From Calditrichia bacterium (lineage in GTDB: Bacteria; Calditrichota; Calditrichia; RBG-13-44-9; J075): DNA of 64,000 nt. The notes under the pieces are model-generated. The model was given only the letters and a program-made list of their open reading frames with translations. It ran no database searches and was not told the DNA's origin. Location: NCBI GenBank assembly GCA_050633245.1, contig JBOEGD010000018.1, forward strand, positions 188,084-252,083, read 5' to 3'. The position numbers and the translations under genes were made by a program. Positions 1 through 64,000 of the stretch are shown here, in pieces. Position 1 is the stretch's first letter, and every line of letters starts with the position of its first letter.

Positions 1-591
1 ATTTCCGATGGATTGGATTTTATTCCTGCCTGTGGGGGAGCAAATGAACTGTTCGATTTTAACGACAGTATTTTCAGACGTTTCTCAACGGCATTTAAAA
101 ATATTGAGGGTAATTATGATTACGTATTGCTCGACACCGGAGCAGGTATTGTTTCAGAAGTGACGTCATTTGTTTTGGCCGCCGATGCCGCAGTGGTACT
201 GGTAACGCCTGATCCGGCTGCTATATCTGATTCATATGCCATGTTAAAGGTAAGCAAGCGATATTGCCCGGGGCAAACATTGTTTTTGGCCTGTAACATG
301 GTCGATTCGTTAGATCAGGGTGAGGTTTTATTTAACAAAATGAACCTGTTAGTTCGAAAGTTTCTGAATGGATCGGTTACAATGGCCGGTATTATCCCCA
401 AAGATAAGCAGCTTCAAGCTTCTGTTCGCGCTCAAAACCCACTGGTTTCAAAAAATCCTCAAGCTGATTTGTCTCGCCGTTTTCGATTAATGGCCAGCAG
501 AATTGACGCACACCTCTCTCGGGTGAAGTTTAACGAAGAGCCATTTTTCGAACGAATTAGTCATAGTCGCTCTCTGAGTCTGGAGTTTTAA
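1..591 (+). CDS. flhG: Flagellar number regulator FlhG/FleN (MinD/ParA-family ATPase), 5'-truncated by the window
   Basis: YDYVLLDTGAGI (Walker B/switch region) and VTPDPAAISDSYAMLK are typical of FlhG; lies upstream of fliA; reading frame is open from position 1. Confidence 0.85.
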   Translation: MSDGLDFIPACGGANELFDFNDSIFRRFSTAFKNIEGNYDYVLLDTGAGIVSEVTSFVLAADAAVVLVTPDPAAISDSYAMLKVSKRYCPGQTLFLACNMVDSLDQGEVLFNKMNLLVRKFLNGSVTMAGIIPKDKQLQASVRAQNPLVSKNPQADLSRRFRLMASRIDAHLSRVKFNEEPFFERISHSRSLSLEF

Positions 592-593
592 GG

Positions 594-863
594 ATGAAAA
601 AAATGGTATACCTGACGTCGGCACTATTGGCTTCTCTTACTTTGATGTTTTCTGTGATTAACGGGAAACGTTTTGTAATTGCGTTTGAGCGAAGTGCAAT
701 TGTTTTCCTGAGTACTCTCGCCCTGGTTGTTTTGTTTGCTCATTTGTTAAGTTGGGGGCTAAAAATGACGTCACTAAAAGCTAAGGATAATAAAAGTCAA
801 ATGTTGGCAAAAGATAGCGCATTAGAAAATGAACGCACTGGCAGTGAAAATACAGCAACATGA
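594..863 (+). CDS. Small membrane protein (two predicted TM helices) in the flagellar operon
   Basis: 89 aa with two hydrophobic segments; starts 2 nt after flhG and overlaps the fliA start. Confidence 0.6.
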   Translation: MKKMVYLTSALLASLTLMFSVINGKRFVIAFERSAIVFLSTLALVVLFAHLLSWGLKMTSLKAKDNKSQMLAKDSALENERTGSENTAT

Positions 864-1614
864 AGAAGATAAGGTCGCGGAATATCTTCAAACCGGAGAC
901 CCTGCGATCAAAGATCAAATTATCGAGGATTATTCCCGATACGTTTATCATATCGCGCATCGACTGATCATACCCTCTCATGCTGTCGTAGATCGTCAGG
1001 ATTTATATCAATGTGGTATCATTGGATTACTGTATGCCCTTGAAAAATTTGATCCTTCACGCGGAGTAAAATTTAAAACATTTGCTTATCCTCGTATTCG
1101 TGGAGAAATGTTGGATGTTTTACAAAGAGAAGGATGTCTTACTCGCCTAATGCGTGAGAAGCTGAACAAAATAGAAAAGGCGGTATCCAAACTTTATCAC
1201 TCTTTATTACGCGAGCCTTCAGTAGATGAAATTTGCGCTGCAGTCGGTATGGACGGTGAAGAGTATTATCGAGTTACAGATGCTGCCGGTCTTATCTATT
1301 CGGCCAGAAAATCTTCTGTCGAAGATAATCTCGCACATATCATGGAGGATGAGAATTCTCGCCCCGACAATATTTTGCTTAATAAATCTTTAAAAAAGCT
1401 CGTTAAAACTGCGATTAAACAGCTACCGGAGCGCGAAAGCCTTATTCTCAGCCTTTATTTCATGGAGGATCTAACGTTGCGACAAATCGGTGAAGTTCTC
1501 AATTTAACTGAGGCACGAGTTTCTCAACTGTTAAATCAAACTATTTTTCGCATACGTACCACAATTGAAGGAATTGAACAATTTACAAACAGTGGTGTGA
1601 TGGATGATCATTGA
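829..1614 (+). CDS. fliA: RNA polymerase sigma-28 factor FliA/WhiG
   Basis: DLYQCGIIGLLYALEKFDPSRGVKFKTFAYPRIRGEMLD (region 2); LPERESLILSLYFMEDLTLRQIGEVLNLTEARVSQL (region 4); flhG-fliA context. Confidence 0.9.
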   Translation: MNALAVKIQQHEEDKVAEYLQTGDPAIKDQIIEDYSRYVYHIAHRLIIPSHAVVDRQDLYQCGIIGLLYALEKFDPSRGVKFKTFAYPRIRGEMLDVLQREGCLTRLMREKLNKIEKAVSKLYHSLLREPSVDEICAAVGMDGEEYYRVTDAAGLIYSARKSSVEDNLAHIMEDENSRPDNILLNKSLKKLVKTAIKQLPERESLILSLYFMEDLTLRQIGEVLNLTEARVSQLLNQTIFRIRTTIEGIEQFTNSGVMDDH

Positions 1615-1867
1615 TGCATCGCCTTCTTTTCGCAAGCGCTTTGAAAAGGGTGAGCGGGTTTCTGGGCATGTGTTGCGTGAACTCCCCGACAATCAGGTAA
1701 TTCTTCGCCTGAAGGGCAGCAATGTTATTGTGAGTTCAACTCTGAATATCAGAACCGGCATGCAATTGACAATGCGAGTAACACGCATTGGCGATACGTT
1801 GGAACTGAGTATAGAAAAAACGATACAAAAGCAAGACTTGCAGCCACCATTTTCCATCACTATTTAA
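1604..1867 (+). CDS. Small beta-rich hypothetical protein resembling the N-terminal module of some FliK-like flagellar proteins
   Basis: GERVSGHVLRELPDNQVILRLKGSNVIV...GMQLTMRV pattern; overlaps the fliA stop. Confidence 0.5.
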   Translation: MIIDASPSFRKRFEKGERVSGHVLRELPDNQVILRLKGSNVIVSSTLNIRTGMQLTMRVTRIGDTLELSIEKTIQKQDLQPPFSITI

Positions 1868-1894
1868 CCTGTAACTACCAGCCATAACGTCAGG

Positions 1895-3052
1895 TTGTCT
1901 TGCATGAACACCGATTTACTTCTGAATTCAATAGACCTTTTTGAACGATTCCCCGATATGCTTTTTATCTTTGATGAAGCAGGCGGCCTTCTGCGTCATA
2001 ACAAAGCTGCATCAGATATGTGCGGTCTGGCTTCAACTAATATACCTCATATAACGTTCGAGGCACTTTTTAAAATGCAGGTGTGGCCGGAAGAATTTCC
2101 GGGTACTATCATCGATAAACAACCCGGACAAACCCTTACCATCCCGGCGCGAATCAGTGTTACCAGTATTCCATTGCCGGTTACATTGGTTTTGCAAAGC
2201 CTTAAATCAGCAGATGATTCACAGAAGGGAATGCTGGTTGTCGCATATGACAATCGTATGCTCCGTGATCGCCATTTGAAAGACAGGAAGCAAATGTGGC
2301 ATAGTCATCTGGCGAAGCGTATGCAGTTGCACCAGGATATTGCCTGCCTTACAGCACATGAATTTTCGCAACCGGTTGCTGTTCTGCGTCTTGAAGTTGA
2401 TGGTATTTTGGCAAAACTACACAATAGCGAGATGGATCAAAACAGTTACCAACTCATTCGATCATTAGATCCGATTCTATTAACACTTGAGCACTTGATT
2501 GCAGATCGTCGACAACAGCACGGAACTATATCTGAACATGGCTTTGAGGCCTTTGATTTATGTCCGATCTTACTTCAGGTTGAACACTTTTATCAGCATA
2601 GATTTCAGGCAAATAGCCTAAATTTTGTCTTTCAGCGAACTTTAAAAGAGGCTTTGATTTATGCAAATAGCCGGGTGCTATTGCATGTCATCATTGAAAT
2701 TGTCAGTTTCTTTGAAAGAAAGGCATCCTTAAACCAATTTGCTACAGGTTCTACTCTCACACTGGGACTGACTGAATCAGACAACGGTTGCTTTATATTG
2801 GACATTCGTATGGAACGCGACTGTTTGACATGTTCGACTGAAATTAACACGGTATGGTCTGTTGAGCTGGAGTTGCTGATTGAAGGGAGTAAGGAGCTAA
2901 TGGCAGCATTTGGAATCCTGGTTTATAGCACGAATGCTCAAAAGTGTTCCACGGTCGTTTTATCGCTGCCACAACACTTTACTGACGAACGTGAACATCT
3001 TAATTCAATGGTTGGTGAGATTGCCGAATACTGCGATACGGAAGGTGAATAA
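1895..3052 (+). CDS. PAS-domain protein with degenerate histidine-kinase core (likely ATG start at 1904)
   Basis: N-terminal PAS (LFERFPDMLFIFDEAGGLLRHNKAASDMCG); H-box-like TAHEFSQPV; no recognisable N or G boxes. Confidence 0.6.
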   Translation: MSCMNTDLLLNSIDLFERFPDMLFIFDEAGGLLRHNKAASDMCGLASTNIPHITFEALFKMQVWPEEFPGTIIDKQPGQTLTIPARISVTSIPLPVTLVLQSLKSADDSQKGMLVVAYDNRMLRDRHLKDRKQMWHSHLAKRMQLHQDIACLTAHEFSQPVAVLRLEVDGILAKLHNSEMDQNSYQLIRSLDPILLTLEHLIADRRQQHGTISEHGFEAFDLCPILLQVEHFYQHRFQANSLNFVFQRTLKEALIYANSRVLLHVIIEIVSFFERKASLNQFATGSTLTLGLTESDNGCFILDIRMERDCLTCSTEINTVWSVELELLIEGSKELMAAFGILVYSTNAQKCSTVVLSLPQHFTDEREHLNSMVGEIAEYCDTEGE

Positions 3053-3053
3053 C

Positions 3054-3767
3054 ATGACAAAACCGGAAGCAATTTCTTCTGCTCGTCTCAAAGACCTCTC
3101 AATAAAACTTCAGGATCTTTCACGGAAACCTGGGCAGGATTTTTGGAAAGCGCTTATTAAGGCCGTTCGCAACTATATTCCATATGATTGCTGCACGCTA
3201 ACGGGTTTGGAAGGTTTGGAACATTCGGACTTTGTCGTGCTTAGTCAGTGGGGAGAAAAAGCTGTAGAATTCCTCGATTCGAATGATACCTTCAGTTCCG
3301 AAAAAGGCATTGCATATGCGTTACGCTGTGGCAACCCAATTGTTATAAATTCCGAAGCTATCGGTGCCGGGCAATTTTGCTCTACACTGTTTTTACCTCT
3401 TCTGTTTGCGAAGATGCCTTTGGGAATTTTGAAATTCGGTTCCTACCTCACAGGCACGTATTCTATGGTTTTGCGCGAGAGCTATTTACAAACAGCTACA
3501 GGAATAGCCTCGGCATCATACTGTTACTATCTTCACCAACAGCTTAACTCGCGCGAAAAACAGGTGGATAGTTTACTATTACGCATTAACAACTCTCAAC
3601 CGGAACCTGCTTCCCTGACTCCATCCTCACAGCTTTTGGCGGTGCAAAAACTTACTGCGCTGTTACCCCATATTGTAGAGAGCCGCAATCAAAAAAAATT
3701 GCGTCAGGTGGCTCAGTTGCTTTCAAAAAGCGTAGATAAAATAATGCTTGAAGCCGCTACCGAGTAG
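3054..3767 (+). CDS. GAF-domain protein with C-terminal coiled coil
   Basis: GAF-like pattern (KGIAYALRCGNPIVIN...STLFLPLLFAKMPLGILKFGS); ATG at 3054 follows the upstream stop, so the longer 2910 start in the ORF track is unlikely. Confidence 0.6.
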   Translation: MTKPEAISSARLKDLSIKLQDLSRKPGQDFWKALIKAVRNYIPYDCCTLTGLEGLEHSDFVVLSQWGEKAVEFLDSNDTFSSEKGIAYALRCGNPIVINSEAIGAGQFCSTLFLPLLFAKMPLGILKFGSYLTGTYSMVLRESYLQTATGIASASYCYYLHQQLNSREKQVDSLLLRINNSQPEPASLTPSSQLLAVQKLTALLPHIVESRNQKKLRQVAQLLSKSVDKIMLEAATE

Positions 3768-3815
3768 CTTCCTTTACATCACTTTATAGAAAATACTTCC
3801 TACCGACTACCCAAC

Positions 3816-3872
3816 CGGACAGTTTTTCCTCCAGAGCGGCAAAAAGTGCAGTACAGATGCGGCAATATTGCA
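3816..3872 (+). promoter_or_regulatory. Putative enhancer-binding-protein (FlrA/FlrC/FleQ-type) sites upstream of the sigma-54 promoter
   Basis: CGGACA (3816), CGGCAA (3837) and CGGCAA (3860), about two helical turns apart and 80-130 bp upstream of the -24/-12 element. Confidence 0.45.
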
Positions 3873-3940
3873 TGAGCTTGTTCATTTCTTTTGCTCTAAG
3901 GTTCTTTTAAACAGTGGTTTAGGTTGTTTTGTGTCTTCCT

Positions 3941-3957
3941 CTGGCATAGAGCTTGCT
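3941..3957 (+). promoter_or_regulatory. Sigma-54 (-24/-12) promoter of the flgF operon
   Basis: CTGGCAT-AGAGC-TTGCT, with exact GG-N10-GC spacing, just upstream of flgF. Confidence 0.8.
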
Positions 3958-3979
3958 CTAAAGCAGATAGAATAACCAA

Positions 3980-4711
3980 ATGCCGAAAGACATGCGTATG
4001 AACATGGAACTTGCAAAGTTGAAGGCCTCGCTGATCGGGCAGGTACGCAAAAATGAAATTGTGGCTAATAATTTAGCCAACATTAATACCACCGGTTTTA
4101 AGAAGGATCGCCTATTCCTTGAACTGCTGGAGGGCGATGAAACTGCCGGCGAAAAGGTTAATTTTCGCACTGATTTTCGCACCGGTCAGCTTCAAACAAC
4201 TGATAACCCTCTGGATGTGGCAATCGCCGGAGAAGGTTACCTTGTTGTTGAAGAGGACTCCGGAGAAACCGCTTTAACAAGAAACGGACATCTGCGAATA
4301 TCAGCAGATGGTCGGCTTGAAACTGCTGATGGCAAGCCGGTTCTTGGAGAAAACGGCTGGATTCAGGTTACAAGCCCTGATGCAATCCTGGCAGATTTTA
4401 CGATTACTCAAAGTGGTGAAATTTATGCAAACGAGCAGTTTTTGGATCGGTTGCAACTGGTAAATTATGAGAACCCTGAATCATTGATAAAGCTGGGTGG
4501 TAATTTATTTCAAGCTACGGATGAGTCTGTGCCCATGTTGATTGGGGATTCGCAGGTTCAGCAGGGATTTTTAGAAAATTCCAATGTAAACCCGGTTGAG
4601 GAAATGGTGCAATTGGTAGAACTTCAGCGGCAGTTCGAAAGCGTACAACGAATGGTTCGGTCGCTCGATGACACATTTAAACTTGCTGCAAATCAGGTAG
4701 GAAAAGTCTAA
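3980..4711 (+). CDS. flgF: Flagellar basal-body rod protein FlgF (start may be 3998)
   Basis: ANNLANINTTGFKKD, TDNPLDVAIAGEG, LENSNVNPVEEMV; precedes flgG. Confidence 0.9.
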   Translation: MPKDMRMNMELAKLKASLIGQVRKNEIVANNLANINTTGFKKDRLFLELLEGDETAGEKVNFRTDFRTGQLQTTDNPLDVAIAGEGYLVVEEDSGETALTRNGHLRISADGRLETADGKPVLGENGWIQVTSPDAILADFTITQSGEIYANEQFLDRLQLVNYENPESLIKLGGNLFQATDESVPMLIGDSQVQQGFLENSNVNPVEEMVQLVELQRQFESVQRMVRSLDDTFKLAANQVGKV

Positions 4712-4728
4712 ATCGAAAGGGAAACAGG

Positions 4729-5517
4729 ATGTTCCGCGCACTAAAGACATCAGCTCTGGGCATGACAGCTCAACAATTAAATGTCGATGTAATTGCTAAT
4801 AATTTGGCAAATGTCAATACAACGGGTTTTAAAAAAAGCAGTATTGAATTTCAGGATCTTTTATATGAAACAGCCCAGGCAGGTAGCGAAATCTCTCAGC
4901 AGGGTTTTGAGAAGCCGTCCAGCGTCCAGGTTGGGCTTGGAAATCGCCCGATTTCAACATTCCGTTCCTTTTCACAGGGCAATGTAAGTCAAACGGATAA
5001 TCCTCTGGATGTGGCGATTAGCGGTAAAGGCTTCTTTCAGGTTTTGAAGCCGGATGGAACGGTTATGTATACTCGTGATGGTGCCTTCAAAATCAATGCA
5101 TCCGGGAACTTGGTAACGAATTCCGGCCTGCGCGTATTTCCGGAAATTACTGTATCTCAAAGTGCTGTTCGCCTGTCCATAGGGCAAGACGGTATGGTTT
5201 ACGCAGAATATGCCGGGAATGTCGAAGCAGAAGAACTCGGACAGATAGAATTAGCAGGATTTATGAACCCGGCAGGTCTCAGAGCCGTTGGGGGAAATCT
5301 GTATGAGGCAACGGAAGCTTCCGGAGATCCGATCTCGGAGGTTCCCGGTGCAGATGATATGGGGCTTCTCCTTCAAGGGCATCTGGAGAAATCGAACGTA
5401 GATGTTGCGCAGGAGATGATTGACCTTATTGTGGCACAACGCGCGTTTGAGGTAAATACTAAAGCAATTAAGACTGCAGACGAAATGTTAGCTATGACCA
5501 ACAATTTGAAGCGATAA
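4729..5517 (+). CDS. flgG: Flagellar distal rod protein FlgG
   Basis: MFRALKTSALGMTAQQLNVDVIANNLANVNTTGFKKS...FQDLLY; YTRDGAF; LEKSNVDVAQEMIDLIVAQRAFE; 262 aa. Confidence 0.95.
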   Translation: MFRALKTSALGMTAQQLNVDVIANNLANVNTTGFKKSSIEFQDLLYETAQAGSEISQQGFEKPSSVQVGLGNRPISTFRSFSQGNVSQTDNPLDVAISGKGFFQVLKPDGTVMYTRDGAFKINASGNLVTNSGLRVFPEITVSQSAVRLSIGQDGMVYAEYAGNVEAEELGQIELAGFMNPAGLRAVGGNLYEATEASGDPISEVPGADDMGLLLQGHLEKSNVDVAQEMIDLIVAQRAFEVNTKAIKTADEMLAMTNNLKR

Positions 5518-5564
5518 GATAATGCAGCCTCAGGGAGATTCGAGGCTGAGAATTAATAGGGATA

Positions 5565-6308
5565 TTGATGACATTTTTAAAGCAAATAAAGGTTGGTTGG
5601 TCACCGAGCCGATCGCTTTTGCAAAAAATATTTTTTTTGTTGATTGGCTGTTGCTCTTGGCAACTGCATGCTGATCAGGCGCTCGATAAACGCGTCTTGG
5701 GCTTGTTGAAGCCACAACTTGCAAAAAATCTCTCCGTCCACCCGGGCAAAATTGAGCTCACGTTGCTCCGCTCGTCACCTACTTCGCTGGGGTTTACACC
5801 TACAGATGAGATCTCATTTATAGCAAAGCAAAAGCGTTCTGAGGCCGGGCAACAGGTCTATGAAGTGCATTTGGTACATCTCGACCGAGCGGTCAGCACC
5901 TTTATAGTCATCATAAAAGTGGCGCTGTGGCGTCGTGCAGTTATTGCAAAACGTGAGATCCTGCCGGGTGAAATTCTTCAACAGGATATGCTGACTATTC
6001 AGGATGTTCTGATGGATAGGAAAAGCAGTGCAGCAAGTGATTCGCTGGCTCTATTTCTCGGGAAAAAATCTCTGGCGCGAATTCGTATGGGAGAGCTTGT
6101 GCCGAAAAATATGATACGTACACCGCCATTAATACAGAGAGGCGATGAAGTTGTCGCTGAATTTAAGCATGGCAATCTTACGATTTCTGCAATAGCAATT
6201 GCACGAAAAAGTGGGAGGTTGGGAGATAAAATAGATCTGACTTGTAAAGATACCGGACAACGTTTGAGGGGAATTATCAGAAGTGCAAATCAGGTCGTAA
6301 TCAATTAA
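5565..6308 (+). CDS. flgA: Flagellar P-ring formation chaperone FlgA
   Basis: SAF-like region (AKREILPGEIL) and C-terminal PPLIQRGDEV...GRLGDKI; position between flgG and flgH. Confidence 0.85.
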   Translation: MMTFLKQIKVGWSPSRSLLQKIFFLLIGCCSWQLHADQALDKRVLGLLKPQLAKNLSVHPGKIELTLLRSSPTSLGFTPTDEISFIAKQKRSEAGQQVYEVHLVHLDRAVSTFIVIIKVALWRRAVIAKREILPGEILQQDMLTIQDVLMDRKSSAASDSLALFLGKKSLARIRMGELVPKNMIRTPPLIQRGDEVVAEFKHGNLTISAIAIARKSGRLGDKIDLTCKDTGQRLRGIIRSANQVVIN

Positions 6309-6318
6309 GGAGCACAGT

Positions 6319-6936
6319 ATGAAACGCGTACCATGCATCGCATTGCTATTTCTTGCTTTGAATTTAAATTCGCTTACCGCGCAACAGACATCCTTGTATT
6401 CAGATGTCAAGGCCCATCAGGTCGGCGACATAATAACCGTTATAATTGTTGAATCATCTGCTGCTCAGCGAGGATCGAGCAAAAACAACTCTACCGATGC
6501 AAGTGCGAAGGTTCGTGGCTCTGTGAGCGGTGATGTCTTTGGGAGTTCACCATCACTGGGAATATCCAGCTCACGAGGCTCCGCATACGATCAGCAAGAG
6601 ATGAGCGATCAACAGGAGCAGCTTAGCGGACGGATCGCCGTTCAAATTCTGGAAAAAACCGATGGTGGTCTATTGCGAATTCAAGGTGAAAGAAAAATTG
6701 AAGTTAATGGCGAGACGAATGCTATCCGACTGACCGGATTCGTACGCCCTCGCGATATCGCTGCGACCAATCATGTTTATTCGTATCACATCGCAGATGC
6801 AAAAATAGCCTATCAGCGTCCCGGGATAAAAAAGAAATTCGGTGGTTTTTTTAGTTCGCTTATCCGCCCTGCTGTATGGGGTGTTGTTATTGCCGCAGCA
6901 ATTGGCAGTCTTAGTTTCGCCGCTGCGGCTCAATAA
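6319..6936 (+). CDS. flgH: Flagellar L-ring protein FlgH
   Basis: SLYSDVKAHQVGDIITVIIVE; LTGFVRPRDI...N.V.S..IADAKI. Confidence 0.9.
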   Translation: MKRVPCIALLFLALNLNSLTAQQTSLYSDVKAHQVGDIITVIIVESSAAQRGSSKNNSTDASAKVRGSVSGDVFGSSPSLGISSSRGSAYDQQEMSDQQEQLSGRIAVQILEKTDGGLLRIQGERKIEVNGETNAIRLTGFVRPRDIAATNHVYSYHIADAKIAYQRPGIKKKFGGFFSSLIRPAVWGVVIAAAIGSLSFAAAAQ

Positions 6937-6959
6937 TCATTTGGTAATGGAAGTGGGAT

Positions 6960-8090
6960 ATGAAGCATATACTCATTGTTAGTTTATTGTCGTTCTTAGT
7001 GGCCGGGCTTTTTGCTCAGAGTCCTGTACGAATAAAAGATATTGCAACGGTGGAAACGACCGGCAGCATTTCTCTAATCGGATACGGATTGGTTGTTGGT
7101 CTCGACGGGAGTGGAGATCGCAGCGGTGGGAGGCGCGGATCTATATTTACAGTGCAGTCAATAAGCAACATGTTGGAGAAGTTTGGAATCACGGTACCCG
7201 CTGCACAGCTTCGTACACGTAATGCTGCCTCGGTAATGGTAACGGCTACTGTTCCACCCTTTGCCAGAAGTGGTGTGCCGTTTGATGTGACCATATCCTC
7301 ACTCGGTGATGCAAAAAGCCTTGAAGGAGGCATTCTTCTGATGACGCCCCTGATGTCCGGTGAGGGAAAGCAATACGGAATGGCTCAGGGCGCCGTTAGT
7401 ATCGGCGGATATAATATCGTTACAGGAGCAGGGGAACGGGTTAAGAAAAACCATGCGCTGGTTGGACGCCTGCCGGGCGGTGGCGTATTAACGATACCAA
7501 CTGCACCATCGGCTGATGCTGTGGATGGCCCTCTTTTTATGAATTTGGAAATACCTGATTTTGTTACAGCCAGCCGCGTTGCCCAAGCAGTAAATGACGC
7601 AATATCTACTGCAGATAATGAACTGGCGAAAGCCATTAGTCCGCGAACAGTTGAGATTTCTTTGCCCGATTCGGTGAACGAACAGTCCGGATTAATTAAT
7701 TTAATAGCAATGATCGAATTACTAACCGTGCAGCCGGACGTTGAAGCGAAAGTTGTTATAAATGAGCGAACCGGTACTATCGTTGCGGGAGGAAATGTTA
7801 CGGTGGGAGAAGTACTCATCTCGCATGGTAACCTGACCATTCACACCCGCCGTTCTCCGGTGATTTCACAACCTGCAGCTTTTGGAGGTGGTCAGACAGT
7901 TGTTGATCAGATTACCGAAACGACGGCTGAAGAAGATGGAAACCCGGCAGTTGTTGTGCCGGAAAACACAACTGTCAGCGACCTTGCTGCCTCACTTAAT
8001 CGTTTGGGAGTGAAACCAAGAGACCTAATCGCAATTTTTCAGGCAATAGACCATGCCGGAGCACTTCGTGCAAAATTGGAAATATTTTAG
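6960..8090 (+). CDS. flgI: Flagellar P-ring protein FlgI
   Basis: RIKDIA...LIGYGLVVGLDGSGD; SSLGDAKSLEGGILLMTPL; AKVVINERTGTIV; LGVKPRDLIAIFQAI. Confidence 0.95.
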   Translation: MKHILIVSLLSFLVAGLFAQSPVRIKDIATVETTGSISLIGYGLVVGLDGSGDRSGGRRGSIFTVQSISNMLEKFGITVPAAQLRTRNAASVMVTATVPPFARSGVPFDVTISSLGDAKSLEGGILLMTPLMSGEGKQYGMAQGAVSIGGYNIVTGAGERVKKNHALVGRLPGGGVLTIPTAPSADAVDGPLFMNLEIPDFVTASRVAQAVNDAISTADNELAKAISPRTVEISLPDSVNEQSGLINLIAMIELLTVQPDVEAKVVINERTGTIVAGGNVTVGEVLISHGNLTIHTRRSPVISQPAAFGGGQTVVDQITETTAEEDGNPAVVVPENTTVSDLAASLNRLGVKPRDLIAIFQAIDHAGALRAKLEIF

Positions 8091-8097
8091 AGGAACT

Positions 8098-8448
8098 ATG
8101 AAGATAGACAATTCACTTCCGATAATTAATACACTACAAATCAGAAATACCGGTGAACAGGGACGCTCGAAAGAAGCCGGTGAAAAGCTGGAGAGTGTAT
8201 TTATTGCAATGCTGGTCAAGGCAATGGAGAAGACACTTCCGGGAGGTTCGTTTGCAGGATCTTCCTCAGGGCTTGCCGGAATGATGTTTGCCAACACATT
8301 GGCAGATGCCATAGCCAGTCAAGGAGGATTGGGATTTGCTGATTCTGTAGCTGAGTCGATGAATTTAAATAACGTCGAGACGCTGAACGAACTTGAAGTG
8401 CCGGCCACAATGCGAGCGTTAAGGCAGTTAAACGGTAATATGCCATGA
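8098..8448 (+). CDS. flgJ: Short FlgJ (rod-capping domain only, no muramidase)
   Basis: EKLESVFIAMLVKAMEKT...GGLGFAD Rod-binding motif; ATG at 8098 with GAGG RBS; follows flgI. Confidence 0.75.
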   Translation: MKIDNSLPIINTLQIRNTGEQGRSKEAGEKLESVFIAMLVKAMEKTLPGGSFAGSSSGLAGMMFANTLADAIASQGGLGFADSVAESMNLNNVETLNELEVPATMRALRQLNGNMP

Positions 8449-8461
8449 AAGGCTGAATACT

Positions 8462-8971
8462 ATGAAACGACAAGGACGTGATCAGAACGATTGGGTAAAG
8501 GCTATTTCTCTCCTGAAGAAGATTGTACAGGATAATCAGGCTTTGCTCAGATTGATTGAGCAAAAACGTGAGGTTTTGCTCCGCGGTGATGTGAAAGAAC
8601 TACGTCAGATAGCAGCAAAGGAAGAGGGGCTTCTTGTAACCCTAAGCACAAAACTTCGCGATTATCGCGACAGTCCGGATTTACCCGGTGCCATAAGCTC
8701 TGATGAGGCTGTGCAATTGTCGAAGCGCTTTAGTAATGCTCCACCAGAGGTGAAAAAGGCTGGTGAGGAAAATCAGCAGGAACTATCAAAGGTTGTATCG
8801 AGAATTAATTTTATAAATCGCCAGAATCGCGATCTGCTTAGAGTATCTATGGAAGTAACCGGTAATGTGTTGGATGCACTGAACCCCATGAGACATTCAT
8901 CGACGATGTATGAATCCAGCGGTAACATGCAATATGGTATCAAAAAAGGAATTTTGGACAAAATAACTTGA
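8462..8971 (+). CDS. flgN: Flagellar export chaperone FlgN
   Basis: All-helical; KREVLLRGDV..L and INRQNRDLL...Y...G pattern; immediately before flgK. Confidence 0.7.
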   Translation: MKRQGRDQNDWVKAISLLKKIVQDNQALLRLIEQKREVLLRGDVKELRQIAAKEEGLLVTLSTKLRDYRDSPDLPGAISSDEAVQLSKRFSNAPPEVKKAGEENQQELSKVVSRINFINRQNRDLLRVSMEVTGNVLDALNPMRHSSTMYESSGNMQYGIKKGILDKIT

Positions 8972-8978
8972 GGGAACT

Positions 8979-10325
8979 ATGGCAATATCAAGATTACTTG
9001 AGGTAGGGAAGCGCTCACTGATCTCTTCACAGAGTGCGATCAATACGACAGCAAATAATATTGCGAACGTTAATACTCCCGGCTATACGCGTCGCAGGAC
9101 TAATTTATATAATGTAACGCTGAACGGGCAAATTGGCATCGGTGTTTCTGCCGACGATATTAGTCGAATTCATCAGGGCTTTGTTGATCAACAATTATGG
9201 AAAGAGAATCACGGCCTGGGCAATTATGAAACCCGTTCACGAGTATTAAGTCAGATGGAAGCGGCTTTCGCCGATTCTTCTGATGCCGGTATTCGAACTG
9301 CGCTGGAAGAGTTTTGGAGTAGTTGGAACGATTTAGCCGACGATCCGGAAAGTGGCGCTGCACGTGAAATTGTTCGGAGCCATGGGGAAAAACTGGCTCG
9401 TTCGTTTAACAATACTCACAGTAGTCTGCGTACGCAGCAACAGCAATCTGTTCGGGAACTGGAATTGCAAATTGATGATGTAAATCTTCTGACAAGCCGG
9501 ATTGCCTCACTCAATACTGAAATCACAAGATCTAACACCCCCGATCTGCTTGACGAGAGGGACCGCTTGATTTCCGATTTGTCTGCAAAGATTAATATAA
9601 ACGTGCGTGAAGGTGATAACGGCGCACTTAATCTTTCTGTTAACGGAATCAATTTGGTAAGCGGTGGTGAGTCTCTTGATTTACATTCGACAACACAAAG
9701 CGAGAATGGTCTTTTGAGTACAGCTATAACCGTTGCCGATTTTGAGAAACCATTAGAAGGACTATCCGGAGAAGCCGGCGCATTGCTGGATCTGGTAAAT
9801 AATCAAATTTCGGGGTATTTGCAAAAATTGGATACCCTTGCAAGTGGAGTAGCAGAAAGTGTGAACGCACTTCATGTTAATGGAATGAATTTGGATGATA
9901 TAACCGGATTGAACTTTTTCGCCAATGCCGCAAATGGGGCAGCAGCAATCGAGGTGGCCCCGGAAATTTTGGCAGATGCCGGACTTATTGCCACGCGAAC
10001 CGCCGGTAGCGGCAGCGGGAATAATGACATTGCAAGACAAATAAATGAATTGCAGTACGATAACAGCTTTGATAGTCAAACTGCCGCCGGTTTTTTCTCG
10101 GAAATGCTTAGCGGGCTTGGGAACCAACTTCAGGAGTCTCGTGCCCAGGAAAATAGCCAGCAGCTGATAACCGGCGAACTTTTGAGTCAAAAGACCTCGA
10201 TCTCTGGTGTCTCTCTGGATGAAGAAATGACCCAACTTGTGCAATACGAACAGTCCTATGAGGCCGCGGCACGATTAGTTAGAACTGTTGATGAGCTCAT
10301 GGATACGCTGCTAAGCATTGTATAA
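8979..10325 (+). CDS. flgK: Flagellar hook-associated protein 1 FlgK
   Basis: ANNIANVNTPGYTRR; DLLDERDRLISDLS; SISGVSLDEEMTQLVQYEQSYEAAARLV. Confidence 0.95.
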   Translation: MAISRLLEVGKRSLISSQSAINTTANNIANVNTPGYTRRRTNLYNVTLNGQIGIGVSADDISRIHQGFVDQQLWKENHGLGNYETRSRVLSQMEAAFADSSDAGIRTALEEFWSSWNDLADDPESGAAREIVRSHGEKLARSFNNTHSSLRTQQQQSVRELELQIDDVNLLTSRIASLNTEITRSNTPDLLDERDRLISDLSAKININVREGDNGALNLSVNGINLVSGGESLDLHSTTQSENGLLSTAITVADFEKPLEGLSGEAGALLDLVNNQISGYLQKLDTLASGVAESVNALHVNGMNLDDITGLNFFANAANGAAAIEVAPEILADAGLIATRTAGSGSGNNDIARQINELQYDNSFDSQTAAGFFSEMLSGLGNQLQESRAQENSQQLITGELLSQKTSISGVSLDEEMTQLVQYEQSYEAAARLVRTVDELMDTLLSIV

Positions 10326-10363
10326 CAGGAATATTTATAACCTTAAGGATTGAGGAAAATAAA

Positions 10364-11245
10364 ATGCGTGTAACACAACAAAATATGGTTCGTCAGGCCT
10401 TGTTGCGGCTGGAAGAGCGCAATGAAAATATGGATCGGCTCTCCCGGGCAATTTCAACGGGAAAAGACGTTGTCAACCCGTCTGATTCGCCCAATAGATA
10501 TCATCGTTCGGCGCGGATGAAAGAAACATTAATGCAGCACGAACAGCATTCGAAAACAATACAAAATTCTCTTGCCTGGTTACAAACCTCTGAAGAAGCT
10601 CTGGTGACGTTGAATGACCTTGCATTAGAGGCAAGGGATATTGCATTTAAAGGAGCGGATGCAACTACCGACGATTCTGTCCTTGCAAGTCTGGCCGAAA
10701 GAATTGGTGGTATTCTCGATGAGACGATTGACGTTTTTAATAGCAACTATCTTGGCAAAGCCGTTTTCGCCGGAAGTGATACAGATTTGAGTACGCCGTT
10801 TGAACTGACAAATGGACAAGTTGGCTATGCCGGTAATGGTGATGGTTTACAGCGTTCGGTTGGCAGCAGCATGAAAGTAATGATCAATGTGTCGGGTGAA
10901 GAGCTTCTGAATACCGGGTTGTCGACAGCCTTATTAGACTTACAGGCGGCGCTGCAAAGCCAGGATCGAACGGCTATAAGTGAGACAATTGATGGCTTAA
11001 AGAATGCTTCAGAAAGTGTGTTGTCGCTTTCGGCATCGGTTGGCTCACGTCAATCTATTCTTAATTCGACGCTTCGTCGTATTGAATCAATAGACCTAAA
11101 TCTGGCTTCGTTTATTTCCGATGAAGAAGATACAGACCTGGCCGAAGCAATAGTGAAGCTGGAGTCTGAACAAAATGCCTATAGTGCAGCGCTAAGAACA
11201 ACAGCTGATATTACGCAGCTAAACATCATGCAATACTTCAGATAA
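10364..11245 (+). CDS. flgL: Flagellar hook-associated protein 3 FlgL
   Basis: MRVTQ...ISTGKDVVNPSDSP; GKAVFAG; EDTDLAEAIVKL...AYSAAL. Confidence 0.93.
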   Translation: MRVTQQNMVRQALLRLEERNENMDRLSRAISTGKDVVNPSDSPNRYHRSARMKETLMQHEQHSKTIQNSLAWLQTSEEALVTLNDLALEARDIAFKGADATTDDSVLASLAERIGGILDETIDVFNSNYLGKAVFAGSDTDLSTPFELTNGQVGYAGNGDGLQRSVGSSMKVMINVSGEELLNTGLSTALLDLQAALQSQDRTAISETIDGLKNASESVLSLSASVGSRQSILNSTLRRIESIDLNLASFISDEEDTDLAEAIVKLESEQNAYSAALRTTADITQLNIMQYFR

Positions 11246-11271
11246 TCTGATTGGAACCGGGAATTGCAAAA

Positions 11272-12168
11272 ATGAACGGGTACGCAAATGAGCAATATGC
11301 CGCTTCCCTGTCGGAATTTGGTAGTTTACTACATTTGCCTGCTGCCGGTGGCTGGCTGATAAAAAGAGAAATACCGGAAACGAATTATTCTGATGCGATG
11401 GGTTTGTATCCGCTGTTTCAATGCAACGATTGGCAGGCTCTGGAAAAAGACTTTGAATGGTTGAGGGAAGTGGTTTCGAGTATCGTCTTGGTGTGTGATC
11501 CCCTCGAACAGGTATCGGTTGAGCAACTCAAAGACCTATTTCCGGATTGCTGCAATGCGTTTAAACAACACTTTCTTATCGATCTTAATCTGAAACCGGA
11601 GAATTTTGTTTCTTCTCATCATCGGTATTATTCCCGGTATGCCACGAAACGATGCAGCATACAACGTGAACCGTATTCAGCAGAATGCCTGACAGATTGG
11701 ATGGCTCTGTATCAAAACTTGATCACGCGCCAGAATATCATCGGAATCCAGTGTTTCTCGGAAGAAGCGTTTCGGCAGCAGCTTCAAATGGAAGACATAG
11801 ACATCTTTACTGCACGTGCAAATGGCAGCGTGGTAGGTATGCAGCTTTGGATTCGCCATCAAGACAGGGCATATCATCATCTGAGCGCATATAGCGAAGC
11901 TGGATATGCGAATCGTTGCTCTTATGGATTGTTGTGGAGGGCAATTCAAGAGTATAAAAAAGCAGATTATAGCTGGTTAAACCTGGGGGGAACGGCAGGT
12001 GCTGTTGCTTCTCAGAATGGACTGGCGGCATTTAAAAAAGGATGGTCTACAACTGCAGAAACGGCCTGGCTGTGCGGCAAAATTCTTTGCGCTGACTCCT
12101 ACCGGCGGCTTATGGATCGAAGAGGTACTAAAGCAACATCATATTTCCCTGCTTACCGTGCAGGGTAA
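11272..12168 (+). CDS. GNAT-family (FemAB/CelD-like) acyltransferase
   Basis: AYHHLSAYSEAGY...SYGLLWRAI...WLNLGG...GLAAFKKGW motif of the acetyltransf_6/FemAB type. Confidence 0.75.
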   Translation: MNGYANEQYAASLSEFGSLLHLPAAGGWLIKREIPETNYSDAMGLYPLFQCNDWQALEKDFEWLREVVSSIVLVCDPLEQVSVEQLKDLFPDCCNAFKQHFLIDLNLKPENFVSSHHRYYSRYATKRCSIQREPYSAECLTDWMALYQNLITRQNIIGIQCFSEEAFRQQLQMEDIDIFTARANGSVVGMQLWIRHQDRAYHHLSAYSEAGYANRCSYGLLWRAIQEYKKADYSWLNLGGTAGAVASQNGLAAFKKGWSTTAETAWLCGKILCADSYRRLMDRRGTKATSYFPAYRAG

Positions 12169-12194
12169 ACTTAATCGGGAGTAAAGAATACAGC

Positions 12195-13226
12195 ATGGCA
12201 GTTCGCGTACCACAATTTTCCCGCAATGTTTTGCTAGAGCGGTTGTTGAATAGATTGAACAGTGAAATCGTTCGCTTGCCGGACGATGACTATGATGCAA
12301 AAAGCCGATTTAAGCATCCGCTTGTGTTTTTGGTCGGTTGTCCAAGAAGTGGTAGCACTCTAATGCTTCAATGGCTTGCGTCATCCGGGAAGTTTGCCTT
12401 CCCTGATAACTTCATGTCGAGATTTTATAAGGCACCGTTTGTTGCCCTGTTAATTCAGGATATGTTGTTTAATCCTGCCTATCAGTTTCGTAATGAATTT
12501 TCCGACTTTAACGTACAAACCTCCGACTTTGCTTCTGTTTTAGGAAAAACCAGCGGTTCTCTTTCGGTCAATGAATTCTATTACTTTTGGCGTAACTATC
12601 TGCCTGCTTCATGTGAATACCCATCCGCTGAGGAGATGCAGCGTTTTCAGTTAAGGAACGCCAGATTCGAGATCAGTCGTATTCTCGATTATCAAAATCG
12701 ACCATTTGTTTGCAAGGGGCTGCTGTTCAATCACGTTCTGCCTGAGATTGCAAGTTTCTTTCCGGAAGCTGTTTTTATCAATATTGAACGGGATCCCTTT
12801 TTTACTGCGCAGTCTCTACTACAGGCACGTGAAACATACTGGGGAGAACGCAACTCATGGTACTCATTTGCCATTCCGGAAAAACAGTCTTTACTGAGTA
12901 AAAATCCACTGGAGCAGGTGGCGGGACAAGTCTTATTAACTAAAGAAGCTGTGAAGCGTGGACTAGCGCGGATTTCGCCGGGAAGGCAGTTGACCGTAGC
13001 ATATGAAGAACTGTGTGATTCTCCGAAAAAAGTTTGGAAGAAAATCATGCCGTTATTGTCCCTTGATTGTTCGAAACAAAGCCTGCATTATTCGGGGCCG
13101 GACGGTTACGAAAACGGAAACTTTCTGCGATTTTCCGTGCAGGAAAGGGAAGAGCTGTGCACCTATCTTGGGAAATTTACCAGGGACATGACGCATAAAA
13201 AAAAGGTATTTGAAGATGCAATATAA
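12195..13226 (+). CDS. PAPS-dependent sulfotransferase
   Basis: 5'-PSB loop VFLVGCPRSGSTL; 3'-PB motif IERDPFFTAQS; YEELCDSP. Confidence 0.88.
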   Translation: MAVRVPQFSRNVLLERLLNRLNSEIVRLPDDDYDAKSRFKHPLVFLVGCPRSGSTLMLQWLASSGKFAFPDNFMSRFYKAPFVALLIQDMLFNPAYQFRNEFSDFNVQTSDFASVLGKTSGSLSVNEFYYFWRNYLPASCEYPSAEEMQRFQLRNARFEISRILDYQNRPFVCKGLLFNHVLPEIASFFPEAVFINIERDPFFTAQSLLQARETYWGERNSWYSFAIPEKQSLLSKNPLEQVAGQVLLTKEAVKRGLARISPGRQLTVAYEELCDSPKKVWKKIMPLLSLDCSKQSLHYSGPDGYENGNFLRFSVQEREELCTYLGKFTRDMTHKKKVFEDAI

Positions 13227-14220
13227 CTTTCTGATTTGCTCTGAACGCTCAGGAAGCAATCTCTTTACGCGTTTAATGAACGGTCATTCGCAAGTCTGTG
13301 GGCCTTCACCGACACATCTTTGCCGTCACTTATGGGAAAATCGATCTGCTTATTGCGCTCTCGATGAGGATGAAAACTGGCAGCGGTTAACAGAAGACGG
13401 CGAATCACTTTTCCGTACGATGACCGGCGTTTGGAAATCCGACTGGGCAACGGATAGGATTAATGCACTCACAAAGCGTTCACTCGCCGAACTGTTGCGA
13501 ACGGTGTTTCAGCACGAAGGACAGGCTAACAATAAATCTACTGTGCTAATAAAGGAAAACCACGCCTGGCGAATGCTTGATCTGCTGTGGGATATTCAGC
13601 ATGATGCGCGGTTTATCTGGTTGGTGCGCGATCCCCGTGATATGGCATTGTCCTGGAAACGTTCTCCCATATTGCGTCGCGGGGTAATTCGCGCCGGGCA
13701 GATCTGGAAGGAAGATCAGCAGCAAATGTTGTTGTTAGCCGACCGGGTTTTTACAACAGAAAATTTGATTCAAGTCCACTATGAAAAACTGGTTTCTGCA
13801 CCTGAAGAAACGCTTACACGCGTTTGCGATTTTTTAAATTTGAATTTTGAGCCGTCTATGCTAACGAAAAGCTCTCGGGCAGGTAATACCCTGCTTGCTT
13901 CCCGAGCGACGGACTGGAAAAATCTTGCTGGCCCATTGTTAAGTAATAATTTCGGAAAATATCGCACGGGTCTTACAGAAGAGGAAATATGCTATCTGGA
14001 GCAACTTTGTGGTGATGAAATGGTACAGCTCGGATACTCGCTTGATATGGATAAGGGGATGAATGTTGAAGATCTGGAACAACTGATATCGCCGCTTGAG
14101 CTTTATGATAAACCCGGCTACCAGAATGTGCCAGAGGAAGAAAAGCAGATACGATTGGCACGTGCTGAAGTTGTGGGCAAGATAAAAAAGCGAGCACTAA
14201 CACTGGAAATGGCAACATGA
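13216..14220 (+). CDS. PAPS-dependent sulfotransferase
   Basis: FLICSERSGSNL; LVRDPRDMALSW; HYEKLVSAPEETLTRVCDFL. Confidence 0.88.
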   Translation: MQYNFLICSERSGSNLFTRLMNGHSQVCGPSPTHLCRHLWENRSAYCALDEDENWQRLTEDGESLFRTMTGVWKSDWATDRINALTKRSLAELLRTVFQHEGQANNKSTVLIKENHAWRMLDLLWDIQHDARFIWLVRDPRDMALSWKRSPILRRGVIRAGQIWKEDQQQMLLLADRVFTTENLIQVHYEKLVSAPEETLTRVCDFLNLNFEPSMLTKSSRAGNTLLASRATDWKNLAGPLLSNNFGKYRTGLTEEEICYLEQLCGDEMVQLGYSLDMDKGMNVEDLEQLISPLELYDKPGYQNVPEEEKQIRLARAEVVGKIKKRALTLEMAT

Positions 14221-15182
14221 AGACGGCTGTCGGAGGATATTTTGAGCTAACGCTACCTCATCGTCAGGATTATCATCAGCGGGCGTTGAAATTGAACAGT
14301 GCGCGTAATGCGCTGCGTTATTATCTGGCACGAAAAAAAATCGATAAAATATTCCTTCCTTACTACATCTGCGATTCTCTTATCGAAGGACTGCGCAAAG
14401 ATGGTGTAGAGTGCAGCTTTTTTAAGATCGACACGTTTCTCAGACCGATTCTACCTGCAGGTATTCATGCAAGAAAACCGGCACTAATCGTCAATTATTT
14501 CGGACTTAATATCTCCGATTCTGTCGAAGAAGAGCATATCATAATCGATAACTCTCAAGCCTTTTTTACTCAACCTGCGCGAAAAACAATTTCTATATAC
14601 TCCCCAAGAAAATTCTTTGGGCTTGCCGATGGTGGATTTCTGATTGGACAAGAGATGCATAGAGCGAAGCTTCGCGCATCGGTGTCATGGGAGCACTATC
14701 AGGCCCCACTCATGCGAATTGAGTTACCGGCGGATGAAGGACTTTCGGCGTTTCGAAGAAATGAAAGGCGTCTCGCAAACGAACCGATTGCAGCAATGTC
14801 CCCTCTGACGGAGACGTTGTTGAAGAGCATCGATTACGAAGATTGTCGTAAGAGAAGAGAGTATAACTTCTCATGCTTACATCGGCGTTTAAAACACATT
14901 AACCAGTTAGAAATTACTGATGAGGAACCGAAGGGGCCCCTGGCTTATCCGTTTTTATTCAACCGTCCCGGATTAACGGAATGGTTACGCCGGCAAAGAA
15001 TTTTTTGCGCGGCCTACTGGCCTGGGGTTTCAGACCGCGCGGCGAATAATAGCTGGGAAGCAAAGCTGGCGGCCTGCCTTACTCCTTTGCCGATAGATCA
15101 TCGTTGGACTGATTCAGATATGTCCAGAGTCTGTCTTGCCGTTGAAGCATTTCTTGCAAAAACCGGAGAAGAACATGTTTAA
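14217..15182 (+). CDS. Short, divergent DegT/DnrJ-like PLP-dependent protein
   Basis: GGYFEL...NSARNAL...PYYIC...NYFG...IIDNSQAF...YSPRKFFGLADGG; C-terminal LPIDHR. Confidence 0.7.
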   Translation: MKTAVGGYFELTLPHRQDYHQRALKLNSARNALRYYLARKKIDKIFLPYYICDSLIEGLRKDGVECSFFKIDTFLRPILPAGIHARKPALIVNYFGLNISDSVEEEHIIIDNSQAFFTQPARKTISIYSPRKFFGLADGGFLIGQEMHRAKLRASVSWEHYQAPLMRIELPADEGLSAFRRNERRLANEPIAAMSPLTETLLKSIDYEDCRKRREYNFSCLHRRLKHINQLEITDEEPKGPLAYPFLFNRPGLTEWLRRQRIFCAAYWPGVSDRAANNSWEAKLAACLTPLPIDHRWTDSDMSRVCLAVEAFLAKTGEEHV

Positions 15183-16452
15183 CAAGCAAAAGGCTTCTGA
15201 TCTTGCCTATTTGGGAGGAGATCCGCTTTTTCATGAGAAGCTGCATGTTGGTGCTCCGAATCTTGGCAGTAAAGAGGCATTGTTTCAGCGGATCGAAGAA
15301 CTTTATCGTACGAAGCGCCTGGCAAACCGTGGACCTTTTGTTCGCGAGCTGGAAGCTCGTTTGGCAGAGGAGATGGGGGTTAAACATTGTATTGCGATGT
15401 GCAATGGAACCATTGCACTTGAGATTGCGATTCGTGCTTTGGGTATGTCCGGGGAGGTAATTCTTCCTTCTTTTACCTTTATTGCAACAGCCCATGCCTT
15501 GCAGTGGCAGGAGATAACCCCGGTATTCTGCGATGTTGAGAAAGAGAACTATACCATCGACCCCCTAAAGGTTGAAGCCCTGATCACTCCCAAAACAAGT
15601 GGGATTATTGGTGTTCACCTGTGGGCCCGGGCTTGCAAAATAGAGGCGCTTCAGGAAATAGCCAATCATCATAACCTGTGCCTGCTCTTTGACGCTGCGC
15701 ATGCATTTAAGTGCAGTTACAAAAAACAAATGATCGGCAGTTTTGGCGATGCAGAGGTGTTCAGTTTTCATGCCACCAAGTTCTTTAATACGTTCGAGGG
15801 TGGAGCTATTGCAACAAACAGTGAAGAACTTGCTGAGAAGATCAGATTTATGCAAAACTTCGGATTTGTAAGCAAGGATCAGGTCGACTATCTCGGAATC
15901 AATGGTAAAATGAGTGAAATATCTGCTGCAATGGGACTCACCTCTCTGGAAAGTGTAGACTTATTTGTCGCGGTAAATAAACGAAACTACCAGCTTTATA
16001 AACAGGGGCTTGCTGGTTTGTCGGGCGTGCGCTTGCTCTCCTTCAGTGAAGATGAGTTGAGCAACAAACAATATATTGTATTGGAAATTGACGCAGCTGA
16101 ATTTGGGCTTGGAAGGGATTGTACTGTAAGTCTTCTGGAATCTGAAGGGGTTCTTGCAAGGCGCTACTTCTATCCCGGATGTCATCAGATGGAGCCCTAT
16201 CGCTCGTATTTCCCCAATGCCGGCTTGCTTTTGCCCGAAACCGAGCGCCTGGCAAAACGTACGCTTTGTTTACCAACCGGGATGGCAATCGATGCCGATC
16301 ATATCTCCGGCATTTGCAAACTCCTGCACTTTTTCCAGGCACATCATCAGGAAATTACAGCCGAGTCCGGCGATCAGGGACATAAAATAACCCCATCATT
16401 TGCGGAATACGAACGGCGGATTAGCCGCGACACATATATTGAGGAGCTATAA
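15175..16452 (+). CDS. DegT/DnrJ/EryC1/StrS sugar aminotransferase, VioA/DesI-like (dTDP-4-amino-4,6-dideoxyhexose)
   Basis: LHVGAPNLG, PSFTFIATAHAL, FDAAHAF, FSFHATKFFNTFEGGA (PLP Lys), GINGKMSE; ATG at 15175 with GGAG RBS. Confidence 0.88.
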   Translation: MFNKQKASDLAYLGGDPLFHEKLHVGAPNLGSKEALFQRIEELYRTKRLANRGPFVRELEARLAEEMGVKHCIAMCNGTIALEIAIRALGMSGEVILPSFTFIATAHALQWQEITPVFCDVEKENYTIDPLKVEALITPKTSGIIGVHLWARACKIEALQEIANHHNLCLLFDAAHAFKCSYKKQMIGSFGDAEVFSFHATKFFNTFEGGAIATNSEELAEKIRFMQNFGFVSKDQVDYLGINGKMSEISAAMGLTSLESVDLFVAVNKRNYQLYKQGLAGLSGVRLLSFSEDELSNKQYIVLEIDAAEFGLGRDCTVSLLESEGVLARRYFYPGCHQMEPYRSYFPNAGLLLPETERLAKRTLCLPTGMAIDADHISGICKLLHFFQAHHQEITAESGDQGHKITPSFAEYERRISRDTYIEEL

Positions 16453-16454
16453 CA

Positions 16455-19400
16455 ATGCAAGACGAACTAGCCAATAAAATGATATTGCTGAATATCGGCA
16501 GCGGGAGTCATAAATTGCCCGGCTTTATAAATATCGACCTCGAAAATGGAGCGGATATTGTTTGGGATGTTAGAAAAGAGCTCCCATTTGACGATGCAAG
16601 CGTTGATGGAATTTATAGTGAGCACCTAATTGAACATCTAACTCAAGCTGAAGGTGCACGATTTTTACGCGAATGTCGACGAATATTAAAACCCGGCAGG
16701 CAAATGCGGTTGGCGGCATCGGACCTTGATCACATAATTCCACAATACGGACAAGAAGAATGGCGTGCTGAAAGTACAATGATTCAACGCCAAGGCTGGA
16801 ACTGGGTAGACAATACCTGTGAACAGCTAAATTTGTTGATGCGTTCCGGACGGCATCAATGGATATACAATGAAGAGGAGATGCGCAGGCTTGCAGAAAC
16901 CGCGGGTTTTAAGTTTTCCTGTAGATGCGAATACGGTAAATCTGAAGAGAGTGTGTTTCAAAATCTGGAACAGCGGGCAGAATCGCTTCTTATTTGCGAA
17001 TTTCAGAGACCGGAATTTCAAATTTCAGATACTCCGGGATTGGTTAGTATACTTATCCCTGCTTATAAAGCAGACTTTTTTGCTGCATGTCTGTCCAGTG
17101 CTCTGGAGCAGGACTATCCTTCGCTTGAAATCATTATTTGTGATGATAGTGAAGGAGGTGAAGTTGAGCAGCTTGTAAAACAGAACGATGACGAGCGTAT
17201 TCGCTATGTAAAGAATGAGGTGAATATTGGGGGGCGCAAAAATTATTTGCAGTGTTTTGATCTCGCCAGGGGCGATTATATAAAATTTCTCAATGACGAT
17301 GATATCCTGTTACCCGGTTGTGTAAGCAAAATGGTCGCAGCGATTGAAGAGTATCCGCAAGCGACACTGATAACTTCCCACCGTCAACTAATTGATGAAT
17401 CCGGCCAATCGCTACCGGATAAACGGTATAATAAAAGGCCGGTTGAAACCTCGGCATTAATAACCGGTGTTTCCGCAGTAGATACGCTTCTCACGTCTTC
17501 CCTTAATTACATAGGCGAACCGACTACTACCTTGTTCCGACGATCGGATATCGATGGAACGAAACCGAACATTTTTAGCTTTGGCGGGCGGGAAGCGCTG
17601 CGAAACGGCGATGTAACGATGTGGGTAAGCTTGCTTAGCAAGGGAGATTTGATCTATCTGCACGAAACCCTAAGCTATTTCCGTTTACATGATAAGCAGG
17701 TTCAGTGCTCGCAAGAGTATCTTTCCAAAGCTGCCAAAGCCTGGGAACAAATCCGCTTTGACGCAACCCGTATGGGATTTTTGCATCCTGAATGGAGCAC
17801 GGTGCTGGAAATTAGTGAATTAGCGACTTTGCAGCATGAAGCAAAGCTTAATGGAATTCCGGATGCAGAGCAAACCGGACTTCCGAAACTGATTCTTCTT
17901 CCGACCGAAGGACAGGTTCAACCGGATCGCCCGGAAAAATTACAGCAGTTATTAACGGATGGAGCTCTCCCGACAGCTGTCCGGGAAGACTGTGAATTGA
18001 GCAGTGAACAGGAAAATGAACTGTCGGAATGTATTGAAAAATTGCTGAATGGAGAGATTGATAATGCTCTTGAGAAGATAATGGGTTTGCTGCGACAAAA
18101 ACCGGCTTCCAAGGATGTGCTTTATGCGATGTTTAATATCTTAAAGCAGCTGAACTCAGTTAGCAAGGCGCTGACTTATTTAAACAAGCTGATTATACTT
18201 CACCCGGATTTTGCACCGGCATTTGATGAAGTCGGTTTGCTACAGCAGGCAGACGATCGATTTGAAACGGCTGTAGAGTGGTTCCACCATTCGATTTCCC
18301 TTGATCCAGACTGCCGTGAAACGAAACTGCACTACGCAGATTGCTTATTGCATTTGGGTAGGGGAGAGGAAGGATTGAGGCTTCTGGAAAGCCTGGCAAA
18401 TAATGGCGATGATACCGACGCTGCAGCGCTGCTGCTGGTAGACTGGTATGCTCGCTTAAAGCGCTTTACATCGGCAGTGAACAAGATCCAGGAAGTGTTA
18501 ACAAAGAACCCCGATAATCAAGCTGCTATAGAGCTGTTGTTGAAATTAGATCAGCAGCTGGATGAGCATCAAAGCACCCAGGCGTCTCCCGTTCAATCTG
18601 TTAACAATACAACTTTATCACTGTCTAAATCGGCTGCCGGCTCGAACGCTACGGACAAGAATGACGGGCCGATTTTTGTAGTAGGGTCGCCGCGCTCGGG
18701 AACCAGTGTTTTGTCACAGTCGCTCGGTAAACATTCTCAAACCGGTCTTGGACCGGAATCAAACTTCCTGCGACCATTGGTTCAAGCTTTTGATATTGCT
18801 TACGATTTATCAACCAAACGAGGCATTCACCATTGGTTGTCTAATAAAGGTGTGAGCAAGGAAGAGTTTTTCGAAAAGCTGGGTACAGGTGTAGACCTGC
18901 TTTTTAAAAGTAAATTAGACCAGCAACGGTGGATCGATCAAACACCTGAGTACACTCGCTGTCTAAGCGAGTTGAACATGTTATTGCCAACCGCTCACTT
19001 TGTTCACATTGTTCGGGACGGTCGTAAAGTTGTGCACTCCATGATGAATAGTGGTTTCGATTCACCATGGTCTTCTGATTTTAAAGCAGCCTGCCTTACC
19101 TGGAAAGAGTTTGTGTTGAATGGGCTGGAGTTTGAACGCACCCATCCCGAAAGAATTATTCGGGTTTATAATGAATCAATAACACAAGAGCCTGCCGGAG
19201 AATTGGCAACGATTCAGCGTAAATTGGCATTGCCCTTCGAGGAAGCGACAACCCATTTTTACTCATCTGGTATTAAAATTAATTCATCGTTTGGCGGAGA
19301 TGAGGAAGAAAAGGCTGACTGGCGTACAAAATGGAGCGCTCAGCAACGGTCGGTTTTTAATGAAATTGCCGGCAGCTTGCTGATAGCTCTGGGGTATGAG

Positions 19401-22400
19401 GCAGATGCTTCATGGGTATCTGGGCCGCAGAAAGAGGAGCCGCCTTTCCTACAGTCTCATAAATCACTGCAAGAGATTGTCGCTGATTTACATACTCAAT
19501 CGGAGACCATCAAACCTGCAAATGAGCCTGTGGAAGAACAACGAAAAAAAGTCAGCATTGTAATACCGGTATTTAATAAGCTGGAGCTTACACATGCCTG
19601 TTTAAAGACTGTGTTAGAGCATACTGCGTATCCTAACTATGAAGTTATTGTTGTAGACAATGGTTCAACGGATGATACCGCAAACTATTTGAAGAAGGTA
19701 TCTGAACCGCGGATAAGTTCTGTTTTTTCTTCCGAAAATAATGGTTATGTGGGTGGTTGTAATGCTGGCGCAGAGGTAGCCAAGGGCGATTTCTTACTCT
19801 TCTTGAATAATGATACAGAAGTAGAACCTGGTTGGTTGACTGCACTTGTAGATACAATGGATGACCATTCAGATTGTGGTGCTGTAGGGTCTAAACTGGT
19901 GTATCCAAACGGAGCTCTACAGGAAGCAGGTGGTATCATCTTCTCGGATGGCAACGGATGGAATTTTGGCAGAAATATGCTTGCTGAAGATCCACGATTT
20001 AACTACTTACGCGAGGTAGATTACTGCTCGGGTGCAGCGCTTATGGTACGTCGTAATTTGTGGGATGAGTTGGGCGGTTTTGATGAACGTTACGCGCCGG
20101 CATATTATGAGGATACTGACCTATGCTTTGGTGTGCGCAAGTTGGGCTACAAAGTATATTATCAACCCAACAGTGTCGTTGTGCATCTTGAGGGACAAAC
20201 TGCCGGTGTTGATTTACAGAGTGGATTTAAGAAATATCAGGTGATCAACAAGCAAAAGTTTGTAGAGAAGTGGAAGCATGAACTGGCAAATCAGTATAGC
20301 AATGACCCAAAGAATGTGCTTCACGCCGCGAATCGTGGAAGTCGCCAGAGCATTTTGATTGTCGATCCAACCTTGCCTTTCTTTGATCGTGCCTCTGGCG
20401 GGCTGCGCCTGTTTCAAATAGTTGAAATGTTGCTGGAGATGAATTTTCATGTCTCCTTTCTCTCAATTAGTCCGGGTATGAGACAAACCTATCGTCCTAT
20501 TTTACAAAATATGGGAGTTGAAGTCTTTGCCGGATACTGGAAAACGCCGCGTAAATGTGGATTTGAATATGAGGATAACGATCCCTCTGAATTCTATCAG
20601 AAATTTTTGGCAGAACGGCAATACGACTATGCTATGCTGAACTTCTGGGAGGTTGGTGAAAAGTTTATTCCGGCTATTCGCGAATTCTCACCAACGACCC
20701 GTATCTTTGTAGACAGTGTCGACATTCACTTTGTGCGCGAGTTGCGTGAGGCTGAGTTAAACGAAGATCCAGCGGCGACACAAAGAGCATTAGCGAAGAA
20801 GGAACTCGAACTGGCTGTGTACCGGCAGGCAGATCGTTTGTTGGTTGTAACCGAAACCGATCGCCAAGCCGTGGAAGAGCAGCTGGAAGGTATCCCGATA
20901 GATATTGTACCGAATATTCACCGGCAAATTGATGTTGCGAAAAATTATGCTGATAGTGCTAATTTACTTTTTGTTGGAAATTTTCATCATCCGCCCAATA
21001 AGGATGCTGTGGAATTTTTCTGTGCCGAGGCTTTCCCGAAAATACTCCGGGAACAACCCGATATCAAGCTTTTCATTGTCGGGAACGGCTCCCAAAACGC
21101 CGTTGGACATCTCGAATCTTCCAATGTACTGGTTCTTGGATATGTTGAAGATTTAGGAGTATTGTTAAAGAAAGCACGTATCTCGGTAAATCCATTGCGA
21201 TTTGGAGCGGGCATGAAGGGGAAAATCGGTGAGGCTCTCTCCTGGGGATTGCCGGTCGTGACCACACATGTTGGCGCAGAAGGCATGAAGCTGGAAGATG
21301 AACATCACGCATTGATTGCCGATTCGGCAGAGGAATTTGCCGATGCGGTGCTACGTTTATATAATGACGAAAATCTGTGGAAAAGACTCTCTGTCGGCGG
21401 GCGCGAGCATGTGAAAGCCAACTGGGGAAAAGGACATACCTTCAGAAAGCTACAGGAGGTATTCAGCGTCGCTCCAGAAAAGGAAATGCGTGTTGTCACT
21501 ACTGCTTCTGCTAAAAAGCCGCTTGTTTCTATTGTTATACTAACGTGTAATGCACTCGAATATACAATGCAATGTGTCGAGTCTATCCGGAAGACAACCT
21601 CTGTTGATCATGAAATAATCTTTGTTGATAATAAGTCTACCGACAGTACGGTGGATTACTTGCAGAAGCTTACTGAAGAGAATGCCCACTACAAACTGAT
21701 ATGCAATGAGGAAAACCGTGGCTTTGCGGCCGGAAACAATCAGGCCGTTGCTGTGGCAAGCGGGCGATATGTACTTCTGCTAAACAATGACGTTGTGGTT
21801 AACGGTGGTTGGCTGGAAGGGTTAGTAGAGAGTATTGAAATGGATGAGCTGATAGGTACGGTTGGTCCGATAACCAATCGCATCAGCGGTAAGCAAATGG
21901 TGGCAGAGGTTCCGTATGAAGATCTTACCGGCTTTCCCGGCTTTGCTGAACAGGTTCGACGGGCAAATAAAGGAAAAGTGACTCCCCGCCGTCGAATTGC
22001 CGGTTTTGCTATGCTGATGAAAAAAGAACTCTATAATGAGCTTGGTGGATTTGATGAAGATTTCGGAAACGGCAACTTTGAAGACGATGATCTTTGTCTG
22101 CGTATACGGGAAAAAGGTTATGCGGTAATGGTTGATGAGAGCATTTACATTCATCATTTTGGTAGCAGAACTTTCATCGCAAATAATATGGATTATCAGG
22201 CTTCATTGCAGGAAAAAGAAGACGTGTTTAAGCAAAAATGGCCCGCTGTAGATTACCAGAACCTCCTTGAACGAGATCGATCCTTAGCAGAAGAACACAA
22301 CATAGTTTTGGAAGATGCTACCGGGCTTTTAGCAAAAGGCGACCTACAACCGGCTGAGCTGCTTTTTAAAAATGTCTTGGCAGAAAACCCACTCAATATT

Positions 22401-22862
22401 GATGCGCTGTACGGACTGTCAATTATAGAAAAGTGGCAGCAAAATACCGATGATGCTTTAGAAAAATTAGAGCGAATTGTTCGGCTGGATGTGCGTTTTG
22501 CGCCAGCCTATAACGATATCGGGGTTATCTTCAAGGAGCGCGATCAACTATCTGAAGCGCTTGAGATGTTTAAAAAGTCTCTGGAGATTGAGCCGAATTT
22601 TACCGAAGCCAAATTGAATGTCAGTGAGACGCTTATTTTGCGAGATGAGTACGAAAACGGTATCCAGGTGCTGTATGCAATTTTAGCGGAGCAGCCGGAT
22701 AATAGTTCTGCCTTGCTGTATCTTGCACAAATCTATCTTGCAATAGAGCAGTATGGGGAAGCTGAAAAACAAATTCGTCGAGTGCTGGAACTTGAACCTG
22801 ATAATACCTGGGGCAAAGAGTTGCAACTCCAGTTGGAAAGCAACGCAGGTATAGCAAAATGA
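16455..22862 (+). CDS. 2135-aa multidomain glycan-modifying protein: SAM methyltransferase-GT2-TPR-sulfotransferase-GT2-GT4-GT2-TPR
   Basis: LNIGSG...EHLIEHL (MT); LVSILIPAY...FLNDDD (GT2, ~17040); TPRs ~18050-18550; PIFVVGSPRSGTS and HIVRDGRKVVHS (ST, ~18670); VSIVIPVFN...FLNNDT (GT2, ~19550); PLRFGAGMKGKIGEALSWGLPVVTT (GT4); VSIVILTCN...LLNNDV (GT2, ~21520); C-terminal TPRs. Confidence 0.9.
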   Translation: MQDELANKMILLNIGSGSHKLPGFINIDLENGADIVWDVRKELPFDDASVDGIYSEHLIEHLTQAEGARFLRECRRILKPGRQMRLAASDLDHIIPQYGQEEWRAESTMIQRQGWNWVDNTCEQLNLLMRSGRHQWIYNEEEMRRLAETAGFKFSCRCEYGKSEESVFQNLEQRAESLLICEFQRPEFQISDTPGLVSILIPAYKADFFAACLSSALEQDYPSLEIIICDDSEGGEVEQLVKQNDDERIRYVKNEVNIGGRKNYLQCFDLARGDYIKFLNDDDILLPGCVSKMVAAIEEYPQATLITSHRQLIDESGQSLPDKRYNKRPVETSALITGVSAVDTLLTSSLNYIGEPTTTLFRRSDIDGTKPNIFSFGGREALRNGDVTMWVSLLSKGDLIYLHETLSYFRLHDKQVQCSQEYLSKAAKAWEQIRFDATRMGFLHPEWSTVLEISELATLQHEAKLNGIPDAEQTGLPKLILLPTEGQVQPDRPEKLQQLLTDGALPTAVREDCELSSEQENELSECIEKLLNGEIDNALEKIMGLLRQKPASKDVLYAMFNILKQLNSVSKALTYLNKLIILHPDFAPAFDEVGLLQQADDRFETAVEWFHHSISLDPDCRETKLHYADCLLHLGRGEEGLRLLESLANNGDDTDAAALLLVDWYARLKRFTSAVNKIQEVLTKNPDNQAAIELLLKLDQQLDEHQSTQASPVQSVNNTTLSLSKSAAGSNATDKNDGPIFVVGSPRSGTSVLSQSLGKHSQTGLGPESNFLRPLVQAFDIAYDLSTKRGIHHWLSNKGVSKEEFFEKLGTGVDLLFKSKLDQQRWIDQTPEYTRCLSELNMLLPTAHFVHIVRDGRKVVHSMMNSGFDSPWSSDFKAACLTWKEFVLNGLEFERTHPERIIRVYNESITQEPAGELATIQRKLALPFEEATTHFYSSGIKINSSFGGDEEEKADWRTKWSAQQRSVFNEIAGSLLIALGYEADASWVSGPQKEEPPFLQSHKSLQEIVADLHTQSETIKPANEPVEEQRKKVSIVIPVFNKLELTHACLKTVLEHTAYPNYEVIVVDNGSTDDTANYLKKVSEPRISSVFSSENNGYVGGCNAGAEVAKGDFLLFLNNDTEVEPGWLTALVDTMDDHSDCGAVGSKLVYPNGALQEAGGIIFSDGNGWNFGRNMLAEDPRFNYLREVDYCSGAALMVRRNLWDELGGFDERYAPAYYEDTDLCFGVRKLGYKVYYQPNSVVVHLEGQTAGVDLQSGFKKYQVINKQKFVEKWKHELANQYSNDPKNVLHAANRGSRQSILIVDPTLPFFDRASGGLRLFQIVEMLLEMNFHVSFLSISPGMRQTYRPILQNMGVEVFAGYWKTPRKCGFEYEDNDPSEFYQKFLAERQYDYAMLNFWEVGEKFIPAIREFSPTTRIFVDSVDIHFVRELREAELNEDPAATQRALAKKELELAVYRQADRLLVVTETDRQAVEEQLEGIPIDIVPNIHRQIDVAKNYADSANLLFVGNFHHPPNKDAVEFFCAEAFPKILREQPDIKLFIVGNGSQNAVGHLESSNVLVLGYVEDLGVLLKKARISVNPLRFGAGMKGKIGEALSWGLPVVTTHVGAEGMKLEDEHHALIADSAEEFADAVLRLYNDENLWKRLSVGGREHVKANWGKGHTFRKLQEVFSVAPEKEMRVVTTASAKKPLVSIVILTCNALEYTMQCVESIRKTTSVDHEIIFVDNKSTDSTVDYLQKLTEENAHYKLICNEENRGFAAGNNQAVAVASGRYVLLLNNDVVVNGGWLEGLVESIEMDELIGTVGPITNRISGKQMVAEVPYEDLTGFPGFAEQVRRANKGKVTPRRRIAGFAMLMKKELYNELGGFDEDFGNGNFEDDDLCLRIREKGYAVMVDESIYIHHFGSRTFIANNMDYQASLQEKEDVFKQKWPAVDYQNLLERDRSLAEEHNIVLEDATGLLAKGDLQPAELLFKNVLAENPLNIDALYGLSIIEKWQQNTDDALEKLERIVRLDVRFAPAYNDIGVIFKERDQLSEALEMFKKSLEIEPNFTEAKLNVSETLILRDEYENGIQVLYAILAEQPDNSSALLYLAQIYLAIEQYGEAEKQIRRVLELEPDNTWGKELQLQLESNAGIAK

Positions 22863-24232
22863 GAGTCGAAACTTCGCAAAGTAGAAATACCTTATCTGTT
22901 TGCATGATTGTTAAGAACGAGGAGCGATATCTTGGAGATTGCCTCTCGAGCATACAGGCAGTCGCAGATCAACTTATAGTCGTCGATACCGGCTCTGCAG
23001 ATAACACCATTGCAATTGCGGCTGATTTTGAAGCGGAGGTCTATCACTTTAAATGGTGTGATGATTTTGCTAAAGCCCGCAATGAGTCTATTCAATATGC
23101 AACCTGTGATTGGATTCTCTGGCTGGATGCGGATGAAAAACTTTCGTCAGAATCGATCTCTGAGCTTCGCTCACTTATGAAGAAGGAAAGTGGTCCGGTT
23201 GCGTACAATATTCAGATTGACAGCGTAGTAAAAGGTGCCAGTCATTTGTCTACTGCACATCGATTGTTTACCAATAACTATGGGATTTCATTTGAAGGAA
23301 GAATCCACGAGCAAATTTCCTATAGTCTGTTTGCGCTTGGAGGAGAGGAGCGTTTTTCAACCGTACTGTTGCAACATATAGGATATGATAATGCCTATGT
23401 AGAGCAGGCTGGAAAGGCAAAGCGCAATCTCAGCCTTCTGAAAAAAATGATTGCCGACGATCCTGCCAATCGCTATGCCCACTATACTCTTGGACAGCAA
23501 TATGGTTTACTGAGAGATCATAAATCGGCTGTAAAGCATTTTCGTAAGGCAATGCGTGGAAACGTTTTTGAAAAGGCTATGCGTGTGTCATTATTAAATG
23601 CTATGGCAGAATCGCTGATGGAACTCAAACAATTCGATGAAGCCGGGATTCTGTGTAAAAAATCGCAAGGCCTGGTTGCCGAGCAGGTCGGTGTCTATTT
23701 AATTGATTATCGCCTTGCGCTTCGTCAGGAAAACTATAGTGAAGCATTAGTGAAATTGAAAAGGCTCGCAGAAAAAAATCAGCTGCAATCTCATCAGAGA
23801 AAGTCTATCTCTACCGATGTGAAAATACCTGAAATTAAGGTACTCCAGGAATTCACGGAATTATATAAACGGCTGGGATTAAAAGAAGAGCTTGAGGCTA
23901 ACCTTGATAAACTACTAAGCTGCGACCCGGTAAATGAAAAGGCGTTGGCGATGCGCATTCAGCTGGACGTGGAATGCGGTCGGTTTAATGATGCAGAAAA
24001 TTGGCTTTTGAAGCTCCATAGCATCAACAAGGCACATCCTCTGTATCGCAACCTTATGGGAGCTGTACTTATTAAATTGCAGAAGTTTGAGCAGGCAATC
24101 GACTTTTATGAGCGGGAGCTGGAGGAGCAACCCGGCGACGTGCTGTTGATAAAGAGGCTTGTTGGACTACATGCGAAATTGGGACATGTTGGAGTTGCGA
24201 ATACACTGGCACTTCAACTTACGCCGGAGTAA
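22859..24232 (+). CDS. GT2 glycosyltransferase with C-terminal TPRs (protein/flagellin O-glycosyltransferase type)
   Basis: LSVCMIVKNEE...VVDTGSAD...WCDDFAKARN...WILWLDADE...FEGRIHEQ...HIGY, followed by TPRs. Confidence 0.88.
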   Translation: MRVETSQSRNTLSVCMIVKNEERYLGDCLSSIQAVADQLIVVDTGSADNTIAIAADFEAEVYHFKWCDDFAKARNESIQYATCDWILWLDADEKLSSESISELRSLMKKESGPVAYNIQIDSVVKGASHLSTAHRLFTNNYGISFEGRIHEQISYSLFALGGEERFSTVLLQHIGYDNAYVEQAGKAKRNLSLLKKMIADDPANRYAHYTLGQQYGLLRDHKSAVKHFRKAMRGNVFEKAMRVSLLNAMAESLMELKQFDEAGILCKKSQGLVAEQVGVYLIDYRLALRQENYSEALVKLKRLAEKNQLQSHQRKSISTDVKIPEIKVLQEFTELYKRLGLKEELEANLDKLLSCDPVNEKALAMRIQLDVECGRFNDAENWLLKLHSINKAHPLYRNLMGAVLIKLQKFEQAIDFYERELEEQPGDVLLIKRLVGLHAKLGHVGVANTLALQLTPE

Positions 24233-24419
24233 TCTCATTAACGATCTGGTCCAGAATGTCATCGAACATTTTATCTAAATGAGACCGTTTTACTTTCCAT
24301 TGCCCACCTAATTTTATCGCCGGAATTTTACGCTGTTGCACCATGCGATAAACGGTTTGTTCATTTAACTGCAAGTAAGCAGCGACATCCTTTATAGACA
24401 TAATTTCATTTTCAGGCAT
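24219..24419 (-). CDS. Small MerR-like/excisionase-family (HTH_17, BldC-like) DNA-binding protein
   Basis: IMSIKDVAAYLQLNEQTVYRMVQQRKIPAIKLGGQWKV; GAGG RBS upstream. Confidence 0.85.
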   Translation of the reverse strand: MPENEIMSIKDVAAYLQLNEQTVYRMVQQRKIPAIKLGGQWKVKRSHLDKMFDDILDQIVNEITPA

Positions 24420-24602
24420 ACCGGCCTCGATGCAAATATTGACTCATAGTAGCTAATGGACTTTTATACTATTATCGTCCGAGGAAGCACCAGCATAAGT
24501 GGATTTGCCAATATTATCTGCAGTTTATTGCCCTATCGTTTCCAGAAGTTAGTAATTTCCAAATGGATTAGTAAATGTAAACAACATGCGCTAAGTTTTA
24601 CG

Positions 24603-26162
24603 ATGCGAACACCAAAGTTACTCCACGTCTGTCTTATCCTTTTCTTATGTAAATCCCTGTTTTACTGCAATGAGTTTGTTGATGAACCAATCGTTGAACA
24701 ATCTACAATGGATCAAACGGCAAATGGTTTACCAGAGATCAAGCGTGAATTCCGCGCTGCGTGGGTTGCCACGGTAGACAATATCGACTGGCCGACTGAG
24801 CCGGGTTTATCCGCCGGAATGCAGCGCAAGGAAGCAGTGGCTATTCTTGATACTCTGATTATGCTAAACATGAATGCTGTTATTTTGCAGGTGCGCCCGC
24901 AGTGCGATGCAATTTATCCCAGTGAGCTGGAACCGTGGAGTTATTATTTAACGGGCGAGCAGGGGCTAGGGCCCGAGGATGGATACGATCCCCTGGCTTT
25001 CTGGATTAGCGAGGCGCATAAGCGCGGTATTGAGCTGCACGCATGGTTTAATCCATATCGGGCACATCATCCAAAAGGCGGGACAATCGGTCGTTCATCA
25101 ATTGTCAAACAGCGTGCAGATTTGGTTCGTGATGTAGGCAAAGGATATCACTGGTTGAACCCGACGTCTGCTGAGGTGCAAGATTATTCCCTGAGCGTTG
25201 TTATGGATGTCGTGGAGCGCTACGATATCGACGGCGTGCATTTTGATGATTATTTCTATCCCTACGGCGATGGCTCCTTCCCCGATGATGATACCTGGCA
25301 GGCCTATCGGCAGTCTGGTGGCAAGCTTTCTCGCAAAGATTGGCGCCGCGATGCTGTGAATAGTTTTGTCGAGCGCGTCTACACAGAAATTAAATTCAAA
25401 AAGACTCAGGTAAAATTTGGTATTAGCCCATTTGGCATTTGGCGTCCGGAAAACCCGCCGTCAATAAAAGGATTCGATCAGTACGATATGCTTTATGCTG
25501 ATGCACGTTTATGGTTGCAGGAAGGCTGGGTAGATTACTGGACGCCTCAATTGTACTGGTCTATCAGGCAAGTGCCGCAGAGTTATCCGGTGCTATTGCG
25601 CTGGTGGCAGGATCAGAATATTAAGAAACGACATCTCTGGCCGGGAATGCATACGCGCCGTTTTACCGGTAGAAAAGATCCGAATGAGGTGTTGAATCAG
25701 ATTATGATTTCGCGTGGCTTTGAGAAGAATAACCCGGGCCATATTCATTTCAGTATGAAAGCCTTTTTAGGTAATGAGGCGGGTCTTAACAATAAGCTAA
25801 AGCAGCAAATTTATCACGAACAGGCATTAGCCCCGGCAACGCCATGGCTGGATAGTTTGCCGCCGGCCCAACCGGCTGGTGAGCTTCAGCGCGCGGGTGA
25901 TTCGCTTCGTATTCGCTGGAAAGATCACGATCCGTCCGATGTCTTTAAACGTATCGCATGGCTACGTTATCGCGAGAATTGGCAAAGCATTATCCTGCCG
26001 GCTACTGAAAGTGAATTGACAGTTGCAGCTGCAGATAGCGTAATTATACCGCCATGGCGACGTAAACCGCTTAAAAGGCTTTTGCCGCTGCAGGAAGTGG
26101 CGCTCGTTGTTGTAGACAGAAACGGAAATGAAAGTTTGCCTGTTTTTATCAAGCCGAAGTAA
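24603..26162 (+). CDS. GHL10/DUF187 family glycoside hydrolase (YddW/DigH-like), exported
   Basis: REFRAAWVATVDNIDWP; LQVRPQCDA; ELHAWFNPYR; YDIDGVHFDDYFYPY; FGISPFGIW; PQLYW; likely ATG at 24603 before a signal-like segment. Confidence 0.88.
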   Translation: MRTPKLLHVCLILFLCKSLFYCNEFVDEPIVEQSTMDQTANGLPEIKREFRAAWVATVDNIDWPTEPGLSAGMQRKEAVAILDTLIMLNMNAVILQVRPQCDAIYPSELEPWSYYLTGEQGLGPEDGYDPLAFWISEAHKRGIELHAWFNPYRAHHPKGGTIGRSSIVKQRADLVRDVGKGYHWLNPTSAEVQDYSLSVVMDVVERYDIDGVHFDDYFYPYGDGSFPDDDTWQAYRQSGGKLSRKDWRRDAVNSFVERVYTEIKFKKTQVKFGISPFGIWRPENPPSIKGFDQYDMLYADARLWLQEGWVDYWTPQLYWSIRQVPQSYPVLLRWWQDQNIKKRHLWPGMHTRRFTGRKDPNEVLNQIMISRGFEKNNPGHIHFSMKAFLGNEAGLNNKLKQQIYHEQALAPATPWLDSLPPAQPAGELQRAGDSLRIRWKDHDPSDVFKRIAWLRYRENWQSIILPATESELTVAAADSVIIPPWRRKPLKRLLPLQEVALVVVDRNGNESLPVFIKPK

Positions 26163-26213
26163 CTTAATACCGCAATTCTGTTTGATGAACGATATGTAAA
26201 AGAGAGATATGAG

Positions 26214-26567
26214 ATGAAGGCTATTTACTGGGCATCGACCTCGCTGGTTGCGTTGATGATATTTGTCAGTGCGATGACTTATTTATTTCACAAAGGAACG
26301 ATTGATGGCGTGAAAGAACTGGGCTTTCCGGATTTCTTCAGAGTGCAATTGGCTGTTTTAAAGATCATTGGCGTTGCAATGCTCGTTCTTCCCCAGATGC
26401 CGCTACAGGTTAAAGAATGGGCGTATGCCGGAATCGGGCTTTTTTATATAACAGCAATAGTTGCTCATTCTGCGCATGGCGATCCGATAGCGTTATCGCT
26501 TATATCAGTCTTCTTTTTTGCATTGCTGGTAGTTTCCAATGTCTACCTGCATAAAATGTCCTTCTAA
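26214..26567 (+). CDS. DoxX-like family membrane protein
   Basis: IYWAST...LGFPDFF...LKIIG...KEWAYAG...AHSAHGD. Confidence 0.85.
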   Translation: MKAIYWASTSLVALMIFVSAMTYLFHKGTIDGVKELGFPDFFRVQLAVLKIIGVAMLVLPQMPLQVKEWAYAGIGLFYITAIVAHSAHGDPIALSLISVFFFALLVVSNVYLHKMSF

Positions 26568-26609
26568 AAAAAATCCTCTTATCCCGAATTGCAGTCGGAA
26601 TAAGAAGAT
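26566..26609 (-). terminator. Rho-independent terminator for the AhpD-like gene
   Basis: ATCCTCTTATCCCGA / TCGGAATAAGAAGAT inverted repeat whose two mismatches are G-U pairs on the minus strand, followed by a U-run (A8 on +). Confidence 0.65.
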
Positions 26610-26641
26610 AGGTAATGGCAAATCTACTAGAAGGCTGGAAG

Positions 26642-27196
26642 TTACCCTGCTTTGCGAACGCTTTCTGTGCTGACATGCGGGAAGTCGACTTCGGTCTTAA
26701 ACGTTTCGTTGAAGTAGTTTGTGAAAACGTTTAATGCAACGTGAGCAACTATTTCAATGGCATCTTCGCGGCTGAAGCCCGCCTTAAGAACGGCAGCCAG
26801 ATCTCCTTCGATAACGCGACCACGCGTCTCCACCAGCTTTGCTGCAAACACCAAGGCGGCCTGAGTCTTTATGTCTTCAGACTGTCCACGCATATTTCTT
26901 TCGAGCTCTTCAGCGTTTAAGCCTGTTCTTTCTCCTAAATACGTATGCGCTGATGCGCAGTAGTTACAGCCATTCAATCCAGCGACGGTAAGTGCAATTT
27001 GCTCACGCAACCGAGAGCTAAGTGAACCGGCACTTAGAGCGCCATTTAGTTTGAGATAGCCATCAAGGGCTGCCGGAGCATTTGCCATTGTGGTAAAGAT
27101 GTTCGGTGTAGCTCCCATTGCTTGTTTTACACCAGTTAGTAATTCTTTTGCTTTGCCTTCGGCATTGGTCAATTCTACGGGGTTTAAACGTGACAT
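26642..27196 (-). CDS. Carboxymuconolactone decarboxylase/AhpD-family alkylhydroperoxidase
   Basis: REQIALTVAGLNGCNYCASAH (CxxC...H); NVFTNYFN...TEVDFP. Confidence 0.88.
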   Translation of the reverse strand: MSRLNPVELTNAEGKAKELLTGVKQAMGATPNIFTTMANAPAALDGYLKLNGALSAGSLSSRLREQIALTVAGLNGCNYCASAHTYLGERTGLNAEELERNMRGQSEDIKTQAALVFAAKLVETRGRVIEGDLAAVLKAGFSREDAIEIVAHVALNVFTNYFNETFKTEVDFPHVSTESVRKAG

Positions 27197-27235
27197 TTGT
27201 ATTCTCCTAATAGGTTAGTGTATTTACTTTTTTTG

Positions 27236-27295
27236 GGAAACAGATCTGTTTCCTTTTTTTTGAACAAGTATACAGCTCTGTTTCCTTTAAGTCAA
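27236..27295 (-). promoter_or_regulatory. Sigma-70 promoter of the AhpD-like gene overlapped by two TetR operators
   Basis: Minus strand TTGACT(27295-27290)-N17-TATACT(27272-27267); perfect palindrome GGAAACAGATCTGTTTCC at 27236-27253; degenerate copy GTATACAGCTCTGTTTCC at 27268-27285. Confidence 0.8.
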
Positions 27296-27400
27296 GGGAA
27301 AAGTGGATTTTTCTCAAAAAATATTTCTTAAGCTTTGTTTTTAGACGAAAAACTCCTATTTTATGTACACAGAATTGTTTCTTTAATGGGGGAGTTTATC

Positions 27401-27961
27401 ATGCCAAGAGCTAGTCGACGTGAACATCTGGTAGATATTGCGATATCGCTTTTCGGTGAGCATGGCTTTCATGCAACCGGAATAGATCTGTTGTTACAGG
27501 AAGCCGGTGTTTCCAAAAAAACGATGTATCGCTATTTCCGCTCGAAGGAAGAGCTTATCTATGCCGCTTTAAAAAAGAAGGACGGTATTTTTCGAAATGA
27601 GTTTATGAAGGCTGTGGAAGCGTCTGGTATAACGCCGAAAGAAAAGCTGATGGCAATTTTTGATGTCGCAGAGAAGTGGTTCCGGGAAGACTCTTTTTTC
27701 GGTTGCATGTTCGTAAGTGCTATTGCAGAATATTCCTCTGATGATTCTCCGATCAGAGAAATTTGTAAACAGTTTAAAAAGCAAATGTGGGATTATATCT
27801 ATAATCTGGCAGTGCAGAGTGGAGCAGAGAATCCAAAAGAGCTCGCAGATGAGCTGGCTCTATTACTCGATGGTGCCACCTCGATTGCGCAGGTCTCGCA
27901 AAAACCACAGGCTGCCAAGACTGCCAGTAAAATTGCGCGGGTGTTGATTGAAGAGAGTTAG
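27401..27961 (+). CDS. TetR/AcrR family transcriptional regulator
   Basis: LFGEHGFHATGIDLLLQEAGVSKKTMYRYFRSKEELI HTH; FFGCMF; ATG at 27401 after GGGAG. Confidence 0.92.
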   Translation: MPRASRREHLVDIAISLFGEHGFHATGIDLLLQEAGVSKKTMYRYFRSKEELIYAALKKKDGIFRNEFMKAVEASGITPKEKLMAIFDVAEKWFREDSFFGCMFVSAIAEYSSDDSPIREICKQFKKQMWDYIYNLAVQSGAENPKELADELALLLDGATSIAQVSQKPQAAKTASKIARVLIEES

Positions 27962-28779
27962 TATAATCCGAATAAACTATGATTATTTGTTACAAATCTA
28001 GCAGCTCCCGCATATTCACTCGAATCGTCGATAAAACTTTGTAATAGATTTTGCTCAAGCTGATCTGCTGCTTCAATATGGTTATCCGTTCTGAGCTCAT
28101 TGATAACTTTGATTAACTCAATTACCCGCTTGACTGCGATAAGTCTATTCACAATTAACCTGCGTCTATTAAGATTACAGACAGCTATTGTTGCTTTCCC
28201 ACGCGTGTTGTTGTTTATTTCATAGATTTCTCCAAGTAAGTTAAAGCCCAAATATTCTTCAGGGCTATCATTGCAAGGATCTAACAGCAGTGGTTCCTCA
28301 TTATTTAAGTTCGAGTTCGGCATCATAGCGCGATTCTGCTCGTCGACTATTGGAAATTGATCCAGTTTTCCAGCGGCAGGTCCTTGTGCAAGATCTCCCC
28401 AACGGGCTTTATCCGTGCGACGTTGATTGCAATGTTGGCAAGAAGGATATAAGTTGTCCCATGTGTAAGCAAGCCAATAGTATCCCGGATGATTGTCTCG
28501 TTCAGCTACGCGCCCTTTAGGGCGATAATGTTCAACATCCCAGTCTGCTCCTGGGTTCATCTTCCATTCGCAATAAGCACATTTATCATAGAAGAGCTCC
28601 TCAAGGGCAACACGCACTTGAGTGTCCTTATAGAGATTAGAAACACTATGAGCAGCCCCTTCTCGGATTGCAGTTTGTGTAGCAGTTGCTGCACTTCTAA
28701 CCCATTGCTGGTTAGGTCGAATGGGTGTGCCATTTTCATTAGCGCGGTTTCGGTCGATTCTTATCATGGAATGTTTCAA
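27958..28779 (-). CDS. ptuB: HNH endonuclease, PtuB/Septu (TIGR02646-like); likely ATG start at 28767
   Basis: KCAYCE...DVEHYRPKG...YYWLAYTWDNLYPSCQHCNQ...PLLLDP; directly downstream of an ABC-type ATPase. Confidence 0.75.
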   Translation of the reverse strand: MKHSMIRIDRNRANENGTPIRPNQQWVRSAATATQTAIREGAAHSVSNLYKDTQVRVALEELFYDKCAYCEWKMNPGADWDVEHYRPKGRVAERDNHPGYYWLAYTWDNLYPSCQHCNQRRTDKARWGDLAQGPAAGKLDQFPIVDEQNRAMMPNSNLNNEEPLLLDPCNDSPEEYLGFNLLGEIYEINNNTRGKATIAVCNLNRRRLIVNRLIAVKRVIELIKVINELRTDNHIEAADQLEQNLLQSFIDDSSEYAGAARFVTNNHSLFGLY

Positions 28780-30041
28780 ATATTATATTTTTTTCGGATA
28801 TCACGAAGTTCAGCTAAAATGGGGTCTTCTTCGAGCACAGGCTTTTGAAGCTGTTTTAAGTCCTTAACAAGTTTTGAAAGTTTTTTCTTTTGGTTATCTG
28901 TTCTTGATTCCGGGGACTCCTTAAGAATTTTTCGATAATCCTCCAACTTCTTATTTAGGTCTGGCTTATGGACACCAGTATTAAAATAGTCTTCATCGAG
29001 AAGAATGTCTTCAGCAGAATACCACTCTGAATTAGGCAAATCCGTTATTGCTTCGATACGATTATTGTTTCGTTTAAAACTTATTATTTCCTCTGCCTTC
29101 GCGCCAAGGGTTAATAATGGGCTATGTGTTGTCATAAGAAGTTGAACCTTTGGAAAAAGCTTTTTGAGCTTTAGAGGGAGGGTTGCCTGTAATTCGGGAT
29201 GTAAATGCTGTTCAAGTTCATCAATAAGCAGGATTCCGTGAATATCGCCATTTTCATCGATAGCGTCCGCTCGCATTGCCCAAGCGTAAAAGTCCATAAT
29301 CCAGGTAAAAGTTTTCAAATATCCATCTGCCCAGGCATTAAGAGGAATATCGATGCCTGTTGAAGGGGTGCTTATGATAATGCCCCCTCCTTTGGGGAGT
29401 TTAATCGAGTCTTTGGTTTTTAATCCCAAAACATTTTTAATTTTTTTGAGTATAGATTTGTAAAAAGCTGAATCTCTAAAATCCTGAAGTCTTCTAAGCG
29501 TCAATTCTGTATCAATCAAGGGAGTGGAATAATCAAATAAAGTTGATACAGAGTCGGCTATTCTATACGGACGAAAATTATCTGAACTTGCCCCTGAGCG
29601 GCCGGCTCCATAAGCACATACAAACAAGTCGGAGGATTGCAGATACTCGGCTGTGTCTTCTTTTATCTGAAGATGTTCCCCGCCTACAAGAGTTTCCCGA
29701 GAAATACCCGAAACAACACTTTTACCTGATACGTTTTTTAAGAATGCTTTATGAATTATTTTGTCACTAAAGCCATATTTGCATATCGTGATAGTGATTA
29801 ATGCTTCTTCTGAGCCTTCACGAATAAGTGCGCCGATATCTTCTGCCAATAATGCATTACCATCAGCTGCGTCGCATAAACCAATAACGATTGACCTGAG
29901 CAGCGTCGTTTTTCCGGTACCGTTTTTTCCGATAAATAACGTTTGTGTCGGCGTCTTTTGGGATTCCTTGTCTCCCAGAACCAGATGCAGGTCTTTAAAG
30001 CCACGAATGTTCTTCAAAGATATTTCAGAAATATAGGCCAT
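28776..30041 (-). CDS. ptuA: ABC/AAA_21 ATPase, PtuA/Septu-like
   Basis: ISLKNIRGF; Walker A GKNGTGKT; YGAGR; signature WADGY; Walker B GILLIDELEQHLHP; TTHSP. Confidence 0.75.
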   Translation of the reverse strand: MAYISEISLKNIRGFKDLHLVLGDKESQKTPTQTLFIGKNGTGKTTLLRSIVIGLCDAADGNALLAEDIGALIREGSEEALITITICKYGFSDKIIHKAFLKNVSGKSVVSGISRETLVGGEHLQIKEDTAEYLQSSDLFVCAYGAGRSGASSDNFRPYRIADSVSTLFDYSTPLIDTELTLRRLQDFRDSAFYKSILKKIKNVLGLKTKDSIKLPKGGGIIISTPSTGIDIPLNAWADGYLKTFTWIMDFYAWAMRADAIDENGDIHGILLIDELEQHLHPELQATLPLKLKKLFPKVQLLMTTHSPLLTLGAKAEEIISFKRNNNRIEAITDLPNSEWYSAEDILLDEDYFNTGVHKPDLNKKLEDYRKILKESPESRTDNQKKKLSKLVKDLKQLQKPVLEEDPILAELRDIRKKYNI

Positions 30042-30152
30042 TATTATCTTTCATGTTTTTCTGAACCTTTCCCATAATAGGCTTTTTGTAATGCAAAATC
30101 AATTCCAACTTTCCTATTGTCAATCGAAATTGCAAATTCTTTACTGGCATTT

Positions 30153-30167
30153 ATGAACAGTGTTCAT
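30153..30167. promoter_or_regulatory. Palindromic operator upstream of the fatty-acid degradation genes
   Basis: ATGAACA-G-TGTTCAT perfect inverted repeat about 60 bp before the acyl-CoA dehydrogenase start. Confidence 0.55.
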
Positions 30168-30229
30168 TATCTTGAAAAATCGAACGCGTAGTCAAATAAA
30201 TGTTTTACCCAGACCCACCGGAGGCAACA

Positions 30230-32041
30230 ATGGCAGATAAATATATTCGCATGGAAGAACTAAAATTTTTACTCCATGAGGTTCACAGTCTTGAGGAACT
30301 ACTGCAGCACGAGCGATTTCAGGATTATGACTCTGAGTCCATTGACATTCTTTTGCAGTCCGTTAAAGAATTTGCCGACACCGAGATGTTCCCATATATC
30401 CAGGAAATGGATGAGAAGCCCGCCCGCTATGAAGACGGCAAAATTATTGTTCACCCGCAGATAAAGACCATGATGGAACAGGGTGGAGAAATGGGTCTGA
30501 TTGGCGCCACTTTCGATGAGGCCGACGGCGGAATGCAGCTTCCAACAACGGTTGATGTGCTGGCACATACCATTATGGAGTCTGCAAACAATCACATGAC
30601 CGGCTACATTGGTCTAACCGCCGGTGCCGCGCATTTGATCGCTTCTTTTGGCAGCGACGAACTGAAAGAACGTTTTATTCCAGACATGCTCGCAGGTAAA
30701 TGGGGCGGGACCATGGCGCTTACCGAGCCACAGGCCGGTAGTTCACTGTCCGATATCACGACTTCAGCAACTCCCAATGAAGATGGTTCTTACAACATCA
30801 TCGGGCAGAAGATATTTATCTCCGGCGGCGATCATGAATACAGCGAAAACTTTGTTCATCTAACGCTGGTTCGCATTGATGGTGCACCAGCCGGAACGAA
30901 AGGCATTTCACTCTTCGCAATTCCAAAAAATCGCAAGACAGCTGACGGCACTTTGGAATGGAATGATGTGGTTACGGCAGCAGACTTCCAAAAAATGGGG
31001 CAGCGCGGCTATTGCACGACGCACCTCTCGTTTGGCGAGAACAATGATTGTCGCGGTTGGCTTGTAGGGCAGCCAAATCGTGGACTAAGCTATATGTTTC
31101 AGATGATGAACGGCGCTCGCATTGCTGTAGGCAATTCCGCAACCAGTGTAACGATCGCCGCCTACTACGCATCATTGCAGTATGCGCTTGAGCGTCCGCA
31201 GGGACGCCGCCTGAGCAATGGTGGAAGCAAAGATTTGAATCAAGATCAAACGTTGATTATCAATCACCCGGATGTACGACGCATGCTGCTACTTCAGAAA
31301 TCCATCTGGATGGGGGCACTAAGCCTGGTTCTGCAAGCGGCGCGCTATCAGGACATGAAGAGCGTTACTGATGGTGATGAGAAAGAAATGTACGACCTGC
31401 TGTTGGAAATTCTGACCCCTATTGCTAAAACATTTCCTTCCGAGATGGGGCAAGTTGCAGTAAGCAATGGTGTGCAGGTGCTTGGTGGCTACGGATATTG
31501 CACCGATTTCATTCTGCAACAGTATTATCGCGACGTACGTATTATGGCGATTTATGAGGGAACTACCGGAATACAATCTTTGGATTTACTCGGTCGAAAG
31601 ATCACCATGCATAATGGTAAAGCCATGAAGCTGCTGGCCAAACAAATGATGGAAACCATCAGTGAAGCAACGACTTATGATGAATTGAAACCATATGCCG
31701 CAGATCTGGGTGAGAAGCTCGCCTTAAATAAGCAGGTTCTGGAAACGCTGATTCCGTTTGCTGTTGAAGGCGACCATGAACGCTTTCTTGCCGACGCTTC
31801 TGTTTATATGGAATTCCTGTCTACCCTTGTTGTGGGCTGGCAGTGGTTGAAGATGGCCACGACGGCAAAACGTGCTGAAGTGCTGGGCACAAAGGCATCG
31901 ACAGAGGACATTTATGAGGGAGCGATTCATACCATGCGTTTTTACTTCAAATATGAGATGACCAAAACCACCGGATTGGCGCAAACATTAATGGATCCAA
32001 ATGTCCTGACCGTTCTTTCTTCAAAAGAAATGATTCAATAA
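30230..32041 (+). CDS. Acyl-CoA dehydrogenase (~600-aa FadE5/DmdC-like class)
   Basis: GTMALTEPQAGSSL; GQKIFISGG; GAPAGTKGISLF; MFQMMNGAR; GVQVLGGYGY; IYEGTTGIQSLDLLGRK; ATG at 30230 after GGAGG. Confidence 0.92.
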   Translation: MADKYIRMEELKFLLHEVHSLEELLQHERFQDYDSESIDILLQSVKEFADTEMFPYIQEMDEKPARYEDGKIIVHPQIKTMMEQGGEMGLIGATFDEADGGMQLPTTVDVLAHTIMESANNHMTGYIGLTAGAAHLIASFGSDELKERFIPDMLAGKWGGTMALTEPQAGSSLSDITTSATPNEDGSYNIIGQKIFISGGDHEYSENFVHLTLVRIDGAPAGTKGISLFAIPKNRKTADGTLEWNDVVTAADFQKMGQRGYCTTHLSFGENNDCRGWLVGQPNRGLSYMFQMMNGARIAVGNSATSVTIAAYYASLQYALERPQGRRLSNGGSKDLNQDQTLIINHPDVRRMLLLQKSIWMGALSLVLQAARYQDMKSVTDGDEKEMYDLLLEILTPIAKTFPSEMGQVAVSNGVQVLGGYGYCTDFILQQYYRDVRIMAIYEGTTGIQSLDLLGRKITMHNGKAMKLLAKQMMETISEATTYDELKPYAADLGEKLALNKQVLETLIPFAVEGDHERFLADASVYMEFLSTLVVGWQWLKMATTAKRAEVLGTKASTEDIYEGAIHTMRFYFKYEMTKTTGLAQTLMDPNVLTVLSSKEMIQ

Positions 32042-32802
32042 TGACTAATTTCGATTTTAGCGATAAGGTTGTTCTGATAACCGGCGCCGGCTCCGGTATC
32101 GGTCGCGCAGCGGCCATTGCTTTTGCCCGGGCCGGAGCGAAGGTTATGGCCACCGACATCAATGGCGACTCGGCTGCCAAAACTGTTGCAGATATTGTTG
32201 CTGATGGCAGCCAGGCGTTTTCAGCTACACTCGATGTTGCCAATCATGCGGATGTAAAAAAAACTGTCGAAGCGACGGTTGCACAACTTGGTCGTCTTGA
32301 CATTGCTCTGAATAACGCTGGTATTGGCGGTGAGGTTCGTCGAACTTCTGATGTTACACTGGAAGATTGGGATCGCGTAATAGCTGTGAATCAAACCGGT
32401 GTTTTCTACTGTATGCGTGAAGAACTAAAGCAGATGCAGCAGCAGGAAAGCGGCGTAATCGTTAACGTTGCCTCGATCGCCGGAATGAAGGCGCTTCCCA
32501 AACAAATGGCCTATACGGCAAGCAAGCATGCGGTTATTGGTATGACGAAAGCCGCTGCTCTGGAATACGCTCAACGCAATATCCGTATCAATGCGGTTTG
32601 TCCGGTATTCACCCGTTCTGCATTGCTGGAAGAGCTTTTTTCTCATCGCGAAGGAATTGAGCAACAATTACTGCGTGGTATTCCGGTCGGGCGCTTCGGC
32701 GAACCTGCAGATATCGTCAATGCTATTCTTTGGCTTTCTGCGGAACAGTCTTCCTTTATTACAGGACTCAGTTTACCTGTTGATGGCGGACAAACCGCTT
32801 AG
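32041..32802 (+). CDS. SDR family oxidoreductase
   Basis: TGAGSGIG, NNAG, YTASK catalytic motif, PVDGG. Confidence 0.92.
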   Translation: MTNFDFSDKVVLITGAGSGIGRAAAIAFARAGAKVMATDINGDSAAKTVADIVADGSQAFSATLDVANHADVKKTVEATVAQLGRLDIALNNAGIGGEVRRTSDVTLEDWDRVIAVNQTGVFYCMREELKQMQQQESGVIVNVASIAGMKALPKQMAYTASKHAVIGMTKAAALEYAQRNIRINAVCPVFTRSALLEELFSHREGIEQQLLRGIPVGRFGEPADIVNAILWLSAEQSSFITGLSLPVDGGQTA

Positions 32803-32883
32803 ACTTCCTTGCACCTTTCGGTTTTTTTTGTAGCTTAGACTATCGACTTTTCTTTTGTGCACTTATTCTAAAGGAATTCCACT

Positions 32884-34431
32884 ATGCTCAATCTTTCCGT
32901 TATTCTGGAAGATAGCGCTCGTCGCTATCCAGATAGTTCCGCGTTTACTTTCGGCGATACCACGCTCAACTTTATGCAGATAAATGCAGCTGCCAATCAG
33001 GTCGCTAATGGCCTGATAAGTCGTGGAATAAAACCAGGGGATAAGGTTGCACTAAGTTGTTTAAACCTGCCCTATTTTCCCATCGTTTATTTTGGCATTC
33101 TTAAAGCCGGCGCCGCGGTTGTGCCGCTAAGCGTGCTGTTAAAAAAAGATGAGATTGCCTATCACCTGAAAGATAGCGATGCGAAGGCCTACTTCTGCTT
33201 TGTGGGAACAGAAGATTTGCCGATGGGCAGTATGGGATACGCCGGCTTTCAAGAAGCTGATGCATGCGAGCAATTTTACATGATCATGCCTACTCCTGAC
33301 ATGCCATCACCAATTGAAGGGGCTGCCACGCTCGCATCCTTAATGACGGGGCAACCCCCAACCTGTGATGTCGTTGAAACTGCTGCCGATGATACTGCAT
33401 TAATCATCTACACCTCCGGGACAACCGGTACGCCAAAAGGAGCCGAGTTAACCCACACCGGTTTGCTGACAAATGCGATTCTCTCTGCCGAACTGATGCA
33501 GCTGCTAAAGGATGACAGGCAGTTGATCGTACTGCCGCTATTCCATATTTTTGCCATGACTGTGCTGATGAACGCCGGCATCTACCGTGGAGCGCATAGC
33601 GTACTGCTGCCTCGTTTTGATGCAAAGGCCGTTTTTGGACTTCTTCAAAAACATCAAATTACAATATATGCCGGCGTACCAACTATGTATTGGGGACTGC
33701 TGAACTACACGGCTGATGACTTTGATTATGATGCGATCAGCAAAAACCTACGCATCTGTGTTTCCGGTGGCGCTTCATTGCCGGTTACTGTTCTGGAAGA
33801 TTTTGAAAAGCGTTTTAACGTGCCGATTCTGGAAGGCTACGGAATGTCTGAAGGCTCTCCGGTTGTTACGTTCAACCACCTGTACCAAGAGCGTAAGCCC
33901 GGCTCTATCGGAACGCCGGTTTGGGGTTGCGAAGTGAAGCTGGTAGATGATAATGACAATGAAGTTCCTGTTGGCGAAAAGGGTGAGCTGCTTTATCGCG
34001 GGCCAAATGTTATGAAGGGCTACTACAAAAAGCCGGAAGCCAATGCAGAGACACTGAGAGGCGGCTGGCTGCATTCCGGTGATGTTGCGGTAAAAGATGA
34101 AGATGGTTACTTTTATATTGTTGATCGTACCAAAGATATGATTATTCGCGGAGGTCTGAATATCTATCCTCGTGAGGTTGAGGACGTGATGATGAAGCAT
34201 GAGGCCGTTTCAATGGTAGCTGTTGTTGGCATGCCACACGACGAGTTTGGTGAAGAAGTGAAGGCCTTTGTGGTGTTGAAAGACGGCACCTCGGTTTCTG
34301 ATGAGACACTCATCGCATGGACAAAGGAGCATATCGCTGCCTATAAGTATCCCCGGGAAGTGGCAATTGTGGACGCCTTACCAATGAGTGCTACCGGTAA
34401 GATCCTCAAAAAAGAGCTACGACGTATCTGA
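32884..34431 (+). CDS. fadD: Long-chain fatty-acid--CoA ligase
   Basis: IYTSGTTGTPKGA, EGYGMSE, GWLHSGD, IVDRTKDMIIRGG, ATGKILK. Confidence 0.88.
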   Translation: MLNLSVILEDSARRYPDSSAFTFGDTTLNFMQINAAANQVANGLISRGIKPGDKVALSCLNLPYFPIVYFGILKAGAAVVPLSVLLKKDEIAYHLKDSDAKAYFCFVGTEDLPMGSMGYAGFQEADACEQFYMIMPTPDMPSPIEGAATLASLMTGQPPTCDVVETAADDTALIIYTSGTTGTPKGAELTHTGLLTNAILSAELMQLLKDDRQLIVLPLFHIFAMTVLMNAGIYRGAHSVLLPRFDAKAVFGLLQKHQITIYAGVPTMYWGLLNYTADDFDYDAISKNLRICVSGGASLPVTVLEDFEKRFNVPILEGYGMSEGSPVVTFNHLYQERKPGSIGTPVWGCEVKLVDDNDNEVPVGEKGELLYRGPNVMKGYYKKPEANAETLRGGWLHSGDVAVKDEDGYFYIVDRTKDMIIRGGLNIYPREVEDVMMKHEAVSMVAVVGMPHDEFGEEVKAFVVLKDGTSVSDETLIAWTKEHIAAYKYPREVAIVDALPMSATGKILKKELRRI

Positions 34432-34455
34432 TAGTCATCACTTGCTAAATGTTTT

Positions 34456-34505
34456 AAGTCCCCGTATGTTATGGTTCTACTAACCAGATATACGGGGACT
34501 TTTTT
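34456..34505 (+). terminator. Long hairpin/terminator after fadD, ending at the next start codon
   Basis: AAGTCCCCGTAT...ATACGGGGACTT with inner TGGTT/AACCA stem, followed by a T-run. Confidence 0.7.
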
Positions 34506-36467
34506 ATGCGTCTAATGATAATGCTCTTTGTTGCCCTAGTTCTATTTTCTTCCTGTAAACCCACAATGGTCGACACAATGGAGAGAGACCTCCGTCGTGC
34601 GCTGCTGGATCCTGATTCCAGTGGACGTCTGCTGGTCGATTTACATGTACGCCAGGCGGAAACGAATCGTCCGATAGAAGGTGCTATTCTCTATCTAAAG
34701 AACGAACGGGTAGCCTCAAGGAGTGATTTAAAAGGAAAAGTGTATTTCCGAGGCCGGACGATGGATGAGCTATTAGCCGATACGTTAGTAGTAACAGCTA
34801 AGAATCATACGACACAGCGTTTCAGCATGCGTGATGTGTTGGGGAAATCCGAAACAGATACTTTTGCCGATACAGCACTTTTTCTTCCCTACAATGCAGA
34901 CCTGGTGAACCCGGTGGAAGCAGCGATGCAGTTTACCAAAGCAGATACGCTGCGCGGCAGCTATGGAGCGCTTCGCATTAACACGGATATAAAGCATTAT
35001 GATTTACGGATTCGTCTTGATGTTGAGAAGAAATATCTCTCAGGAAATAACGTAATCACCTTTTTAATGTTGCGACCGGCAACGCGCATTCAGATCGATC
35101 TCTTCGACAACATGGCGGTAGACAGTATTTTATTCAATGGAGAAAAACTCAGTTATAAGAGGAAATTTAATGCGGTATTTGTCGATTTCCCGCAACAACT
35201 TCAGATTGGCATGACCTACAGCATTGATTTTCATTATTCGGGACATCCACTTGAAACCGGGCGCTTTGGTGGAATTGCCTACAAGGCCGACTCGCTTGGG
35301 AATCCCTGGATTTACACGGCGTGTCAGGGCACTGGCGCCAGCCTTTGGTGGCCGAACAAAGACCAGGCCCCAGATGAGCCAGACAGCATGCGAATGCGGG
35401 TTATTGTACCTTCAGATCTCGTAGATGCTTCAAACGGCAGGCTGCAAAAAGTAACCGACCTCGGTGACGGAACCAGCGAATACGATTGGAAAATTCACTA
35501 TCCGATAAACAACTATTGCGTTTCGCTGAACATTGGAAAATATACGCACTATGAGGAATCGCTGGGAGATGTTAGCATTGATTATTATGTGCAGCCCTAT
35601 CATCTGGAGCAGGCAAAACGTCAGTTTGCCCAGGTTAAACCGATGCTAAAATGTTTTGAAGAAAAGTTTGGTCCCTATCCATTTCCCAAAGATGGCTTTA
35701 AGCTAATCGAAGTGCCATATTCCGGAATGGAACATCAAAGTGCCGTAACCTATGGGAATCTGTTTAAGAACGGTTATCTGGGGCGAGACTGGACCGGCGT
35801 GGGTGTGAGCATGAAGTTTGACTTTATTATAATTCACGAATCCGGGCATGAGTGGTTTGGCAACAGTATAACTGCAAATGACGTTTCCGATGCCTGGATT
35901 CAGGAAGGTTGGACAACCTATTCGGAAGCAGTTTATGTAGAATGCCTTTTTGGGTATAACGATGCAATGGATTATGTAAACGGATACAAGTCCAAGGTGC
36001 AGAATAAACAGCCTATTATTGGATTTCCCGGAGTGAATAAGTGGCCGACATCCGACCAATATTTTAAGGGTGCATTAATACTTAATACTTTTCGCAGCGT
36101 ATTCGACAACGATAAGCTATGGTGGAAGATCATCCGGGAATACAATGATGAATTTCGCTATCAGAATATCTATACGACGGACATCATCAACTTTATGCAC
36201 AGGTATACTGAAATGGATCTGATGCCGTTGTTTCAGCAGTATCTTTACCATGCTGCTTTACCAAAGCTACAGTTTCACCGAGACGGCGAGAATGTTAGCT
36301 ATCGCTGGGACTCTGATGTCGTCGACTTTGCCATGCCGATTGATATTATTGTTTCAAATCGGAAGAAACGCATTTATCCAACCACCAAGTGGCAAACGGA
36401 TAAAGATGCTGCCGAGTGGGTTGTCGATACCGAGCGGTTCTATGTGGATGTTGAGGACAAGCGGTGA
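34506..36467 (+). CDS. M1 family zinc metallo-aminopeptidase, probable lipoprotein
   Basis: GMEHQS exopeptidase motif; HESGHEWFG-x-E zinc motif; YFKGA; lipobox LFSSC. Confidence 0.88.
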   Translation: MRLMIMLFVALVLFSSCKPTMVDTMERDLRRALLDPDSSGRLLVDLHVRQAETNRPIEGAILYLKNERVASRSDLKGKVYFRGRTMDELLADTLVVTAKNHTTQRFSMRDVLGKSETDTFADTALFLPYNADLVNPVEAAMQFTKADTLRGSYGALRINTDIKHYDLRIRLDVEKKYLSGNNVITFLMLRPATRIQIDLFDNMAVDSILFNGEKLSYKRKFNAVFVDFPQQLQIGMTYSIDFHYSGHPLETGRFGGIAYKADSLGNPWIYTACQGTGASLWWPNKDQAPDEPDSMRMRVIVPSDLVDASNGRLQKVTDLGDGTSEYDWKIHYPINNYCVSLNIGKYTHYEESLGDVSIDYYVQPYHLEQAKRQFAQVKPMLKCFEEKFGPYPFPKDGFKLIEVPYSGMEHQSAVTYGNLFKNGYLGRDWTGVGVSMKFDFIIIHESGHEWFGNSITANDVSDAWIQEGWTTYSEAVYVECLFGYNDAMDYVNGYKSKVQNKQPIIGFPGVNKWPTSDQYFKGALILNTFRSVFDNDKLWWKIIREYNDEFRYQNIYTTDIINFMHRYTEMDLMPLFQQYLYHAALPKLQFHRDGENVSYRWDSDVVDFAMPIDIIVSNRKKRIYPTTKWQTDKDAAEWVVDTERFYVDVEDKR

Positions 36468-36469
36468 AT

Positions 36470-36493
36470 AGGCAGCAAGGCAGTAAGGCAGCA
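36470..36493. repeat. Three tandem 8-mers AGGCAG(C/T)A
   Basis: AGGCAGCA AGGCAGTA AGGCAGCA immediately after the peptidase stop. Confidence 0.6.
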
Positions 36494-36536
36494 GAAATGG
36501 TGAAGAGAGTGGGAAATCAGGCGACCGCCCTCCTTG

Positions 36537-36564
36537 GTAAAGACGCAATGCATTGCGTCTCAAC
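36537..36564. repeat. REP-like palindromic element (GTAG-family-like)
   Basis: GTAA-AGACGCAATGCATTGCGTCT-CAAC: perfect 20-bp palindrome with near GTAG/CTAC flanks. Confidence 0.6.
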
Positions 36565-36619
36565 GGTGAAAAACGTCAAAAAAAGGTAATGGGGCACAAT
36601 TGGTTGTCGCTAATGAAAA

Positions 36620-37090
36620 ATGAAAACATCAGCCTCAATATGCTTACTCAAAGCAGATGATCAGTATCTGCTGCTAAAGCGCAATAAAGATCCTTTTGCC
36701 GGGCACTATGTACCGGTCGGCGGTAAGATCGAGTTACATGAAAGCCCGATTGAGGCTGCAGTACGGGAAACACATGAAGAAACCGGAATACGAATTTCAA
36801 CACCGCGTTATTGTGGAACTCTGGTCGAGACCTCGCCGGTAAAATACAATTGGATTCTTTTCGTCTACTGTGCGGAGATTGCTTGGCAGGAACCCGGTTT
36901 TTGCAACGAGGGAGTTTTGGAGTGGATTCATCGGGATGGTTTGCTTGATGTGCCGACTCCGAAGACGGATCTACATATATACGACTATATTCTGCGGCGA
37001 CAAGCGTTTATGTTCAACGCGCATTATGATGAGGATATTAATCTTGTTTCGATGACGGAAGAGATTGAAAATATTAAACTTATTGGCTGA
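36620..37090 (+). CDS. NUDIX hydrolase (MutT-like)
   Basis: Nudix box GGKIELHESPIEAAVRETHEETGI. Confidence 0.9.
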   Translation: MKTSASICLLKADDQYLLLKRNKDPFAGHYVPVGGKIELHESPIEAAVRETHEETGIRISTPRYCGTLVETSPVKYNWILFVYCAEIAWQEPGFCNEGVLEWIHRDGLLDVPTPKTDLHIYDYILRRQAFMFNAHYDEDINLVSMTEEIENIKLIG

Positions 37091-37126
37091 AAAAAGGCCT
37101 CGCTGAATGTCAGCGAGGCCTTTTTT
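37090..37126. terminator. Bidirectional Rho-independent terminator
   Basis: AAAAAAGGCCTCGCTGA-ATG-TCAGCGAGGCCTTTTTT between convergent genes. Confidence 0.9.
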
Positions 37127-37142
37127 GTACTATTGGGTTCGA

Positions 37143-40100
37143 TTAGTTGAAGAAATACTTCAGACCAACCTGCACTTGCCAGCGAGAGTTAATGCTGGGA
37201 TCGTCCAAAAATGTTTCTGACGGACCGGTAAAGTTAAAAATCGGTTCTCCGCGACTGTCAAAGCCAGCCAGCTGAAGAGGGGAGAGCGCTGCCGGATTGG
37301 CAATCTTGCGCACACCGAGGTCGGAGTTCAGCATATTGGCTACGTTCAGCACGTCAACATTTAGCTGCAGCGTGTGCTTCTTCGGACCAACATTGAACGA
37401 GATGTCCTGTAGCAAGCGCAGATCCAGATTGTTATACCACGGGTTGATGAGGCCGAAGCGTTCGGCAATTTTACCGCGGTTCTTGCTAAGATAGTCATCC
37501 TGTTCAATAAAGGCATTCAGAGCCGTCCACTGTTGTGTAGAACTAATCGTGTTTCCGCTGCCATCAGTATAGTCTGAAAGGACGATATCAGAGGCATCGG
37601 TCGGAATATAAATCAGATCGTTTCCGCCCTGACCGTCACCATTTACGTCGCCCGCGTAGATAAAGGAGTAGCGGTTACCACCAGCGGCGGTATGGCTGTT
37701 GCCCTGAGCCGTTGAGAAAAACAGTCCGAAGTGAGTCGTAAGATTCGGTGTCCAGCTCTTGGAGTAGGTTGCAGAGGCCACAGCGCGGTGACGATTACCA
37801 AATTCGGCAAAGCTCAGCTGCGGGTTGTTCGGGTCGCCCTGAACCGGATTGCCCTGCCAAAGTACGCTGGCGATCTCGGTAGAGCGTAGCTGGCTCTTTG
37901 CTTCAAGGAAGGTATAGGCAGCACTAACGCTTAGACTATTACTCCAGCGCTTGCGAAGCTGGGTGGTGAGGCTATAGTTGTATCCTTCATCAGTATTGTC
38001 AATAATGTAAATTCCTGCTCCGCCGTCCGGATTCAATTCATCTACACGGTTTAAGGGGTCTGTTGTTCCGTAAAACGGACGCCCGTCGTCAAGTGTGCCA
38101 ACCTCTTCGACCAAATCGGCATTACGCATATAAATGGCGTTAATGTCTTTACTAAAAATACCTTCTACTGTGGCATAGTAACCATTACCCAAATCCTGAT
38201 CGATACCGAGGTTAGTGGTCCAAACCTGCGGCCACTTGAAGTCATCTGCCATTGCATTCAGATCAAACGATGTTTGCAGAATAGCGTCGTCACTGGTGTT
38301 GTGCTCACTTGGAATGTCGGTAAGCGGGACATTCGGAAACAGATTTGGATTATTGCCAGGGTTGGAGATAACGTTTCCTGCCCAAACGAAAGGAATTCGC
38401 CCGGTAAAGATCCCGGTTCCACCGCGAAGTTGCGTTGTACCATCACCTGCAGCATCGAAGTTGAAACCAACGCGCGGCGACCATAGTGGGGTAGCGCCCG
38501 GAAGATCACTCTGATCGACGGTTTCGTCGCGATCCTTCTCATCCAAAGCAGTTAACCCGCGGGAATATGGATTGTCCACCGGATCGGTGAAATACATTGG
38601 TACGTCTACGCGAAGACCCATTGTCAGATTAAATTGCGGGTTCACCTGATACTCATCTTGTGCGTAAAAGGCAATTTGTCCAACCTCGATGTTTTCACCC
38701 TTAAACGGCCCCGTTCCAACTAATGCATTCAGGTCAACAAAGTCTGGGTTGTTTGGATCAGTTAAACGAAAAAAATCATCAAGCGAACCAAAGGTCGAGC
38801 CGATTCCTGTTTGTGGTGGCAGGAAGAATACGCCATGACGAAAGATGTTAAACGAGTTGAAGAATGAGAAATACTCGAAGTTCGTTCCGACTGTGATAAC
38901 GTGATTTCCAGAATAGAAGCTGGCGTTGTTGGTAATCTGTAGAACGTCCTGATCGAGCACATTGTTGATTGAGAATGGCTCGTGTCCAACGGTCGTATAA
39001 GTTACCCCGCCTTCGCCGATTTCAACGGTTGGAAAAGGCGTACTGTTGGCATCACGGAAATCGCGGAAACGGTTGTAGCTGGCAAAGAAGCGATTGGCCC
39101 ATGAATTTGAACGACTATTCCACTCGAATGCTGTCGATAGCAACTCATTGTTAATCTGATAACCGGAATTCTGGAACGGTAAACTGCTGGAGTTTGGTCC
39201 ACGACCGGAGTTATTGAAACTAAGGACAACCGGGTTCGGCGGCAGATCACGCTGCGCATCCAAATAGCTGACGCGCAGGGTAACGCTATTATTATCGTTG
39301 GCGTTCCAGTCCAGCTTACCAAGTAACTTATTGCTATTGGTCTCATTTACGTAACCTTGAAATGGACCGGTATCGTAACCGTAGACGTCTAACATACGAT
39401 TGCGAATCTGATTCATAACGTCTACACTAACGCGCGACTCTCCGAAAACAACATCGCCATCTGCATCGGCAGCAAAGTTGGTTCCCGGATCATCACGTCG
39501 CTCGATTTCACCGTTTATAAAAAAGAACAACTTGTTCTGAATCAATGGCCCACTCAGCGTGAAGCCAGACTGATTAAACGAGAGGTCGGGATTGGCAACA
39601 ACATCCTGTCCGGAAACGGTGTTTCCAAGGAACGATTCGTTACGTGTAAAGCTGTAGGCAGATGCTTCAAGATTATTCGATCCGCTTTTTGTCACCGTAT
39701 TGATACCCGCTCCGGTAAAACCGCCCTCACGGACATCAAATGGTGCCAGAGATATTTGAACCTGAGCAACCGACTCAAACGGAATTGGTTCGGATCCTGC
39801 CTGACCACCAGGAGCAGGATCGTCCAACCCAAACGGGTTGTTAAAGTAAGAACCGTCCAGCGAAATATTATTGTAAAGCCAGTTCTTTCCGCCGAAGCTG
39901 AAATTACCGTCACTACGCGGGTCCAGTTTGGTGAGGTCGCGGGTGGAACGCCGAACGGATGGTGTTCCCGTGACAGCTTCAGGGTTAACATAGGTTGCGG
40001 CACCAGTGCGGCTGCTGTTTACAATGTCATTCAGTTCAGCAGTAACGTTGACTGCGGCTCCTTCAACCGTTTCCGCAACCATTGCAAAATCCAGCTTAGT

Positions 40101-40424
40101 GTCTTTCGCCAGGTTCAGCACTATGCCGGATTGGGTGAGGCTGGTAAAACCGACATAATCCACCGAAACAGTGTATGGACCACCAATGCGCATATTGGTG
40201 ATATTGTACTGACCGTTGGCACGTGTTGCCGCGCCATAACGGGTTCCACTGGGCTCGTGAACTGCAACAACATTAGCTCCAATAAGTGCAGAGCCATCAG
40301 CTGAGGTAACAAAGCCGCTCATTGATGCCGTAGTTACACCCTGTGCAAGTAGGTTGGAACACCAGCTAAATGCAAGAAAGAGCGCCATAACGGCAAGGCG
40401 TAGGTTATTAGCTCTAGGATTCAA
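37143..40424 (-). CDS. TonB-dependent receptor, Oar-like, with N-terminal carboxypeptidase-regulatory-like domain
   Basis: Signal peptide; GANVVAVHEPSGTRYG; APFDVREGGFTGAGINTVTKSGSN plug; C-terminal WQVQVGLKYFF beta-signal; TTG start with AGGAGG. Confidence 0.9.
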   Translation of the reverse strand: MNPRANNLRLAVMALFLAFSWCSNLLAQGVTTASMSGFVTSADGSALIGANVVAVHEPSGTRYGAATRANGQYNITNMRIGGPYTVSVDYVGFTSLTQSGIVLNLAKDTKLDFAMVAETVEGAAVNVTAELNDIVNSSRTGAATYVNPEAVTGTPSVRRSTRDLTKLDPRSDGNFSFGGKNWLYNNISLDGSYFNNPFGLDDPAPGGQAGSEPIPFESVAQVQISLAPFDVREGGFTGAGINTVTKSGSNNLEASAYSFTRNESFLGNTVSGQDVVANPDLSFNQSGFTLSGPLIQNKLFFFINGEIERRDDPGTNFAADADGDVVFGESRVSVDVMNQIRNRMLDVYGYDTGPFQGYVNETNSNKLLGKLDWNANDNNSVTLRVSYLDAQRDLPPNPVVLSFNNSGRGPNSSSLPFQNSGYQINNELLSTAFEWNSRSNSWANRFFASYNRFRDFRDANSTPFPTVEIGEGGVTYTTVGHEPFSINNVLDQDVLQITNNASFYSGNHVITVGTNFEYFSFFNSFNIFRHGVFFLPPQTGIGSTFGSLDDFFRLTDPNNPDFVDLNALVGTGPFKGENIEVGQIAFYAQDEYQVNPQFNLTMGLRVDVPMYFTDPVDNPYSRGLTALDEKDRDETVDQSDLPGATPLWSPRVGFNFDAAGDGTTQLRGGTGIFTGRIPFVWAGNVISNPGNNPNLFPNVPLTDIPSEHNTSDDAILQTSFDLNAMADDFKWPQVWTTNLGIDQDLGNGYYATVEGIFSKDINAIYMRNADLVEEVGTLDDGRPFYGTTDPLNRVDELNPDGGAGIYIIDNTDEGYNYSLTTQLRKRWSNSLSVSAAYTFLEAKSQLRSTEIASVLWQGNPVQGDPNNPQLSFAEFGNRHRAVASATYSKSWTPNLTTHFGLFFSTAQGNSHTAAGGNRYSFIYAGDVNGDGQGGNDLIYIPTDASDIVLSDYTDGSGNTISSTQQWTALNAFIEQDDYLSKNRGKIAERFGLINPWYNNLDLRLLQDISFNVGPKKHTLQLNVDVLNVANMLNSDLGVRKIANPAALSPLQLAGFDSRGEPIFNFTGPSETFLDDPSINSRWQVQVGLKYFFN

Positions 40425-40692
40425 GCGATTCCTCCTGAAGTGATAAAATTTTAGGGTAAGATGGATGTATTATATGCATGACAAATGATTAGTTTTTGTG
40501 CGCCAGAGACTAAGCATACTGCCGTAAATTTGCAACAATATTGTAAAGTTGTAGCCATTTTGTAATAGTCAAAATGTCACCCTCTATTATCGCAGCAACT
40601 CGGTATGGGGTACGGAAATATAACGATTAGAATTGGAATTTTGAAGGAAGTGGATTTTTTTTATGCAGCGAGAAAAAACGTGTATTTTACAA

Positions 40693-41436
40693 TTATCCTA
40701 CGGAACCACCGTCGATACTTAAAACGGCACCATTTACAAATCCAGCTTCATCACTGGCAAGATAAAGGTAGCCATTGGCAATATCCGAGGGTTGTCCCAT
40801 GCGCTGCATTGGCGTCTTCGCAAGTATCTCTTCAATCACTTTGGCTGGAATCGTTTTTACCATTTCAGTCTCGATAAAACCGGGAGCAACCGCATTTACC
40901 GTGATGCCTTTTCTGCCTAACTCGCGAGCCCAAACTTTAGTCATACCAATAACACCGGATTTGGTTGCGACATAGTTGGTTTGGCCGAAGTTACCGTAGA
41001 GACCGACAATGCTGGATGTATTAATGATTCGTCCGTAATTGCGTTCTATCATGTATGGTGCAATTGCCTTGGTTGTATTAAATACGCCTCCGAGGTTAAC
41101 ATCGAGCACCTGCTGCCATTCTTCATGAGACATCTTCACCAGGCGCGCATCGCGGGTGATTCCGGCATTGTTAATCAATATATCGATTTGCCCGAAGTTG
41201 GCGATTATCTCTTCTACAGCGGATTGTACAGATGTGCTGTCGGCAACATTCACTGTTTGCACAAGATGGGGTGAGCTTTGTTTTGCCAGCTGCGCATCCG
41301 CATCCGCAAGTCCTGCTTCATCGACATCCCACAAAACGACGCTTGAACCCTCTTTAGCAAAGATTTCGGCTGTTGCTCTGCCAATACCTCGTGCGGCTCC
41401 GGTAATAACGGAAACTTTATCTGCTAAACGCTTCAT
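40693..41436 (-). CDS. fabG: 3-oxoacyl-ACP / acetoacetyl-CoA reductase (FabG/PhaB-like SDR)
   Basis: TGAARGIG, NNAGITRD, GNFGQTNYVATK, VAPGFIET. Confidence 0.8.
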   Translation of the reverse strand: MKRLADKVSVITGAARGIGRATAEIFAKEGSSVVLWDVDEAGLADADAQLAKQSSPHLVQTVNVADSTSVQSAVEEIIANFGQIDILINNAGITRDARLVKMSHEEWQQVLDVNLGGVFNTTKAIAPYMIERNYGRIINTSSIVGLYGNFGQTNYVATKSGVIGMTKVWARELGRKGITVNAVAPGFIETEMVKTIPAKVIEEILAKTPMQRMGQPSDIANGYLYLASDEAGFVNGAVLSIDGGSVG

Positions 41437-41451
41437 GTACTGCTCCTGTTG

Positions 41452-44400
41452 TTATTCGGATGCCGGTTTTCTGGGAAGACGGATAGTGAATTCGGTGAAC
41501 TTGCCCGGCTCAGAATCTACCAGCAGTTCACCATCATGTTCTTTTACTACTGTGTCGTAACTGATAGAAAGGCCAAGCCCTGTACCTTCGCCGGTAGGCT
41601 TTGTGGTAAAAAAAGGAGTGAAAATTTGTTCGCGAATTTTCTCCGGAATTCCTTCCCCATTGTCTCTCACCTTAATTTCTACAGCACCATTACGCTCGGT
41701 GGTTTTCAACCAGATTGTGGGGCCGTTATCGTCATTAGGTTCAGACTGCCGCTTATTTGCCGCATAGCAGGCATTTCCGATGATATTCAGAAAAACTCGG
41801 CCTATGTCCTGGCGAATTAAGCTTATTGTGGAAAGGTCTTCGGTATAATCGGTATTGATGGTGACGTTAAATCCGGGAACGCGTGCGCGCATGCCATGAT
41901 AAACCAGATTAATGCTTTCTTCCAGCAGTTCATTGACGTTGGTATCACTCCACTCTGCCTGACCAGTTCGCGCATGGTTCATCATATTGCGTACGATACT
42001 ATCAGCTCGCTGTCCGTGTTCAATTGTTTTCTCGGACAGCTGTTTAAGGTTGGCAAGATCCTCAAGAATGTTTTCCATCTCGTCTTTGGGTATATGTGAA
42101 TCGAGTTCCGCAATGTCCTCCGAGAGAGATGCTGCGACCTGTGCGGACAGTTTGGAGAAGTTGTTCACGAAGTTCAGCGGGTTTTTGATCTCATGAGCAA
42201 TACCGGCGGTTAGCTGACCCAAAGAAGCCAGCTTTTGCTGAACAACGAGCTTGTCCTGCGTAGCCTGTAAATTTTTTAATGTTGAGTCCAATTTGCGATA
42301 GGCACGGGCATTGTCTAGTGCAATGGCAGCATATGTTGCCATGTTGCGCAGAATATTTAGATTGTATTCGGTAAAAGCATTTTTCTTAAAGCTCTGTGCT
42401 GTAATAACGCCAACCGGCTTGCCGCTATAGATCAGTGGGAGGTATATCATCGATGCCGGATTTTCACCTGCTGCGGCTTCCGGGAGGTCTTTGCCAAACA
42501 GCTTACTATATTCTGCTTGATAATCATTGCTAAAGACTTCCTTGCGATTGTTAAAGCAATACACTGCCGGGCGTGTCTCATCATCCAGTTGATAGGAGAA
42601 TCCAGGTAAGGAGGCGCCGCGTTCTTTTGTCGCAGACATGTCGATCGAGTTGGTCTTCTCGTTGTAAATTCCTATACCAAATACCGAGGCATCCATCAGG
42701 TTATTCACGTTTTCATAGATTGTATCAATAATGCGATTAACTGATAGGCTTGCGGTTACTGTTTTCCCAATCTTGCTTAGCCGCTCTACATCTTCCTTTT
42801 GCTCCTGAATTTCTTTGGTACGTTCAGCAACAATGCTTTCCAGTTCTTTGCTGCGTTCTTTTAAGTGATTTGTTCGCAGGCGAACAAATCCGAAAACAAG
42901 CGCAGTCGTTGCAAGAGCGTAAAGAATCCAGGCCGCCCAGGTGCGATACCATGGGGAAATAATCTGAAATGGATAAACGGCTTCCTCACTGGCGTGGTCG
43001 TAGCTATTTCGGACGCGAACATGAAAGGCATAAGAGCCAGGCTGCAGGTTGGTATATTCGCGGTATCCTTCTCTACTCCACCCGGACCAGTCTTTATCCA
43101 AGCCCTCCAAATAGGTGCTGAAAAGATTAGACTTGCTATCTACGTAGCTGGCGGCGGAATAGTCGAAGCGCAGGGCATTGGTGCTGTATGAAACGGCTTG
43201 TTGTTTCGCAACTCCCGCGCCTCCGAAGATCATGGAATCATCGGCGACGGTCACACTGCGTATCAGCGCATTGTAGTGCTGTTGGTAATCGACGTTTACA
43301 GAGCCATCATAGCGATAGAGGCGATCTGCTGTAGCAAACCATGTAATATTATCGCGATCCGGATAGATTAGCGAAGGACCGATATCGCGAATTCTCATGA
43401 ATGGCTGATTTGTCGACTTTGTCTCCCCAATCTCTTCGATGAACAGATTGTATTTATCGAGACCAAAATCAATCCAAATCGTGCCGGCATCATCTTGCAC
43501 TAATGACTTCGGAGTTAACTGGCGATTGCCCACCGGAAAGTCCAGCGTTGAATCGACAATGAACTTGTTCTGCGCATCATCATATCGCATAACGCCTTGT
43601 TTACTGACAAAAATGACCTCATTATTCAGACTATAAATAAAGGGGACGGAATTCGTTGAAAGGTTGTGCCTCTCGTCGAAAGTCTCCATTGTGATCTGAC
43701 GCTCTTCATCTACTGCAACGCGTAGCAGGCTATTGTCTGTGTTAATCCACAGTTTGCCGCTTGGCTCTTCGCGAATAAATACGACATAGTTATTGATGCC
43801 TTCGATTCGACCTTCATCTATCCACGTTCGGGTGGCTTTGTTCCAGCGAATTGATGCCAGACCATTTATCAGGCCTACATAAACAAGATCGGGATCTTGT
43901 TTGCTGCGGTGCAGGAATGTCACTGCATAGGTTAGTCCACCGGGATTTGCAACCACCGTTTTGGCGGGATTTTTTTCTATGCGAAAAACGCCAGCCTGTG
44001 AAGCCAGCAGAAGCTGATTATCGAAGGGCAATAGAGCGAATGACTGTAAGTTTCCCGGCGGTAATCCGCTTACCAATTTAAATTCGCCGGCTGCTTCATC
44101 CAGATAGGTTGCGCCATCATACGTCGCAAAGAAGAGGGTGCCATTATGACGTACTGCGTCCAGCATGCCATGGAGCGTGCCGTTGCTATTGCGGATCTGC
44201 CTGATTGGCGTAGCGATTTCGACCTGAATAATGGCATTATCTGCAGCCAGCCATAAAAGTCCCTGGCGATCTACGAATGCTTCCGAAATGGTGTTTGAGG
44301 GTAGAATATTATCGGTGGAGAGTGTCTGCACGTGCTTGCCGGTTGGGGAAATGATAACAAATCCTCCGGAAAGTGTACAAAATCCGAAGTCTCCATTGGG

Positions 44401-45192
44401 AAGTGCGACCCCTTTATATAAGACATTATTTTTCAGGTAGTCATCTGCTTCACTGCGAAACGGCTTGAAAGATCGACCGTTATAGATAAATAGTCCGCTG
44501 CCGAATGTCCCGACAAGAAGATCTTTCGAGCCATTTGAGAACGGTAGAAGCGTTTGCAGGCGATCCCGGGCAAGGAATTCACTGCCTTTAATCATTTCAA
44601 GCTTATCGTTATTTAGTCTTTTTAAACCAATACCACCTTCAACAACAAAAACTGTGTTGTTTTCATAGAAGGCGTACATAATACGGCGTTCGGCAGGCCA
44701 GGAAGTAACTTTCCATGGAGTCGCCGATCCGTCACTATTAGGCGTAAATCGATAAAGCATGTCCATTGTGGCGAAGTAGATGCCTTCAGGAGTTGACAAT
44801 GTGCTCCAGACATAGTTGAAGCCTTTTTCATTTTCGGGGAGAAATTCCAACAGGGAGTGAAAACGAAGTTTGTCCAGCGAGTCGGCCTCAAGATAGCCAA
44901 AATCACCGGAACAGCCTGCGAAAACACGTCCATTTGCGTCTACGGCAAGTGACCGAACCAACGATCCGTTTGCATTGGGAATCATGCGCCAGTTTCGGCT
45001 GTCATATTCCAGGATTCCCGGCAAATTACCGACGTAGATAAGCCCGTCTGCAGCCTGAACGATGTCCCAACTCTGAGTGTCTCCGTGGTAATCTGTACTG
45101 CTGTAAGACTGGTACAGGGGAAGCATCTCATCGGTGGGTTGCGCCGTAACAAGCATTGTCAGACACAGCAAGATCCAGAATTGTTTACGCAC
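41452..45192 (-). CDS. Sensor histidine kinase: periplasmic beta-propeller + Y_Y_Y, TM, GAF, HisKA, HATPase
   Basis: [14 protein letters not shown] (Y_Y_Y), [58 protein letters not shown]. Confidence 0.92.
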
Positions 45193-45207
45193 GTTTCCCT
45201 TCTCTCC

Positions 45208-46368
45208 TTATGCCAGATAGCGCAACGCAAGCACCGTTCGGTCATCCGACTGTTCTGCGTTTCCGGCAAATTCTTCAACATCTCTGAATAGCGCTGCAAT
45301 GCAGCTCTCACAGTTGGCTGCCTGATTCTTCTTCAAGCTCTCGATCATTTGATCCTCACCAAACTCATCTTCCGCCTCATTAAAGGCTTCACTAATGCCA
45401 TCTGTAAACAAGATTAGCATTTCATTTGGCTTTAGCATCATGGAGCCTTCCTTAAACGTTGCCATCGGCATACCGGCAAGCATGATTCCACCAGTATTCT
45501 CAATCTCGGTAACCTCGCCGTCTGCGGAAAGTAACATCGGCGGATTGTGTCCGGCACTGCAATAATCGACCTTCCCGGTTTCAACATCGAGTATGCCAAA
45601 AAAGAGTGTGACAAACATTTCGATAACGCTTTCGACACAAAGGCTTTTATTGATCTTTTGAAAACAAGCTGCCGGGGAAAGCCCGGTAAGAGCTGTTGCC
45701 TTAACAAAGGTTCGCGAAACGGCCATAAAGAGAGCAGCGGGCATGCCTTTCCCGGATACATCTCCAATTGCAAAACCCAGGCGAGTCGGTGTTATCCAAA
45801 AAAAGTCATAGAAATCTCCGCCTACTTCCCTTGCCGGTTCCATGCGGGCATGAAGGTCAATTTCCGGTCTTTCGGGAAAGGGAGGGAATTCTCTTGGAAG
45901 GATCGTTGTTTGAATGCGATTGGCAACATCCAGCTCATAGCGCAGGCCGAGCAGCTGTTCTTCCTGTTGTTTCGCTGCTTTACCCTCGTCTACTGCACGT
46001 AGTGTCTTGGCGAGAGTTAGACCAAGATCTTCCAAATCGACAGGCTTGGAGATGAAGTCGAACGCACCATGATTGAGTGCTGTTCGCACGTTTGCAGTAT
46101 CACCGTAGGCAGAAATCATTACGGTGCGAACAAGCGGATAGCTCTCATTAATGCGAGCCAGCAGTGAGAGTCCATCCATTTCAGGCATGTTAATATCGGA
46201 CAAAACAACGTAAATATCAGCGAATTGCTCTAGCTTTTTTAGAGCTTCGCGACCATTACGAGCAAACTCAAATGTATATAGTTTATCGCGAATCTCCTTG
46301 CGGAAATTCATGGTAATCAGCAGTTCGAGATCCGCTTCATCATCGACAACAAGAATTCGAGAGGACAT
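45208..46368 (-). CDS. Response regulator with PP2C/SpoIIE phosphatase output (RsbU-like)
   Basis: ILVVDDE...SDINMPEMDG receiver; VGGDFYD, GDVSGKGMPAA, AGHNPP, FTDGISE, DDRT. Confidence 0.92.
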   Translation of the reverse strand: MSSRILVVDDEADLELLITMNFRKEIRDKLYTFEFARNGREALKKLEQFADIYVVLSDINMPEMDGLSLLARINESYPLVRTVMISAYGDTANVRTALNHGAFDFISKPVDLEDLGLTLAKTLRAVDEGKAAKQQEEQLLGLRYELDVANRIQTTILPREFPPFPERPEIDLHARMEPAREVGGDFYDFFWITPTRLGFAIGDVSGKGMPAALFMAVSRTFVKATALTGLSPAACFQKINKSLCVESVIEMFVTLFFGILDVETGKVDYCSAGHNPPMLLSADGEVTEIENTGGIMLAGMPMATFKEGSMMLKPNEMLILFTDGISEAFNEAEDEFGEDQMIESLKKNQAANCESCIAALFRDVEEFAGNAEQSDDRTVLALRYLA

Positions 46369-46385
46369 GATATGTACCTTTATGG

Positions 46386-46772
46386 CTAATTGCTGAAAAG
46401 GTCAGTTTTCAGACTGTCGAAGTCGATTGGTTTGGTGAAATATCCATCGCAGCCCAAGCTGCTGGCGCGGCTAAAGTGCACATCTTTGCCATATGCAGTT
46501 ACCATAAACACCTTCAGGTCTGCATAGTTAGACTTTACTTTTTGCAGAAGCTCCAGCCCGTCCATTTCTGGCATGTTGATGTCTGAAAGAACAATGCTAA
46601 ATTCATGCGGGTCATGTTGCTCTAAAAAGGTGAGCGCCTCTTCAGCGGAGTTGAAAAAATCTATGCTGACAAGCCCTTTCTTTATCTCGCTGCGAAAAGA
46701 CAGGCGATAGAGCAATTGAACATCCGGTTCGTCGTCTACGACCACTAAGCGCACGAGACCTCCAGGAAGCAT
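46386..46772 (-). CDS. Single-domain response regulator
   Basis: VVVDDE, SDINMPEMDG, VTAYG, TKP. Confidence 0.88.
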   Translation of the reverse strand: MLPGGLVRLVVVDDEPDVQLLYRLSFRSEIKKGLVSIDFFNSAEEALTFLEQHDPHEFSIVLSDINMPEMDGLELLQKVKSNYADLKVFMVTAYGKDVHFSRASSLGCDGYFTKPIDFDSLKTDLFSN

Positions 46773-46875
46773 GTTAAGTATATGGGAAGGATTTAATTAT
46801 CTATGTCTAAAATTAACACTAACGGCTATAAAAACAAAATGGAATTTCGTCGTTAAAGTAAAATGGGGGCGACTA

Positions 46876-49083
46876 CTAATCTTCTTCAATCTCGCGCAGA
46901 AGCTCGATTACAATATTAGTATCGCCGGCCAGTCTAAGTCTTTCAACCCATTCGGGGTCAGAAGCCAGTCGAGCAACTTCGGATAATAGAATCAAATGTG
47001 TTCCCGGATCGGATAAAGCACTAATCAATACAAAAAATATTGATGTTGGTTGACCGTCAGGCGCATCCATATCGAAACCGGTTTTGTTACGGACCAGAAT
47101 GCACACCGGTCTTTCCATTGTGGCACAGCGGCAATGCGGTACAGCAACACTATTTCCAAGCACTGTTGGCAATACTTGCTCTTGTTTCAGCAAATCGTTG
47201 CGCAATGTTTCATAAGGAAGATCCGGCGTGTTTTTTCGCGCCGCCTCCAATGAAGAGTGAACAATGTCCGAAAATGCTTTGGCGTCCAAATCTAGAATTG
47301 TATTGGTGTTTACAACTCTTGCAAGATGCACGTCGCGCTGCTTTAAATAAAGAATGGAATTGATCTCCACTGTCGGCACTATGTGTGGGGGAAAGAATAT
47401 CTTGTTCTCGGAAAAAGCGATCAGCGGAATGGATTCATTATTCTCCGGCAACAGTTGCTCCGAGTCCGCATGAAACTGCAGCATAGAATCGTGATGGCGA
47501 AGATCCAGAGAAACAGTGGAGGGCTTTTTCAGCATATCCCAAACGATAGTTCCTTTTCCTTCAGGAAGACTATCTCCAATACTGGGGGCGGTCCAGCGAA
47601 ATAAATTTGCCGCCGGAATATGCTCTGACCAGCGATCGCAAACCAGCTGGTTTAATGCTTTATTGTCGGTGAGAGCCAATACATTGCCAATGGTTGCAGT
47701 AAACTCAGGGGGGAGTTCCTCGACGGTGAGAGCACTTCCGTTCACGACTTTAAAACCCTCTGATTGAGCTTCAGCAATTGTATCTAAATCGGTGTCGATA
47801 AGAAGCACCGGAGATTGTGTTACCTTGGCAATAAACGATGAAATGCGTCTTGCAAACAAATGAGCACCGACAATTAGCCAGCCGCGTTTCTCTTTGGCAT
47901 TAACTCGCAAGAGTTTTGCAACGAAGTTGCCGCTAAGGCCCTGCACTAAAATGGTAGACGCGATTACGCTGAAGGTAAAAGCTTCCAAAAATGCAGCTTC
48001 TTCCTGCCCGGCAGATTTTAGCTGTAATGCGAACAACGAGGCCATGGAGCCTGCGATAATGCCGCGTGGAGCAATCCATGATAGAAACATACGATCTTTT
48101 ACCGGCATGTCTGTACCGACTGCGCTGGCAAATATACTCAGTGGACGAACCAGTAGTAAAACGCCGCCGAGCATGATAAGACCTTTCCATCCAAGCTTTA
48201 CAAAATTAGCCAGCTCCAGATTGGCTGCAAGCAGAATAAATAGAAAACCAATGGCTATTTCAGTTAACTCGGATTTAAACGTGATCAGGCTCTTTAGCTG
48301 TGGAGTTGTGCGCTTCCACCCAATCACCAGTCCGGCAATTACAACGGTCAAAATACCTGCTTCATGCATAATAAGATCGGAAAGGCCAAACAGAGCAATT
48401 GCCGAGGCAAGAACAAAGGTGTTAGTTTGCGCTTCAGGAACCCATTTGCGGCCGAGTGCTCCCTGAATTGCCAAGCCGCCGGCAATGCCGACAACCAAGC
48501 CTGTTCCAACACGTAATGCAAATAGATTGAAATTGCTTATAAAAGTGCCGTTGGCGCTCATCCATTCAAAGCACAATACGGCAATAAAAACCCCGATTGG
48601 GTCGATTAAAACGCCTTCCCAGTGAAGAATCTGGTGCAGTTCTTCTTTTACCTTAATTCGCTTTAGAAGAGGAGCGATAACGGTAGGGCCGGTAACAATA
48701 ATCAGGCTTCCAGCCAAAAGTGCCAGAGGGAAAGAATATCCGAAGACCAAAATTACGAGAGCTGTCGTTCCCAGCCAGGTTATAATGACGCCTATTGTTA
48801 GGAGTCGCCAGATTACTTTAGACGCTTTTTGATAGCCGGTACGATTTAGGGTCAGACCGCCCTCAAATAGGATAATGGCGACACAGATCGAGATAATAAT
48901 CTTTAGTCCGTCGCCGAGAGAAGCGGTATTTACGATGCCAAGAACCTCTGGACCAAGTAAAACACCACCGATAAGTAGCGGTACAATTGCTGGAATTTGA
49001 AGATGTTTGGCCAGCACAAAGCAGATTGCGCCGAAAAAGAGCGCGAAAATTACCGTAATCATCTGAAGAGTAAGAGGGTCCAT
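46876..49083 (-). CDS. CPA1 (NhaP-like) cation/proton antiporter with TrkA_N/RCK and C-terminal PTS EIIA domains
   Basis: IILFEGG, VTGPTVI, WEGVLIDPIG, IAPRGI (CPA1); LIVGAH (RCK); PTVLGNSVAVPHCR (EIIA phospho-His motif). Confidence 0.85.
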   Translation of the reverse strand: MDPLTLQMITVIFALFFGAICFVLAKHLQIPAIVPLLIGGVLLGPEVLGIVNTASLGDGLKIIISICVAIILFEGGLTLNRTGYQKASKVIWRLLTIGVIITWLGTTALVILVFGYSFPLALLAGSLIIVTGPTVIAPLLKRIKVKEELHQILHWEGVLIDPIGVFIAVLCFEWMSANGTFISNFNLFALRVGTGLVVGIAGGLAIQGALGRKWVPEAQTNTFVLASAIALFGLSDLIMHEAGILTVVIAGLVIGWKRTTPQLKSLITFKSELTEIAIGFLFILLAANLELANFVKLGWKGLIMLGGVLLLVRPLSIFASAVGTDMPVKDRMFLSWIAPRGIIAGSMASLFALQLKSAGQEEAAFLEAFTFSVIASTILVQGLSGNFVAKLLRVNAKEKRGWLIVGAHLFARRISSFIAKVTQSPVLLIDTDLDTIAEAQSEGFKVVNGSALTVEELPPEFTATIGNVLALTDNKALNQLVCDRWSEHIPAANLFRWTAPSIGDSLPEGKGTIVWDMLKKPSTVSLDLRHHDSMLQFHADSEQLLPENNESIPLIAFSENKIFFPPHIVPTVEINSILYLKQRDVHLARVVNTNTILDLDAKAFSDIVHSSLEAARKNTPDLPYETLRNDLLKQEQVLPTVLGNSVAVPHCRCATMERPVCILVRNKTGFDMDAPDGQPTSIFFVLISALSDPGTHLILLSEVARLASDPEWVERLRLAGDTNIVIELLREIEED

Positions 49084-49388
49084 AATAAATCAGCTCCAAA
49101 AAGAAAAACACGACCGGAATAGTCGTATTTCAGAGGATAATACTTTCCTTTTTTTGAATTTGCAACTTATTTGTCTACTAATACAGTTTGCGCTGAAAGT
49201 CACTAAAATGCAGATGGACTTGTTCATCTGCTTTACATCGTTTATTTCCGCGGTTTTAATCTACAGCGGATTCCATTATCCTCTGGCAAAAAGCTTTTCT
49301 TTTTCAGATAAACCCTTTGCAATATTTCTAATGATCGGTTGTCCAATAAAAAAGTACTGTAGTTTATTGTGTGTCTATATCAGAGAGG

Positions 49389-50198
49389 ATGCTGTACATG
49401 TGTCGATTAAACTTTCATAAACAAGTCTGTATCTATGCAATAACCGTTGCATTGTCGCTTATTTCATTAAGCTGTTCTTCAAATAAACACGTTGCGGGAA
49501 CATGGAATCCTGAACCACTTGTTGTCGATGGAAAAGGTGCAGAGTGGGAAACACTTTCAACGTCATATAATGATAAAATTGGCGCTGTTTACGGTGTGGT
49601 CAACGATGAATCCGGTATTCACGTAATGGTTCGTTTTAATGATGCTCGAACTGTTAGACGCATAAATCGTTTTGGAATGGTGCTCTGGTTCAACAGCGGA
49701 GATTCCAAAGATAGTCGTCTTGGGATTCGCTATGCTTCTGAAGACCGTGCATTTAGTGATAATGTCGAGATACCACGTAAACGAAATGACGTTAGTGAAA
49801 ATAAACCTGTTCAGTTAAAAGGCATCTACAGCGTTATCGATACAGATACAACGTTGATTACTGCTGCTCGCAATCGGGCAATATCTACTGCCGCTGCCAG
49901 CGATAATGGTCTTTATTGTTTCGAGGTCTCAGTTCCGTACTCTTTTGGCGAGAAGTTCAACAGCAGCCCGGGAGAGACAATCAAGTTGGGAATTGAACTT
50001 TCCGGGATGCCGAAAGAAATTCGCGAGCAGATGAGAGAACGCATGAGTGCGCGTAGAGGTGGTGGCCGGGCGGGTGGCGGAGGCGCACGTGGTGGTAGGC
50101 CCGGAGGTGGAAGGGCTGGTGGCAGTCCGGAAGGCAGAAGGCCGGATTTGGAAAAAAAAGACGTTTGGATCAATTTGAATCTTGCACAAAGACCTTGA
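49389..50198 (+). CDS. Hypothetical lipoprotein with Gly/Arg-rich C-terminal segment
   Basis: Lipobox-like ISLSC after a hydrophobic stretch; VVDGKGAEW; RRGGGRAGGGGARGGRPGGG; start uncertain (49371-49398). Confidence 0.65.
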   Translation: MLYMCRLNFHKQVCIYAITVALSLISLSCSSNKHVAGTWNPEPLVVDGKGAEWETLSTSYNDKIGAVYGVVNDESGIHVMVRFNDARTVRRINRFGMVLWFNSGDSKDSRLGIRYASEDRAFSDNVEIPRKRNDVSENKPVQLKGIYSVIDTDTTLITAARNRAISTAAASDNGLYCFEVSVPYSFGEKFNSSPGETIKLGIELSGMPKEIREQMRERMSARRGGGRAGGGGARGGRPGGGRAGGSPEGRRPDLEKKDVWINLNLAQRP

Positions 50199-50742
50199 CC
50201 TTATTTTACGCTGTTATTGAGTCTCATTCATTCCTCAGCGAATAAGTCAGACTCAATTGCAGCAACTTTCCTCGTTTATTTACTCTCCTTTTCTTTAGTT
50301 CAGTCCTCAGATGTCGACGTTAAGCACAGTGAATGATTAACTTCCAGTGCATACAAAGCGAGTTGACAAAAAATTCACTTTTTCAAAAACATTTTTCTAT
50401 TCAGCGCTTTATGACCTGCATTCTCTCTGTTTAACTCTATGCTAAGAGAGATGTACAAAGCCATGTCTTTCCGAGATAGACCGCTTCTGTTCGGTGCCAT
50501 AGGATTTGTATTTTAGATTCGTGCCAGACTAATGACCCAAATAGTCCCCTGGTGGTGTTTTCATCATCGGGGGGCTTGACCTTTGTGTCTGTTTCAGTAG
50601 ATAACATTAAGGACTGTTTAGGGTTTTTTCGTGTTTTTTTAGACTGCCAATTTTCAACTTTATTAGAATTTCTTAATAGTTACCAACTATTGATCTGGCT
50701 CACTCATTAGAGGCATAAATTTGCCTTTCTTTACGTCACATT

Positions 50743-51555
50743 TTGGCAAGATTGCAATCCATATATTTTGCTGAAACGATCCTTGGGGGACATGTGTCTG
50801 TAGCTGCCGCTGGAAATCTTGACTGGTCTGGCTCTGCTCCGATCGAGATGCCGGATTCGAAAACCGTACATCTTTGGCGAGCAACGCTTAATCCAACTGA
50901 GTCACTTCTGGAGAAGCATCGCAATATTTTGCGACCGGAAGAACTTTCTCGCGCTGCCAGATTCAAGTTTAATCGTCATCGCAATTCGTATATCACCGCA
51001 AGATCTCAATTGCGTCGACTTTTAAGCCTGTATCTTTCTGTCCCATCTGAAAAAATTGAGTTGCTGACCACTATTCATGGGAAGCCATATGTTCAATCGC
51101 CCAAATTACCAAAATTGCAGTTCAACCTTTCGCATTCACACGATCGGGTTGTTTATGCAATTGGCTCTACTTGTGATCTCGGAATTGACATCGAGTGGAT
51201 TAAGCCGGGCTTTGCCGACAGCGGAATTCCGGAGCGATTTTTTTCCTCTTCGGAAGTAGCGGCCTTACGCAGTGTCTCACTCGGGAAACAGGCTGAAGCA
51301 TTTTTCAACTGCTGGACGCGCAAGGAAGCTATCATCAAGGCAATAGGGCAAGGGCTCTCTCTACCGCTAGATGCCTTTGATGTTTCTCTTAAACCTGGTG
51401 AGCCGGCACGCGTTTTGGATATGCGAATTCCGCAAATTGATCAAGAATTTTGGCAAATTTGGGATATAAACGTCGATACTAATTACAAAGCTGCTCTGGC
51501 GCTGCAAGGGGATGTTGCACACTTGAGAAGTTTTGACTGTGACTTAACTCTATAA
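50743..51555 (+). CDS. Sfp-type 4'-phosphopantetheinyl transferase (likely start GTG 50794 or ATG 50848)
   Basis: HGKP, FNLSHS, LGIDIE, FFNCWTRKEAIIKAIGQGL. Confidence 0.92.
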   Translation: MARLQSIYFAETILGGHVSVAAAGNLDWSGSAPIEMPDSKTVHLWRATLNPTESLLEKHRNILRPEELSRAARFKFNRHRNSYITARSQLRRLLSLYLSVPSEKIELLTTIHGKPYVQSPKLPKLQFNLSHSHDRVVYAIGSTCDLGIDIEWIKPGFADSGIPERFFSSSEVAALRSVSLGKQAEAFFNCWTRKEAIIKAIGQGLSLPLDAFDVSLKPGEPARVLDMRIPQIDQEFWQIWDINVDTNYKAALALQGDVAHLRSFDCDLTL

Positions 51556-51660
51556 AAGGAAGTCCTAAAAATAGGTAGACTTCAGGGAATAAGCTCTACC
51601 TACAGCCTGTGAACACTCATTAGTTGTGTAGCGGCTGGCAATATATTTTGAGGGGATACG

Positions 51661-54600
51661 TTGTCTAAACTATCAAAAAAGCATTTTACTTATCTGAATA
51701 CGCTGAATAAGACGAATACGTCTATCGAACATACCACCTTTGCTCAGGATCAGATCGCCGAATTCGCTGTAAAATTTCCGAATCGTATTGCTGTTGAGAG
51801 CCTCAACGAGTCGCTCAGCTATAAGCAGCTTATGTCGCGAGCCGATCGAGTTGCCGCGGTACTGCGGAGCAATGATGTATCAGCTGGCGACTATGTCGGT
51901 ATCTGGATGGAGCGATCTCCTCAAATGGTAGTGGCGATTCTTGCCATTCTACGCGTAGGTGCTGCTTACGTCCCGTTAGATCCCGTCTATCCCGAGAAAC
52001 GTCTTCATTTTATCCTTGAGGATACGGCCTCAAAAATTGTTCTTACCGAAAGCCGATTCAAGCAGCAGCTTGAAAAGAAATCCCTGATAATTATTTGTGA
52101 AGATGATCTGCCGGAAGAGAAACATCTGAGTACCTCACTGCCGAAAAATTATAACTCTGCGAACCCTGTTTATATTATTCATACCTCCGGTTCTACCGGA
52201 ACACCAAAGGGCGTGCCGGTTAGCCAGCGCAACCTACAGCACTCAACCGCAGCTCGGGCAGAATATTACGATGGCCAGGTTGAAAAATTTCTTCTACTTT
52301 CCTCATTCTCGTTCGATAGCTCGGTAGCCGGAATTTTTTGGACGCTTACTCAAGGCGGAACGCTCTGTCTGCCAAAGTCTGGTGTTGAGCAGGATGCCCA
52401 TCGTATAGCAGAACACGTTAAATATTTTAAGCCAACACATATGCTTGCGCTGCCATCGCTGTATGCGTTGATTCTGGAGCAAACACAACCTGCGCAGCTA
52501 AACTCGCTAAAACATGTTATTGTTGCAGGCGAAGCCTGCCCACCAGCTCTCTGTCATCTTCACGCGCAAAAATTGCCAGAAACACGACTTTACAATGAAT
52601 ACGGACCAACAGAAGCATCTGTTTGGTCTACTGTATTTGAGATATCCAAAGGGTTCGACGGTGACATAGTTCCAATTGGAAAGCCAGTTGCGAATACCCG
52701 GGTATTCATTTTGAATGAGAAGCTTGAACCTGTTGCACAAGGCGAAGCCGGAGAACTGTATATTGGTGGAGAGGGCGTAACCGGTGGTTACCTAAATCGC
52801 GACGAATTGACTATTGAACGCTTCATAAAAGTACCCGCGCCTCTTGCTGACTATTTGCAGGAACATCAGCGTAATGCGATGCTCTATCGCACCGGCGACA
52901 AAGTGTTATGTAATTTCGATGGCTTCCTGGAATTTCACGGACGCGTCGATCAGCAGATCAAGCTTCGTGGGTATCGCATTGAGCCGGGTGAGATTGAAGC
53001 TTGTTTACAAAGTGTTAACCTTGTCACGGAAGCAGTTGTGTTACTTCGCGAAGATCGCCCCGGTATTAAACGCTTGGTTGGCTACGTGCTGGCAGGTGGT
53101 AAAAAGCCGGAAGCAGTAGAACTGAGAGCGCATTTACGCAAGTCGCTTCCCGACCATATGGTTCCAACCAGCTTTATGATGCTCGATGAGTTCCCGCGAA
53201 TTCCCAATGGCAAAGTTGATCGAAACGCATTTTCTGCTCCCGATCGTGGTCGGCCGCCTCTGGAACAAGCCTATGTTGCTCCGCAAAACGAGCTGGAAAA
53301 ACAGCTACACAAACTATGGTGCGATACGCTGGATCTGGAAGAAATCGGCGTTAACGACCCATTTTTCGATCTCGGTGGGGATTCGCTTTTGGCGGCGCGA
53401 TTTGTTGGCAACCTGCAACAATTGCTGGATGAACCGATTTTTGTAGTCACATTATTCTCAGCACCGACAATTTCTACTTACGCGTCCTTTTTGCTACGTG
53501 ACTATAAAAAGAGTGTAGCACGTTGGCTTGGCATAAGCGATTATGATTCTTCGACAGATCCGAAAAAACATACTTTACAAGATGATGATCTGAAACGATT
53601 TCAGTCAATCATCCCAACGCTCTCACTAGAAGCATCGGCATCTGAAGATTCAAAAAAGAATCCACGTGCCATGTTCATTCTGGCGCCACCTCGATCCGGA
53701 ACGACGCTTCTACGTGTGATGCTTGCCGGACATCCACAACTATTTGCCGCAAATGAACTGCAGCTGTTGGGATTTCAAACAATGGCAGAGCGCAGCAAAG
53801 CGTATTCTGGCAAATTTTCTCTTTGGCTGGATGGACTTATTCGCACCGTAATGGCGTTGCAAAACTGCACGGCCGATGAAGCTCGCAGCATTATCGCAGC
53901 TTATGAACAGCAGGGATTTACCACGCAACAAATGTTTGGTCAGCTTCAGGAATGGATTGGTGAAGCTATTCTTGTCGATAAATCTCCTCAGTACGCGCTC
54001 GATGTTAATGCCCTGCACAAGGCAGAGAAGGACTTTGCCGAGCCGCTATATATTCAACTGGTGCGTCATCCCTACGCCATGGTGTCTTCCTTCCGGAAGC
54101 GACGGATGGAGCAGGTTGTGTATTTAGATGAACATAGTTTCAATGCGCGGGAAACCGGCGAGCTGGTTTGGCTGGAAAGCCATCGTGTAGTTGGAAACTT
54201 CTTAAAAGATATTCCATCGAACCGAAAAGTTGTACTGCGTTATGAGGATTTGGTAACGCGCCCTAAGGAAGTGCTTCGTGGACTTTGTGATGCCTTCTTT
54301 CTGCCATTTGATGAAGCAGTTTTAAATCCATATCACAATTTAGATAATAAAATGATTGATGGTGTGTATTCTGATTCCACTCCAATGGGCGATCCAAAAT
54401 TTATGGAGCAGCGAGGCATTAATCCTGCGCTGGCCGATTCCTGGAAAGGCGTCGAAAAGGACAACTTTTTATCAGATATGACCTGGAAGCTGGCTGAGTC
54501 TCATGGATATGAGCGGCCAAAAACATCGATTCCGGTTAGTAAGTCGATCAGCTCTTCCACAGGTGATATTGCAATTGTGGGGATGGCTGGACGTCTTCCC

Positions 54601-57600
54601 GGTGCAGATTCTATAGATGCCTTTTGGGACAATCTTAAGCAGGGGATAGAGGCAATACAACCGCTTTCAGATGAGGCGCTGCTTAGCAGCGGTGTTGACA
54701 TCGAGACTCTGAAAAACCCGCTTTATGTTAAGGCTGGTGCGAGTGCAGCTGATATTGCCGGTTTCGATGCTGGTTTTTTTGGTTTTCACAAGCGCGAAGC
54801 GGAGATGATGGATCCGCAGCATCGCATGTTTCTTGAGGGGGCATGGTCTGCTCTTGAGCATGCCGGCTACGATCCCGAACGATATGAAGGCGATATCGGC
54901 GTCTTTGGTGGCGTTGCACGCAATAGCTATCTGACGGCAAATATGTTGACGCATCAGCAATACCGCGAGGGCGTTGGTGAATATATCAGCACTCTGGGAA
55001 GTGAAAAGGATTTTCCCGCTACCAGGGTTGCGCACAAGCTAAATCTGCGCGGTCCGGCTATGTCTGTGCAGACGGCTTGCTCTACTACAGGTGTTGCCAT
55101 TCATCTTGCGTCGCAAAGCTTACGCTATGGCGATTGCAATATGGCGATTGTCGGTGGCTGCCGTGTTCAGGTGCCGAATGACGTAGGGTATTTCCATCTG
55201 GAAGGTGGCCCACTGTCACCCGATGGACATTTAAGAGCATTCGATGCCGCTGCAAAAGGCATGGTAAAAGCAAGTGGTGGTGCGTTTCTGGTGCTTAAGC
55301 CGCTGGCTGACGCGCAGCGTGATGGTGATACCATTCACGCCGTTTTAAAAGCCAGCGCAATCAATAATGACGGATCGGATAAAGCCGGATTTACTGCGCC
55401 AGGTGTTGCCGGGCAGGCGAGAGTGGTACAGCAGGCAATTGAGCGTGCCGGCGTTTCTCCTGAAACCATCGGATACCTGGAAGCACATGGCACTGGAACA
55501 GTTCTTGGTGATCCCATCGAGGTCGCCGCGCTTACCAAAGCCTGGCGAAAACATACTGATAAAAAAGAGTTCTGTGCACTCGGCTCGGTTAAAACTAATA
55601 TCGGACACCTGGATGCCGGAGCGTGTGCGGCGAGCGTTATTAAGACAGTACTCGCACTTCAGCATAAAAAAATTCCTGCAAATCTACATTTTAATTCTCC
55701 GAATCCGCAGCTGGATTTGCCAAACAGCCCATTTTTTGTAAACAACTCGCTAATAGATTGGCCGGCGGCCGAGCATCCGAGACGAGCCGGAGTAAGTTCA
55801 CTCGGACTTGGTGGTACCAATGCACATTTAATTTTGGAAGAAGCACCTGAAATAGAGGCTGTTCCATCCGAAAGAAAGTCTTTTTTGCTGGTTGTATCTG
55901 CACGTACGGAAGTGGCATTGATGGCTGCGAGAGTAAATCTTGCAAACCATCTTGAGAGACATCCGGAAATCAATTTAGCAGATGTCTCTCATACGCTGCT
56001 TAATGGCCGAAAACTTTTTGATGAACGAGCCGCATTTGCTGTAGAAAGTCATGAGCACGCCGCTCACCTATTGCGCAATGCTGCTCCGCATCAAATGATT
56101 CGTTTAACTCAGCCTCGTATCGAACGACGAGTTGCCTTCCTGTTCGCCGGTGGTGGTGCTCAATATTTGCGCATGGGACAAGATCTTTATCAGGAAGAAC
56201 CGACATTCCGTGAAGCGGTTGACCTTTGTGCCGAAATTTTACGGCCACTGATCGATCGCGATATTCGCGAGGTTCTTTTCCCATCGGTGACAGATAAAGA
56301 TGATGATGCCTCGAAGGGGATGGAAACACCTTCATTGGCTCTTCCCGCACTCTTTACGATTCAATTTGCGTGTGCAAAGCTATGGATGTCCTGGGGCGTT
56401 GCGCCTACAGCGATGATCGGTCATAGCATGGGCGAATACACCGCAGCCTGTTTAGCGGGCGTCTTTTCATTGACTGATGCACTTGCTCTTATCACGCTGC
56501 GCGGACAGCTTTTCGAAACGCTTGCTGCCGGATCTATGCTTAGCGTTCCGCTGACAGAAAATGAACTTACGACTCATCTCGGCAACGACCTTTCTTTTGC
56601 CGCAATAAACCGTAGCGACTCCTGTGTGGTGTCCGGACCAACTCCGCAAATTAAAGCGTTACAGCAAAAACTTGAATCCAATGACATTGAGTGCACACTA
56701 CTGCGTATATCGGTAGCGGCTCATTCTGCGATGGTTGAACCTATTTTGGCACCCTTTCGCAAGTTTCTTGAAGGCGTGACGTTTAATGCGCCTAAGCTTC
56801 GCTTCGTATCCAACCTTAGTGGAACCTGGATTACTGCGGAAGAGGCGAAGAACCCTGACTATTGGGTAAAACATTTGCGCCAAACCGTGCGCTTTGCCGA
56901 TGGTCTTTCCTGTTTACTTCAGGATGAGCAGTGTGTGCTCCTCGAAGTTGGGCCGGGACGAACGCTTAGCTCGTTTGCCCGCCAGCATCCGGCTAAGAAA
57001 GATACGCACATCATAGGGTCCACCCTGAGACACCCACGAGAGCAGGTGCCGGATTTACCCTTTTTACTAAATAATGTCGGACTGTTATGGGCAGCAAATG
57101 CTGCTTTAAATTGGCAAGAATTTTTGGGTGCAGGCCGTCGTCGTGTGCCGCTACCGACATACCCTTTTGAAAGAAAACGATACTGGATTGAACCACTTAT
57201 TAACGCAGCATCGATAAGCGATGATAGCAGTTCAGGGATAGAAACTATAAGCGTTACAGAGGATCAAATTGTGACAAATCAACCGAACATACCGCCCCGC
57301 TCAGAGCGAATCGGTGACGAGCTTCAGCGAATTATCCACGAGTTGAGCGGTGTAGACATGAAAGCGATCGCCCGCGATACCAGCTTTTTGGAGCTCGGCT
57401 TCGACTCGTTGTTCCTGACGCAAGCTAACTCGGCGTTCCAAAAGCTGTTTAAAGTAAAAATTTCGTTCAGGCAACTTTTTGAAGAGGCACCCACAATAAA
57501 TATGCTTGCTGCCTTCATCGACCAAAAAATGCCAGCAGATGCTTTTCCAGCGCCAACGCCGGAACCTGTTGCAGCACCGTCTGCACCAGCTGCGCCGATG

Positions 57601-60600
57601 GCGCAGCCTACCGCTATTTCCGATGCGCCTACTGCGCAAATCGCCATAACCGCACCGGCAGGAAGTGTGCAAAATATAGTACAGCAGCAGCTGCAGCTTA
57701 TGCAGCAACAGCTTCAGCTCCTTGGTGGAGCACCAATTGAGGCAGTAGCTTCTGTTGCACCAACACAGGGAAATACACTTGCTCAGGAAGCATCTGGTGC
57801 CGGTAAATCAGCAACTACTACCACTCCTTCAGCACCACCCGCTGAAGCTAAAAAAGGTGATGGAGCTGCGCATGGTCCCTGGAAGCCGGTTCAGCGAAAA
57901 CGTGCCAGTGAGTATACCGATCGCCAGATTAATGCGCTGGAAAAACTGATTATAGACTACACCACGAAAACACGTGGTTCTAAGGAACTCACAGAATCGC
58001 AGCGTCCACGTTTAGCCGATCCGCGGGCGATATCAGGATTTCGACATGTCTGGAAGGAAATGATTTATCAAATTGCCGGTGTGCGCTCGAAAGGATGCCG
58101 CGTTTGGGATATCGATGATAATGAGTATATCGATCTAAATATGGGATTTGGCATCAATTTCTTTGGCCATTCTCCGGATTTTGTGATTAAAGCGATTGAG
58201 GAGCAGCTTGCAAAGGGAATCGAGCTTGGTGTTTTAACGCCACTGGCTAAAGACGTTGCCGAGTTGATCTGCGAGCTAACCGGAATGGAGCGAGTTAACT
58301 TTGTGAATACCGGCTCTGAGGCCGTATCGGCGGCAGTTCGTGCGGCACGTACTGCTTCCGGCCGCGATCGGATTGCGGTTTTCCGTAAGGACTATCACGG
58401 AATTTCCGATGAGCTTCTGGTTCGTCCGGTAGACCTGGGCGGCAAACGAATTTCCAAACCTGTTTCTCCCGGTATACCAGACTTCTTGGTTGAAAACGTT
58501 ATCATACTCGATTATGATGATAGCTGTATCGACGTTATTCGTGAACATGCGGATGATCTGGCTGGCGTGATCTTTGAGCCTGTTCCGGCACACGATCCTG
58601 CATTTCAGCCACGCGAAATTATCCACAAAGTACGTGAGGTAACGCGCGAACTTGATATTGCCATGATATTTGACGAGCTGATCACCGGATTCCGACTTCA
58701 CCCTCGTGGTGCACAGGGATTCTACGATGTCGATGTTGATATCTGCGCCTATGGAAAAATTGTCTGTGGTGGTTTGCCGATGGCAGCAGTAGCCGGAAGT
58801 GCAAAATATATGAATGCTTTTGATGGTGGTCTATGGCAGTTTGGAGACGATTCTTATCCTGAAGGCGGAGTAACATTCTTTGGCGGAACTTTTGTTCGAC
58901 ATCCGCTATGTCTTTCCAGCTCGAGGGCTGTGTTACAAAAAATGGCCGATAATGGTACAAAGCTGCACGATGACCTGAATGCTAAAACGGCTGATTTTTC
59001 AAAAAAGGTGAACGCGATCTTCAAACGTCTCGAAGTTCCTATGGAAATGGTCACCTGCGCCTCAATGATACTTATCCGCTTTATAGAAGACGGCCCGTTT
59101 AATCCGTTGTTTTGGTTTTTTCTGCGCCTGAATGGCGTTCTTTTCCGTGACCGTTCGGGCTTTCTATGCGTCGACCATTCAGAAGAGGACTTGAAAGAAG
59201 TGCTTAACGCGATCGAAAAGTCGGTGCTGGATATGAAAGCTTCTGGTTTTGTACCGGGGCAGGATCTGGGGGAAGACGAAGCCGCTGCAATTGCCCACCT
59301 CAATGGCAACTCAGATAGTATGTCGCTTACGCCTTCACAAATGGAAATCTGGTTGGCAAGTCAGCTCGGAGAAAAAGCCTCCTGCGCATTTAACCTGTCC
59401 TCAAGAATTTCTCTTCAGGGAGATTTTGATATTTCTCTTTTACAGAAGGCTCTGGACGATCTATGTGGGCGCCATGAGGCGCTTCGCACAACCTTTCAAG
59501 CCGATGGCGAAAGACAGATTGTTGCGCAGGCGATAAAGCTAAAGCTGCCGTTTACCGATCTCTCTGAGTTAGATCGCAGCACCTCGGAAGAAGTACTGCG
59601 TGAAATGTGCGAAGAAGATGCCCGTACGGCATTCGATTTGGAAAATGGGCCCTTGGTTCGTTTTCAGGTCATTCGATCGCGCCCGAATCAACATGAAATT
59701 ATTGTTACAGCCCATCATATTATTTGCGATGGCTGGTCTTTTGGCATCGTTTTAAAAGATTTGGCTGCACTTTATTCCGCTCATGAAATGGACGGATACC
59801 CAAGCCTTGAAGCGCCGCTACAGTTTCGCGATTTTGTAGCTATCCGCGATGAAAACCTGGAAATTGTGGGAACTGCTTCCTCCGATTTCTGGCATGCACG
59901 CTACGCTGAAGATATTCCTGTTCTCGAACTGCCAACGGACAGACCCAGACCGCGAACGAAGTCTTATGTCGGTGGCTATAAGCGAAAAACACTCAGTTCT
60001 GAGCTCTTTTCGAAAATTCAGAAATTGGCTACGGAAAAGCGCAGCACCACTTTTGGTGTGTTAATGGCTGCGTATGGTGTATTGCTTAGTCGATTGTCCG
60101 GTCAGGAAGATGTTGTGGTTGGCTTAGCCGCTGCGGGGCAAACGGCAATTGGCAAAAAGGAAGTAGTTGGGCATTGCGTAACGCTACTGCCAATGCGCTT
60201 GCAGGTGCCGTGGAAAAACAGCTTCTCCTCCTATTTTGATCAGGTGAAAAGCGAGCTGATGGAAGCCTATGATCACCAGGATTATACCTTTGGCGATTTG
60301 CTCTCTTCGCTTGGTGTAGATCGGGACCCATCTCGTCTTCCATTGGTGTCGACAATGATTACATATGAAACCGGTTCAGAAAAACTACACTTTGGCGACT
60401 TGAAAACAGCAATTTGCCCTAATCCCAAAGGATACTGCAATTTTGATCTGGAGCTGTACCTGATGGAAGATAAGGGCGAGTTGACGCTGCGCTTTGAATA
60501 CAATTCCGATCTATTTGATAGCAACACTATCGACCGCTGGCTGTCTCATTACAATACCATCCTTGAAGCGGCCTGTTCTAACGTTGATGAAGAAATTGGT

Positions 60601-62505
60601 CAGCTGCCGTTAATTGCCACGTCAGAGCTGCATCGCATGCTGTACGGTTGGAACGATACGTTGATGACTTATCCTGCTGAGCGTGGATTGCATGAAATTT
60701 TCGAAGAGCAAGTTGACATGTTGGGAGCAACAACCAAGGCAGCCGTTTTTACAGACGGTTCGGGAAAATCGACGTCTCTGACGTACTCTGAGCTCGATGA
60801 ACGATCGAATCGACTGGCAAACTATCTTGTTAAAAATGGAATGCGGGCGGGAGATTTTGTCGGAGTCTATTTAAATCGCAGTCCGAAAATGCTTATCAGC
60901 TTATTGGGAATTCTAAAGGCTGGCGCAGCTTATGTACCTCTCGATCCCTCTTTCCCGAAAGATCGCGTCAGCTTTATGATCGAAGATTCCGGTATGACAT
61001 TTATCCTTACCACATCCGACCTTGCTGAAGATATTCAACAGTCGGCAGTTACTGTGGTGCAAGTAGATCAGGATGCGCAAAAAATATCCCGTGCTGCCAA
61101 GAGACGTAAAAAACTGCCTATCGACCCGGAACGCCTTGCCTATCTGATATATACATCCGGGTCTACCGGTAAACCGAAAGGCGTGCAGATTGCCCATCAC
61201 AGCGTGGTGAACTTTCTGATGACCATGGCGACTGAAAGACCTGGCATGACGCGAGACGATGTTCTACTTGCGTTAACAACAATTTCATTCGACATTTCGG
61301 TTCTGGAGTTATTCCTGCCCCTTTCAACCGGAGCAACTGTTGTTGTTGCGCCATCTGATACCCAACAGAATGCTACCAAAATATCCAAGCTTCTCGAAGA
61401 GCATAACTGCACAATGATGCAGGCAACACCCACGAATTGGGCGATGCTTTTTGAAGCGGGTTGGAAGGGCAAAAAGGGACTTAAAGCGCTTAGTGGCGGC
61501 GAGGCTTTGACGCCTGAGCTCGTAGGCAAACTCTTGGAATCCTGTGGAGAGGTTTGGAACATGTATGGCCCGACGGAAACGACAATCTGGTCTTCGGTAA
61601 GCAAAATAGAGTCTGCTCTAGAGGCAATTACAATTGGTTCACCAATTGGAAACAATTACCTCTATGTTCTGGATAAAAATAGAAATCCGCAGCCGGTTGG
61701 CGTCCCGGGAGAACTGTATATCGGTGGACGGGGCTTAGCCGTTGGATACCTGAACAGAAAAGACCTGACCAACGATCGCTTTGTAGACGTTCAGCTTCCC
61801 GGAGAAATGAAGCTACAGCGATTGTATCGCACCGGAGATTTGGTACGATGGACCGTGAATGGCGAACTTGAATTTGCCGGGCGGATAGATCATCAGGTTA
61901 AGCTGCGTGGCTATCGCATTGAACTCGGTGAAATAGAGAGTCTGCTCAATGAAATTCCGGAGGTCGATCGTGCAGTTGTAGCGGTAAAAGAATGGGGGCC
62001 GGGCGATCGCAGACTTGCCGCCTACGTCTTGAAAACAGCTGCTAACGGATTTCAACTTGATAGAGCAAAGGATCATCTTCGAAGCAGATTACCGGAATAT
62101 ATGATTCCCTCATCAATCGTTTCGGTAGACACATTTCCACTAACGCCGAATGGTAAGATTGATCGCAATGCCCTGCCGCTTCCCGGTTTTCAGACAGAGA
62201 GCCATTCGAAAGGCTACACGGAACCACGCAGTGAAACAGAAACTGCATTACAGCAGATTTGGCAGGAGGTGCTTGGCTTTGATAAGATCGGAATTACCGA
62301 TGATTTCTTTGATATCGGCGGACACTCACTATTGGCAACACGTGTAATAATGAAAGTAAATAAACAATTCAATACTGAACTTCTGTTCTCTGCACTTTTT
62401 GAATATGTTACAATCGGTCAATTAGCCGAAGTAATCGATCAAATTGTAAATGAGCAGCAACTTACCATTCCACAGTACGATAATCTGGTGGAAGGGAGTC
62501 TTTAA
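51661..62505 (+). CDS. Hybrid NRPS/PKS: A-PCP-sulfotransferase-KS-AT-ACP-class III aminotransferase-C-A-PCP
   Basis: A1 HTSGSTGTPKG/YGPTE/YRTGD; PCP LGGDSL; ST APPRSGTTLL and RHPYAMVSS; KS QTACS/HGTGT/KTNIGHL; AT GHSMG; ACP LGFDSL; AMT FDELITGFR/YGK; C HHIICDG; A2 YTSGSTGKPKG; PCP IGGHSL. Confidence 0.93.
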   Translation: MSKLSKKHFTYLNTLNKTNTSIEHTTFAQDQIAEFAVKFPNRIAVESLNESLSYKQLMSRADRVAAVLRSNDVSAGDYVGIWMERSPQMVVAILAILRVGAAYVPLDPVYPEKRLHFILEDTASKIVLTESRFKQQLEKKSLIIICEDDLPEEKHLSTSLPKNYNSANPVYIIHTSGSTGTPKGVPVSQRNLQHSTAARAEYYDGQVEKFLLLSSFSFDSSVAGIFWTLTQGGTLCLPKSGVEQDAHRIAEHVKYFKPTHMLALPSLYALILEQTQPAQLNSLKHVIVAGEACPPALCHLHAQKLPETRLYNEYGPTEASVWSTVFEISKGFDGDIVPIGKPVANTRVFILNEKLEPVAQGEAGELYIGGEGVTGGYLNRDELTIERFIKVPAPLADYLQEHQRNAMLYRTGDKVLCNFDGFLEFHGRVDQQIKLRGYRIEPGEIEACLQSVNLVTEAVVLLREDRPGIKRLVGYVLAGGKKPEAVELRAHLRKSLPDHMVPTSFMMLDEFPRIPNGKVDRNAFSAPDRGRPPLEQAYVAPQNELEKQLHKLWCDTLDLEEIGVNDPFFDLGGDSLLAARFVGNLQQLLDEPIFVVTLFSAPTISTYASFLLRDYKKSVARWLGISDYDSSTDPKKHTLQDDDLKRFQSIIPTLSLEASASEDSKKNPRAMFILAPPRSGTTLLRVMLAGHPQLFAANELQLLGFQTMAERSKAYSGKFSLWLDGLIRTVMALQNCTADEARSIIAAYEQQGFTTQQMFGQLQEWIGEAILVDKSPQYALDVNALHKAEKDFAEPLYIQLVRHPYAMVSSFRKRRMEQVVYLDEHSFNARETGELVWLESHRVVGNFLKDIPSNRKVVLRYEDLVTRPKEVLRGLCDAFFLPFDEAVLNPYHNLDNKMIDGVYSDSTPMGDPKFMEQRGINPALADSWKGVEKDNFLSDMTWKLAESHGYERPKTSIPVSKSISSSTGDIAIVGMAGRLPGADSIDAFWDNLKQGIEAIQPLSDEALLSSGVDIETLKNPLYVKAGASAADIAGFDAGFFGFHKREAEMMDPQHRMFLEGAWSALEHAGYDPERYEGDIGVFGGVARNSYLTANMLTHQQYREGVGEYISTLGSEKDFPATRVAHKLNLRGPAMSVQTACSTTGVAIHLASQSLRYGDCNMAIVGGCRVQVPNDVGYFHLEGGPLSPDGHLRAFDAAAKGMVKASGGAFLVLKPLADAQRDGDTIHAVLKASAINNDGSDKAGFTAPGVAGQARVVQQAIERAGVSPETIGYLEAHGTGTVLGDPIEVAALTKAWRKHTDKKEFCALGSVKTNIGHLDAGACAASVIKTVLALQHKKIPANLHFNSPNPQLDLPNSPFFVNNSLIDWPAAEHPRRAGVSSLGLGGTNAHLILEEAPEIEAVPSERKSFLLVVSARTEVALMAARVNLANHLERHPEINLADVSHTLLNGRKLFDERAAFAVESHEHAAHLLRNAAPHQMIRLTQPRIERRVAFLFAGGGAQYLRMGQDLYQEEPTFREAVDLCAEILRPLIDRDIREVLFPSVTDKDDDASKGMETPSLALPALFTIQFACAKLWMSWGVAPTAMIGHSMGEYTAACLAGVFSLTDALALITLRGQLFETLAAGSMLSVPLTENELTTHLGNDLSFAAINRSDSCVVSGPTPQIKALQQKLESNDIECTLLRISVAAHSAMVEPILAPFRKFLEGVTFNAPKLRFVSNLSGTWITAEEAKNPDYWVKHLRQTVRFADGLSCLLQDEQCVLLEVGPGRTLSSFARQHPAKKDTHIIGSTLRHPREQVPDLPFLLNNVGLLWAANAALNWQEFLGAGRRRVPLPTYPFERKRYWIEPLINAASISDDSSSGIETISVTEDQIVTNQPNIPPRSERIGDELQRIIHELSGVDMKAIARDTSFLELGFDSLFLTQANSAFQKLFKVKISFRQLFEEAPTINMLAAFIDQKMPADAFPAPTPEPVAAPSAPAAPMAQPTAISDAPTAQIAITAPAGSVQNIVQQQLQLMQQQLQLLGGAPIEAVASVAPTQGNTLAQEASGAGKSATTTTPSAPPAEAKKGDGAAHGPWKPVQRKRASEYTDRQINALEKLIIDYTTKTRGSKELTESQRPRLADPRAISGFRHVWKEMIYQIAGVRSKGCRVWDIDDNEYIDLNMGFGINFFGHSPDFVIKAIEEQLAKGIELGVLTPLAKDVAELICELTGMERVNFVNTGSEAVSAAVRAARTASGRDRIAVFRKDYHGISDELLVRPVDLGGKRISKPVSPGIPDFLVENVIILDYDDSCIDVIREHADDLAGVIFEPVPAHDPAFQPREIIHKVREVTRELDIAMIFDELITGFRLHPRGAQGFYDVDVDICAYGKIVCGGLPMAAVAGSAKYMNAFDGGLWQFGDDSYPEGGVTFFGGTFVRHPLCLSSSRAVLQKMADNGTKLHDDLNAKTADFSKKVNAIFKRLEVPMEMVTCASMILIRFIEDGPFNPLFWFFLRLNGVLFRDRSGFLCVDHSEEDLKEVLNAIEKSVLDMKASGFVPGQDLGEDEAAAIAHLNGNSDSMSLTPSQMEIWLASQLGEKASCAFNLSSRISLQGDFDISLLQKALDDLCGRHEALRTTFQADGERQIVAQAIKLKLPFTDLSELDRSTSEEVLREMCEEDARTAFDLENGPLVRFQVIRSRPNQHEIIVTAHHIICDGWSFGIVLKDLAALYSAHEMDGYPSLEAPLQFRDFVAIRDENLEIVGTASSDFWHARYAEDIPVLELPTDRPRPRTKSYVGGYKRKTLSSELFSKIQKLATEKRSTTFGVLMAAYGVLLSRLSGQEDVVVGLAAAGQTAIGKKEVVGHCVTLLPMRLQVPWKNSFSSYFDQVKSELMEAYDHQDYTFGDLLSSLGVDRDPSRLPLVSTMITYETGSEKLHFGDLKTAICPNPKGYCNFDLELYLMEDKGELTLRFEYNSDLFDSNTIDRWLSHYNTILEAACSNVDEEIGQLPLIATSELHRMLYGWNDTLMTYPAERGLHEIFEEQVDMLGATTKAAVFTDGSGKSTSLTYSELDERSNRLANYLVKNGMRAGDFVGVYLNRSPKMLISLLGILKAGAAYVPLDPSFPKDRVSFMIEDSGMTFILTTSDLAEDIQQSAVTVVQVDQDAQKISRAAKRRKKLPIDPERLAYLIYTSGSTGKPKGVQIAHHSVVNFLMTMATERPGMTRDDVLLALTTISFDISVLELFLPLSTGATVVVAPSDTQQNATKISKLLEEHNCTMMQATPTNWAMLFEAGWKGKKGLKALSGGEALTPELVGKLLESCGEVWNMYGPTETTIWSSVSKIESALEAITIGSPIGNNYLYVLDKNRNPQPVGVPGELYIGGRGLAVGYLNRKDLTNDRFVDVQLPGEMKLQRLYRTGDLVRWTVNGELEFAGRIDHQVKLRGYRIELGEIESLLNEIPEVDRAVVAVKEWGPGDRRLAAYVLKTAANGFQLDRAKDHLRSRLPEYMIPSSIVSVDTFPLTPNGKIDRNALPLPGFQTESHSKGYTEPRSETETALQQIWQEVLGFDKIGITDDFFDIGGHSLLATRVIMKVNKQFNTELLFSALFEYVTIGQLAEVIDQIVNEQQLTIPQYDNLVEGSL

Positions 62506-64000
62506 ATGAACAACGCCTCTTTTTATGAACTTCTTGCCGACGGCCTGCAGCTATGGCTAAAAGGTGAACAAATTGGTTTTAAAGTATTTCAGGGTAAGCT
62601 ATCACCAGAGCTTCGCGAAAAGCTTGTCGCTGCAAAACCCGACCTTTTGCGGACGCTCTTGCCGGGACGTCGCTATTCACTCTGCTCCTTTCCTCAGCAA
62701 CGGTTGTGGTTTTTGGAACAGTTTGAGGGAGCCAGTCCGGTTTATAATATTCACGCCACGCATATGTTGTGCGGCAAGCTTAATATGTCGGCCCTTCAGC
62801 AAAGCGTCGATCGTCTGATTCAGCGCCATGAGGCGTTCAGAACCTCTTTTCATGCACTGGATGGTCAACCCTATCAGCAAATTCACGATAGCATGATGTT
62901 GCAAATCCCGGTTAAGGACTTAAGTGCTGAGAGCGAAGCGAACCAGCCAGCAAAACTTCAGCAGTTACTGGTTGAAGAGGTAGAAACGGAGTTTGAACTC
63001 GAAACAGCACCGCTTATTCGGGTGAAGCTGTATAAGCTTGCCGAAGAGAAACATGCCTTATTGATTCTTACTCATCATATAATTTTTGACGGCTGGTCGC
63101 TTGGATTAACGATAAATGAATTAAGCGCAAACTACAGTGCGATTTGTGCCGGAGAAGATTCTGAGACCACAATGCCGGGCGTCCAGTACTCCGACCATGT
63201 AATGTGGCAGCGGGAATGGTTCCTTGGAGACGGTGCGCAAAGGCAATTAGACTATTGGACGGAAAAGCTTTCCGGTGAACTTGCTCCACTGGAGTTACCC
63301 TACGATAAGCCGCGCCCACCGATTCAAAGCATCGATGGAGATGTTGAATTCGATCGTTTTGAAGCTGATCTTATTCAGAAAATGTCTGAACGTGCGCGTC
63401 AGGAAAACGTGTCGCTGTTTATGTTTCTTGTAACGGCGGTGAACGTTTTAATCATGCGCTATTCCAATCAGGAAGACATTCTGCTTGGAATGCCGGTAGC
63501 AAACCGCAAACGTAAGGAGGTCGAATCGATTGTTGGATATTTTGCCAATACTCTGGTGTTGCGCAACGATTTATCCGGAAACCCGACTTTCAGCGAAATG
63601 TTACAGCGGGTTCGCGCTGTTTGTCTGGAAGCATTCAATAACGAAGACACGCCGTTTGAGCAAATTGTGGGTGTGCTTCAGCCAGAGCGTGATCGCAGCC
63701 GCACACCAATCTTTCAGGCGATGGTGAGTTACGATGAAACCGCCAGCCACGCCCGAAGTATGGGGGAGTTGACGATGGAACGCCTTTCAGTAGAGCGGAA
63801 GGTCGCTCGAACTGATTTGGCAATTTGGCTGACCAAAGAGTCCGATCATATTCGCTTTGCATTTGAATACGCATCTCACTTGTTTGAGCGCAACACAATT
63901 AAACGACTGGTTGCCGGGATGAAATCCCTTGCTGAAGCAGCTGCCGCCGACACGTCTATCGCCATCAGTGAGCTGCCTGTTATGCCTGCGCAGGAAGAAG
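62506..64000 (+). CDS. NRPS (partial): N-terminal TubC-type beta-hairpin docking domain + condensation domain
   Basis: Absent from the ORF track because it has no stop in the window. ATG directly follows the upstream TAA; translates MNNASFYELLADGLQLWLKGEQIGFKVFQGKLSPELREKL...SFPQQRLWFLEQ...RHEAFRTSF...HHIIFDGWS...LELPYDKPRP. Confidence 0.9.
   Translation, partial: MNNASFYELLADGLQLWLKGEQIGFKVFQGKLSPELREKLVAAKPDLLRTLLPGRRYSLCSFPQQRLWFLEQFEGASPVYNIHATHMLCGKLNMSALQQSVDRLIQRHEAFRTSFHALDGQPYQQIHDSMMLQIPVKDLSAESEANQPAKLQQLLVEEVETEFELETAPLIRVKLYKLAEEKHALLILTHHIIFDGWSLGLTINELSANYSAICAGEDSETTMPGVQYSDHVMWQREWFLGDGAQRQLDYWTEKLSGELAPLELPYDKPRPPIQSIDGDVEFDRFEADLIQKMSERARQENVSLFMFLVTAVNVLIMRYSNQEDILLGMPVANRKRKEVESIVGYFANTLVLRNDLSGNPTFSEMLQRVRAVCLEAFNNEDTPFEQIVGVLQPERDRSRTPIFQAMVSYDETASHARSMGELTMERLSVERKVARTDLAIWLTKESDHIRFAFEYASHLFERNTIKRLVAGMKSLAEAAAADTSIAISELPVMPAQEE

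Follow-up and report, generated by a model that had tools for sequence, protein, structure and literature searches.

Of the described systems closest to the locus reported here, CurM carries a sulfotransferase (ST) domain in the context KS-AT-KR-ACP-ST-TE, and STs of the CurM type act on the carrier protein that immediately precedes them. The β-amino modules of MycA (mycosubtilin/iturin) and McyE share a KS-AT-ACP-AMT-C-A-PCP run, which is expected to join a β-amino acyl unit to the next amino acid, MycA itself being primed by a fatty-acyl ligase. The Planktothrix cyanopeptolin synthetase OciA is said to combine a glyceric-acid-loading domain with O-sulfation and to have neither a KS nor an AMT domain. 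Its sulfotransferase domain lies inside the first NRPS protein (PMC2533009), and the CurM ST sulfates a β-hydroxyl, setting up decarboxylative olefin release (PMC7327777). Amine sulfonation on an assembly line has its precedent in sulfazecin biosynthesis (SulN/SulM), where SulN carries out the PAPS-dependent N-sulfonation of a PCP-bound amine, acting in trans on the β-amine of a terminal Dap before a Cys-TE closes the β-lactam; the same work maps NRPS clusters that have a sulfotransferase domain (PMC11298585).

The gene analyzed here, found in a window of 64,000 nucleotides (the whole stretch of DNA that was analyzed), encodes a 3614-residue protein that contains the MycA/McyE run but in which an amino-acid A domain does the priming and an ST is inserted, and that has both of the domains, KS and AMT, missing from OciA. 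Its ST resembles those of CurM and OLS in being embedded after a carrier protein and in its PAPS loop, Glu, Lys, and RHPY motif. Unlike the CurM context, however, a KR is absent, no TE lies next to the ST, the order is PCP-ST-KS, and the upstream carrier would hold an amino acid. What we propose below shares with SulN/SulM a PAPS-dependent amine sulfonation on a PCP; unlike in sulfazecin biosynthesis, the codes in the cluster parts seen are those for His and Gly only, with no Dap code, a Pfam search of those parts found no SulTE-like Cys thioesterase or TE domain, and the chain would be extended further. No characterized pathway with the cassette A-PCP-ST-KS...AMT was found in the literature searched, and among the matches listed no paper names sulfotransferase and aminotransferase domains in one NRPS.

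The megasynthase gene

The hybrid NRPS-PKS gene occupies 51661..62505 of the + strand, on which the PPTase gene, the domains, and the next NRPS gene described below also lie; it opens with a TTG start codon preceded by a GAGGGG box, and its translation has no internal stops. Directly upstream, with a gap of 105 nt, is a 4'-phosphopantetheinyl transferase (PPTase) gene (50743..51555; Pfam ACPS 1.4e-17, AASDHPPT_N 9.3e-13). The domain order A1-PCP-ST-KS-AT-ACP-AMT-C-A2-PCP is read directly from the Pfam matches, which include two AMP-binding domains, and the gene encodes an intact hybrid peptide-polyketide assembly line. The earlier note had treated A1 as a starter domain, and this is borne out both by the absence of a C domain ahead of it and by the start of the reading frame 105 nt past the PPTase gene.

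The A1 domain (51748..53295) is followed by PCP1 (53338..53565; Pfam PP-binding, GGDSL, with Ser575 at 53383-53385), the PAPS-type ST domain of the CurM kind (53623..54540; PF13469, 3.5e-25), and the KS (54565..55692; ketoacyl-synt 8.1e-66 plus Ketoacyl-synt_C), whose translation shows a Cys within QTACST and both His motifs. The AT (56137..56985; Acyl_transf_1 4.1e-44, GHSMGE) has the selectivity motif VAAHS, which fits neither HAFH nor YASH, the two motifs of the rule given in PMC7327777. Next come the ACP (57301..57531; Pfam, GFDSL), an Ala/Pro/Gln-rich linker, and a class-III PLP aminotransferase domain (AMT, 57991..59160; PF00202, 5.8e-40) that is 93% identical to its counterpart in P0070, an orthologue 62% identical to the present protein (P0001). 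The C domain (59311..60627; PF00668 6.4e-91, HHIICDG), A2 (60739..62157), and PCP2 (62245..62436; Pfam, GGHSL) complete the protein.

Specificity of the two adenylation domains

The ten pocket positions correspond to GrsA 235-517, and the residues are numbered along the protein itself. For A1, the residues D219, S220, A223, L262, I287, A289, E313, V321, W322, and K518 (codons 52315-52320, 52327-52329, 52444-52446, 52519-52521, 52525-52527, 52597-52599, 52621-52626, and 53212-53214) spell DSALIAEVWK. The same exercise for A2, with D3211, I3212, L3215, Q3254, L3277, G3279, M3301, I3309, W3310, and K3499 (61291-61296, 61303-61305, 61420-61422, 61489-61491, 61495-61497, 61561-61563, 61585-61590, and 62155-62157), gives DILQLGMIWK, one residue away from the canonical Gly code DILQLGLIWK. 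Both codes are as the earlier note had claimed, the A1 code being recovered from the same peptides (FDSSVA, HMLAL, VIVAGE, NEYG, SVW), and the note's span of 51740-62180 takes in everything from A1 motif 1 to the A2 Lys517 (62155-62157). The code annotation itself is ordinary but correct.

That A1 merely "resembles" His codes proves to have been an understatement. In the codes as tabulated in Table S21 of PMC12283262, which has 14 His domains, DSALIAEVWK is the commonest His code, His(1), with seven domains, and A1 matches it at ten positions of ten, an agreement for which chance is excluded. These published domains are, like A1, of the ANL type with Asp235 and Lys517, and they share all ten pocket residues with it; but the published His modules in that source (peptide siderophores, lipopeptides) are elongation modules, whereas A1 is a starter followed by an ST and a KS. 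The Gly reading of A2 is also right: four domains that activate Gly are assigned the code DILQLGMIWK in PMC12283262.

Since counting from Asp235 without gaps yields the nonsense codes DSALLHPYG and DILQKLVET, and loop insertions between positions 278 and 322 (seven extra residues in A1, three in A2) rule such counting out, the pocket positions must be anchored on motifs. The alignment reference was LgrA module 2, in place of GrsA PheA (1AMU), which ranked only 27th among the HMMER matches. A1 aligns with LgrA module 2 free of gaps over FDxS...278, and the same HMMER columns return the code published for that module, DIANLCIIYK (Table S7 of PMC12283262), a check on the register of the alignment. 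Position 278 is the least firm: two MAFFT runs put its column one apart, which altered this position in 185 of 205 codes and any position in 186 of 205, and from the second run only the His label was kept, the earlier alignment being reused. LgrA module 1 has an indel at 278, and for it the HMMER columns give S where the table has Y (PMC12283262). In its spacing to both flanks of 278, A1 agrees with A2 and with LgrA module 2, and L262 therefore stands.

A code match is a substrate prediction and no proof of substrate. On this basis A2 is predicted with high confidence to load Gly, and A1 probably activates L-His and loads PCP1 with it as the starter. A modified His or a different amino acid as the A1 substrate strikes us as quite improbable. 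Codes are predictive only, the starter/ST/KS context is unlike that of the tabulated His modules, and A1 is just 46% identical to the genome's other His-coded A domain, in a second NRPS on contig C19 with the same code; yet set against this are not only the ten-of-ten match to the dominant published code but also the presence of Asp235 and Lys517 (D219 and K518), as expected for an α-amino acid substrate, and the retention of DSALIAEVWK both in P0070, at 61% A-core identity, and in five further representatives, each of a cluster below 50% identity.

The sulfotransferase domain and its clade

The ST is clearly homologous to the sulfotransferases of CurM (PDB 4gbm, E 1e-63) and OLS (PDB 4gox, E 5e-57). 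It keeps the motifs for cofactor binding and catalysis, namely a PPRSGTT loop (676-682), Glu699, Lys774, and RHPY; the roles of the PAPS loop, Glu, and Lys are those reportedly assigned from the CurM ST structure. Among the 167 ST domains that were aligned and treed, the loop Arg and Ser occur in 40 of the 41 rows of the clade described below (125 and 124 of the 126 others, respectively), Glu699 in all 41 (123 of the others), and Lys774 in all 41 (124 of the others). Beside the catalytic Glu the clade has a signature of its own, Q701 and A697 where the others have E and P; the motif reads ELQLL here, unlike in CurM. The domain is very probably active, as a CurM-type enzyme that depends on PAPS.

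Identity to the counterpart in the related genome G008 is 33% for A1 but 62% for the KS and AT, a contrast that suggests an A-domain exchange, and one might suppose that the ST is an inactive relic left over from the replacement of a Thr-type A domain by a His-type one. We consider this extremely improbable: the motifs are all kept, the His-ST pairing recurs independently, and the STs of P0001 and P0070 share 69% identity, above the 61% of the A1 core, so that the ST is constrained in the His lineage.

The ST family comprises 1111 representative proteins at E 1e-30, and 107 of the treed domains have an upstream A domain. In the FastTree phylogeny, 62 of whose 164 forks are unsupported, the P0001 ST groups with N-terminal A-PCP-ST modules in a clade of 41 rows (support 95). 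His and Dab apart, the code classes were assigned by canonical codes; the starter codes of the clade are His (5), Thr-like (4, including G008), Ser-like (2), Ala-like (2), Gly (1), and other or unassigned ones (12), the Ala- and Gly-coded starter proteins being contig-edge fragments. Domain order, clade membership, and the Q701 and A697 signature place the 3614-residue protein within a cassette A-PCP-ST-KS-(AT)-ACP-AMT. All nine of the long clade members scanned have an ST, a KS, and an Aminotran_3 domain, and ST and Aminotran_3 co-occur also in P0001, P0070, G008, and the metagenome loci L034 and L036. The cassette is thus one in which a CurM-type ST is fixed between the starter carrier and the KS, always with an aminotransferase domain, while the starter amino acids are interchangeable; it is widespread, and no characterized member was found in the literature searched. 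Its smallest members consist of one gene plus a PPTase, as at L034, where tailoring genes are absent, and these would suit heterologous expression.

Of the 107 ST domains with an upstream A domain, 7 are preceded by one with a His code, a pairing that needs three or more origins by the starred branches of the ST tree. Within the whole taxonomic family (16 genomes) no His-coded orthologue was found, the best matches being the Thr-coded proteins of G008 and G012, at 41%. A search of genome contigs with A1-PCP-ST returned only two distant NRPS loci (37-39% identity), and none of the 48 loci from a metagenome search has a His code ahead of the ST.

Proposed pathway and the sulfotransferase acceptor

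Taken together, these features are best explained by a His starter, an AMT-made diamino unit, a Gly tail, and an amine-directed ST, a combination that we would place slightly below an even chance. We infer the following chemical steps. L-His, activated by A1, would be charged onto PCP1, and the ST, lying between PCP1 and the KS, would act on a carrier-bound intermediate. The KS and AT would then add a two-carbon unit, presumably derived from malonyl-CoA, and the AMT would convert the 3-keto group to an amine. The resulting 3,4-diamino-5-imidazolyl-pentanoyl unit would be coupled by the C domain to the Gly loaded by A2. At least two more Gly modules would act next, and two free-standing α/β-hydrolases, a conserved pair, probably free the product.

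The earlier note had proposed the α-amine or the imidazole as the site of sulfation and left β-hydroxy-His out of account. The ST-KS...AMT sister modules are primed by very different amino acids, including those with Ala and Gly codes, so that the acceptor is most likely an amine that they share, and the variety of starter codes argues against a side-chain target. The comparative evidence thus leans toward the amine common to all starters over the imidazole, and our tentative assignment, possible rather than probable, is the free α-amine of the starter, which would yield an N-sulfo (sulfamate) starter. An amine target also has in its favor the precedent of SulN and the five ST domains of this family that Dab/Dap-coded modules precede. 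The characterized relatives of this ST, CurM and OLS, sulfate a hydroxyl and not an amine, which counts against an amine target.

A hydroxyl acceptor would be in keeping with the code classes of the wider family, where 25 of the 107 A domains beside an ST are Thr-like (26 with G008), 17 Ser-like, and 8 Tyr-like; hydroxy-amino-acid codes thus predominate, a pattern that fits O-sulfation, and the Thr- or Ser-like codes in 6 of the 26 coded clade members, among them G008 and G012, the closest genomic relatives, make an O-sulfated ancestor possible. For the present system one may accordingly picture His being hydroxylated at Cβ on PCP1 by an unlinked enzyme and then O-sulfated, CurM-like, by this CurM homologue, with the sulfate either staying in the product or serving as a leaving group. 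Thr-S-PCP, the starter of G008 and G012 in the same architecture, is already a β-hydroxyacyl thioester, and DSALIAEVWK is listed as β-OH-His(1) for the modules GlmG, HcsF, and HcsI in the tables of PMC12283262. But no hydroxylase was found in the cluster parts seen; in the genome (97%-complete), a search that covered the TauD family and P450s found no TauD-family gene and two P450 genes, both on other contigs; and neither the Ala- and Gly-coded starters of the same clade nor the single-gene cluster L034 would be explained. Hydroxylation followed by O-sulfation therefore seems to us improbable. Carrier-bound O-sulfo-threonine did not appear in the literature searched, nor did N-sulfonation outside the monobactams. 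As a separate observation, the sharing of the His code with β-OH-His modules was counted against an amine target.

The regular co-occurrence of ST and Aminotran_3 noted above raises another prospect, namely a later action of the ST, either on the 3-amino group installed by the AMT on the ACP-bound chain or on some other atom of the extended chain, its adjacency to PCP1 being architectural. A 3-amino target would suit all starters alike, and monobactams form by way of an N-sulfonated β-amine as their key intermediate (PMC11298585). Such late action is, in our judgment, of comparably low probability, given that stand-alone A-PCP-ST proteins ending past the ST occur (e.g., L045, 1032 aa, and L036, 1029 aa) and that by analogy CurM-type STs serve the immediately upstream carrier. 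The present data are compatible with either of the two amines.

N-Sulfo-imidazoles are labile sulfuryl donors, which speaks against sulfonation at a ring nitrogen of PCP-bound His. The recurrence of the His-ST pairing would be accounted for by such a target, as would the internal His-ST module P0192, in which the α-amine is already acylated and hence unavailable, although in that module a different residue of the tethered peptide could be the target instead. Imidazole sulfonation offers no common account of the other starters of the clade, and we regard it as very improbable.

If the acceptor is indeed the starter α-amine, the N-sulfo group may protect against self-cyclization of the 4-amino-3-oxo thioester. 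In a broader and, on balance, unlikely form of this idea, the cassette ST would N-sulfonate the α-amine of any priming amino acid, as a built-in sulfamate protecting group that blocks tetramate formation; the sulfamate would be in place while the KS and AMT build the vicinal diamine, and release would either leave it on or take it off. Were a sulfonate placed on the amine, assembly-line sulfation would reach beyond hydroxyl activation, and CurM-type STs would gain a new role as part of a new protecting-group logic for amino-acid-primed PKSs. Here, the product would be a diamino acid derived from His and bearing a Gly-Gly-Gly tail, and 34S together with a neutral loss of 80 Da would offer a handle for finding products of this kind.

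Downstream modules and neighboring genes

The next NRPS protein starts immediately after the megasynthase gene (62506..63999), with a TubC_N docking domain and a C domain (Pfam), and crosses the contig end. The contig graph continues it along the path C18 -> C38 -> C48 -> C38 -> C19, with contig overlaps of 22 bases. The A domain or domains of C38 have the Gly code DILQLGMVWK, and two or more additional Gly modules lie beyond A2, a count read off a collapsed repeat in the graph and not off an assembled sequence. Also on the contig graph is the α/β-hydrolase pair, collinear with the pair of G008 and 40% identical to it.

Two reading frames were considered as hydroxylases and set aside: that at 49371-50198 (275 aa) has no family match and is lipoprotein-like with a Gly/Arg tail, and one of 522 aa on C19 encodes a polytopic membrane protein. 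Farther downstream, C19 holds genes for HupE/UreJ, an ornithine cyclodeaminase, an acyl-CoA dehydrogenase, a free-standing A and PCP, a TonB receptor, and the second NRPS; these were weighed as members of the same cluster but, being missing beside the G008 cluster, were taken to form a neighboring one.

The megasynthase and its adenylation codes

Both adenylation codes lie in a single open reading frame (window 51661-62505, + strand; 3614 aa), within which the span 51740..62180 of the earlier note falls, and which opens with a TTG start codon and a GAGGGG box shortly 5' of it. Pfam gives the domain order A1 (AMP-binding)-PCP-Sulfotransfer_3-KS-AT-ACP-Aminotran_3-Condensation-A2-PCP. A PPTase gene (50743-51555, +) stands immediately 5', while the next ORF (62506-63999, +), in which Pfam finds an N-terminal TubC_N docking domain and a C domain, leaves the contig end. 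Because no C domain precedes A1 in the ORF by Pfam, A1 is read as a starter module, in agreement with the earlier note. Judged by its motifs, the gene looks functional: the KS Cys/His/His, AT GHSMGE, three Ppant serines, C-domain HHIICDG and sulfotransferase motifs are all kept, the AT also carrying a non-canonical VAAHS motif.

The pocket residues were anchored on FDxS, the P-[ST] turn, the G-E of motif A5, NxYGPTE and PxGKxDR, with position numbers that we take to be those of GrsA. This yields D219 S220 A223 L262 I287 A289 E313 V321 W322 K518 (DSALIAEVWK) for A1 and D3211 I3212 L3215 Q3254 L3277 G3279 M3301 I3309 W3310 K3499 (DILQLGMIWK) for A2, reproducing exactly both strings first read by hand. 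Plain offset counting from Asp235 was rejected, since ahead of position 322 A1 has seven and A2 three additional residues. As a check on register, LgrA module 2 aligns with A1 gap-free from FDxS to position 278, and the columns used for A1 yield DIANLCIIYK there, matching the LgrA Gly(1) code of the PMC12283262 supplement. Any pocket reading of this kind is least secure at position 278: two MAFFT runs place it one column apart, altering it in 185 of 205 codes (any position in 186 of 205), and in LgrA module 1, with an indel near 278, the alignment columns give S where the published table has Y. L262 of A1 stands, because its spacing to both flanks equals that in A2 and in LgrA module 2.

In PMC12283262, Table S21 lists DSALIAEVWK for His(1) (7) and likewise for beta-OH-His(1), the latter in GlmG, HcsF and HcsI; the remaining codes among its 14 His domains are DSELTAEVCK, DSPLIAEVWK and DSQFIGQVVK, and DILQLGMIWK is the code of four Gly-activating domains. 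Against these codes, A1 therefore matches the dominant His code, and A2 a Gly code, at 10 of 10 positions. The two codes are thus confirmed as observations; the likeness of A1 to His codes, which the earlier note offered tentatively, was if anything understated, its assignment of A2 to Gly agrees with a published code, and its interpretation as a whole is partly supported. DSALIAEVWK recurs in the orthologue P0070 (62% identical), in a second NRPS of the source genome on contig C19, and in five further representative proteins, each also with a sulfotransferase (ST) domain.

A conserved sulfotransferase-aminotransferase cassette

The interest of this system rests on an uncharacterised cassette rather than on the codes. 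Its parts have known relatives: His and Gly A domains for A1 and A2, CurM-type domains for the ST, and, for the KS-AT-ACP-aminotransferase (AMT)-C-A run, what we take to be the MycA/McyE type. An ST domain is also reported for OciA, the cyanopeptolin starter protein (PMC2533009). In the literature searched, we found no paper naming both sulfotransferase and aminotransferase domains in an NRPS context, nor any that describes PCP-ST-KS combined with an obligatory AMT; searches on O-sulfo-threonine bound to a carrier and on N-sulfonation outside the monobactams likewise yielded nothing further.

Residues 655-960, the ST domain, match the CurM ST (PDB 4gbm, E 1e-63) and OLS ST (4gox, 5e-57), with protein-tyrosine sulfotransferases ranking far below. 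The PPRSGTT loop, Glu699, Lys774 and RHPY, to which we presumptively assign catalytic roles after the CurM ST structure, are conserved in nearly all of 167 aligned ST domains.

In a FastTree phylogeny of these domains, in which 62 of 164 forks are unsupported, the window's ST is sister to that of P0070 (support 99) within a 41-row clade (support 95) of N-terminal A-PCP-ST modules, with a KS next wherever protein length allows. An A domain is missing from fifteen of the 41 rows, all of them fragments; the remainder carry His (5), Thr-like (4, with the relative G008), Ser-like (2), Ala-like (2), Gly (1) and other (12) codes. By starred branches, the His label has at least three origins on this tree. 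The clade has its own signature beside the catalytic Glu, with Q701 in 34 of 41 rows against E in 101 of 126 others, and A697 in 78% of rows against P in all 126. Among nine long members scanned, all have ST, KS and Aminotran_3, and eight have AT. Metagenome locus L034 compresses the line into a single 3906-aa gene, A-PCP-ST-KS-AT-ACP-AMT-C-A-PCP-TE, followed by a PPTase, and no tailoring gene was found beside it; locus L036 has a line of this type divided after the ST. Two starter codes that recur in the cassette, DVL[LM]NSL[IV]NK and DG[LY]LSAQVGK (P0139, P0147, P0155, P0157, L034; P0132, P0135, P0141, L030), are not known to match any assigned code.

Identity to P0070 rises from 61% in the A1 core through 69% in the ST and 77% in KS to 93% in AMT; to the Thr-coded G008 it is 33% for A1, 49% for ST, 62% for KS and 62% for AT. 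These values suggest that the A domain was exchanged in one of the window and G008 lineages, and place the ST under constraint in the His lineage.

The line beyond the contig end

The window ends where its contig, C18, ends. Contig ends share 22-base overlaps, C18 leading to C38, C38 to C48 or C19, and C48 back to C38, which makes C38 a collapsed repeat, used at least two times. The assembly breaks inside Gly modules that are nearly identical to one another: C38 (1303 bases) encodes an A domain whose code, DILQLGMVWK, is that of Gly; C48 reads A-domain end, PCP, stop, docking domain, C domain; and C19 begins with an A-domain end and PCP, then two alpha/beta hydrolase genes with weak likeness, under cut-off, to TIGR03101 and TIGR03100. 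Graph and codes together point to a line His - C2(NH2) followed by three or more Gly units, with the two hydrolases after them. The complete genome of G008, from the same family, has A(Thr code DFWNIGMVHK)-PCP-ST-KS-AT-ACP-AMT-C-PCP, then dock-C-A-PCP, and its line ends in the same hydrolase pair, collinear and 40% identical. The G008 megasynthase (L020 2982-12269) terminates in C-PCP without an A domain, which leaves its last carrier to be charged in trans; the A domain of the following protein may do this.

Beyond the hydrolases, C19 (L003 2525-20000, L004 253-5450) encodes HupE/UreJ, a 522-aa membrane protein, an ornithine cyclodeaminase and an acyl-CoA dehydrogenase, then a free-standing A and PCP, a TonB-dependent receptor, and an NRPS whose A domains are coded for Asn (DLTKIGEIGK), His (DSALIAEVWK) and Gly. 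Counterparts of these genes are absent beside the G008 cluster. We treat them as a neighbouring cluster, which may be a second, metallophore-like one with a pyrrole-type starter.

The acceptor of the sulfotransferase

From the established domain order, codes, ST homology and cassette conservation we infer all chemical steps of the line. A1 would put L-His on PCP1; KS and AT would extend it by two carbons, the extender presumably being malonyl-CoA despite the VAAHS motif; AMT would turn the 3-keto group into an amine; C would join the chain to Gly, with further Gly units to come; and the hydrolase pair would free the product.

Because the cassette is constant while its starters vary, side chains without a nucleophile included, the ST acceptor would be a shared group, an amine. 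Sulfation of the imidazole nitrogen, which such variation disfavors, is improbable. Of the amines, the free alpha-amine is placed first because the ST follows PCP1 as the CurM ST follows its ACP; this is our leading candidate, held tentatively. A sulfamate there would guard against self-cyclisation of the free 4-amino-3-oxo thioester. The beta-amine made by AMT would also be shared by the cassette, and we consider it an unlikely acceptor. PCP-level N-sulfonation has a known relative in SulN (PMC11298585).

Several observations weigh against the alpha-amine reading, however. The characterised ST homologues are O-sulfotransferases. With the ST as query, a full HMMER search matched 3819 representatives at E 0.001, of which 1111 passed 1e-30; the set examined here comprises 159 proteins (the best 150 matches, the window's own, seven from another search, and G008) holding 167 ST domains, with an A domain at most 480 residues upstream in 107 (108 with G008). 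Codes in these 107 are Thr-like in 25 (26 with G008), Ser-like in 17, Tyr-like in 8, His in 7, Dab/Dap-like in 5, Gly in 3, Ala-like in 2 and other in 40, the Thr, Ser, Tyr and Ala patterns being what we take to be the canonical ones. The His and Dab patterns come from Table S21 of PMC12283262. Hydroxy amino acid codes thus predominate ahead of the ST across most of the family examined, which fits O-sulfation; the Dab/Dap-coded modules would fit N-sulfonation, by analogy with sulfazecin (PMC11298585). Thr- and Ser-like codes also occur inside the 41-row clade, the nearest genomes included; the His-ST module of P0192, another family member, is internal; the Ala- and Gly-coded starters come from fragments at contig edges; and the unsupported forks of the ST tree count here as well.

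That beta-OH-His modules use DSALIAEVWK too, according to Table S21, brings in another acceptor, beta-OH-His formed by an unlinked hydroxylase. In searches covering the TauD and P450 families, no TauD-family gene was found in the 97%-complete source genome, its two P450 genes are both on contigs other than the cluster's, and the cluster parts seen gave no hydroxylase candidate; this route, too, appears rather unlikely. Least probable is a vestigial ST, given its conserved motifs.

Surrounding genes

Just upstream of the cluster (41452-46772, - strand) lie genes for a hybrid sensor kinase that combines Reg_prop/Y_Y_Y with GAF domains, a response regulator-SpoIIE phosphatase fusion and a single-domain response regulator. 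A 275-aa ORF (49371-50198), with no family match in Pfam or NCBIfam, begins like a lipoprotein and ends in a tail rich in Gly and Arg. The source organism is a flagellated Gram-negative bacterium whose FlgI is nearest to Caldithrix and Calditrichota entries (58-60% identity). Its flagellar gene row (3980-11245: FlgF/G-like, FlgA, FlgH, FlgI, FlgN, FlgK and a flagellin-family protein) is followed at 11251-24232 by a GNAT gene, two free-standing PF13469 sulfotransferases (12195-13226 and 13210-14220), a DegT-type aminotransferase and a 2135-aa methyltransferase/TPR/sulfotransferase/GT2/GT1 fusion, an arrangement suggestive of a flagellin-glycan island that includes sulfation.
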